A stretch of DNA of 64,000 bases, taken from positions 29,383-93,382 of the forward strand of contig JAIRWT010000014.1 of the NCBI GenBank assembly GCA_031268795.1, read 5' to 3'. The stretch's first letter is position 1. The number at the start of each line of letters is the position of its first letter. The stretch is from Puniceicoccales bacterium. GTDB lineage: Bacteria; Verrucomicrobiota; Verrucomicrobiia; Opitutales; JAIRLM01. Position numbers and translations under genes: made by a program. The notes under the pieces were generated by a model. That model had not been told where the DNA came from and did no database searches. It saw nothing but the letters and a program-made list of their open reading frames with translations. Shown here in pieces: positions 1 through 64,000 of this stretch.

Positions 1-311
1 CGGATCCGTTCGCTCTATGGCATGGGCGCGGAAGTACGTGTCGATTTTTTCCTGCTGTGATGGGTTTCCGGATGGGTTTTGTTGCGGGCGATGGTTGGAG
101 GATTTTCCACCGTTTATGCATGGCGCCGTATCAAAAATATGGGCGCGAGAGTTATGGTCATTCATATGTGGCATTAGCCGTGGAAGTATTTGCAAGCGCG
201 CAATGTGGGTTAAGGATGTGATAATTGTGTTGTTTACGCAAATGCATCTTGCAAAAGAAATTCATCCATGTGAAGATCTTTTTCGTGCATCGGAAGAAGC
301 TGAAGGTCCTT

Positions 312-1763
312 ATGGTTGCCTCAGAAGCCGCTCCTTTTGCAAAAGCTGGCGGTCTTGGCGATGCGGTTTCTTCTTTGGCCAACAGCCTTTCCGCCCTGGG
401 CCATGACGTGCGTGTTTTATTGCCACTTTATTCCATCATTCCCCAGGATCTGCGACAAAGCTTCCAGCCATTATCCGGGGCTTTTTCCATCCATCTGCGG
501 CGGGAGCATTGGGCAAGGTTGTGGGAATTCATTTCTTCGGACAATCTACGATATTACTTTCTTGAATATGATCACTTCTTTTTTCGTGATCGACTTTACG
601 ATGGTCCATATGGTGCGTTTGAAGACAACCCACAGCGATTTGCATTTTTATGCCGTGCGGCCATCGATTTGCCAGAATTTCTCCAATGGACACCAGATGT
701 TTACCATGTTCATGATTGGATGGCGGCGCTTGTTCCGGTCTATCTGGAAACTGTGGCCCGGCGTGGGCAGCTGGAGCATGTGGGAAGCGTGCTAACCATA
801 CATAATTTACAGCATCAGGGATACGCCCATCGATCTATAATTGATTACGCGGGACTGCCTTGGGATCTCTGGAGACCGGATAAACTGGAGGCTTGCGGTT
901 GTGTAAATTTTCTCAAGGGCGGCATTTATTTCGCCAATAAACTGACTACGGTTAGCCCAACCTATGCTGAAGAAATCCGTACGGCGGCCCTGGGGTGTGG
1001 TTTGGCGGATGTCTTTAGTTTCCGCGGTGGAGATTTGGTTGGAATCCTCAACGGCATTGATGATAGCCTCTGGAATCCGGCCACGGATCAAACATTACCG
1101 GCGAATTACGATGCGAACGACCTGAACGGTAAAAATCGCTGCAAAGTTGATTTTTGCCGCCAGTGCTTTGGTGATGAAAAAGTAAATGGCCCGCCACTCT
1201 TTGTGGCCGTCTCGCGGTTGTATCCGCAAAAGGGCTTGGATGTGCTGGGAGACATTTTGTCATGGGTTGTCGAAACCATGGACGTGCGATTTGCCATCCT
1301 CGGCTGTGGCGAATGGCAGTTGGAAGAACAATTGGCTTCAATTGCGCGTCGCTTTCCAGATCGCATTTGGTTTTATCGAGGATATGACGAAATATTGGCC
1401 CATCGCATGACCGCCGCCGCGGATTTTTTCGTCATGCCTAGCCGCTTTGAACCCTGTGGGTTGACGCAACTATATTCCATGCGATACGGAACTTTGCCAA
1501 TCGTACGTGCCACGGGAGGCTTGAAGGATAGCGTTGTTTCCAATGCGCAAGGCGTGGAGCATGCGACTGGATTTGTTTTCTATGATTTAACCCACCAGGC
1601 ACTCTACGATGCCATTGGTTGGGCCTGTGCTACCTATTATGACCGACCCGGCGATATGCTAACTATGCGGCAAAATGGCATGCGCAGGGATTTCTCTTGG
1701 AAACAATCCTCCCAGCGATACTTGGATTGCTACCATTGGGCCATGGAAAAGAAGGCGAATTGA
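312..1763 (+). CDS. glgA: Glycogen synthase (ADP-glucose type)
   Basis: Lies in ORF 225..1763. From the ATG at 312 the product starts MVASEAAPFAKAGGLGDAV, the K-x-G-G-L donor-site motif of GlgA. It also has NGIDDSLWNP and PSRFEPCGLTQLYSMRYGTLPIVRATGGLKDSV. The start is uncertain; a CTG at 300 is in frame. Confidence 0.9.
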   Translation: MVASEAAPFAKAGGLGDAVSSLANSLSALGHDVRVLLPLYSIIPQDLRQSFQPLSGAFSIHLRREHWARLWEFISSDNLRYYFLEYDHFFFRDRLYDGPYGAFEDNPQRFAFLCRAAIDLPEFLQWTPDVYHVHDWMAALVPVYLETVARRGQLEHVGSVLTIHNLQHQGYAHRSIIDYAGLPWDLWRPDKLEACGCVNFLKGGIYFANKLTTVSPTYAEEIRTAALGCGLADVFSFRGGDLVGILNGIDDSLWNPATDQTLPANYDANDLNGKNRCKVDFCRQCFGDEKVNGPPLFVAVSRLYPQKGLDVLGDILSWVVETMDVRFAILGCGEWQLEEQLASIARRFPDRIWFYRGYDEILAHRMTAAADFFVMPSRFEPCGLTQLYSMRYGTLPIVRATGGLKDSVVSNAQGVEHATGFVFYDLTHQALYDAIGWACATYYDRPGDMLTMRQNGMRRDFSWKQSSQRYLDCYHWAMEKKAN

Positions 1764-1797
1764 CTTTGGGGGGCGGAGGACCTAACACCACCGGCAA

Positions 1798-3360
1798 ATG
1801 GGTGGTGAACGTTCCGTGGTTTCCGTTGCCTGGGCGACGGCGTTGTCGCGCGTTGGGGGTCTTTTTAGGGATGTTGTCATATTCGCCATTCTTGGTTTGT
1901 CGCCGTGGAACGGAGCTTTTCTTTTTGCATTTACCGTTCCCAGTCTCTTTCGCCGCCTTTTCGGTGAGGGGGCTCTTACATCGGCGATGATTCCAATTTA
2001 TACAGACATTTTTCAAAAAAGTCCGCCGATGGCCCATCAATTTCTCAATGCCATTCTCGCGCGGCTGGTATTTACGCTTTTAATTGGTATTGGAATTTTC
2101 GCCGTTTTCGCGGCCGGTCTGTGGCCGTTTTTGAACACATTCGGAATGCGTGCCATTGGCCTAACCGTTCTACTTTCCCCATATTTGGTTTGTGCGTGTG
2201 TTGCGGCAATGCTCTGCGGCGCATTGAACGTGGAAAATTCCTTTGGTTGGCCGGCGCTGACGGCGCTTTTTCTCAATGTGTCCATTTTGATTTTTGGGAT
2301 GGGTGGCTTTTTCTTTACGAAAGACCAACCACTACAATGCACATTGCTGCTATGCGCCGGTGTACTCGGTGGCGGCTGGTTGCAGATGTTAATTTCCTGG
2401 AACATGATGCGTCGGCATGGTTGGCGGTGGCACATTGAGCGGCCGCAGACGGAACCCATGCATCGCCTCTGGAAGCTGTTTCTTCCCGCGGTTTTTGGTG
2501 CAGCGGTGGCACAAATTAATACCACGCTTTCCCGTATCTTGGCCTATTGTTTCACCGCCGATGGCATTTCGATGCTCTATCTGTCCAGTCGATTAACGGA
2601 ACTTCCGCTCGGAATTTTTGTTTTTGCCATTACATCGGTCACATTCCCGCGCATGGCAAAGGCGATGGCCGATGAAAATTTCGACATTTTTTCCGCAAAT
2701 TATCGCCGTGCGCAGCGGGGAATACTTATGATTACGATCCCGGCGGCTTTGGGGCTTATCTGCCTGGGGAAGCAAATTTTGCAGTTACTTTTCCAGTGGG
2801 GAAATTTTTCCGGAAATGATATTTGGCGCGTATTTCCGGTGCTCTGCGGCTCGGCGGTTGGCATTCCATTTTATGCGCTAGGGGCCATCGCCATTCGTGC
2901 CTTTCACGCACGGCAAAACATGCAAACGCCTTTGCACATTGGTATTATAAATATGGTGATGAATCTGTTCCTCACCGCATCGTTCCTTATTCATTTTGGC
3001 ATAACGGGGATGGCCGTTGCTAATTCACTATCGGCACTGCTCCAATGGTATTTGTTGGAGCGTTCGCTGAAAAAATTTTTGCGACCATTATCTGCATGTC
3101 GACGGGGGCCATTGCCGGTCATATTTGCATCCGGGGTATTGATGCTGTGGATTTTTGCCATACACTTCCTTTTTGGCCTGCTTCATTGGGCCGACAAAAT
3201 TGTAGCATTCTTGGAAATTTTCACCGACATCACCATTGGTGGGGCAATTTACGTATTAGTCCTTAGGAAAATGCACTTTACTGAAGTGTCGTTACTAGTG
3301 GAATTTTTGGCAATTTTCCAAAGGAAGTATCCGGACAGGTGCACGGATAAGCACATTTGA
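1798..3360 (+). CDS. murJ: Lipid II flippase MurJ/MviN
   Basis: 520-aa polytopic membrane protein. The N-terminus TALSRVGGLFRDVVIFAILG...AFLFAFTVPSLFRRLFGEGALTSAMIPIY matches the conserved MurJ N-terminal block. Confidence 0.85.
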   Translation: MGGERSVVSVAWATALSRVGGLFRDVVIFAILGLSPWNGAFLFAFTVPSLFRRLFGEGALTSAMIPIYTDIFQKSPPMAHQFLNAILARLVFTLLIGIGIFAVFAAGLWPFLNTFGMRAIGLTVLLSPYLVCACVAAMLCGALNVENSFGWPALTALFLNVSILIFGMGGFFFTKDQPLQCTLLLCAGVLGGGWLQMLISWNMMRRHGWRWHIERPQTEPMHRLWKLFLPAVFGAAVAQINTTLSRILAYCFTADGISMLYLSSRLTELPLGIFVFAITSVTFPRMAKAMADENFDIFSANYRRAQRGILMITIPAALGLICLGKQILQLLFQWGNFSGNDIWRVFPVLCGSAVGIPFYALGAIAIRAFHARQNMQTPLHIGIINMVMNLFLTASFLIHFGITGMAVANSLSALLQWYLLERSLKKFLRPLSACRRGPLPVIFASGVLMLWIFAIHFLFGLLHWADKIVAFLEIFTDITIGGAIYVLVLRKMHFTEVSLLVEFLAIFQRKYPDRCTDKHI

Positions 3361-3427
3361 GTCATTCTGGTTAAAAAAACACAATCGATCTTTACAAGAT
3401 GATCGCAATTTATGAAAGTAAAACGGG

Positions 3428-4309
3428 ATGAGGCGATTACTTCCGGGGTGCGCACTTGTGGCATTAGCTAGTTTTGCGATTTTTATGCCGGCACAGGCGG
3501 AAATTGTGAAATGTGAAAGCGTTGGCGAGGTACTCCAGCAAGTTGGCCGTTTCGGTGTAGATAAGGAAACGCTTACAATTTTTGACGTTAATTCCGTATC
3601 GATCATGCCATCGGATCCACTGTTTCACTTCCGCGCCTATACGGAGAAGCAAAAAGCAATTTACAATCAATGCTTTGCTGAGTCGCTAGCGGATCGAGGA
3701 CTTTTTTTGAGAAATCCGAGCGAGGATAACTACTACACCTACCTTGCTGTTTGGAAATTAATTAAAAAATCCGGCACTCGGTGCGTAAATGAGGGCATTT
3801 TGGCACTCAATCATGATTTCTGCAGAAAAAAAATTCCAACAATTTTTATCAGCGAATCTTTTGATGGACGATTGCTCTCCGGAAATGGGACGCCCGGAAT
3901 TGCCATGTGGCGACGCAAAAATCTAAGGAAAAGGGGTTATCAAATCTATCTTCCAGACGGGGTTAAAGACGGCACAATACGCTATCTTGAAGTCCCAAAA
4001 AATGAACTTCCCTATGAAAATTTGATGCCCTGCATCATTGATGAAGGGGTAATTAGTGCGAATCTGGTAAAAAAATCCGTCTGCCTAAAAGCATTTCTTG
4101 GCGATAAGAAATTTAAGGTGCGACGAATGGTTTTGATTGATGATAATGAGGAAGCGCTTGCAGACTTTGCAAAATTCTGTGAACGGGAGAATATTGTTTT
4201 TTTAGGGATTCATTACACGGAGGGGCTCATTTATACGTACACCCTGTCTAACGGAAAATTCCGGGGTGCATGGATGGCGCTATTTCGAAAAATCCATTTC
4301 CCCGAGTAA
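3428..4309 (+). CDS. Secreted HAD-fold-like protein (DUF2608-like by recollection), with a degenerate motif I
   Basis: Signal-peptide-like N-terminus MRRLLPGCALVALASFAIFMPAQAE. It aligns by eye with the ORF at 49888..50751: LTIFDVNSVSIMPSDP vs WVIYDIDMTLTKPENP, and MVLIDDNEEAL vs VMVDDRRHNL. The nucleophile motif DxDxT is replaced here by DVNSV. Confidence 0.5.
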   Translation: MRRLLPGCALVALASFAIFMPAQAEIVKCESVGEVLQQVGRFGVDKETLTIFDVNSVSIMPSDPLFHFRAYTEKQKAIYNQCFAESLADRGLFLRNPSEDNYYTYLAVWKLIKKSGTRCVNEGILALNHDFCRKKIPTIFISESFDGRLLSGNGTPGIAMWRRKNLRKRGYQIYLPDGVKDGTIRYLEVPKNELPYENLMPCIIDEGVISANLVKKSVCLKAFLGDKKFKVRRMVLIDDNEEALADFAKFCERENIVFLGIHYTEGLIYTYTLSNGKFRGAWMALFRKIHFPE

Positions 4310-4794
4310 TGTGGTTTACTTACATGTGTTGGATCCACCATACGGTTTTAATCTTTTTCCTCGCCGCTGCTGCTAGCCGGGACTATAAAAATGGCTACAT
4401 CCCGGATGCCATCAACTACGGAGGTATCGCTGTCGGATTGTTGCTTGCTGGCCTTTCATCGGCCAATGGTCTCGGAAATGCCATTCGAAGCTTGCTATTT
4501 GTTTCCGGAGGAATGTTTTGGCTGGCAATGGTCTTCGAATCCCTAACCCGTCGGGATGGAATGGGTTTTGGGGACATTAAACTTTCCGGCATTCTGGGAA
4601 CATTCCTAGGAGTCAAAGGCAGCATTCGCGTTATCTCCTATGCTGCATGGATAGCCATATTACATGAAATTTTCAAAAAAAAGTCCACCCGTTGCCGCCA
4701 AATTCCATTTGCCCCTCATATTTTTTACGGAGCGATAATCCATGAGATTTACTCGATATTTGTGCAATTTGCAAAAATTTCAGGAAATTTTTAA
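4309..4794 (+). CDS. Short type IV prepilin-like peptidase (A24 aspartic peptidase, CpaA/TadV-like)
   Basis: Polytopic membrane protein with two Asp motifs: ASRDYKNGYIPD, and GMGFGDIKLSGILGTFLG (the GxGDxKL signature of A24 peptidases). The ATG at 4309 overlaps the upstream stop codon (TAATG). The longer ORF begins at 4270. Confidence 0.65.
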   Translation: MWFTYMCWIHHTVLIFFLAAAASRDYKNGYIPDAINYGGIAVGLLLAGLSSANGLGNAIRSLLFVSGGMFWLAMVFESLTRRDGMGFGDIKLSGILGTFLGVKGSIRVISYAAWIAILHEIFKKKSTRCRQIPFAPHIFYGAIIHEIYSIFVQFAKISGNF

Positions 4795-4809
4795 AATTCC
4801 GGGGTAGTG

Positions 4810-4862
4810 AAACACCACAAACATAGTAATTGCCAACACGATGCTCTCCATTTGTGGTGTTT
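4810..4862. other. Perfect 12-bp inverted repeat (stem-loop) in the peptidase-permease intergenic region
   Basis: aaacaccacaaa (4810-4821) is the exact reverse complement of tttgtggtgttt (4851-4862), with a 29-nt loop. No U-tract follows. Function is unknown: possibly a terminator or a leader element of the downstream permease. Confidence 0.5.
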
Positions 4863-4993
4863 GGCAGAGAGTAAATCTAGCGCATGAATTCTATCGAAAA
4901 TCATTGCCGCCTTTAATTTTTGGAAATTGCTGGATATGCTGAATGCAATGTTTCTTGATCTCAAAAAAAAATCCACTACCACCAACGTGAGCC

Positions 4994-7482
<2,489 letters not shown>

Positions 7483-7643
7483 TCAAAGTCAAAGATTTTT
7501 GCCCATACTCCAAAGACGGCACGAAATCGATGGCCAACCACTCGAACTCAAGATGCACAAAATAATCCACTTCCATACGGAAGGTTAAAAAAAATCAAAG
7601 AGCGTTTGAAACCCTTTGATATGTCTTGCACCACATTTTACGA

Positions 7644-8612
7644 TTACCGAGGAAATCCCCGGAAAAAATCATCATCACCCTCTTGCCCGAAAAATTGTTT
7701 AAATATATCCGCCGGCGCCCACCCGCCCATATTGTGTTGGGCGCGCGGCTTGGCGTCGCTTCTCCGTTCGTTGTCGTATCCAGTGCGGGTTTGTTGATTT
7801 GACAACACCCTATAGGCTTCATTTAATTTTTGAAATTTTTCGGTCGACTCTGGACTATTATTGTTTTTATCAGGGTGCAACAACATTGCACGTTGACGGT
7901 AAGCCGCTTTAATTTCGGCCGATGTGGCAGTTGGGCTTACTCCGAGAATTGCATAGAGATCTTCCCCATTATGTTCATTCGGAGTGTCAACGGACGCAAA
8001 TCCATTATTATACGCGTTAGAATAAACCCGCTGAGAATAAGCATGTCCAAAAACACATCTTAGAATATCCGCTAAATTATTGGGTATCCCGTTAAAGGGG
8101 CGTGGGCCTGGCCCGGCGCCATTTTGACTGCATGCTTCCGGATTAGGATTAGGGACAGCACTACCACGTGGCGACCCGTACGCGCTTCCTGGCATTTCAT
8201 TCGGATTCGCATGAGAAGGACGATTGCCATTCGTCCGTTGTTCCCGATATTGGTGCTCGGCGGACCTGCCAGCTTGTCGTTCCGGCTCCGCCCGTGTTTG
8301 TGGTTCTGGTTGCGCATCCGATGCCGGCAGATCTACTGGTACCTCAGGGTTTTGATCAGCAGAATTGTCTGAAGGTGTTATTCGTGTTCTCAAGTAACAA
8401 TAAAGCATGAATACCAACGCGCAAATTGCAGAGGCAACAGCGGTTGCTACCTTAATAATCGATGCCAATGATGGCGCAATTTGCGTTTGCACTCTATCAC
8501 CGGGATGCGCGGTTACGCCCGCACCCGATCCAGGCATAGACTCTCCATCCGGCTCACGAACATCACCCACGCCAGCAGCTCCCTTTGGGACTCTTTGACT
8601 GTGAAATCTCAT
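7644..8612 (-). CDS. Membrane-anchored J-domain (DnaJ-like) protein
   Basis: C-terminal J domain EDLYAILGVSPTATSAEIKAAYRQRAMLLHPDKNNN...FQKLNEAYRVLS with the HPD tripeptide. One N-terminal hydrophobic segment, SLASIIKVATAVASAICALVFMLYCYL. A P/N/G/A-rich low-complexity linker. No DnaJ Zn-finger or C-terminal domains. Confidence 0.8.
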   Translation of the reverse strand: MRFHSQRVPKGAAGVGDVREPDGESMPGSGAGVTAHPGDRVQTQIAPSLASIIKVATAVASAICALVFMLYCYLRTRITPSDNSADQNPEVPVDLPASDAQPEPQTRAEPERQAGRSAEHQYREQRTNGNRPSHANPNEMPGSAYGSPRGSAVPNPNPEACSQNGAGPGPRPFNGIPNNLADILRCVFGHAYSQRVYSNAYNNGFASVDTPNEHNGEDLYAILGVSPTATSAEIKAAYRQRAMLLHPDKNNNSPESTEKFQKLNEAYRVLSNQQTRTGYDNERRSDAKPRAQHNMGGWAPADIFKQFFGQEGDDDFFRGFPR

Positions 8613-8890
8613 TGAACGCCATGTCGTCTAAAAAAGTCAGGAAGTCAAGAACTTTATGTTAATTTATTTATATCTAGCTCGTAAAAATGCCTTACCATTC
8701 GTAAAATAAATCCTCAAATCCAACCATGGTGTGGAATTGCAAGGTTGAGTCCATTTGCGCATTTTGCAAAAAAGCTTGGGAAAATTCAAAGGGGAAAAAG
8801 GGGCCAACTATTTCTTACAATTATATAATTCGTAGAGACGAAAATCGTAAAAAAACGAATGGCGATCCTGAAGAAATTACCACCCATCGA

Positions 8891-9955
8891 TTAAGTTGTC
8901 GAAATTTTCTTGGCAAATCCCTTTCGAAAATCACTCCGGGAAAAATTAGAAAGATCGTCATATTCAAAAATATCACGATCTAGAATATATTCAAAAATAT
9001 CCTCGATTGTTAAAACTCCGATCGGCTTACCGTCCTTCCCTCGAATGAGGGAAATTTGCTGAAACCGTTGCAGAAGGATCTCTAGGGCGCCGGAAATTTT
9101 CGTATCCCAGGAGATGGTAATCATTTCTCGCACAAATTCTGAGACTATCGCCTGGTGCTTGTCTGCGGCGAGGGCTTGGAGTAAATCTCGACGGCGAACG
9201 ATGCCAATAAAATTGAATGGCTCCTTCTCGTAGACGGGGATGCGCCCGTACGGAATCTCCGGGTATTGGTGAAAAATTTCAGCAACGGTCTTTGCGGCAT
9301 CCAAAGAAAAAATTGGCTTTTGTGCAATGGTTTCCACGGCTACATCATCCAAGGTGAGCGTTTGTTCCAACATGGTCCCTTCCACGGACGTCAAAACTCC
9401 ATCGGCAACCCCGCGCTTAGCCGTTAGAATAAGCGCCTCATCGGAAAAGTCTTCATTCCCATGGGTCCGCGGAATAAATAATCGAACAATTAAAGAACAT
9501 GCCCAGGAAATCGGAAACATGATCCAAACAATGACCCGCATTGGATAGACCGCCCAGCGTAACAATCGGCGCCGGTGGTAAATACCTAGCATCTTGGCAA
9601 GTATGTCAGTAAAAACAAACTCAATGCTAGTAATGATGATAGAACCAGGTAAGACGGAAGCTTCGCCGCAGGCCTTGATGAGCATTGCGCCCAAAAAAAT
9701 GGATATGGTTGATGTGGTTGCCGTGTCGATTCCCAAAAATGCTGCCAACGCGCGTTCGGAATGCTCCCAATAATAGGCGAAAATTTTTCCAAGATGGGGG
9801 TGCTTTTGTTTAAAAATTTCAAGCTCAGATACGGTTGTGCTCACCAGAATACCTTCAAGGAGAGACGCCAGAAAAGAAACGGCCAGCATCACACCACAGG
9901 CAAAAAAAATTGTCCCCATAGATTTTCTATTATCCTCCGGAATAAAGGGGGCCAT
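8891..9955 (-). CDS. CNNM/DUF21 transmembrane domain + CBS-pair protein (CorB/TlyC-like)
   Basis: Four N-terminal hydrophobic helices followed by a CBS-pair-like region (LDDVAVETIAQKPIFSLD ... IGIVRRRDLLQAL ... PIGVLTIEDIFEYIL). No CorC/HlyC C-terminal domain is evident. Confidence 0.7.
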   Translation of the reverse strand: MAPFIPEDNRKSMGTIFFACGVMLAVSFLASLLEGILVSTTVSELEIFKQKHPHLGKIFAYYWEHSERALAAFLGIDTATTSTISIFLGAMLIKACGEASVLPGSIIITSIEFVFTDILAKMLGIYHRRRLLRWAVYPMRVIVWIMFPISWACSLIVRLFIPRTHGNEDFSDEALILTAKRGVADGVLTSVEGTMLEQTLTLDDVAVETIAQKPIFSLDAAKTVAEIFHQYPEIPYGRIPVYEKEPFNFIGIVRRRDLLQALAADKHQAIVSEFVREMITISWDTKISGALEILLQRFQQISLIRGKDGKPIGVLTIEDIFEYILDRDIFEYDDLSNFSRSDFRKGFAKKISTT

Positions 9956-10059
9956 CTTGCGGCAAACGGTGAATTGTCAATTCGATTTCTATACTAAAGC
10001 TTGCCGTCAAATCAAGTTTATGGCCTTTATGAAATTACCAGGAAACTTGACCGTTTGCC

Positions 10060-12819
10060 ATGAAATTCGTGAACTCGTGGATCATGCGAGGTAAGCGTTC
10101 GGATGGCTTTGCGCTGTTGCTTGTATTGGGCATACTAGCCGTGCTTGGAGCTCTGATGCTGACCGCAGAACGGTTTGTTCGCATACAAACTTTGAGAACA
10201 CAAAATCAACTGCATGATGGCATAGCCAGGCAAAATGCATGGACGGCTCTCCGTGCCGCAATGGCCGAATTGAATGAAACCTATGACGGAGGTTGCTGCG
10301 TCACAGCACGGGCAAACATCAATGGCGAAACAATCCCCGAAGAACATTCCCTTTGGACGGGCGTTTGGAGCGTTATCGATGGCAAACCGGTTTTTAACCG
10401 CTGGTTGATTTCCCTCGCTGGCGATGCGCGTTTTCAAAGCACTGCCCCATGGGACGCCAATGCGGATGAAGTTGCCATTTTCAAAGATCTCGGCTTCGCC
10501 GATGCCTGCCCGCGGTTACCAATAATTTCAAACGAGAAGATTTCAGGACATTTTGCATATTGGGTTGAAGATGAATGCGATAAATTACGCATCAATTTGC
10601 CAACGCCTACCTTGGCATGGGACCACATCTTACAACAATTTTGCCCAAATATACTTGATCTCACTTCCGAAACGGCGCAAGCGTTGGTAAATTGCGTTTC
10701 CTTTTCGTCGATGCAGCGGTGTATGAGCGGGGAAATTAATGCCCTGTTCCATAATATAACATTGTGCAGCCGCGGGCTGTTGAAGAACACCGCCGGCGAA
10801 TGGCTAGAGGACCTGACGCTGAAATTGCAAAAATTACCACACGGCACCGGCGAGTACATTTTTTCCGGAGATCCATCCTATCCGGAGCCTCCACCCACAT
10901 TCGGACAGCTGGCGTCATTTTTCAATGCCACGAAGAATGTACATTCCTTAGGTATTCATCCCAGCGCCGCGGGTCCAAATTATCGCATTGTTTATCCGGC
11001 AACCAATGCGCTTAGCCACGGACTTGGAGATCTGCCGCAATCGGACCTTGGACTCAATATTCCAATTCAATGCGGTATTTATCCAATTCCCGTTGCTATG
11101 TTTGTGGCTGTTTCCGCAGAAGCCAATGCCAATCAGGCGAATATCCATTTGGAGCCAACAATCTTCATTTGGAATCCCTACAACGCCAATTTTGCAGCAA
11201 GCGCATATGTATTCCAATTACTTTCCGCCACTCCCAGCAACAAGGCTGGAACATTACCGGGCTTTTTAGTAGAAACCGCCGCAGGCAACACCACACTCGT
11301 CCGCCTGGGAATCAACGACGCTGGCCTCATTTTCCAGGGGGAGATTAAGACTGCATTGAATGCTGGCGAAGTGCGCGCCTTTGCCATCGATGATCAGCTC
11401 TCGCCCATAGCCATTCCGCTTAATCTACCGATGGATGTATCTACAATCACCATTCAACGGGCCAATTCAATGATTGGCGCCGTTTCCTGGTTCAACCTTT
11501 CCATGCGCCTCTTGGACGGTAATGGAAATTTACTACAGGAAATCAGTGATTTTGTTGATGGTGACGAGACTACAACCTACGTAATTCCACGGGATGGCGA
11601 ACGCCATGGGCTGTTTTGTTTTTGCGCCTGGGCAAATCTTGGGACCGGAGCGAATCAATGGCTAGCCCATTATGATCCGCGGGCGCCACAAATCCGACGC
11701 AACACATTTGAACATGCACCATTGTTTGGATTATCGGAACCTTTCCATCGCCATTTTGAGCCGTGGACGGTATATTTCTGCGATTCACCGAAAACTGGAC
11801 AATTCCCAGGATTCTTCGGGGATGGCTCCACATCGGCCATTCTATTCGATCTGCCAAGTGAATTATTTTCCATTGGCTTCCTGCAACATGTGCCTTTAAC
11901 ACCATTTTCCTACCATCCGGCGCAGGCGGTCGGTAATAGTCTTGCCTGTCCATTTATGTCCACGGATGTGCTACGATGGCATTTTATTTCACCACTGGAT
12001 CCCTGGAATAAACACGCCTATTTTCGTCAATCTATGCTCTTTGATTATTCATATTTGCTCAATGAGGCGCTTTACGACCATTATTTTGTCAGTGGTTTTA
12101 GCGGATTCCATGCCGACGAACCTCAATTTTTTACCACATGTCGACCAAGTGGGATAGGAAATAATTTTTACGACTCCACCCAAATTGCCCATAACCTTCT
12201 CCTTGAAGGAGCCTTCAATGTTAACTGCACCTCTGCGAAAACATGGAAACTGCTACTCCGGTGCATGCCCTTCGATCCAGGAACCAGGGCTTACTATTTG
12301 CCACATTTTGTGGGCCAGAGCTCCCTCGGGCCTAAATTCCAACGGCAACATCAATTGCTCGAAGATGACTTGGACCGGCTTGCCGAATGCATTGTTTCGG
12401 AAATTCAAAAATATGGGCCTTTTCCAACGTTAGGTGCATTTATTAATCGGGAATTATCCAACGGCGAACAAGCACGGGCAGGGTTGATCCAACGGGCCAT
12501 CAATATGTCCCGCATTAATTTAAATTTGGAAAGCCTTTCCCCATTGTCGGAGGACCGGCGCGAAGGATCATGGTTTAATGAGTCACTTGCCGGAGGGGCA
12601 ACCAATGCGCACGCGCCCGCCTTTGTAACGCAGGCGGATTTCTTACAGTTTTTTGGCAATCAGTTAATCGTCCGCTCGGATACCTTTTCCATCCGTGGCT
12701 ATGGAGATTCCGTAAGTCCAATTGACGGCACGGTATTCGCCAGAGCCATTTGTGAAGCGATTGTCCAGCGTATGGCCGATGGGCAACTGCAAATGCGATG
12801 TTTCCGGTGGATTCAATAG
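10060..12819 (+). CDS. Very large pseudopilin-like protein (GspK-like N-terminus)
   Basis: N-terminus MRGKRSDG|FALLLVLGILAVLGALMLTAERFVRIQTLRTQNQ...ARQNAWTALRAAMAEL follows the GspK/minor-pseudopilin pattern: basic leader, Gly-Phe, a hydrophobic helix with no Glu at +5, then R..T.N...A. The remaining ~850 aa is unrecognised. Confidence 0.4.
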   Translation: MKFVNSWIMRGKRSDGFALLLVLGILAVLGALMLTAERFVRIQTLRTQNQLHDGIARQNAWTALRAAMAELNETYDGGCCVTARANINGETIPEEHSLWTGVWSVIDGKPVFNRWLISLAGDARFQSTAPWDANADEVAIFKDLGFADACPRLPIISNEKISGHFAYWVEDECDKLRINLPTPTLAWDHILQQFCPNILDLTSETAQALVNCVSFSSMQRCMSGEINALFHNITLCSRGLLKNTAGEWLEDLTLKLQKLPHGTGEYIFSGDPSYPEPPPTFGQLASFFNATKNVHSLGIHPSAAGPNYRIVYPATNALSHGLGDLPQSDLGLNIPIQCGIYPIPVAMFVAVSAEANANQANIHLEPTIFIWNPYNANFAASAYVFQLLSATPSNKAGTLPGFLVETAAGNTTLVRLGINDAGLIFQGEIKTALNAGEVRAFAIDDQLSPIAIPLNLPMDVSTITIQRANSMIGAVSWFNLSMRLLDGNGNLLQEISDFVDGDETTTYVIPRDGERHGLFCFCAWANLGTGANQWLAHYDPRAPQIRRNTFEHAPLFGLSEPFHRHFEPWTVYFCDSPKTGQFPGFFGDGSTSAILFDLPSELFSIGFLQHVPLTPFSYHPAQAVGNSLACPFMSTDVLRWHFISPLDPWNKHAYFRQSMLFDYSYLLNEALYDHYFVSGFSGFHADEPQFFTTCRPSGIGNNFYDSTQIAHNLLLEGAFNVNCTSAKTWKLLLRCMPFDPGTRAYYLPHFVGQSSLGPKFQRQHQLLEDDLDRLAECIVSEIQKYGPFPTLGAFINRELSNGEQARAGLIQRAINMSRINLNLESLSPLSEDRREGSWFNESLAGGATNAHAPAFVTQADFLQFFGNQLIVRSDTFSIRGYGDSVSPIDGTVFARAICEAIVQRMADGQLQMRCFRWIQ

Positions 12820-12903
12820 ATCTATTGAAATCGCAAATTTGATTTCTGCGCAACTGGATGCTTTTTCATTGAAGCCAAAGGTCACATCCATCATAATTGC
12901 CCC

Positions 12904-13422
12904 ATGTCGGTTAGTATGCATCCGGGCGGGCCGCGTCCTGAGAGCCATCAGGCCTTCCCAGAGCCTGCCCAATCGGGAAAGCGGGCGGATACTTCGGCTG
13001 CGCAAAAAGATACCTCGTTCAAAACTTCACCGGAAGATTTCCAGGAAAATTTGGAAGATTCGACCGATGCGGGCGATACGGCCAGTGAACCAACCGCTAC
13101 CGACACTTCCGGCGAAAGCGCTAAAGCCACATCAGTTTCCGAAGCTGACAAGATAGTGGAAGAAAATGTGGAGACGTCTGACGGCGTGGATGCAGAAAAT
13201 CTGGTTGCCGCGGAAAAATCCCATGTCAGCACTTCGGTTGCGGGAGAGGTCGCGGAAGTCGACGTCAATTCGGAATATGATACCGAAGAAGAAGAGAACG
13301 AAGGTGGCGACGAAGTGGCTGACGAAGAGATGCGCATGGAAGAAAATTGCTGTGCGCCGGAGGAAGTTCCGCAGGAATTGGTTGGTGAGTACAACGATGG
13401 AAATCTTATCTTTAAAGTTTAA
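12904..13422 (+). CDS. Hypothetical highly acidic, low-complexity protein
   Basis: 172-aa E/D/S/T-rich ORF filling the gap between two same-strand genes. No recognisable motif. An antisense ORF (12948..13394) of similar length exists, so even the strand is uncertain. Confidence 0.35.
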   Translation: MSVSMHPGGPRPESHQAFPEPAQSGKRADTSAAQKDTSFKTSPEDFQENLEDSTDAGDTASEPTATDTSGESAKATSVSEADKIVEENVETSDGVDAENLVAAEKSHVSTSVAGEVAEVDVNSEYDTEEEENEGGDEVADEEMRMEENCCAPEEVPQELVGEYNDGNLIFKV

Positions 13423-13432
13423 TGGAGGGAAA

Positions 13433-15940
13433 ATGACAACAAAAGGTTTGGCGTCGGTCCGCACGACGCAGTGCAAAAATCCGCTTATTCCAGGACATCT
13501 TTCCTGGAGGGTTGATCAGGCGAAGGAACGCATCGTCAAGCACTTGGAAAGTAGGCTTGCCCGGGAGCCGCAAAGTGCCGTAACTCATGACTGGTTTCTG
13601 GCGAATGCCTACGCATTGCGCGATCGCATACTGGAGCGATTCATTAAAACGCAGTCGGCGCAGCATACGGCCAATTGTCGGCGCGTATACTATATGTCCA
13701 TGGAATATCTGATGGGTAGATTGCTGCGGGACAATCTCAATAATTGCCAGATGTTTGAGCTCAATGAAAAAGCGGTGCGCGAACTTGGTCTTAAATTTGA
13801 TACCATTGAGGAACAGGAGGCTGATATGGGTCTTGGTAATGGTGGCCTTGGTCGACTTGCCGCTTGTATCATGGATTCGCTATCCACATTAAATTATCCG
13901 GCGGTAGGGTATGGCATACATTATGAATTTGGTATGTTTCGCCAGGAATTTGATCAGTGCCAGCAAAAGGAATTGGCTGATAATTGGTTACTCCACGGAA
14001 ATCCATGGCAAATCAGCCGGCCGGAAAATATGCAAACCATCCCCATTTATGGGCATTTGGAAGATCACGTGGACGAGTCCGGTACCCATCGGGAAAAATG
14101 GGCCGGCTATTCCACATTGCGCGGTATTCCATGGGATATTCCCGTCGTTGGCTATGGGGCGCAAACGGTTAATTTTTTACGCCTCTGGGAGGCGCGTGCA
14201 TCGGACGAATTTGATCTTAATCAGTTCAATGCTGGTAATTTTTTAGAGGCGGTGGAAAAAAAGGCGGAAAGCGAAACCGTTTCCCGCGTTCTCTATCCAA
14301 ATGACTCCAGTGATTCCGGAAAAAAATTGCGCCTAGTGCAGCAGTATTTTTTTGCCGCCTGCTCCCTGTTGGATATCATTCGCCGCCACTTCAATGGGAA
14401 TAACACCTGGGACAATTTTAGTGAAAAAGTATGCATTCAACTCAATGACACCCATCCAACCATTGCCGTCGCCGAATTGATGCGCATTCTTTTGGATGAT
14501 AACGGTCTTCCCTGGGAAAAGGCGTGGGACATCACATCCCATGTTTTCAATTATACGAATCATACGCTGCTGCCTGAGGCACTTGAAAAATGGAGTGTGC
14601 CATTGTTTGAATTTGTTCTTCCTCGCCATCTGCGCATTATTTACGAGATCAATGAGCATTTTTTGAAAACGGAGGTCCAGGAACGTTATCCCAATGATGC
14701 GGAAAAGCTCAAAGCGCTTTCCATCATTGAGGAGGGTCCGACAAAATTTGTGCGTATGGCAAATCTAGCTGTTATCGGCAGTGAATCGGTCAATGGGGTC
14801 GCCGAAATGCATTCCCAGCTCGTGAAAAGCTCTTTGTTTCCGCATTTTGCCCAGCTTTTCCCGCAAAAATTCAAAAATGTGACAAATGGCGTTACCCCGC
14901 GCCGATGGATCAATTCTGCCAATCCGCGCCTTGCTGAGTTGCTTAACAAAACCATCGGTCCCGAGTGGATTATCGACCTCAGTCGTTTGCGAAGCCTGGA
15001 ACCGTATGCCAATGATCTTGCCTTCCGTAATGAATTTGCTCGCATTAAACTCCAAAATAAAAATGCCCTGGCTGCGTATATTAAAATCAGGTGTGGCATT
15101 GATATTAGTTCTGAGGCCATCTTCGATTCGCAAGTTAAACGCATTCACGAATACAAACGTCAGCACCTTAAATTACTACATATTTTGTCCCTTTACCACC
15201 GCCTGCTAAATGACCCGAAATTGGAATTTCCACCGCGTGTTTTTATCTTCGCCGGAAAGGCTGCGCCCGGTTATTTTATGGCCAAAACCATCATTCATGC
15301 CATTAATCTGGTGGCCAACCACATTAACAATGATTCGCGTATCGGGAATCGTATCAAGGTAGCTTTTATTCCAAATTACGATGTCAGCTCGGCTATGAAA
15401 ATTATTCCCGCTACGGACCTTTCGGAGCAGATTTCAACGGCTGGAACGGAGGCTTCTGGAACGGGCAATATGAAGTTTGCCATGAATGGCGCATTGACCA
15501 TTGGCACTTTGGACGGTGCCAATGTGGAAATTCTCGAGCAAGTTGGAGATGGTAATATTTTTATTTTTGGACACACCGCTTCCCAACTGGACCAGCTCCG
15601 GCCAATCTATGATCCACGCGATTTTTATCAAAAAGATGATGAATTGAGGCACATTTTGGACTGGATGCGATCGGATTTATTCGAACAAAACAATGGACTC
15701 AACCCCCTGCGGAGGATCGCAGAAAGTCTTTTAAACGAAGGAGATCGTTTCTTCATCCTTGCGGACTATCGCAAGTACATGGCCGCACAGGATCTAGTTT
15801 CCGAAGCATACCTCAATCAGGAATTGTGGTACTCCATGGCGATTTTAAATGTGGCACGCATGGGTAAATTTTCCAGTGACCGTACCGTGCAGGAATACGC
15901 CACCAACATATGGCAACTTAATGGAATTACCATAGACTAA
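13433..15940 (+). CDS. glgP: Glycogen/maltodextrin phosphorylase
   Basis: PLP-site signature EASGTGNMKFAMNGALTIGTLDGANVE, plus GLGNGGLGRLAAC. The ATG at 13433 is preceded by GGAGGGA (13424-13430). The track ORF extends upstream to 13166, but that extension overlaps the acidic ORF and has no phosphorylase-like sequence. Confidence 0.93.
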   Translation: MTTKGLASVRTTQCKNPLIPGHLSWRVDQAKERIVKHLESRLAREPQSAVTHDWFLANAYALRDRILERFIKTQSAQHTANCRRVYYMSMEYLMGRLLRDNLNNCQMFELNEKAVRELGLKFDTIEEQEADMGLGNGGLGRLAACIMDSLSTLNYPAVGYGIHYEFGMFRQEFDQCQQKELADNWLLHGNPWQISRPENMQTIPIYGHLEDHVDESGTHREKWAGYSTLRGIPWDIPVVGYGAQTVNFLRLWEARASDEFDLNQFNAGNFLEAVEKKAESETVSRVLYPNDSSDSGKKLRLVQQYFFAACSLLDIIRRHFNGNNTWDNFSEKVCIQLNDTHPTIAVAELMRILLDDNGLPWEKAWDITSHVFNYTNHTLLPEALEKWSVPLFEFVLPRHLRIIYEINEHFLKTEVQERYPNDAEKLKALSIIEEGPTKFVRMANLAVIGSESVNGVAEMHSQLVKSSLFPHFAQLFPQKFKNVTNGVTPRRWINSANPRLAELLNKTIGPEWIIDLSRLRSLEPYANDLAFRNEFARIKLQNKNALAAYIKIRCGIDISSEAIFDSQVKRIHEYKRQHLKLLHILSLYHRLLNDPKLEFPPRVFIFAGKAAPGYFMAKTIIHAINLVANHINNDSRIGNRIKVAFIPNYDVSSAMKIIPATDLSEQISTAGTEASGTGNMKFAMNGALTIGTLDGANVEILEQVGDGNIFIFGHTASQLDQLRPIYDPRDFYQKDDELRHILDWMRSDLFEQNNGLNPLRRIAESLLNEGDRFFILADYRKYMAAQDLVSEAYLNQELWYSMAILNVARMGKFSSDRTVQEYATNIWQLNGITID

Positions 15941-15970
15941 TTTATGCTTGTGGCGAATAGAAATATGCCG

Positions 15971-18900
15971 CTATGCGGAAGCCTTTGGTACTGCGTCAGA
16001 ATCGGTATCCAACTCTTCAAGCCTAGCAATCCCAGCCCTTGTGTGTCGCATGAATGTTGTAAAATCATCTTTCGCGATAGAGGCTGCTTTCCCAAACCAA
16101 TCAACTGCTCCTTTAAAATCATCAAATTTTGCAACACTCTCCGTTGCGTCATCGGATGCCATAGTAAATTGAATGAGGGGTTCCTCTGATTTGGGATTTA
16201 TTGCATCGGGGGGCGGTTCGGACGCTTTTTCGACGCACAGCTGAAGAAGTGGCAAGAAATTGCTGCCATCTTTTCTTAACTCCTGAACTATGCGCCTTTT
16301 TATATATCCAAGCTCACTACGCTGTAAAAATGGTATGGCCAATAATTCGTCAAAAGCTGAGTCTCGAACGCTGAAAATTAGTGGAAATCCACCGAGAACG
16401 ACAACAAGCATCCAGGCGAGGAGTGCTTGCGTTTTCCTAAAAAAGCTAAATGACGCCTGCAATGAGGCAATTGTCGCGTTACGTGTAGCAACTTCTGCGG
16501 AAATGCGCTCATAATCCCTATTGAACAAACTTTCAAGTGCGACATATGCATGATTTAAGATTTGCGAAACATTCTCATTTTCGCAAGTCCGTTTGCATTT
16601 TTCAGTTGCGCGCATCAACGCACCGTGAACCATATCTTGCAAGCCATCAAGACGCACGTCATTAGGATTGAAATCAACGCCACGAATTTCCTTTTCGAAG
16701 TATGCAATAAGCTCATCTTGCGCCTCCGCACGCTCTGGGGGTGTCAAGTCGTAACTATCACTTTTCGCATAGGCAAATATTCTTATCGCGTCCGCAACGC
16801 AGAGGATTACGTTGTCAAGAAACGCTGTTGCATTCATCTTTAGTTGCGTTTCCATTGCTTTAATTATCTGCGACGCTATTGATCCAGCTGCATCATCTTT
16901 TTCCATTGCCTCAAGGGAAAGGAATGTCTCAGCGGCGAGATGTATTTTATCACAAAATCGATCTATTTCTTCTGGATTGAATGGGCGACCCGAAATTATC
17001 ATCTCATAGATTAAAATTTGTTTTGTTTCAAGCTGCGACAATTCGATATCATCAGGGTAATATGCACAAAATCTCACAAAAACATCGCCCGGCAAACTAT
17101 TCAATACGGGCCCAGGAATTTTCCTTACAGTGTCTCGAGGCATTTTATCGAGACAATCTGACTGTACCATAATGGATACAAGTGAAGCGACATCATTTGG
17201 ATTCGGTGTCGTACTAACGGTTGCTACACATGTTTCGGCAAATGACAGCTTAGCCATTCCGCTTGGTCCGGATGTGGATTCATCTTCCGTAAAGAGGCGA
17301 CAGATCGCAGTTTCTTCGGATTCATCCAACTCTGGCAAGCCGTTCCTGCGTCGAAGCTGATTTGCTGCTGCAATCAAATATACGTAAGCCGATATTGCCG
17401 CTGGAGTGAATTCGCCGGGTTTTGCGTCTTTCATAAACCTATCCCTATACCATTTCGCAGGAATGCGATCATAATATCCAAAGAAAAAATAGGCGTCAAA
17501 AAGTTCCTCTCCCTTGTGCGGTAATGAACCTGGATTACCAAATAACACCGTACCGGTGCTGCTAAAAAGTACAGGCATTCCAGGCTTCCACGAATGCGCA
17601 TTTTTCATGTAAGAGGAAGCCTCCATACTATCTACTACGCAAGCATTTCCATTGCAATCAACTGCAACATATTTCGGCAATCCAACATGGTCAAATGGAA
17701 ATATTTCACATCTTTGCATGAAAGGTTGGATGTAATTTTTAGATACGTATAAGTTTATGAGATCAAATGGATTTGGGTTGCCCCCATCATCGCTTGAAAA
17801 TTTGATCATGTGACTGCCGACGCGAATCATATGCTCGCGATTAGCGATAAATCCTTCCGCCAAATCATAGTTAACCTTTTGTCGCGTTTCGAAACCCTCG
17901 CATGAGGTTTGAGTTGTGTTCACTTGACACATGGTAGACTGTTGTTGCATTTGGTTCTGATTTTGGTTTTGCTGTGTGACTTGTAGAACTTCGGTCTCTA
18001 CAAAATTCTCCACCGTTTGCTCTAGCTGCGCACCGGAACCTTCAGGGCCATTAGCCCCCGCAGCGAATGAAACATCTGAAAATCTTTCACATACTTCTTT
18101 TGCGTATATATGATACTTGCCTCCCTTATCGGAGGCGTTGGCTGGTGGGCGCATTACCGCTTCGTAGGCTTTCTTTATTTCGGCAAGGCATGGTAGATCA
18201 ACGTTATCATCCAAGGCTCGTTGGAAAAGTTCTCTCTGTCTATTCAAACTAGCGAGGAGGATTTCACTTCCGCGAACAAGATGGGCTCTAAATTCATTTT
18301 CAACAACCGGATCAATTCCCATTTGTGTAGTAAAAAGATGATCAAAAATTTGTCTTACATCCATTGCCTCTTCAAAAGACAGGTGCAATATGCCATCGGC
18401 AATTATCCCTTTAAATATATCTTTTTGTTCATTAATGGCTGCTTGAAACCTTAAGGCTTTATTATTTTCCCCCTCATTTCTGGCCGAAAGTTTGAGAACT
18501 CCAACAAATTTGTCTGCAGGAGACGCATCAGCAAGCGCAAAAATAGCTTTTGCCTGTGGACAGTTCGTTACGGCGATGGATGCCGTTTGGCCGACAAGGA
18601 ACTGACGCAGCCGCATCACTGCCTGTGCTAATTCCTCGGGTGTATTCGTACCAGTATTTAGCGTCACAATTGCGCCGGCATTTGGAATAAATTGAGCATC
18701 AGTTCCCGTGGAAAGCCTCTCGGAATAATATGCCGCACATGCATCCGGAACAAGTCCTGCGGCGCGCAAATCATCCGAAGTGATACCTTGAAGCGGTTTA
18801 TTGTTTGCACCGTGACCGCGAATATCATACGCCATAAATCCGCCTCCACCTGGATCCTCATAGGTTATCCAGTCGATTATATTGACTCCGTTGTCGGACA

Positions 18901-21900
18901 ACGCCTCGGCGTATTGATCTAAAATTTCATTTATTTTTTTTACCTTAAAAACGCCACCCCTATCTACTATAATACGAACGAATTTGCGTTGTGCCGGTGG
19001 AACAGACGCAAAAAGATCTTTCACGTCGGGCTCTTTGCCGGAATCCGGAAGAATGTCGATCCCGGCCACACCACGCGTTAAATCATCGAGTTCTTTTAAG
19101 AAGATTTGTCCCTCAACGCCGGCCTGTTGTTTGACGCCAGTGTCGTCACGCGCGCCACGAGGAAGTCCATGGACATCGGATATTGTTCCGCTACAGAACA
19201 TCGTGTGTTCACCGAATAATCTAACAGCGCTGTTACACCCATCCGTATGCATCGATTTGTGGTAGCGATTGCTGCGTCCGCTAAATGCCTGCCATAGCGC
19301 TATCCGCGCGTCGGGATTTTCTTCTAAATGCTTGTTTATTCCAGCCAAACAAGATTGATATTCGGAAGGGCGTGAGTCACGTTCCCTTAAACATTTTGTG
19401 ACCTCATGGTATTGACGACCAATAATACTCCTATATACTTTGCTTGGAGACCCTTCTTCATCAGATGGACCTTTTGACATTGTTTCTTTCACGATTGGCG
19501 TCCTCATCCGTTCGGTGAATGCTTCAATCATTTTCTCTGTGAACGGCGTGAAATATTCTTCCATGTCAATGAGTGCTTGTATGTAGTAATTGACTAATTT
19601 TTCCTGCAAACTTGCGAAGTCATTAGTCGATGGTGTCATGGAGGCAATATAAGGAACCATTACTGGATCGTCGCCGAGTGCACGTACGTGAAGTCCCATC
19701 TTACGATTTACTTCATCATGGCGGGCCGATTCAAATCGTCTTGTTACCGCAACCCACGTACAAATGCGCCTAAGAGCGGCGCGATCATCATCGTTGCCAC
19801 TTTCCCCTACGGCTACGATGAGCGGGTGGGCATCACTTTCTCCGATTAGGATATCAATAAATGTTCCAAGGTTAACATTGAACTTATTGAGAAAAACGTG
19901 CACGGGCATACCTGGCATTATTTCGCATGTCGCAAGGTATTGTGCCAAAGTTCGCCGATCGCGCACAAAATCCTCGTCCGAACGCTGGGCTTGTGAGTTA
20001 TTGGCAAATCCGAAGAGCCCACCGGTAGCTGACGGATTTGCGCGATTATATGCCGCTATTGCCTTGAAAATACTGGCCACATCGCCATTCAGTTCCTCTG
20101 GAACTGCTAGTTGGATACCTGAAGGATAATTAACTTCTTGTCTTGCGCTTAAGTTTATGTGTGCCTCGTCAAAAATTCCATATCCATGCTCTTGGAAAAA
20201 TTTTTTTATCCTAACTAAATAATCAAATCTCTCCTTAAGTGTTTCCACGTCTTTGTATTCTTCCAGTTTCTCTTCTATGCGTTCGAGTCTTTTGCGCTTT
20301 TCTGCAAGCTTCTGCCTAAGATTGTGAGTAAGTTCGGCTTGAAATCCCGCCTCCTGTTCGGAGGCTTGCCAAATCGCATCCATTTGTCTGACGATTTCAT
20401 TTATCTCATTCGCGGTTGTAGCTGCTTCTGCAAGCAACTCGGCAGTTGCAGTTCTGGCCGCGATTGCGTCCATTATCTCTAATTCAAGCTTAGAAAAAAA
20501 GTTCGTTTCGCAACAAAGTATTCCGCCATTAGTCATAGCGTCAATCAGGGAACTCAACATATTGCTTAGGTACCCAACACTTTGAAGTTCCACCCGTGTG
20601 GGATTAATTGTCATGACGGGTTGTCCAAATTTTTTCTCGGATGCATTCCAGAATGCTTGTGCCTGGAGAAATTGGGTACTATCGCAAGCGATAGTCGGTA
20701 AATATCCCTGTAAGCTACACCAAAACGTGAGAACAAGAGAGATTACCGATGATTTTCCACCTCCCATCATTAGTTTGAAGCAACGGTAATCTCCGTCCAT
20801 CAAACAGCGCAGTATTCGTGCCTGTATTTTACTAATAATGAAGCCCTGGGCCATGGCAAAACACAACATGCAATCCTCGGAAATATGTTTTCCTAAACAA
20901 TCCTCGATATATCCACCACTGTCGGAACAAAACTCACACATTTCACTGGTGAGCCGATGTATATTTTCAAAAGCCGAAGTTCTTTCGGACTCACAACTGT
21001 CCGGATTCGTCAAAACTTTAGCATGTTTTTCTATGTCAAAACATCTACGTTCTGTCACGCACGCTACGGCATACATTCGAATGAGGTTAGTCGTATAGTG
21101 ATAACTTGCTTCGGATAGCAGGAATTGCGGGCAAAACTTTGTCGGCCCAATGCGATACATGCCGTTCACTATATTTGGTTGTACTACAAGAATTGCCCTT
21201 GCCACTGCCTGCATATCGAGGTCTCCGTGGTTAGTTTCCCCGATTTTTAATGCCGTTTCTCGCAAAAGATCACGTTTTCTCCTGGTAACCTCATCGCGTA
21301 ACTCTCGCACAGCTTTGAAATAATTCAAATGTTCACTTGTAACTTCGAGAGTTGGCGGAACAAAAACTTCTCTGTCGGCAAAACACCTGGCTCCGGCGCG
21401 CATTTCTTCAGTCATTCGATCATGAGCACATTGGATGGCCGGATCGGCATCTGTTGCGATAATTTCAACTGATCTTACCGAGTGTGTGCGCCCGAATCGC
21501 GTAGAGATTTGCGCGAAAGGTCTCCCAACAAAATGCACAAATGCAGTGAATTGATCAGATTTTGGAACTTTCGGCCCAACTGCAGGGTTGCCAGCGCGCT
21601 CTGCCCGGACTGACGGCCATTCAGCAGTGCGGGCAGTATTCAACACTTTACCCCAACTGTTTAACCCCTTCCATTCGAGCTTAATTTTTCCTGCGAACAT
21701 TAGGGTTGCGGCAGGAGAGCCTTGCATCTCCGGGTACTCCACAAGCAAAGCGGGAACCTTCTCGAGCATGGAAATAGCTTGCTCCTTCGAGAGAGATAAA
21801 TTCGCTACAAGCCTCCATTGAAATCTACTATCTCCGACGCAAACTGAAAGGCTTGTTAAGCATGAATGCACGCAATGCGCAATAGCTGGCATGTCGCCCG

Positions 21901-24900
21901 CGGCTGCTTTTACACCTTGAAAATTCACACGGGGTAATTCTTCGAATATATATTTCCTAATGGTTGATTCGTCTTTTTCTATAGATCTCCATAAATCAAG
22001 TGCAAAAAACTTTATTGCCGTAGCGTCTGGACTTCGGTCGCGGATACTAAATACGAGTTCAGCAAAGCATCGACGAACATAATCTCCAGCTGCATTATTT
22101 GGCAAAAAAACTCCCTTTCGTACTTCGTTTAACGCAATTGCCGCCTGGTCATATTTTCGCAATAAAAGTAGCGAATGTGCTACAGTTATACGTTGTAAAA
22201 TCCGGCTAATCGCATCATTTGCATCAACAAGATGAAGATTTCCTTCTTGACAGGAAACCGTGAAAAGTTCCTGCACTCCATCCCGAAGCGGCGCAGCTCT
22301 CAACCCGTAGGCGGTAAATGCGGACAAATCACGCATACTCCTTTTTTTGGGTAGAAAATCAAGTGCGTCTTTAGCGGGATAGGTATGAGTATTTGCGGTT
22401 TGTTCATGAACTGGCGACAATAAACATAGCACCGGAAGGCTCCCCGTACTTGGCGGGTTAATCGGGATGAGCGTAATGACGGCCGTAGACGCCAAAGGAT
22501 ATGTTTCACGGGCAAATCCACCATCGCCTGCGTGTGTCGTTTGGGCCAGACTCATTATATCTTTGGTTGTTGCGATGCGATAATTATCAATTCCAATAAT
22601 TTCCCACTCGTCATTAGCATTTTTCCTCATTCGCAGCGGGTGCCCATTCAAAACAACATCCGGGAGCATAACTTCCCGAATTTTAACTTCTGCGTCTTCG
22701 GCGGGCACCTCATCGAAGATGCAGATGCAATCTTTATTTTCTAGTCCCGGCAATGCAATGCCCATGCTTCTCGCCTTTGCAATATGCGCCGGGAGGCGAC
22801 GGTCACTTCCTTCAAGAAAAAATGCCTGAGTTTTCCCTTGGTTGCTAACTTCCACTTCGAAACTTGCGCATTTGGATGACTCGCGCCCTGTATAAAGTTT
22901 ATAGACGCTGGACCCTCCGATACTTTTCTTTCCCCAGGCAATACCACGTTTTAAGAGTTTGCACCTAGCATCATGCTCGGAAATGTCTTTGTAGAGCTTA
23001 TCAAGCCTATAAAAAATCTCTCCTTCTCCGTTCGTGGCACGAACAACCCCTTCGGAATCACGAATGAGGTGGATATCCTCTCCCGCATATGTCCCGTCCG
23101 CAGGCGTGAATATTGTTTGTCCATTAAATTCCTGGACCGCAACCTGGGATCGCTCATTAAGTTTTAGAAAAGCCATAAGGGCATTTGCATCATCTGGAGG
23201 CATTGCTGCAAGAACTTCAGGTAGCATTTTTTTTGCATTGTTACAGATAACCCCTGCACCCTCGTTCCATCCTCTGGAAAAAGAAAAAATTTCAGTACCA
23301 TCGCGGCCGAAAATACTGGCCGCCGACGGATCAACCGTATATTGTCCCCTGTCATCCTTGGGGTACTCATACGGGCCCTCTTTCTGCCTTTCTTGAAATT
23401 TTCTAACATCCGTCGTGGCTGGCTGTCGTACTCTTGCACTAAAATCAATTGCTCCGGTAATAAGGCGAGCGACCAGTGGATCTGTTGGATGTTGCGTAAT
23501 TATTTGACGCAAATGATCAATGGCATAATCGGCACATTCCCAACCATACACGCGATCACTACTAGCTATGAATGATCGACGCTGCAAATTTCCATCGGGA
23601 GTTTTTTCAAACAGCATTATCGCAGAAAGACCATCGGTGACTACTTCCTGATATTCATACAAACATTCTTGTTTGCTGCGTATATCATTCTCGGTTAGAC
23701 CGAATCGTACGGCAACTTCGGAAATTTGCGCCGTCGCCTCCGCAAGGATCGAATTTCCCCTTTTGGTGGTAACATCTGTATTATCTTTATTTACAAGAAG
23801 AGCCCGCCGTATCTGCCGCGATAAGAGGAGGGCGCCTTGCAGCACGCATTCTCTGCCATCGATGGATTCAACTGCCTTGGCCCCAACCATATGCATGACT
23901 GCGCTAATAACAGTGGCAATATTACTAAATACCTCGACGTCTGCATCGCTATACGTTCGTACGAGCGGATTATCCTCGTTTGCAATAAGTACTTTTCCGA
24001 GCGTATCAGTAACAAGCGAGTTGCACTGATTCAAAATACGGGCATAATCAGCGAGAGTTGCATTACCTAGCGCTTTTTGCCTGAATGAATCATTGGCAAT
24101 AAATGATAAAAGTGCATTGGTTGTAGTTCTGCCGCGATCTTTCATTTTTTTGAAAAGATGAGTGCTATCAGCAATTTTCGCCAAGATTGCAGTTATCGAT
24201 TCGGGAGGATGTTGAGTGTTTATCATATGTTCGGCACTAAAATATTCCATGAACCCACTGGAAGCGGACTGGGTTCTGAGTTTTTCATTGGCGGTTGTTC
24301 TCCCGGCAATCGTATCAGGATTTTGCAGAAAAAGATCTGTGCTTCTATCCGCTGAAGCATATGTTGCAGTATGGTCTATTTTTGGTGTTTGGGACATTGC
24401 GGTCGACGGAGTATCGACGTAGCTCTTCGGAGAAAGTCCTTCGCCATGTTGGCCTGGAGTATCTCTTTCTTGTGGCTGCGCATGATGCTTTGAAGCACCA
24501 GAGGATCTTTGATTTATTTCGGCGAATATAGAGACTATCTGTGGAAAATCGCCAAGTCCGCACGCATCCATTGGAGTTACATTTGCAACAAATCTTTTTC
24601 GAAATTCGGTATCGAGCATATGTAACCTATGGCCAATACTATCGGGGGTGCCCAGGATAGCACCAAGCCCACGCGTAAAGTCCACGCGAGCCTTCTCCGT
24701 GATCTGTCCGATTTTTGGGGCGATATCGGATAAATGTGTGTCGCGTCCAACTAAATCTTCAAGTCCTGCCCTTTGATCAAAAACACCCTGCAAAATTCGA
24801 AGATTTAAATCTCGTGGCGCGGCAGAGTCGGATGCGACTATTTGACGAATTTCTGCATCCAATGTAGCGAAATCCGTTCCTGCAATTTTGCTTTTCCTGT

Positions 24901-27900
24901 CCTCAATTGTAAAATCAAAATTGCCAGTCTTCGAAAAATCATCATCGGGCCAAAACGACATATTGCTAGTATATCGAAGGTTTGCAACGTTTATCAACGC
25001 TGATGCGCCGTTGCCGAGTCCGGCAAGTTCGGGAAGAGGAATCCCTTGGCGTATTTCCTCTTGCAGAGCCTGTATCTCGGCTGAAAATTCATTTTTGGTA
25101 GGGTTGAGCCTTATATTATCAGGCGTTCGAACCTGTGCTTCTAATGCGGAAACATACATATCAGCGACGTTAGTTAAGGCATTAATTGTCGTGTTCGAAT
25201 TAGTGCAGTTAATAAGCTTGCACTGAATGTCGGCAGCTGCCTTTCGGCGAAGTGCAAATACCATATAAGTCTCGACCCAACGTTGCAGCTTTTTCTGAAG
25301 AGCCTGCCCGCTTGCCGAGGTCACATCCTCCCATTTGTCAACCGTATCTTTAACAGCGCTAAGCCTCTTCAGAAGGCTTTCCAAATATTGCTTTCTTTTA
25401 TCAAGGGCTAGGATAAAGGCTTCCATGTTAGTCACACTATTTTGAGCGGCCGTATGGGCATTTCGACGGGCGGTTTCGTCATCTATTAACTTGCAATATA
25501 TTGCATTAATTCTATCGTATTCGGCATTCGCGGAAGCAGCAGCCGTCTTCAATGGGTTGCGCTTTTTGTCGATTTCAGTGTCTGAAGCGGTTTCAGGAAG
25601 CGAGCCTCCCGTTAACCCAAGCTGGTGCTTTATTTCGCCTACTTCTTGTTTGATGGCGGCTACCTTCTTTTGCAAGGAGTCAATTCCGTCTTTGGCGGTA
25701 GTTTCTTTATTTCGCAAATCTGCAAGCTCGCTAGTCTTTTTGGTTAAAGCGTTTTCCGCTTTGGCAGCTTTGTTGAGCGCAGCTGTAGCGGAAGTAGCTG
25801 CTTTTGTCTCCGCTGCCAGACAAGCCTCATATTCCTGCCGCGCCGCGGGATTGGCTGATTTCGCTGCCGCGCTCAACTTTCTGTATGCTTCAGCAGTTTT
25901 CTTTTTTGCCGCATCCGCTTCTCTATTCGCGATATCAGCCTTGGCTTTTGCTTGGTTGAACGTCGATTGCAATACGGCAATCTCGGCAAGCAATGTAGGC
26001 TGACGATCTTTCACGGCTTTTAATTCAGCAGTGTAATCCTTAATGCGCGCATCGCACCTACCAAACTCCTGCTCCCGTGCCCTTAAGCGGGAAATGGCAT
26101 TTTCAAACTCCTGCAAGTTTTGGGCTGCCCTTTCCTTGTTCGTTATCGCCGGATAATATTCATCTTTTTCACATCTGCTTCTAGCCTCAATGGCATCTTC
26201 TAACTCTTTTTTAGCCTTCCCTACAACTTTCTTAAGCCTTGCAAATTCTCCTTCTCTATTGGCTTTTTCGGTCTCGATATTTGCAAGCTCACGTTTAATC
26301 GCTTCAATGGCATCGTTCAATTCTCGCTGTTTTCCTTTTTTTACATCTGCACGACTAAGCGTTTCTTTTATTTTCTTTATCTCATCCAATGCGGTCCGCA
26401 TGCCATCGGCGGAGGCTTTGATACTTTGCAAAACTTCATTGCACGCAGCTTTATATGCAGTATAACTCTGATTGGGGCCATTCAGTATGGAGGCGAAGCT
26501 TGCTTCTACGGGGGCGAAAGCTTCGCGAGAAACCTTCGGAGCATTTAACAGAATTCCAGGCTTCTCAGAACTCGCACTCAAGGCGGCCAATTTTTGCCTC
26601 CGCACACTATTCTGTTCCGAAGTGTTGTGGTCAGATCCAGGGTTTATTGGCGGAATTTCTAAGCCAAAAATATTCGGATTAACCTCAACGTAATATACAA
26701 GATCGCGCTTTATGGCAGTCTGGCGCATTTGGCACAAGTGCCGAAACGCAAGCATGGATATAACTTCAAGGGTCAAAAAAACATTTTGATCCTCAACCGA
26801 TTGCCTCAATTGAGGTGCTGGATAATGGGAGGATAAGAAAATGCTTACATTTTTAAGCTGCTGAAGCAAACGGATCGAATCTTTCTCGCTATAGGTCTCA
26901 AGGTGGGTAGGGAGCTCGTCCAATGGCAAATTTGGATGCTGTATGAGGAACTTAATGGCATCGGCAACGATTTCGTTCTGCCCCTTATCGCTAAAATCAG
27001 GGACGACATCAAATTTTTCAAATACTGCCTTAATTTTCTGCAAGGCCGCCTTGTCATTAACTGGGCACTCCCGCAGCGCAGCTGCCGCAGCATCAATGGA
27101 ATCGCAAGAATCGCTAAGCGGACTACTTCCGGGTGGACGTGGCGCTTGATCTCCTGAATCTAAGTCTGGAGTTGGAGGCAAAAATAACGATAGATCGAGC
27201 GGCTTGCCTCTATCAGGCTCAAAAGCACCTTCGCCTTTGGCGAAAACGGTATTTTGAAGCGCCTCCATAACAATTCTTCGCATTTCCCGCAACTCGAAAT
27301 CAATTCTACGTACTGTTTCATCGGAGTGAATGAGGTGTCGCAAATTTGCAAAATCTTGCGCAAGCACATTCAGTTGCGCGGCAATTGCATTTACCTCAGC
27401 AAAAGTCGATGCTGCTCCGCCGTCGACCAAAAGACTAGAAATTAAATCCCTGAGCATCCGTAGGGATACGTAAAAATGCAGCAAGTTAATTTGTATTTCC
27501 AAATCATCCGCTCTATCGCCAATGCCTGCATTGGATAAAATAAGATCACGAACCAATGCTTCCAATGACCGCCCCGTACAATTTCCGGTTGTTTGCATTT
27601 CGTCAAGAACCGTTGCGCCGCACACAGTGCCTAGCCTTCCGATAATGAAGCCATCTTTCCTCCCGTTCACAACGTCGACGTCGGTAATGTTTTCTGGCGA
27701 AAGGGCAGCCGGCAGCCCGTCTTCGCTGCCAACTCCTGCGATTTCGGTGGGTACCGTCGCCTCGGTGTCATCAGTACACAAGCAGGGGATTTTGCCGGTA
27801 GAGCATCCCTCCAGGAATTGATTTGCACATGCCTTGCTAACTACCCCCTTTCCGAGAATATAAAAAGATTGCAACAGCCTTTGCGTGTCCTCGGAGGATA

Positions 27901-33636: not shown

Positions 33637-36600
33637 ATGAGCATGCGCATTTATCAACTATCGAAAAAACTTGGTATATCAAATCGGGAATTGGTGGATC
33701 TCCTTAAATCCAGAGGTTTTGACGTGGGCGGCGCATCTAGTAACGTTGCAGACATATATGTGGAGGAGCTCATCCGTGAGTATGGTGGCCCCGCGCCGTC
33801 GGCTCCATCGGCACCTGAAAATTTTAAGGCGGTGCCTGCGCATGGCGCCACAGTTAGGTCCGCGAGAAATGAGACAATGTCGGCCGATGGGTCGGTTAAA
33901 AATTTCATGGCCGTCGCAAATGAACGGCCGCCGGAGAGAGTTGATATTTCCGAGGAAGAAACTTTTCCGAACAAAGGAGACGTTGGAAAAGAGGGCGAAG
34001 GCGCGTTGGACATTGTTCCTAAAACTCGCACGAGAAACTCCGCCGTTGCCGGTGTGATTAAAAAAAAGACCGTAACGGAGGCACCCGCTGATGGCCATGG
34101 GGAAAAAAGCATTACCCAAATAAGCCAAAGCGAATTTCCGGTGAATGGCGCAACGGGTACTTTCGCGGAGTCATCGTCCGCGGGAATGATGGCCAATGAA
34201 AAAATGGAAATTTTTGAAAATCGTGAATTGGCCATTGGAAAAATGCCACTGAATAATTTCCCGGCTGGACGGGCCGCCATTCAATCGTCGGATAAAGAAT
34301 TGGGTGGCGACCGCATGGACCGGCACATGCGGACGGGTCGTACCACTGGGCCACGCATGCAAGTGTTGCAGCCGGGTTACGGGCGGCGTCCAGGGCCTTC
34401 CGCTTCTTTTACCGAACCACAACACGAGGCGCCAAAGCAATCACTCCTGAAATCAGTGGATGGGCCATCCGCGGAACGGCCACGGATGGTCCCATTGGAG
34501 CGGCTACAGGGGGCGCTGCAAGGGCAAAAGCGTCGCTGGGGCAGCTATCGTCCGGGTGGCGGTCCATCCACCGGTTCTGGATCTGGCGATCGGTGGCACG
34601 GTGGCGCCCCATTTGGCCAACGCGGCAGCCGTCCTGGAGATGGTGCCCAATCCGGTAATGGCGCCTTTGGTGATCGTGGGAGGGGACGTGATTTTCGCGG
34701 GGATAGGCCCGGTGGAACGTTTGCGGCAAGCAATAGTGCGCCTGGTAATGGGCCGCGGCGACAAAACGACGGTTTCCGTGGGGATCGTGGAAATTTTGGC
34801 GCCCGCACGGGTGGTAATTCTCGTCCGGAACGGGGACGATGGGCCGGGCCGAATGTGCGCGGATTTCCGCAAAAAGCAGCACCATCCATTCCGGCGACGG
34901 CACGTCGACCATCGAAATCCCAACCAAATGCTGGCACAAGCGGCGGGGCTCAAGGAAATGTTCTGTCATTGAAACTGCCACGGAGTGTCCGCGAATTAGC
35001 TCCGGATGTTGGCTTAAAACCTTTTCAAATCATTTCCGAGCTCATGCGTATGGGGATTTTTGCATCGATGAACTACGTGATCGATGAATCACTGGCAAGG
35101 CGTCTTGGAGAGCGTTTCGAATTCCAATTCGAAGTGCAGAAGACGACGGCGGCATCAAAGGCAATTTCAATTCAGCCTAAAGCCAATGCGGAAGTGCGCA
35201 ATGCCGTTTTGGCAACAAGACCTCCCGTTGTATGCGTGTTAGGGCACGTTGATCACGGAAAAACCACATTGTTGGATAACATTAGAAAAACAAATGTGGT
35301 TTCCGGTGAGGCAGGAGGAATTACCCAGCACATTGGCGCCTATGAAATTATTCTCGGCGACAAATCAATTACTTTCATCGACACACCAGGCCATGCGGCA
35401 TTTTCCAAGATGCGCGAGCGCGGTGCTAACATAACAGATATCGCCATTTTAACCGTTGCCGCCGACGATGGTTTTATGCCGCAAACCGATGAGGCATTAA
35501 ATTTTGTCCAGCGAGCCGGGGTTCCAATCATCGTGGCCATCAATAAAATTGATGCCAAAGGGGCGAATGTGGATCGTGTGAAGCAGCAGATGCAACAGCG
35601 CGGCATCGCCCCGGAGGATTGGGGTGGGGCAACGCTATGTCAGGGGGTGTCTGCCATAAAAGGCGACGGACTAAAAGAATTGCTGGAATTAGTATTAGTA
35701 CAGGCGGAAATGCTCGAGTTAAATGCAGACTATGGAGCACCGGCGCAAGGTGTGGTCATCGAATCACAAATGGAGATTGGGCGGGGGCCAACGGCCTCAG
35801 TGATCATCCAAGACGGAACGCTAAGGGTGGGCGATGCCGTCGTTTGCGGCGAGGAGTATTGCAAGGTGCGGGCTATGTTGGATGACAATGGGAAGACCCT
35901 AACGACGGCATCGCCGGCGAAGCCTTGCAAAATTATCGGCTGGTCAGGTGCGGTGGATGCGGGCTCCATCTTTGCCCAGGTGCGTGACGAAAAAGAGGCA
36001 CGCCAGCTGGCGGATGAAAGCCGCGCGGATGCCGTTCGGGAGGGATCAGAGTGTACCCCCAGTGGCTATCGGCGATCTTCCCGCCGCCTTGTCAATCGAA
36101 GTGAGGACGGCGTGGAGGCACTGTTTGCTGCAATCAATGCTAAGCAAAAGTGCACCCTCCCGATTGTCATTAAAGGCGACGTGCAAGGGAGCGTGGAAGC
36201 ACTGGAGGCTTGTTTGCGAGAATTGCCACAAGATAAAATCGGCTTAGATGTGGTACGCGCGGAGATTGGGTCGGTTGTCAAAAATGACGTTGAATTTGCC
36301 CAGTCCGCCGGCGCCACAATTGTTGCTTTTAACGTGAAGGCGGAAAACGGCGTCCAGGCGCTGCTCAAACAGCACGGAATTCATCTCATTCAACACAACA
36401 TCATCTATGAGCTCATCGGGCGTGTGCGTGATGCCATGGCGGAGTTGTTGGAGCCGGAGATTCGCGAAGAAAAGTTTGGAGCGGCCCAGGTGCGACAGGT
36501 ATTTCGCCTGTCCAAATACGCAGTAGCAGGTTGCATGGTCACCGAAGGTAAAATTGTCCGCGAAAGTGATGCCTTATTCCGCGTTCACCGGGGGGGGAAG

Positions 36601-36765
36601 ATTCTCTTTGATGGCAAGATATCATCCCTGCGCCGGGCCAAGGAGGACGTTACCGAGGTGCGCGCCGGATTCGAATGCGGCATTGCCTTGGCTGGCTTCG
36701 AAGGCCACCAATCCGGCGATATTATAGAGTGTTACAAAGTGCAAAAAATTCGCCCAAGTCTCTAG
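33637..36765 (+). CDS. infB: Translation initiation factor IF-2, with a long G/R/P-rich N-terminal extension
   Basis: IF2-N motif MRIYQLSKKLGISNRELVDLL. GTPase motifs GHVDHGKTTLLD, DTPGHAAF, NKID. 1,042 aa. Confidence 0.95.
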   Translation: MSMRIYQLSKKLGISNRELVDLLKSRGFDVGGASSNVADIYVEELIREYGGPAPSAPSAPENFKAVPAHGATVRSARNETMSADGSVKNFMAVANERPPERVDISEEETFPNKGDVGKEGEGALDIVPKTRTRNSAVAGVIKKKTVTEAPADGHGEKSITQISQSEFPVNGATGTFAESSSAGMMANEKMEIFENRELAIGKMPLNNFPAGRAAIQSSDKELGGDRMDRHMRTGRTTGPRMQVLQPGYGRRPGPSASFTEPQHEAPKQSLLKSVDGPSAERPRMVPLERLQGALQGQKRRWGSYRPGGGPSTGSGSGDRWHGGAPFGQRGSRPGDGAQSGNGAFGDRGRGRDFRGDRPGGTFAASNSAPGNGPRRQNDGFRGDRGNFGARTGGNSRPERGRWAGPNVRGFPQKAAPSIPATARRPSKSQPNAGTSGGAQGNVLSLKLPRSVRELAPDVGLKPFQIISELMRMGIFASMNYVIDESLARRLGERFEFQFEVQKTTAASKAISIQPKANAEVRNAVLATRPPVVCVLGHVDHGKTTLLDNIRKTNVVSGEAGGITQHIGAYEIILGDKSITFIDTPGHAAFSKMRERGANITDIAILTVAADDGFMPQTDEALNFVQRAGVPIIVAINKIDAKGANVDRVKQQMQQRGIAPEDWGGATLCQGVSAIKGDGLKELLELVLVQAEMLELNADYGAPAQGVVIESQMEIGRGPTASVIIQDGTLRVGDAVVCGEEYCKVRAMLDDNGKTLTTASPAKPCKIIGWSGAVDAGSIFAQVRDEKEARQLADESRADAVREGSECTPSGYRRSSRRLVNRSEDGVEALFAAINAKQKCTLPIVIKGDVQGSVEALEACLRELPQDKIGLDVVRAEIGSVVKNDVEFAQSAGATIVAFNVKAENGVQALLKQHGIHLIQHNIIYELIGRVRDAMAELLEPEIREEKFGAAQVRQVFRLSKYAVAGCMVTEGKIVRESDALFRVHRGGKILFDGKISSLRRAKEDVTEVRAGFECGIALAGFEGHQSGDIIECYKVQKIRPSL

Positions 36766-36768
36766 GCC

Positions 36769-37095
36769 ATGTCTGATCGAATAACACGTCGCAACGAGGT
36801 AATGCTGAAGGAGTTAAGTTCTCTGCTGCACAAGCATTTTCGCGATGAATCCACGCTGCTAACCATAACGCGTGTTGCGATTGATGATGATTTGCAGCAT
36901 GGCCGGGTGTTTTTTTCCACGCCGGACGAATATTCCCGAGACAAGGCGGAGCAATTCTTTAGAGCTCGAGGTACCCGTCTTAAGTATCTACTATCAAAAC
37001 GCGTGCCCATCCGGAAGTTTCCAGAACTGCATTTTTACTACGATTCATCCTTGGGCAATGAGCTCCGCATCAACGAAATTTTAGACTCTCTATAA
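36769..37095 (+). CDS. rbfA: Ribosome-binding factor A
   Basis: 108-aa ORF directly after infB. The N-terminus RITRRNEVMLKELSSLL... and the size are typical for RbfA. Confidence 0.8.
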   Translation: MSDRITRRNEVMLKELSSLLHKHFRDESTLLTITRVAIDDDLQHGRVFFSTPDEYSRDKAEQFFRARGTRLKYLLSKRVPIRKFPELHFYYDSSLGNELRINEILDSL

Positions 37096-37363
37096 AATTT
37101 TTTGCAATTAACATGTGGTGATTATATCGGTTGCCTACTTTGGTAGTAATTTCGGCGCCGGTTATGCCGCTATTGCTGAATTTGGTCGATGTGGGTGGCT
37201 GGGGCCATGGAATCTGAATGTGCAGAATTAAAAAGCCAGGAGTGGCAGGCGATACTGGCGAAAAACCACTTGAGTTCCAGCGAATTTCCCCATAGGCATG
37301 GGGGAATTAGAGTTGGCACGCCGCATCCGTAAATAGGCATCGGAAACAAACGATAAGAAATAT

Positions 37364-39823
37364 ATGAGTGAGGAAGATGTTGTTCAGCGGGTAGCGGAAG
37401 AAGCAATCGAGAGTAGTGCCAATGATCGCAGCATAGTGGAGATCATGGAGGGTGCTTATTTGGACTATTCCATGTCGGTGATTGTTTCTAGGGCCTTGCC
37501 AGACGTTCGGGATGGCCTCAAACCGGTACAGCGCAGAATTTTATACGCCATGCTGCGGGAGGGATTAATTCACAATCGCCCATTCGATAAATGCGCCGGA
37601 GTGATCGGTGAAGTTTTAAAAAATTACCACCCACATGGGGATTCTTCCGTATATGATGCCCTGGTTCGCCTGGCGCAGCCGTGGGTCATGAGGTATCCAT
37701 TGCTTCAATCGCAAGGAAATTTTGGCTCCATCGATGGGGATCCACCGGCTGCATACCGCTACACGGAGTGCAAACTTGATCGCATGGCTGAGGATCTATT
37801 GCGGGATTTGGACGAGGATACCGTTGATTACATGCCCAATTACAAGGAAAGCACCCAGGAGCCAACGGTGTTACCCGGTGCCTTACCTAATCTTTTACTT
37901 AATGGGTCAACGGGTATTGCCGTTGGAATGACCACTAATATTCCACCTCATAATTTATTGGAAATTATTGATGCTCTACTGGTCCTAATTGACGCACCGC
38001 ATACAAGTCTTGACGGGATTGTAAAAATAATCCAGGGCCCGGATTTTCCAACCGGCGGAGAAATCGTTGGCGTTGAAGGTATTCGCAAGTACTTGCGCAC
38101 CGGCCGTGGAATCATCCGCGTGCGCGGGAAGGTTCATTGCGAAGAAATGAAATCCGGGCGTGAGCAGATTGTCATCGATGAAATTCCATATAATGTTAAC
38201 CGTGCAACACTTGTAGAAAAAATTGCCGAATTAGTCACCGCCAAGGAGTTGGATGAGGTTTCCGATATCCGCGATGAATCAACGGAAAATACACGTATCG
38301 TACTAGAGCTCAAGCGCGGTGAGCCATCACGTGTCGTAACCAATAAATTATTTCGGCATACCACGCTGGAGAATTCTTTCGGGGTTATTCTTCTGGCATT
38401 GGACCGCAAGCGGCCGAAGCAGATGAACATCAAGGAAATACTTGAGCTTTATTTGGAGCATAGGCGAGACGTGGTATCCCGGCGCACGCAATTTCGTTTG
38501 CGAAAGGCGTCCCAGCGCGCGCATGTGCTGGAGGGATTCCGCGTGGCCCTCAACCATTTGGATGACTTCGTGCGGATTATTCGGGGGGCAAACGATCGGG
38601 ATAGCGCCAAGCGTGCGCTAATGGAAAAGTATAATGTCACGGAAGTGCAGGCGGATGCGGTCTTAGAATTGCGCCTCTATCAACTAACCGGACTGGAACG
38701 GGCAAAGGTAGAAGATGAGTTGGGGGAATTGCGGAGGCGAATCCAAGAGTATGAGGGCATTTTAGCCAGCCAGTCACAGCTAATGACCCTCATCCGGAAG
38801 GAATTGGTTGATATACGTGCGACATATGGCGATCAGCGGCATACGAAGATTGTTCCAGCGGAGGGGGAGTTTTCCATCGAGGACGTTATTTCGAATGAAG
38901 GTTGCGTTATTACCATTTCCAACAAGGGATTCATCAAACGCACGGCTGTGGATTCATACCACACGCAGCGGCGTGGTGGCAAAGGCGTCATGGGGGCAAA
39001 GCAGCACGAGGATGATTTCATCGAACACATTTTCTCGGCTAACACACATAGCTACATTTTGTTTTTCATGAATAATGGAAGACTTTATGTACAAAAGGTC
39101 TATGATATTCCCGAGGCCGCACGCACGGCGAAGGGGCGTTCACTGGTAAACCTTCTCAATATGCATGAGGGGGAACGCATTGCAGCCATGATATGCGCAA
39201 AGGATTTTGCATCCGAGCAGAATGTGGTCATGTGCACTCGCAAAGGAGTGATAAAAAAAACAGCCCTTAGCAACTATCGCAATTTTCGCCGGGACGGCAT
39301 CATCGGTATCAATATTGACGAGGATGATGTGCTCATTGCCGCGCACCTCACGGCCGGCGAAGATGAAATTGTTATCGTCACACGAAACGGTATGTCTGTG
39401 AAATTTAATGAGTCTGATTTGCGCGTGCAAGGACGTGCCACTCGCGGTGTTCGTGGAATCTCCCTGCGCAAGGGTGATGCGGTGAAAATGATGACCGTGG
39501 TTGAACCGGAGACCACCATGCTTTTAGCCACGGAAAATGGGTTGGGGAAGCGATCACATTTTGAAGATTACCGTCTCCAGCGGCGCGGAGGGTTAGGCAT
39601 CATTGCCATGCGCGCCCACGCACCAATTTGTTCCGCCGTAAGTGTTCGCGAGGATGAGCAAATTATGATGGTTACCAGGCAAGGGCAGGCTGTTCGCAGC
39701 AAGGTTTCCGATATTCGCGTAATTGGTCGTACGACCCAGGGGGTAAGACTCATCAACTTGGCCCCTGGTGACGTGCTCATTGGCGTTAGCCGGGTGGTAG
39801 AAATTGAAGGTGGTGAAGAATAA
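37364..39823 (+). CDS. gyrA: DNA gyrase subunit A
   Basis: [14 protein letters not shown], active-site Tyr context [10 protein letters not shown], and the GyrA-box QRRGGKGV in the C-terminal beta-pinwheel, which favours GyrA over ParC. No adjacent gyrB. Confidence 0.92.
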
Positions 39824-40025
39824 TATTCATATGAACCTCAAAGCCATTTGGAAATCCCAGAATCGTAAAATTTTTTCGCGGAAAAGGTTCGACATGGTTA
39901 TTTTCTCAACTTGACTCATATTAAAGATAATTGGGCGGTTGATCCCGTTTGGGAGCGACAGCGTTTATTTTATTGATGGCGGCGATACCTGCAACTGGGT
40001 CGCAATTTTGAGGTAGCAGTTACGA

Positions 40026-41477
40026 ATGAAGTTTACGGATTTGAACCCGAAAAGGGAGATTGGTGCACACAGTCTACACATTGAGCTTGGTGCGTTTCAT
40101 ATACTTATTGACGGAGGCATGAGCCCAAAGGATGTTGGCTTGGCTTGTTTGCCGGATTATACGCGCATACCAAAGGATTCCGTCGATCTTATTTTGCTCA
40201 CACATTGCCACCTGGATCACATCGGTTCACTCCCTTGCGTCCATCGGCAGCAGCCGGCGGCACGACTCCTGATGACGCGCGCATCCGCGGAAATTCTTCC
40301 GGTGATGCTTCAGAATTCCCACTCGGTGATGCTGCGACAGCGGGATGAAATGGATGTGAAGGAGTATCCATTGTTCACGCGCCAGGAGGTGGATGCGGTG
40401 AGTGATGATACATTTATCATGGGCTTTGGCCACACTAGAGAATTCATCAAGGATGGCGAACGACTGAAAATTACCTTCTATCCGGCCGGGCATGTCATGG
40501 GTGCGGCATCGATTTTGTTGGAGCACCAGGGCGTCCGCTATTTTTTCACCGGTGACATTCTCTTTCGTCATCAAAACACCCTGCATGGGGCACAAATTCC
40601 ACAAATGCAAGTGGACGTGCTCATCACGGAAACCACACGCGGGCTTGCGGAACTGCCTGCTGGATTTTCCTATGAAGGCGAAATTTTACGCCTTTTGGAA
40701 TCCGTGGCACAAACACTCAATGGTGGCGGCTCATGCCTACTTCCAGTTTTTGCCCTGGGGCGCTTGCAAGAAATGGTAACGCTAATTTACATGGCCAGGC
40801 GGCATAAAATCCTTCCCAGGAAGTTTCCGATCTATTGCTCCGGGCTCGGGCTAGCAATCGTGGACGTTTTCGAAAAAATTTATCGCAACCGTCGCTACTA
40901 TGGCGTCGACTATAATGCAGAAAATTCAATCGTAGCGCCCGGAGCGGCTCATGGATCCGAGCATCCCATGGCGCCAAGGGATAAGTGTTTGTTTCGTAAA
41001 CATTTTCTCCGCGACCTTGGAGTACGCCCACTCATTGGTCGCCGATTAAAGGCAGGTCTCGATATCCGCGTTCCCAGCCTATTCATCATGAGCAGTGGCA
41101 TGCTCGCGGAGCACACGCCATCTTACCAAATTGCCTCGTCTTTGCTGCCGTTTGAACATAATTTGATTGCCTTCACCGGATACTGCGATGCGGATACGCC
41201 AGGCGGAAAACTTTTAACTATGTCGCCGGGGGAGACATTTTCATTTGATGTGCTCAAGTTTGAAACACCCATCCGTGCGAGCATCCGGCGCTATGATTTT
41301 ACCGGACATGCCGATCGGGAGGATTTGATTCACTTGGCGCAATGCTTAAGGCCTAAGACAATTATTCTTTCTCACGGAGAACAGGATTCCCGCCTTTGGT
41401 TTACGGATGAATTAGCGAAGCGAATGCCAAAGGCAAAGGTCGTTAATCCTGAGCCGCAAATAACTTATGACATTTAA
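40026..41477 (+). CDS. Metallo-beta-lactamase / beta-CASP family nuclease
   Basis: HxHxDH motif LLTHCHLDHIGSLP, a later GHVMGAAS, and C-terminal TGHADREDL and SHGE motifs typical for the beta-CASP RNA-processing nucleases. Confidence 0.75.
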   Translation: MKFTDLNPKREIGAHSLHIELGAFHILIDGGMSPKDVGLACLPDYTRIPKDSVDLILLTHCHLDHIGSLPCVHRQQPAARLLMTRASAEILPVMLQNSHSVMLRQRDEMDVKEYPLFTRQEVDAVSDDTFIMGFGHTREFIKDGERLKITFYPAGHVMGAASILLEHQGVRYFFTGDILFRHQNTLHGAQIPQMQVDVLITETTRGLAELPAGFSYEGEILRLLESVAQTLNGGGSCLLPVFALGRLQEMVTLIYMARRHKILPRKFPIYCSGLGLAIVDVFEKIYRNRRYYGVDYNAENSIVAPGAAHGSEHPMAPRDKCLFRKHFLRDLGVRPLIGRRLKAGLDIRVPSLFIMSSGMLAEHTPSYQIASSLLPFEHNLIAFTGYCDADTPGGKLLTMSPGETFSFDVLKFETPIRASIRRYDFTGHADREDLIHLAQCLRPKTIILSHGEQDSRLWFTDELAKRMPKAKVVNPEPQITYDI

Positions 41478-41573
41478 GCAGAGATATCCGATTGCATTTT
41501 GTCGAAACCCGTGTAACAATTAGCAAATAAAGTCTTGTGCATCTAAGTTAATTAATTCATATGCTAATACCTA

Positions 41574-43136
41574 ATGCGTGAATCATCGGGTGTCGCAATT
41601 TTTCGACCAGCTGCGCCCTGTCTTTGCGCCTTTATCCTGGGCGCGCTCTTGCAAATTGACAAAAATTTATATGTAATTTTTTCATTGATATTTTTAGTTG
41701 TCTATCAATGCCGGCGACGTGGTTTTCGCGTGGGACTTTTTGTCCTGGCATGCATTTTTTGCATGACGGCATGGACACATTTTCGCCTTTCTACGCAAAT
41801 TCCGCCCATGCCAGAAAATCGTCCAATAAGGGGTCAACTTTTTTTGCAGCGCTGTACCGGACGTCCGCATGCGAATTACATGCGAATTTATGGATTTGCC
41901 ATAATGTTCCCAGGAAAAGTTCCCATATATTTTAATCTCAAACTGCCACAAAAATTGGTCGTTCCACACCGTGGACAGGTGGTTCACGCGGTATTTCGCC
42001 TCCAAAATACACAATCGGCGGAACGTGATTTTGAAAAATATTTGGCCGGCGTCGGCATTCGCTACCGGGCCTACGATGGTAGAATTTTAAGCATCGCCGG
42101 GGAAAGTACATTCAATCGAGGCATTACCCTTTTAGCGGAAAGAGCGTCCAGGGCATTGGCATGCGGCATGGATGCCTCGGGTTCGCTGGCGCATGTCTAC
42201 CACGGCATGTTACTGGGCGATCGATCGGCCATGACCGCCTACGAAAAAAGTGTATATTCGCGCACGGGGATCGCGCACCTTTTTGCCATTAGCGGACTTC
42301 ACATTGGGATCATTGGTTGGGTGATGTATTCTCTTACACGGGGAATTGCCCGCTGGCCAATCGGAATATTTTTTCTCCGCGTTTTTTCGCTGTATATTTT
42401 TGTGCAAATGACCGGAGGCAGTCCCTCCTCCTGGCGTGCATTTTCCACGGTGACTATTTTCTGGCTGGCACCATTAATTTTTCGCAGGGCGGATGCCTTA
42501 TCTTCCCTGCTTTTTTCGGCATTACTATCGCTAATTGCCAACCCGTTGAACATCCTAAATACTTCCTTTCAACTATCGTATGGCGTCGTTTTTTCGCTGT
42601 TGTGCTATGGAATGCCATTGGCCCGGTATTTGCGACGGCGTGTGGTTTTTTTTCGACGGCCATTACTTTTTGAAAAAAGGCCCTTGTGGGTTCGCTTCAT
42701 ACACCGCCTGTCCATGCGTGCCATGGATGCCATCGCCCTTTCCGTGGCAGCCACACTTCCCACAATTCCCATTTCCATATATCACTTTCAAACGTTTTCC
42801 GTGGGTGGAATTTTGCTTAATCCCTTCGTCATGCCTTTGGCATCGATCGCCATTGTTGCAGGATTTATTTCCCTCTGCCTGGGCCTTTTGAGCATTTGGC
42901 CATTGTGCTTTCTAATTAATCGAATTGCCTCCATTCCCCTTTGGATTATCCATGTGTGCGCAAAGTACGTTGATCATTGGCAGTGGATCGAGTCCTGGCG
43001 AATCACCATTTCCCAGGCCTTCACATTTGGGTGGTTTGCCGTTATTTGCATCAGCATGTATGCTCCGCCCTGTCGGCGCTTTCGTTTAAGTCTGCCATTG
43101 TTATTGTCCATTTTGCCGCTTTTATGGTTGGGTTGA
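41574..43136 (+). CDS. comEC: ComEC/Rec2-family membrane channel protein (competence domain only)
   Basis: Polytopic membrane protein with the ComEC signature GIAHLFAISGLHIGIIG. No C-terminal MBL domain. Confidence 0.8.
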   Translation: MRESSGVAIFRPAAPCLCAFILGALLQIDKNLYVIFSLIFLVVYQCRRRGFRVGLFVLACIFCMTAWTHFRLSTQIPPMPENRPIRGQLFLQRCTGRPHANYMRIYGFAIMFPGKVPIYFNLKLPQKLVVPHRGQVVHAVFRLQNTQSAERDFEKYLAGVGIRYRAYDGRILSIAGESTFNRGITLLAERASRALACGMDASGSLAHVYHGMLLGDRSAMTAYEKSVYSRTGIAHLFAISGLHIGIIGWVMYSLTRGIARWPIGIFFLRVFSLYIFVQMTGGSPSSWRAFSTVTIFWLAPLIFRRADALSSLLFSALLSLIANPLNILNTSFQLSYGVVFSLLCYGMPLARYLRRRVVFFRRPLLFEKRPLWVRFIHRLSMRAMDAIALSVAATLPTIPISIYHFQTFSVGGILLNPFVMPLASIAIVAGFISLCLGLLSIWPLCFLINRIASIPLWIIHVCAKYVDHWQWIESWRITISQAFTFGWFAVICISMYAPPCRRFRLSLPLLLSILPLLWLG

Positions 43137-43201
43137 CGGGGAAAATCACGATTTGTATATTTGCCATTGACTTGCCGGCGAAGGGAAAAGATTTACGAGT
43201 C

Positions 43202-43563
<362 letters not shown>

Positions 43564-43770
43564 ATTTTTTCGGCGGGTTTCATAAAAAGGTTCACCGGCA
43601 ACATGACGGTGCATACTGCCGCAGGAGCCAATACCATTCCAGTTGCACTAGCGAAATCGCAAGTTCAGTGATTAAGTGGATAGTGCTGCATAGGGAGGCT
43701 GTGCCACAAAGGGGGAAAGAACGATATTCCGCTTGTGAAAACTGGAAAATTTTAGCCCAATGAATGGAGT

Positions 43771-45114
43771 ATGTTCGAAAAACTTTCGGAAAAACTCCAA
43801 AATGCCATGCGCACCTTGCGCGGACTCAACCACATCACGGAGCGTAATATTAAAGACGCGCTGGCCGAGGTTCGAGATGCGCTTTTGGATGCGGACGTTT
43901 CCTTCGATATCATTAAATCATTTTTAAAGACGATTTTACAGAAAGCCACCGGCGAAAAGGTCTTTAAGTCCATTGCTCCAGGGCAACAACTCATTAAAAT
44001 TATCAATGACTCCATCATCGAGCTTTTCAGCCACACGCAAAAATTTTCCGAAGAAAAGCCCCTGCGTATCCTAATGGTCGGGCTTCATGGATCAGGGAAA
44101 ACTACATCCACCATCAAACTTGCCTACCATCTTCACAACAAAGGTTATCATCCGGCGGTGGTGGCTTGTGATGTTTACAGGCCGGCGGCCATCGATCAAC
44201 TGGAGCAACTTGCCCAAAGTGAGTCCATTGCCGTTTATAGCGACCGGAACGAAAAAAAACCCTTACACATTGCCAAAGATGCCATGGAAAAAATTAAGGG
44301 GGATGCATTCATTTTTGATACCGCAGGACGCTTGCAAATTGCCGAAGATTTGATCGATGAATTAAAAGAGCTTAAAAAAGTAATTCAACCGCAGGAAATC
44401 CTTCTTGTCGTTGACAGTGCACTTGGCCAGGAGGCGGTCGCCGTGGCGCAGACATTTCACGAAGCCGTTGGGCTTACGGGAATTTTTTTAACGAAGCTCG
44501 ACGGCGATACACGCGGTGGTGCGGCACTGTCCATGAAATACGCCACCGGTGTGCCCATCCAATTCATAGGAACTGGTGAACATGTGACGGACATGGACGC
44601 CTTCCGAGCCGAAGGAATGGCTCAGCGAATTCTAGGCATGGGCGACGTGATATCCCTGGTGGAGCGCGCCAAGGAGCGCATCGACAAAGGTGAGGCGGAC
44701 CGTCTAGCTAAGCGCTTTAGAAAAGCGGAATTTGATTTCGAAGACTATCTTTCTCAGATTGAGCAAATTGAAAAAATGGGATCCATGACTTCGCTCATGC
44801 AACTTCTTCCCGGCGTCGGTGGTCAGGCCGTATCGCCACGGGAGCTTTCCCAAATTGAACAGACTAAAGCCATTATTCGTGCCATGACTTCACAAGAACG
44901 GCGAAAACCATCTATTATCGCCGGATCGCGCAAACTGCGCATCGCTAAAGGCTCCGGTGTTCAACTGAAGGATGTTAATCACCTGCTAAAACAGTTTGAG
45001 ATGGTTAAGAAATCTATGAAAAAGATGAAACCAACACAGGGGCAAAAAACATCGCAGCGGATGTCCGGCGCCTGTGCCGTGCAGCAGCTTTCTAAGCTAT
45101 TTGGCAACAAATAA
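43771..45114 (+). CDS. ffh: Signal recognition particle protein Ffh
   Basis: GLHGSGKTTS, DTAGR, TKLDGDTRGGAALS, and a Met-rich M domain. Confidence 0.95.
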   Translation: MFEKLSEKLQNAMRTLRGLNHITERNIKDALAEVRDALLDADVSFDIIKSFLKTILQKATGEKVFKSIAPGQQLIKIINDSIIELFSHTQKFSEEKPLRILMVGLHGSGKTTSTIKLAYHLHNKGYHPAVVACDVYRPAAIDQLEQLAQSESIAVYSDRNEKKPLHIAKDAMEKIKGDAFIFDTAGRLQIAEDLIDELKELKKVIQPQEILLVVDSALGQEAVAVAQTFHEAVGLTGIFLTKLDGDTRGGAALSMKYATGVPIQFIGTGEHVTDMDAFRAEGMAQRILGMGDVISLVERAKERIDKGEADRLAKRFRKAEFDFEDYLSQIEQIEKMGSMTSLMQLLPGVGGQAVSPRELSQIEQTKAIIRAMTSQERRKPSIIAGSRKLRIAKGSGVQLKDVNHLLKQFEMVKKSMKKMKPTQGQKTSQRMSGACAVQQLSKLFGNK

Positions 45115-45191
45115 TTATGCCAGCACATAAATTCAAAAAATGTATCATTGCGCGCGGTCTAAAAGAGCTTATCTACCGCAACATAAATTTC

Positions 45192-45956
45192 ATGTCGTCG
45201 AAACTCGTTCACCTTGATCTCAGGCGGGGCACGCTAATTTCACGTCCAAATCGGTTCGTATTTGAAGGAATAATCAATGGCCGACGGCAGCTGTGGCACT
45301 GTCCGGTTACCGGAAGAGTTGGTAATGTTAGCAACTTTGATGGTATTCCGTGCCTGCTCACTCCGGCTTTGCCGACGGCTCGGCGATCGACGGCTGGGAC
45401 CGTTGAGGCCATACATCTCACCGAGAGAACCGGTTGGATTGGCATTAATCAGACCCGCATTAACGGTTGGATGGAGGAATTTTTTCGAAAAAATGCCCTT
45501 CCGGATTTGGTTAACACGAAGGGTTGCATCATTCGCCGTGAAGTCATGGCAGGTGGCTCACGGTTAGATTTAGTTATCGAAAATGGCGGTTCGCGCACAT
45601 TCGTGGAATTCAAAACGCCAACCCACGACCTATTATTGACCGATGCTTCCCGATTCACAACGCCAAGTTCCGGTGCTGTATTTTTTGAACGGCTTATTCG
45701 GCACTATGAAAGCCTTTGTTGCCTGGCGTTGGCCGGAAATCGCACGATTTTGGCCCTTTGCTTTATGTATGATGCACCACCGTTCACACCTCCGCCGATG
45801 GACAAGTGGAATGAACCAACCATGCGGGCGGCCAAATATGCCCAGGAATGTGGCGTTGAAAATTGGCAAATTAATTTGCGCATTAGCCCCAAGTCCTTAA
45901 GAATCGTACAATATATTCCCGTTAGCAGGCAATATGAATTATCGCTATTACAGTAG
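45192..45956 (+). CDS. sfsA: Sugar fermentation stimulation protein homolog SfsA
   Basis: RPNRFVFEGIINGRRQLWHCPVTGR matches the SfsA N-terminal block. The start is placed at the ATG at 45192 (MSSKLVHLD...); the track ORF begins at 45117. Confidence 0.72.
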   Translation: MSSKLVHLDLRRGTLISRPNRFVFEGIINGRRQLWHCPVTGRVGNVSNFDGIPCLLTPALPTARRSTAGTVEAIHLTERTGWIGINQTRINGWMEEFFRKNALPDLVNTKGCIIRREVMAGGSRLDLVIENGGSRTFVEFKTPTHDLLLTDASRFTTPSSGAVFFERLIRHYESLCCLALAGNRTILALCFMYDAPPFTPPPMDKWNEPTMRAAKYAQECGVENWQINLRISPKSLRIVQYIPVSRQYELSLLQ

Positions 45957-46026
45957 GCATCCGACGGCACGCCTTTGCCGTTGACTTTGTGGCGCAACAT
46001 GTGGGTTAGTCGGTGCCGGAGGGTTC

Positions 46027-46761
46027 ATGCAATGCGCGTTGGCCATTAGCGATTTACATTTGAGGATTGCCGAAAAGGCAATTTTGCGTGGGGTATCACT
46101 GTCTATTCCCGCCGGACAAATACATGTGCTCATGGGTCGAAATGGGTCCGGAAAAAGCTCGCTTTTACATGCCATCGTGGGGCAAAATTCAATTTCTTCT
46201 GGAGTGGTTACACTTGACGGAGAGTCCCTGCTAGGATTGCCACCGGAAGTCATCGCTAGGAAAGGGCTCTTTCTAGCATTTCAAGTGCCCGTGTCGCTTC
46301 CAGGGGTAACCATCACCCAGTTGCTCCGATCTGCATTACAGGCGCGGCTGGAAAAGGGAAAACTTTTTGACCATATGCGTTTTCACGACGACCTCGAAGC
46401 CGCAATGAAACTCATGGGAATGGATTCGAGTTGGGCCAGTCGCCACGTGAATGATGGATTTTCCGGCGGTGAGCGAAAACGTTGCGAAATGCTACAGGCA
46501 CTCGTGCTGAATCCCAAATATGTCTTATTTGATGAAATTGATAGCGGGCTGGACGTGGACGCAATGGTGATTATGGTGGAAGCCATTCGCTTGCTGCAAC
46601 AACGGGGGGTAGGTGCATTGATTGTGACTCACCACAGCCGATGGCTGGAGACGCTCAATCCCAATGGCATTCATTTTCTGGTGGATGGAATTATTCATCG
46701 CTCGGGCGGCATGAACCTGGCACATGCAATCGAGGCGGATGGATTTCAGGCGGTACAATGA
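46027..46761 (+). CDS. sufC: Fe-S cluster assembly ATPase SufC
   Basis: Walker [14 protein letters not shown] signature [13 protein letters not shown], Walker [12 protein letters not shown]. Confidence 0.92.
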
Positions 46762-48158
46762 GCAAAAAATTACCGATGGATGAGGAATTCGCTACGCCCG
46801 GCAATTTCTCCTATGCGACGGAATACGCCCATGATGCCGGACAGGGTCTTAGCGAAGAAACGGTGCACTACATTTCTAAGGTTAAGGGCGAGCCAAAATG
46901 GTTATTAAATTTTCGCCTGCGGGCGTTGAGGATATTTAATGCGATGCCTATTCCATCATGGATTCCAGTCGATCTCTCGCCATTACAATTCGACAAAATT
47001 CGCTACTATTTGGCTAAGGGCCAAGAGCCGAAGCGGAAATGGGAGGATGTGCCCGCGGAAGTAAAAGCCACCTTTGATCGACTGGGCGTTCCGGAACATG
47101 AGCGAAAATTTTTAGCCGGCGTGGAAGCGCAATTCGACAGCGAAATGGCCTATGCCAATTTGCGACAATCCCTCGCGGAGAAAGGCGTGATATTTGTCGA
47201 TTCGACCGAAGGCCTTTTGCGGTATGAATCTGTTTTCCGTCCGCATTTTGGGAAAATTGTTGCCGCGGCGGATAATAAGTTCAGCGCCCTAAATGGCGCC
47301 GTTTTTAGCGGGGGTAGTTTTATTTATATTCCAAAAGGCGCAAAGCTTGATCAGCCGCTTCAGGCTTATTTTCGCATTAATGCCGAACGATTCGGACAGT
47401 TTGAACGCACGCTCATTGTCGTTGATGAAGGTGCCGATGTAACCTATTTGGAGGGGTGTACGGCGCCGCGCTTCGAATCTGCCACGCTGCATGCGGCGGT
47501 GGTAGAGCTGATTGCCATGCCTGGGGCAAAAATTCAGTATATCACCGTGCAAAATTGGTCCAGCAACGTCTATAATCTGGTAACAAAACGAGGCATGGCC
47601 CACGAATTAGCAGGGATTCGTTGGATTGACTGCAACATTGGATCACGCATAACCATGAAATACCCATGTGTTATATTGGCCGGATCTCACGCTAGCGGAG
47701 AAATGGTCTCCATATCCGTTGCCCACCATGGCCAATATCAGGATACGGGGGCAAAAATGATACATCGAGCAAATCATACCACATCCCACATTGTGGCCAA
47801 ATCAATCTCCATTCAAGATGGTGTAGCCGCCTACCGAGGAATGATAAAGGTTGCGAAAGCTGCAAAGAATTGCAAAAATTATACCCGTTGCGATGCCATG
47901 TTGCTGAACCGGGGAAGTATTTCCAAGACGAGCCCAACTTTGGATGTATCAGGCAATCTTTCCCAAGTGCAACACGAGGCAACCGTATCCCGCGTTTCAG
48001 ACGAACAGGTATTTTACCTGCAGCAGCGAGGTCTTGGGGAGACACAAGCCATGGGCTTGCTTGTGAACGGCTTTCTGAATGAGCTGATGAGGGAATTTCC
48101 CATGGAATACGGCGTGGAACTCAAGCGCCTCATCGAGATGGAAATGGAGCGGCGATGA
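46758..48158 (+). CDS. sufB: Fe-S cluster assembly scaffold SufB
   Basis: The ATG at 46758 overlaps the sufC stop (ATGA). Conserved SufB C-terminal blocks CDAMLL...[21 protein letters not shown]...A..LLVNGF. Confidence 0.9.
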
Positions 48159-48799
48159 TGGAGTTCAGAATGCTTAGCGCCATGTTGCCAGCGAACGGAG
48201 TTTTGTCAGTGCCAACGGGGGTCTGCCTTATCGATGATCTTCCAGCTGAAGCTGATTATGAATTGCGGCTTGGTAGCGGTGTGCGTTGTAAATTTATTCT
48301 TCATCTTGGACCGCAGAGCCAACGAATTAGACGAAATGTAGTCTTCTCCCTTCTCGGTGAAAATTCACATCTAGACGCCAGCGTACTCATCCAAGCGAAA
48401 CAAAATCAATGCATCGAATGGCGAGGCATACAGCGACATTTGATTCGTGGTGCACATTCAAATTTACTTATCAAGTCCACCGTCTGCAATTGCGCAAAAA
48501 TTTCAGTTTTTTCCAAAATTATCATTGATCCACTTGCCGCAGAGTCGTGCGCTAATTTCCAAAATAAAAATCTCGTTCTCTCCGATCGCGCGCATGCGGT
48601 TGCAAGACCAGAATTGGAGATTTTTTCCGATGATGTGCATTGCTCGCACGGGGCAACCATCGGCGGAATAAATCCCGCCGAGGAATTTTACCTGCGATCC
48701 CGTGGAATTTCTTCCCGCATTGCCAAAATCATTATTCGGTGCGCATTTGCAGAAGAAATTTTATATCAAATGCCGAACGGAAACGCGTCATTTCATTGA
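48155..48799 (+). CDS. sufD: SufD-like protein (short form)
   Basis: [37 protein letters not shown] matches the SufB/SufD C-terminal core. At 214 aa it is about half typical SufD length. Its start overlaps the sufB stop. Confidence 0.7.
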
Positions 48800-48937
48800 C
48801 ATTGGACTGGCGCGTGTAGAGCTCAGCACGGATCGTTAGTTTGCCGTAAGGCAAAAAATGGTTGCATTATTTGCAAAAAATTTCCTGGAATTATTCCTAC
48901 GCGAGATTCTATTTTTGCCTTCGCGGCCGGGGGATTT

Positions 48938-49096
48938 ATGACGAGACATTCTAGTTTGAAAAAAATCGGTGGGGGATCCACTGAGAAGCGCACGGTTTTG
49001 ACTCGCTATGAGCGCATTGAGCTCCTGAGAAAGAGGGGGCAATGGAGCGATGGCAGGCGGGTTACGGCACTGCCAAAAACGAAGCCAGAGGATTAA
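48938..49096 (+). CDS. Small basic protein (52 aa), a PVC-type conserved small ORF by recollection
   Basis: Falls below the ORF-track length cutoff. MTRHSSLKKIGGGSTEKRTVLTRYERIELLRKRGQWSDGRRVTALPKTKPED. Resembles from memory a conserved ~55-aa 'small basic protein' family (…R.VL.R.ERI..L...G.W..G..V.GLPKTK). GGGGA lies 4 nt upstream of the ATG. Confidence 0.5.
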   Translation: MTRHSSLKKIGGGSTEKRTVLTRYERIELLRKRGQWSDGRRVTALPKTKPED

Positions 49097-49105
49097 TGCC
49101 CCCAA

Positions 49106-49891
49106 ATGGTGGATTCGAGTTCTCCCGGACGCATTGCTGATATCTGGAGTTCATTTTTGCATAAAAAGGCCGTGATTGTTGTGCCGGATGAAAATGGCCT
49201 CATAGCGGTCAATAAGCCAGCCGGTGTAATTTCCCATCCAAATTTCGGTGATGAAGGCTGCAACTCATTGATTCGGGCGTCTTACGATCTTCGCCGGCGC
49301 GCATATTTGGTAAACGGTGGAGAAATTTTTTTGCTCAATCGCCTGGATGCGCCAACGGAGGGCTTGGTGTTACTAACGTCATCGGAACAGGTTGCGTTGG
49401 CGGTGCGCAAGTGTTTCCAACAATGTTCCATCAGGAAAATATATTACGCATTTACCAAATGCGGACCCGTGCCTTCGAGCCCATGGCATGATTGCGCCGA
49501 TGAGCGTAGTAATGGGAAATCGGTCCACCTGCACCATGGCAGCGGTACGGAACTACGTACCAAGGCAAAAGTTATTGAGAAAATTCAGTGGGAAAATTTA
49601 TCCTGCTTTTTGCTTAAGTTACAACCACTAACGGGACGTACCCATCAATTGCGCTTCCAATGTTCGCGCCATGGTGTTCACATAGCTGGTGATCGCATCT
49701 ACGGTGACTTTGGGTACAATAAGGCATTTCATGCGACCACAAGAAGTCATAAGCTGCAACTGCTTGCCGCAGAAATTGAAATTGACTACACGCTAAAGGA
49801 TAAGGTTTTTCATTTTTCCGCACGAACACCATCTTTGGATGGGTTTCTATCTTTACCTGGGTGCGGCAAACGGTCTACTGACCTTTCCTAG
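49106..49891 (+). CDS. RluA-family pseudouridine synthase
   Basis: VNKPAGVISHP, catalytic-Asp motif LLNRLDAPTEGLVLL, and GRTHQLRFQ. Confidence 0.85.
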   Translation: MVDSSSPGRIADIWSSFLHKKAVIVVPDENGLIAVNKPAGVISHPNFGDEGCNSLIRASYDLRRRAYLVNGGEIFLLNRLDAPTEGLVLLTSSEQVALAVRKCFQQCSIRKIYYAFTKCGPVPSSPWHDCADERSNGKSVHLHHGSGTELRTKAKVIEKIQWENLSCFLLKLQPLTGRTHQLRFQCSRHGVHIAGDRIYGDFGYNKAFHATTRSHKLQLLAAEIEIDYTLKDKVFHFSARTPSLDGFLSLPGCGKRSTDLS

Positions 49892-50751
49892 CGGACAAAT
49901 GTCCGTCCCGTGCGATGCGCGCCCGGACAAATTTGTTTCGCTTGTGCGGCAATGGGTTCCCAGAAGGCGCGGAATTCATCCGCGGAAATTATTTTTACCG
50001 ATTCCGGCGGGGTCATGGCGCCCGTATATTCAAAGGCAATAAAGCCGATCTGCGGATAGCGTGCGCGGAGAGCCCTTCTCGTTTCTTTCAGGTTATGCCG
50101 GCGGTCGTCCACCATGACGATTATCTTTGGTGCAACTTTGATTTCATCCATGAATGCACAAAGTACCGCGCCCTTCGGTTTCTCATTGGCGCAGATTACG
50201 CCTCGGTGGTACGTTGGGAAATTGCTTTCGCCGTCGGGAAATTTCCGTAAAAATAGCGTTTCAAAGGGGAATGCTTCTTCAAAGTGAATACCAAGTGCAT
50301 TGAGTTCTCGCGGGCGGATTTCATAAATGGGCTTCTGTTCTCTGAGGAATGTAATGATTCCGCTCTTTGCCGCCGTTAGCGCAAAGGAGGTAACCCCTAA
50401 CTTTTGCAGTTCCTTGATGTGTTTCGCCGTTTTCTTTTCCGCGGTTTTGCACGGATATAGCCCGACGGCGAGGTATTTGGCTAACTCCCGTTGTTCGTGG
50501 GTCGTATCCGCAAAAATTTCTCCTAATATCGGATGGTGGCGCTGTAAATTGGCGAGTTCAACCGCTGGATTTTCCGGCTTTGTTAGGGTCATATCTATGT
50601 CATAGATAACCCAAATGTCTTTGGGTAAAACAGTCTTAGCAAGTTCGGCAACCTTTGCATTTACCTCGGATATCTGTGGCGTGACCGTTATGGCCGCGGA
50701 AACGCCAAACGGGGCCAAACACGCCAGAACTGCCAAAATCCAAGGCTTCAT
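49888..50751 (-). CDS. Secreted HAD-superfamily-like protein (DUF2608-like by recollection)
   Basis: Signal peptide MKPWILAVLACLAPFGVSAA. Intact HAD motif I VIYDIDMTLT and motif IV-like VMVDDRRHN. Paralog of 3428..4309. Confidence 0.6.
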   Translation of the reverse strand: MKPWILAVLACLAPFGVSAAITVTPQISEVNAKVAELAKTVLPKDIWVIYDIDMTLTKPENPAVELANLQRHHPILGEIFADTTHEQRELAKYLAVGLYPCKTAEKKTAKHIKELQKLGVTSFALTAAKSGIITFLREQKPIYEIRPRELNALGIHFEEAFPFETLFLRKFPDGESNFPTYHRGVICANEKPKGAVLCAFMDEIKVAPKIIVMVDDRRHNLKETRRALRARYPQIGFIAFEYTGAMTPPESVKIISADEFRAFWEPIAAQAKQICPGAHRTGRTFVR

Positions 50752-50828
50752 AGGCTTAGTTAATTGTCAGTGGCTCTAAGATCAATACAAGAAATTAGCC
50801 TGGCGGAGCATTCCTTCGCCGTTGTTAT

Positions 50829-52376
50829 TCATGTTTCAAAAACCGGGAAATATTTTGCCCCCATAAACATCTCTCCATTCACAGCTCCATTCAGCTTCCA
50901 TTGCGCAAGCATGTTTTCCATCTTTTCATTTGCGACTACGGTAACATTGGCATCATCAAATTTGCGCCATTGTCCATTGCTGCATTTGATGTAAGTAAAC
51001 CAGTGGCCCGCCATCTCGGTGCCTGTATGGCAAGAAATTTGCCCAAGTTCATAATATTCCGCCACCGGATTAACTACCGCATTTGCCGGTAAATGTATAC
51101 GCTTCTCGATTTGAACACCATATGCATTTAGCCTTCCGGCAGCATTGACCGATGTACGCTCAGCGGTAAATGTGATACATGCTGGATGAATTAACTTGCG
51201 GAATAGATCATATGGAATATATGCACTTCTGTCGTCATTGTAATATGATGAATCGTCTGCAATTACATGGTGCGGTGCCAAGAATCGCTCTAAAGTTTCC
51301 TGGCAACTACAATTACTACTCGCAAAATTAAGATGTATCCCATGTGTATATATTTCGCAAGGTGCGCTATGAAGCGTTTTCCCATCTTCTCTTCTGTCTT
51401 CGCATGTGATATATGGAAGAAAAATAAAAAAACTTTTCTCAATTCGCGCAAACCAGTCCCCCAAATTTTGCCCATTCTCGGGTGGAATATGCAAACATTC
51501 TAAGGTCGCTGATTCCGCTTCCGAGAGCGGTCTTTCTGCGTCACTGATACGCTTTACAAAAGGCACAAAAGTATCATCTCGGTAAAAATCATTTGATAGT
51601 TCATCAAGAAAGTAAAACGTGAAATCTCGCGAATCATGCAGCGCACCAGCAAAAATAATGTCGCATCTTCCATCAATTAATTTCAATAATGCATAAACTC
51701 TTTCAGGTACAGAGGCCGGCGGGCCTAATTGCATACAGCGCATTATTTCAAATGTCGCAAATATTACCGGATGGACTTGCTCGACATCGGGAGTTAACTT
51801 CACGATCAGGTAAATTAGGGTTCTAAAATGTGGCATTTGAAAAAGCGACTGCAATGCAGTGCTTGCAAAGCAAAATGAACTAGGATTCGGAATGCCGATA
51901 TTTATCCATGGAACAGTTGTCACGTCAATGTCTTTAAATTTCGTTCCAAAGGCTTCACCAAGTGCCGCTGGAACTGAGGATGCAGACGCTAATCCAGATG
52001 AAATTAATGGTGCCGATTCCGGCTGCTCACCTTTCGCAACAACCTTTCCCGGCGATATTTTTTTCTCAGGAACCCGTGCAAAAATATGATAAATGATCAT
52101 TCCCGCGCCACAGGCAAAACAAACACCAAAACAAGCCAAAATAGGCAGTGCCAACGGGATCAACACCGGCATCGTAATAATTTCAAGCGCAACCAATCCA
52201 CTAAAAATTATACCTGCAGTGCTACCCGCGCAAAAGATACAGCCCAAAATTACATGGTCCAAAAGCATCTGCAATGTAACCCTGGTGCCAATCCTGCCCA
52301 ACGGTTGATGATTTGTGGCGCCCAAACTAGTTGTGCGACGACTTTCTTCACTCGCCGCCCGTGCCGGAATACCCAT
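50829..52376 (-). CDS. USP-type (peptidase C19-like) ubiquitin-protease-like protein with an N-terminal double hydrophobic hairpin
   Basis: Cys box GIPNPSSFCFASTALQ (C169, nt 51870-51872) has the same spacing as the USP Cys-box pattern G-x-x(1,3)-x-x-x-C-[FYW]-x-[NST]-x-x-[LIVMS]-Q. His box YELGQISCHTGTEMAGHW (H458, nt 51003-51005) compares with Y-x-L-x-x-x-x(2)-H-x-G-x(4,5)-G-H-Y. It is followed by WRKFDDANV. Hydrophobic aa 41-99 (nt 52080-52256) are split by TMP. Confidence 0.75.
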   Translation of the reverse strand: MGIPARAASEESRRTTSLGATNHQPLGRIGTRVTLQMLLDHVILGCIFCAGSTAGIIFSGLVALEIITMPVLIPLALPILACFGVCFACGAGMIIYHIFARVPEKKISPGKVVAKGEQPESAPLISSGLASASSVPAALGEAFGTKFKDIDVTTVPWINIGIPNPSSFCFASTALQSLFQMPHFRTLIYLIVKLTPDVEQVHPVIFATFEIMRCMQLGPPASVPERVYALLKLIDGRCDIIFAGALHDSRDFTFYFLDELSNDFYRDDTFVPFVKRISDAERPLSEAESATLECLHIPPENGQNLGDWFARIEKSFFIFLPYITCEDRREDGKTLHSAPCEIYTHGIHLNFASSNCSCQETLERFLAPHHVIADDSSYYNDDRSAYIPYDLFRKLIHPACITFTAERTSVNAAGRLNAYGVQIEKRIHLPANAVVNPVAEYYELGQISCHTGTEMAGHWFTYIKCSNGQWRKFDDANVTVVANEKMENMLAQWKLNGAVNGEMFMGAKYFPVFET

Positions 52377-52386
52377 ACCTATCCTT

Positions 52387-52461
52387 TGGAGGCGCGAGAC
52401 GGAATCGAACCGACGAATAGAAGTTTTGCAGACTCCTGCCTTACCACTTGGCTACCGCGCC
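52387..52461 (-). tRNA. tRNA-Cys (GCA)
   Basis: The reverse complement GGCGCGGTAGCCAAGTGGTAAGGCAGGAGTCTGCAAAACTTCTATTCGTCGGTTCGATTCCGTCTCGCGCCTCCA folds as a cloverleaf. Anticodon loop CTGCAAA, GGTTCGATTCC T-arm, U73 discriminator (a CysRS identity element), encoded CCA. There is one U-U mismatch in the T stem. Confidence 0.9.
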
Positions 52462-52519
52462 ATCCACCACTCAGGAGAAAACAATCTCCGCGATTACCGC
52501 AAGCCATTTCCAGCAATAC

Positions 52520-52870
52520 TCACATCCTGCGCATCACAGCCAACAACTTATTTGCCAAAATGCCTTGTTCTGGAATACAAAGAACCTCGTTACGTAGATA
52601 ATCCTTTGACCAACGGATTTCGTGGTTTTTCTCCTCGATTTCTGCTTTTTCTTGTAAAATTGCCAACAGTGTCTTCAATAGTAGACACGAGTTTTCGTAA
52701 ACTTTACCCGATTGTACCACAAATGAACAAAGAGGCTTTAGGTTGCGCCCACGGTAGGGATACGCCGGAATACATGGTGGTATATTGTTTCCTTGGTTAT
52801 TCAATGGTAGTGAAATTTCGTCGGCATCCTCTAGTTCCCGCGAACCATTATTTGTTATCGGCTTATACAT
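52520..52870 (-). CDS. Hypothetical protein (116 aa)
   Basis: AAGGAG lies 12 nt upstream of the ATG at 52870. Same strand as tRNA-Cys and the USP-like gene. No recognisable motif. Confidence 0.4.
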   Translation of the reverse strand: MYKPITNNGSRELEDADEISLPLNNQGNNIPPCIPAYPYRGRNLKPLCSFVVQSGKVYENSCLLLKTLLAILQEKAEIEEKNHEIRWSKDYLRNEVLCIPEQGILANKLLAVMRRM

Positions 52871-52935
52871 AACTAATAATAACTCCTTTCAAAACGCGGC
52901 GAGTCCAATCATTTTTTCGAAAAAGGCAAGCATAA

Positions 52936-53484
52936 ATGGTGTTGCGCTGCAAATTGCATTTTTTTAACATTCCCAGGCAAATGCATACATTTGAAGGGGC
53001 GCTAGAGCTGGGAAAATTTCGGTATGTGCTATGCGGACTTTGCGAAAAGGTTGCGCATGAGCCGGAAAGCATTGAATTATTCTTTCGAGCACTGACTGAA
53101 TTACGTCGGCTGCCCGAGGAAAAAATTTCACAAAATCTCTGGCGGCTTTATATTTCTGAGTTGCTGGCACGAAATTCCGAAGGACGACTTTTGTGGGCGC
53201 TTAAGAGCCTTTGCGTGTGTCCAGCGTGTGATTTTTACCTGCGTGTAATTTTAGCCGAGGCATTCAGCGCGGAGGCTTTTTTGCTGGTTGTCGGCGCGGC
53301 AAAAATTCTTGGCATAGGCGCATTGACGCCGGGCGAAAGACAAAAGCTGTGCTTGGCACTGAAACGGCTGAATGAAGGCGGCGCCGTCCAGGAAATGGCC
53401 CATAAAATGCTCCAGGGACAGTGGGAGGACGGCGAATTGCGGCAGGAACTTTGGAAATCGGCAGTTGGAAAGAAAAATTTCTAG
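52936..53484 (+). CDS. Hypothetical helical protein
   Basis: 182-aa ORF upstream of pgsA on the same strand. No recognisable motif. The start is uncertain; an internal Met (MHTFEG...) is possible. Confidence 0.35.
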   Translation: MVLRCKLHFFNIPRQMHTFEGALELGKFRYVLCGLCEKVAHEPESIELFFRALTELRRLPEEKISQNLWRLYISELLARNSEGRLLWALKSLCVCPACDFYLRVILAEAFSAEAFLLVVGAAKILGIGALTPGERQKLCLALKRLNEGGAVQEMAHKMLQGQWEDGELRQELWKSAVGKKNF

Positions 53485-53515
53485 TATTTTTATCCGTTGA
53501 GCGTAGAGTCGTGCT

Positions 53516-54118
53516 GTGAATTTGGCAAATGCCATTACGCTTTCACGCTTTCCGATTTTGTTCGTCATCGTGTTGCTTCTTTATGCACCTTTTCCCGGTT
53601 CGCGGATGACTGCGTTCCTCTTATACTTGGTCAGCGGATTTTCCGATTGGCTGGACGGATATGTCGCCCGGCGAAGTGGATCGGTTTCCAATTTCGGAAA
53701 ATTCATGGATGCGCTTTCGGATAAGATTTTGGTACTGGGACTCTTTGCTGCACTTCTAACGCTTAAAATTGTTCCATCCTATTACCTTTTCCCGGTGTTG
53801 CTTATCCTTGGGCGAGAATTTTTTGTTACCGGCATACGCTTGGTAGCCATAAGCCGTAACATTGTCATTGCCGCCGAAAAGTCCGGTAAAATTAAAACCA
53901 TTTTTCAAATGGTTTCCGTGGGTTCATTTATTTGCTCCGAAGCTATTACCTTTGATTTCAAGCTGATCTGTCCGAACACTTGGCTTGTTTGTGCGCCATA
54001 CCTATCGGCAGCGTTTTATTATTTTGGCTACACGCTGTTTGTCATTGCCACCGTATGTGCCGTCGAATCGGGAATCCGCTATACGATCAAGTACCGCTGG
54101 CTGTTTTCCGTGTCATGA
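53516..54118 (+). CDS. pgsA: CDP-diacylglycerol--glycerol-3-phosphate 3-phosphatidyltransferase
   Basis: CDP-alcohol phosphatidyltransferase motif SDWLDGYVARRSGSVSNFGKFMDALSDK (D-G-x2-A-R-x8-G-x3-D-x3-D). N-terminus NLANAITLSRF. GTG start. Confidence 0.88.
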   Translation: MNLANAITLSRFPILFVIVLLLYAPFPGSRMTAFLLYLVSGFSDWLDGYVARRSGSVSNFGKFMDALSDKILVLGLFAALLTLKIVPSYYLFPVLLILGREFFVTGIRLVAISRNIVIAAEKSGKIKTIFQMVSVGSFICSEAITFDFKLICPNTWLVCAPYLSAAFYYFGYTLFVIATVCAVESGIRYTIKYRWLFSVS

Positions 54119-55305
54119 TGCAGCGCATTAATGCCATTCTTGCGTCCATGGATCACCCTCAAGAATTCTTGATGATCATTTTTATCTTTACACAAAGCAA
54201 ATTGTTCTCACAATTCCTTGGTATGAGTGTTTCAAGCTCAGTAACAACGAGCCGTGAAAAATTTGACACATTTACGCAAGGCGATAGTGTCGAGAGTAAA
54301 GCATATAAGGTTTTTGAGAAAAGGCTTACGGAAGAAACCGGTATTCCGAAGAACGCCGCACAGTACTTGTATAGACTTTACACTGATACTAATGCGCTGA
54401 AAGGACAATTAAACTTTTCCGGCGAAGACATCACGCAAATTGATATGTTTATTGCCCTTATGAACAATACATTCAGCGCTGACAATCCGCGCATACAACG
54501 CGATGCGTGTATGCAAATAGTGCAGTCTGCCATGGATGCACTTGGCATAATTTTGAAACGGCTAGATGATCAAAATTCACAAGTCGACACCGAAGATCGC
54601 GTGCGGTTATACTCTTCAGCTATAAAACTTACATGCGGCACGTTGAAGGCAACATCCAAACAAAATTCTCAACTTGGAATGCACACTTCAATTTCACCGG
54701 ATATATGCAAGCAGTTTGGAGATAAAATTTGGCCAAAATATGCCGCTGCAAAATTACTGTTAAATGGCATTCGTACGTACCAATCCGGAGAAAAAGAAGC
54801 ATTAAAAAAAATACAAGGAGGAGGCCAGGCAATAGCATTTTATGGGAATGAAGATACGGGAAAAATTATTTTCAGTGTGCTGGAAACACGAAATTCACTC
54901 TTTGGTTTCGGTGGCCGGGTGGCGCCAAAATGCACAGATGGCCCAGAACCACGCTGGACGTCTGTATCGGTTTTTACAAAAACATGGCAAAACCTTACGG
55001 GGCAACCACCGGCCCTAGTTCCGTTGGCCGCACCATTTCCTGAGTTTAGTAAATTGCCTGCCACAATTACAAGATTTCAAGGTGTTATGGAACTAGCCCA
55101 GCATCAGCAACAGTCATTCGTGGATGAACTTAATAGCGCGTGGGGCAAATGGATTAACGAGTATAAGGACGCGCATCCCGATTCATCGCCAGACGACAAT
55201 GATGCAATTGCGCAGTGGATTATCGACACCGAAAATACCAAACAAACACTAACGAAATTAGTTACTAGTGCTAGTGAACTAGCACTCCCGGCAGCCGCAG
55301 AATAG
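54115..55305 (+). CDS. Hypothetical protein, orphan (no recognisable domain, no signal peptide)
   Basis: Long open frame (track ORF 53980..55305). The first ATG after pgsA is at 54115, overlapping the pgsA stop. An alternative start is MSVSSSV near 54222. Confidence 0.5.
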   Translation: MMQRINAILASMDHPQEFLMIIFIFTQSKLFSQFLGMSVSSSVTTSREKFDTFTQGDSVESKAYKVFEKRLTEETGIPKNAAQYLYRLYTDTNALKGQLNFSGEDITQIDMFIALMNNTFSADNPRIQRDACMQIVQSAMDALGIILKRLDDQNSQVDTEDRVRLYSSAIKLTCGTLKATSKQNSQLGMHTSISPDICKQFGDKIWPKYAAAKLLLNGIRTYQSGEKEALKKIQGGGQAIAFYGNEDTGKIIFSVLETRNSLFGFGGRVAPKCTDGPEPRWTSVSVFTKTWQNLTGQPPALVPLAAPFPEFSKLPATITRFQGVMELAQHQQQSFVDELNSAWGKWINEYKDAHPDSSPDDNDAIAQWIIDTENTKQTLTKLVTSASELALPAAAE

Positions 55306-55362
55306 CACATTTAATTCATTTGCGCCATTTCCCCTCGCGGTTCGACTGCGTACCATTAGCGT

Positions 55363-64000: not shown

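Follow-up and report, generated by a model that had tools for sequence, protein, structure and literature searches.

A conserved His/Asn/Gln/Cys head on giant DUF3638 ATPases of Puniceicoccales and giant viruses is a putative His-first papain-like thiol hydrolase

What kind of domain stands at the N-terminus of a 4130-residue bacterial protein, and does it look like an enzyme? The protein is encoded on the reverse strand of the window, the whole 64,000-nucleotide stretch of Puniceicoccales DNA analysed here, and its sequence is that of NCBI MDR1457147.1 from a Puniceicoccales bacterium MAG. The original prediction placed a protease-like arrangement of His, Asn and Gln-x4-Cys in its N-terminal head. 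Our analysis supports this prediction in part and favours an enzyme-like reading of the region. With a probability of roughly 60%, the N-terminal ~375 residues form a conserved domain with a papain-like active site of 'His-first' order, as in clan CE and in the cysteine-protease-like domains (CPLDs) of the Legionella proteins AnkH and LegA15. The giant protein has the following layout.

15971..28363, reverse strand: giant ORF, 4130 aa, identical to MDR1457147.1
27239..28363, reverse strand: head domain, ~aa 1-375, from AF2 models and sequence alignment
25274..26446, reverse strand: long coiled coil, ~aa 640-1030, with weak SMC/Rad50/LmuB/JetC-type matches only
20372..20866, reverse strand: DUF3638 P-loop domain, aa 2500-2664 (Pfam PF12340, E 2.3e-8)
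20744-20764, reverse strand: Walker A motif GGGKSSV, aa 2534-2540
20159-20170, reverse strand: DEAH, aa 2732-2735, after a coiled-coil insert behind the P-loop domain
18602..18709, reverse strand: TGTDAQF ... MRLRQ, aa 3219-3254, invariant in the four bacterial homologues
16367..16423, reverse strand: single hydrophobic TM-like segment LLAWMLVVVLGGFPLIFSV, aa 3981-3999 (Kyte-Doolittle scan)

The protein had been described as a DUF3638/3645-like ATPase. The DUF3638 assignment holds, with PF12340 scoring 34.1 bits and so passing the gathering score of 31, but Pfam detected neither DUF3645 nor an N-terminal DUF6606 in the giant ORF or its bacterial homologues. The bacterial giants share 45-56% identity over aa 3001-3300, and TGTDAQF ... 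MRLRQ, in the region where the protein is conserved best, may represent helicase motif V/VI-like (SF2) stretches. The same scan placed a TM-like segment at the equivalent position in four of four bacterial giants and in none of the giant-virus homologues. The ATPase region had no match among PDB sequences, and PADLOC returned nothing but coiled-coil matches. A conserved M[HQ]TD[GN]C around aa 3038-3043, a candidate for a second protease site, sits within the helicase-like core beside an SGT stretch and was set aside.

A search of 1.84 billion representative proteins found only three homologues, which are 4037-4119 aa long and ~31-34% identical to the giant ORF; their named sources are Puniceicoccales MAGs. 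Two giant-virus DUF3638 homologues were retrieved independently of the head, through the P-loop motif alone. In word-index searches neither the head nor the ATPase region retrieved a match, the protein itself included, a further such search with a giant-virus DUF3638 segment gave two fragments only, and viral contigs searched with the full alignment and with one giant-virus (L121) head gave nothing new. An exact look-up of the 4130-aa protein returned nothing on record. One further candidate homologue of 941 aa consists of nine repeats of an SDG-rich unit and was discarded as a spurious repeat match. The residues and elements of the head are as follows.

28031-28033, reverse strand: codon of H111, context GGHAVYGRI
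28049-28051, reverse strand: codon of H105, context TWHGS
27968-27970, reverse strand: codon of N132, context HIYNLG
27593-27595, reverse strand: codon of Q257, context MQTTGNC
27578-27580, reverse strand: codon of C262, context MQTTGNC
28028..28039, reverse strand: GGHA motif, aa 109-112, containing H111, the proposed general base
27956..27970, reverse strand: N132-x-G134-x-G136, N132 being the proposed His-orienting residue
27551..27595, reverse strand: Cys motif QTTGNCTGRSLEALV, aa 257-271, with Q257 as proposed oxyanion-hole residue and C262 as proposed nucleophile
27620..27784, reverse strand: variable insert, aa 194-248, seen as alignment gaps behind the sheet/helix core and ahead of the Cys helix

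Translation of 15971..28363 placed all five residues at the codons listed above, with the motifs as the original prediction quoted them. H111, N132, Q257 and C262 are invariant in 4/4 bacterial sequences, where they belong to 42 invariant columns out of ~400 in the head; G110 and A112 are invariant there as well. When the two giant-virus sequences were added, at a bacterial to giant-virus identity of 15-19%, the invariant columns of the six-sequence alignment were only H111, N132, G134, G136, Q257, G260 and C262. The arrangement reported by the original prediction is real, and no feature of the head is better conserved. The spacing from His to Asn is 19-21 in all homologues and 21 in the window protein. 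The composite pattern H-x(15-30)-NxGxG-x(50-170)-QxxG[NS]C had no other occurrence in control six-frame ORFs totalling 430,335 aa, and appeared once in 14,000 shuffles of these proteins. Two other residues were rejected because neither is conserved among the homologues: H105, which had been offered as an alternative His, and C98, which lies in a 'DGC' that resembles OTU by eye. Since the four residues and three glycines are all that the bacterial and giant-virus heads have in common, the data point to a predicted cysteine-hydrolase module, not described before, that is carried by a giant ATPase.

AF2 gave a model of aa 1-400 of the window protein with pLDDT 66 and pTM 0.65, and a core model of a trimmed homologue with pLDDT 78 and pTM 0.80; both rest on a four-sequence alignment and have low confidence in the loop just before C262, and pLDDT falls below 50 for aa 199-235 of the window head. 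The predicted head begins with helices (aa 4-94) that are followed by four strands (98-106, 109-119, 126-135 and 146-155), two helices (157-189), the variable insert, the Cys helix (258-277) and further helices (285-371). Strand 109-119 has H111 at its N-terminal end, strand 126-135 has N132 close to its C-terminal end, and helix 258-277 has C262 at its N-terminus. The active sites of AnkH and XopD place His, the acid or amide and Cys on the same secondary-structure elements (PMC6712400). The modelled placement of His, Asn and Cys is supported as that expected of a His-first (CE-type) papain-like active site.

The head is probably a His-first papain-like thiol hydrolase. In such an enzyme C262, at the start of its helix, would act as the nucleophile and H111, at the start of its strand, as the general base, while N132, at the end of the neighbouring antiparallel strand, would orient the His, so that the three side chains would meet in space. 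Q257, five residues ahead of the Cys, would contribute to the oxyanion hole, G134, G136 and G260 might keep the cleft open, and the insert at aa 194-248 is a likely specificity element.

The same four residues could instead be structural, bind a ligand or metal, or mark a dead site kept as a binding pocket. AnkH, with its closed pocket and no in vitro protease activity (PMC6712400), is a precedent for such a non-catalytic domain, and the low model confidence just ahead of C262 also leaves room for it. Pseudo-enzymes, however, usually lose their catalytic residues, whereas here, at 15-19% identity, only residues of catalytic type have persisted across bacteria and giant viruses. One His and one Cys do not make a metal site, and a further cysteine, C149, is invariant among the bacterial sequences only. 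We regard the non-catalytic explanation as improbable.

The original prediction compared the head with clan CE peptidases. The likeness stands in catalytic order and in the secondary-structure placement of the catalytic residues in the AF2 models. The order His, Asp/Glu/Asn, (Gln), Cys of the clan, which includes Ulp1/SENP (C48), XopD, adenain (C5), YopJ (C55) and ChlaDUB-type DUBs, recurs as H111, N132, Q257 and C262 in the four bacterial and two giant-virus sequences, and the His-to-Asp spacing of 20 in XopD falls within the 19-21 of the head family (PMC6712400). It does not extend to a significant sequence or fold match with any recognised CE family (C48, C5, C55, C57 and others): Pfam gave no match, and Foldseek with the homologue model listed SENP8, HopZ1a and RavZ at E 0.77-5. 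The catalytic His of Ulp1/SENP is followed by Trp, whereas the head has Ala in this position. The Gln-Cys spacing is x5-x6 in Ulp1 and adenain but x4 in the head, and the segment from Asn to Cys is much longer in the head than in clan CE peptidases. These last two differences had been listed as misfits with Ulp1. Both are present, and both have an explanation. The short spacing is explained because the same x4 occurs in the AnkH family (QISGNC) and in LegA15 (Q356...C361, PMC9757750). The long gap from N132 to C262 is explained because two conserved helices and a variable, low-confidence insert lie between them; the distance is 130 in the window protein, whose insert is the longest, against 85-111 in its homologues.

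Families of the NlpC/P60-LRAT-PPPDE lineage also place His before Cys and carry an 'NC' motif at a helix N-terminus. The head has its His on a strand, a polar residue on the strand that follows and its Cys within a G-N-C motif on a C-terminal helix, an order that would suit a permuted papain-fold enzyme of this lineage (acyltransferase, phospholipase or deSUMOylase type) in place of a CE/AnkH-type enzyme. We give this little credence. No LRAT, NlpC/P60 or PPPDE structure or family is among the Pfam and Foldseek matches of the head, and the weak fold matches are of CE type. The ~90 residues of N-terminal helices ahead of the sheet and the Gln at -5 are as in AnkH/LegA15 and the CE enzymes.

Among characterised proteins, AnkH/LegA3 of Legionella pneumophila (PDB 6MCA, with orthologues in Legionellales/Coxiellaceae) has a CPLD in which His, Asp/Asn, Gln and Cys follow the same order as in the head. 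Three motifs mark the AnkH family, namely 'rGHa', 'D/NRg' and 'GNCSWANV' (PMC6712400), and all have colinear counterparts here: rGHa corresponds to GGHA, D/NRg to N[L/R]G, with the NRG form found in one bacterial homologue, and QxxGNCSWANVEA to QxxGNC[T/A]xxSLEA, a match that is partial beyond the Cys. The Gln-x4-Cys spacing with Gln at -5 is identical, and helices follow the Cys helix in both. In profile comparison by hhalign the Cys motif aligned at P 4e-4 to 1.6e-3 and GHA at P 0.011, with probabilities of 16-36% in alignments that cover the short motifs alone; in each of the four giants the Cys motif was the top AnkH HMM match. A global hhalign alignment of the head with AnkH was meaningless and was discarded, and local alignments stop at the motifs. 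The two proteins differ in other respects. AnkH is a 467-aa effector with ankyrin repeats, whereas the head is part of a 4130-aa protein and has no Ank repeat match in Pfam; the third residue is Asp in AnkH and Asn in the head; the spacing from His to this residue is 15 against 19-21 (PMC6712400), and from it to Cys 66 against 85-130. PDB 6MCA is absent among the listed Foldseek matches of both models.

LegA15/AnkD of Legionella (PDB 7KJ6, 7EW8, 7XQL) gave the top PDB matches of the window head model in Foldseek, with probabilities of 0.94-0.98 and E values of 0.016-0.1. The Foldseek comparison called for by the original prediction favoured LegA15 with this model, but the trimmed homologue model, which has the higher confidence, did not give the match again. 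Against PDB sequences, phmmer and hmmsearch with the head and with two profiles (A1, A4) gave chance matches only. LegA15, which like AnkH has ankyrin repeats, has a proposed triad H268-N290-C361, with a His-to-Asn spacing of 22 against 21 in the window head, and is reported as a Cys-dependent GTPase (PMC9757750). Its Q356...C361-T362 shares Q-x4-C-T with the head (PMC9757750). A head of this type would be no protease; it would bind GTP, and C262 would activate water for attack on the gamma-phosphate. The GTPase residues R291 (Asn+1), K/R367 (Cys+6) and R408 of LegA15, however, have no conserved counterpart in the head family as judged by motif register: in the six sequences Asn+1 is L/L/L/R/T/S and Cys+6 is E/E/Q/E/I/I. 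The His is invariant in the head family, whereas H268A has little effect on the GTPase activity of LegA15 (PMC9757750). A nucleotide hydrolase of this type is, in our estimate, very improbable. AnkH and LegA15 show no mutual similarity detectable by phmmer, and their link to the head is weak. These closest characterised relatives are not proven proteases, and the chemistry of their CPLDs is disputed between protease and GTPase. An independent family that keeps His, Asn, Gln and Cys, and not the GTPase residues, bears on the ancestral chemistry.

By structure prediction, the best-supported fold relatives of the head are N-terminal pieces of giant-virus DUF3638 proteins, found by Foldseek with the homologue core model (best E 2.1e-6, prob 1.0, TMq 0.54); one of these matches is named 'ubiquitinyl hydrolase 1'. 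Giant-virus DUF3638 proteins (Hokovirus A0A1V0SFG7, Fadolivirus A0A7D3V923 'ubiquitinyl hydrolase 1' and IMG/VR GVMAG ORFs) carry a colinear signature identical to that of the bacterial head, with the DUF3638 P-loop far downstream as in the giant ORF. They are shorter (2577-3036 aa) and lack the C-terminal TM-like segment. Pfam and NCBIfam assign no family to the bacterial head, and Pfam assigns none to the giant-virus heads. The giant ORF belongs to a subgroup defined by H-x(19-21)-NxGxG-x(85-130)-QxxG[NS]C N-terminal to DUF3638. The original prediction had spoken of a protease head on an ATPase. Giant-virus relatives share the head-plus-DUF3638 architecture, and the head is no add-on peculiar to the window protein. 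Among DUF3638 giant SF2-like ATPases, one subgroup, from Klosneuvirinae-type giant viruses and four Puniceicoccales MAGs, has it as its ancestral N-terminal module. The active-site hypothesis for the four residues applies to this whole subgroup. DUF3638 giants of 2500-4100 aa are without known function, and of 7.7 million papers searched in full text just 5 name DUF3638, all in passing.

Fungal-type DUF6606-DUF3638-DUF3645 giants belong to the same DUF3638 ATPase family and are of similar size, at ~3000 aa. At the N-terminus, where the subgroup has the H/N/Q/C head, they have Pfam DUF6606 (E 1e-57 to 1e-63), and none of the fungal-type DUF3638 loci screened in metagenomes carries the H/N/Q/C signature. 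On a speculative and rather unlikely reading, giant SF2-type ATPases form a single ancient class in which the H/N/Q/C head and fungal DUF6606 can replace each other as 'effector heads', and the Puniceicoccales/giant-virus version is an ATP-driven, coiled-coil-extended thiol hydrolase of a new cysteine-peptidase family that was exchanged horizontally. If so, machines of this class would be carried by eukaryotes, giant viruses and eukaryote-associated bacteria alike. The Puniceicoccales/giant-virus version, membrane-anchored in the bacterial case, might be a deubiquitinase or UBL protease whose action is processive or mechanically gated, and giant viruses and bacterial symbionts of protists would have exchanged it.

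A putative thiol hydrolase or transferase head would most likely act on a host protein-linked substrate. Besides the head, the bacterial protein has a long coiled coil, the ATPase and a C-terminal TM-like anchor. Ubiquitin or a UBL is a plausible candidate substrate, and a role as a Ub/UBL isopeptidase is our leading guess for the substrate class.

Internal or terminal Cys proteases for autoprocessing are common in large multi-domain toxins and viral polyproteins. The head could likewise cut the giant protein in cis or in trans and release or activate its modules, which would be a sub-case of the thiol hydrolase reading with another substrate. Giant-virus giants keep the head too, and it is not obvious that these would need a host-directed effector; no conserved partner gene adjoins the giant ORF. 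Against self-processing, no conserved candidate cleavage site was identified in the giant protein, and we consider it unlikely, although somewhat less so than a non-catalytic domain.

Near the giant ORF, the same genome codes for USP and OTU-like proteins of eukaryote type. That Klosneuvirinae-type viruses and Verrucomicrobiota MAGs with USP/OTU-like proteins have the same head-plus-ATPase architecture suggests that genes were exchanged within a eukaryotic host common to both, and hints at a possible new enzyme class, host-directed or conflict-related.

The N-terminal ~375 aa (the head) of the 4130-aa giant had been proposed, in the original prediction, to hold a His/Asn/Gln-x4-Cys site like that of CE proteases. 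The quoted residues and codons are all correct: H111 (28031-28033) lies in GGHAVYGRI, N132 in HIYNLG, and Q257 and C262 (27578-27580) in MQTTGNCTGRSLEAL. The protein is identical to NCBI entry MDR1457147.1, from a MAG named 'Puniceicoccales bacterium'.

15971..28363 (-): single ORF of 4130 aa, the giant; 27464-28363 is its 5' end

An exhaustive phmmer search with aa 1-420 against 1.84 billion representatives found, besides the giant itself, three full-length homologues as the sole matches (4037-4119 aa, 31-34% identity). Two of them bear NCBI names as Puniceicoccales MAGs and the third is an IMG record. A match of the 941-aa protein P0005 to head aa 68-144 (E 6e-5) was judged a compositional or repeat artefact; P0005 carries nine tandem repeats (~'SWTHPSSLSDNISPDGQ.AY.PQVAVS.DGSLAVI.WRQSDGS.NQIFKS'). 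In the alignment of the four bacterial heads, 42 of ~400 positions are invariant and are grouped in three islands, which contain all four proposed residues.

Island 1: G110-H111-A112
Island 2: N132-x-G134-x-G136
Island 3: Q257-x-x-G260-N261-C262-x3-S266-L267-x-A269-x-V271

H105 is located in TWHGS as described, but its column varies among the four heads and its role as an alternative His did not hold. C98 was also rejected as an active-site residue, its column being variable. A further motif, Q-F-[FY]-P-x7-E-G-A, occurs at aa 13-26 (28286..28327 (-)). With the longer gene models available for two homologues, its Q13, P16, E24, G25 and A26 are invariant across the four bacterial proteins; the motif was not seen in giant-virus heads.

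Giant-virus DUF3638 proteins were drawn from IMG/VR by a P-loop DNA pattern alone (MGEGK[ST]SVI), which gave two complete ORFs, L121 (3036 aa) and L123 (2577 aa). Their Pfam DUF3638 matches have E 7.9e-6 and 8.6e-10, respectively; L121 falls short of the curated cut-off, which L123 passes, and has an additional weak DUF3645 match. Both share the colinear signature, ~1200-1500 residues upstream of the P-loop.

L121: T-H226-A; N246-T-G-A-G; Q352-T-M-G-N-C357
L123: G-H355-L; N375-S-G-Q-G; Q455-K-S-G-S-C460

In alignments of the four bacterial and two viral sequences, built two ways, the sole invariant columns are H111, N132, G134, G136, Q257, G260 and C262, and the His-to-Asn spacing is 19-21. 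Shuffling these proteins 14,000 times produced the composite pattern once, and a set of six-frame ORFs totalling 430,335 aa contained it nowhere else. Therefore the motif is confirmed and far from chance; the original observation was correct and is far stronger than could have been known from the single sequence.

Foldseek of the homologue core model against predicted viral structures gave clear matches to N-terminal fragments of giant-virus DUF3638 proteins. The best was Hokovirus A0A1V0SFG7_1 (E 2.1e-6, prob 1.0, TMq 0.54), followed by two Hyperionvirus proteins, a second Hokovirus DUF3638 protein and a Fadolivirus 'ubiquitinyl hydrolase 1' (E 2e-3). Metagenomes yielded DUF3638 giants of the fungal type (QLNMGEGKSSVIVP P-loop; L128, L213 and about 100 other loci, L128-L247). 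Their N-terminal module is Pfam DUF6606 (E about 1e-57 to 1e-63), and the signature is absent from them. In the best-supported reading, giant-virus and Puniceicoccales proteins make up one subgroup of DUF3638 giants, with the head as its conserved N-terminal module. Between lineages of this giant ATPase family, that module has apparently been swapped. The head occurs both in giant viruses and in a few Verrucomicrobiota MAGs; no Pfam family covers it in bacterial or viral proteins, and no description of it was found in the literature searched.

AF2 models of the window head (aa 1-400, four-sequence alignment; pLDDT 66, pTM 0.65) and of a homologue core (292 aa; pLDDT 78, pTM 0.80) agree in topology.

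aa 4-94: N-terminal helices
aa 98-106: strand
aa 109-119: strand, H111 near its start
aa 126-135: strand, N132 near its end
aa 146-155: strand
aa 157-189: two helices
aa 199-235: variable insert, pLDDT <50
aa 258-277: helix, C262 at its N-terminus and Q257 just before
aa 285-371: further helices

Against the PDB, the top five chains for the window head model were all Legionella LegA15/AnkD (E 0.016-0.1, prob 0.85-0.98; ~300-350 aligned columns, TM about 0.3), and nothing else exceeded prob 0.15. This held for the window model only: the trimmed homologue core did not recover LegA15 and gave zero significant matches, with three CE-type folds as weak hits (SENP8, 2BKQ, E 0.77; HopZ1a, E 3; RavZ, E 5). 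Neither Foldseek nor Pfam gave a significant canonical CE match.

LegA15 has a proposed H268-N290-C361 triad, and its Q356, C361 and T362 are conserved (PMC9757750). The Gln-Cys spacing, which had been counted as a misfit to Ulp1, is identical to that of AnkH and LegA15. The spacing from His to the third residue is 19-21 in the head, compared with 22 in LegA15, 20 in XopD and 15 in AnkH. About 100 AnkH orthologues, collected from Legionellales/Coxiellaceae genomes by the last AnkH motif and including AnkH itself (L056, matching 6MCA), have the consensus ...GHAitf..., ...cDRg..., Q-i-x-G-N-C-S-W-A-N-V-e-A. The corresponding motifs of the head are GGHA, N[L/R]G (one homologue has NRG) and Q-t-x-G-N-C-t-a-a-S-L-e-A. 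In hhalign, P was 0.011 for GHA and ranged from 4e-4 to 1.6e-3 for the Cys motif (prob 16-36%); with the AnkH HMM, the GNC motif was the single best match in each 4.1-kaa giant (per-sequence E 3e-4 to 0.06). These motif matches are only suggestive of homology to AnkH. No alignment covers the whole domain. The head is therefore taken to work like an AnkH/LegA15/CE-type site, but it is not filed in the AnkH, LegA15 or CE families.

LegA15 is reported as a GTPase that requires C361, R291, K/R367 and R408 and for which H268 is almost dispensable (PMC9757750). Judged by motif register, the head has L/L/L/R/T/S in place of R291 (Asn+1) and E/E/Q/E/I/I in place of K/R367 (Cys+6), whereas the His is invariant across bacterial and viral heads. 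The LegA15 GTPase mechanism would fit this pattern of constraint less well than a thiol hydrolase or transferase using Cys, His and Asn. AnkH showed no protease activity in vitro, which calls for caution over such activity in the head (PMC6712400). The site is partly supported as a His-first papain-like active-site arrangement, with CE-related Legionella effector domains as its nearest characterised look-alikes, and to that extent the original interpretation stands, CE membership and deubiquitinase function being possibilities. In Ulp/SENP enzymes a Trp directly follows the catalytic His, whereas the head has Ala, which argues against a canonical ULP. A Ub/UBL substrate is plausible and is kept so by the genomic setting.

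Downstream of the head, the giant has the following features.

about aa 640-1030: coiled coil
aa 2500-2664: DUF3638 P-loop (Pfam, E 2.3e-8)
aa 2534-2540: Walker A GGGKSSV, followed by a coiled-coil insert
aa 2732-2735: DEAH, after the insert
16367..16423 (-), aa 3981-3999: single TM-like segment, strongly hydrophobic, ~130 residues before the C-terminus

The region of aa 3000-3300 is highly conserved (45-56% identity) and contains TGTDAQF and MRLRQ, which may represent helicase motifs V/VI. The TM-like segment is conserved in 4/4 bacterial giants and absent from viral homologues, and suggests a tail-anchor-like membrane attachment. The motif M-[HQ]-T-D-[GN]-C (aa 3038-3043; entered at 19247..19264 (-), aa 3034-3039), with C-[ST]-G-T nearby, is conserved and lies where conservation of the ATPase core is highest. 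Its likeness to a thiol-protease motif is superficial, and it more likely belongs to the helicase-like core.

The giant is surrounded by genes usual for a bacterial chromosome (glycogen phosphorylase, LpxA, FabH, PlsX, NusA, IF-2, GyrA). The gene of the bacterial homologue P0003 is surrounded by unrelated housekeeping genes, and the giant is therefore without a conserved operon partner. Other ORFs of the window are listed here.

3428..4309 (+): 293-aa ORF, DUF2608 match (E 1.2e-8), an uncharacterised family
10060..12819 (+): 919-aa ORF, ~3 kb from the 3' end of the giant gene; zero matches in a Pfam scan
13166..15940: glycogen phosphorylase gene, between the 919-aa ORF and the giant gene
50829..52376 (-): 515-aa ORF, eukaryote-type USP domain (Pfam UCH PF00443, E 1e-13) in a bacterial chromosome
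57063..59624 (-): 853-aa ORF, match to OTU-like cysteine protease, weak and under the curated cutoff (PF02338, E 5e-4, aa 641-666)

The 853-aa ORF may be a second DUB-like protein.
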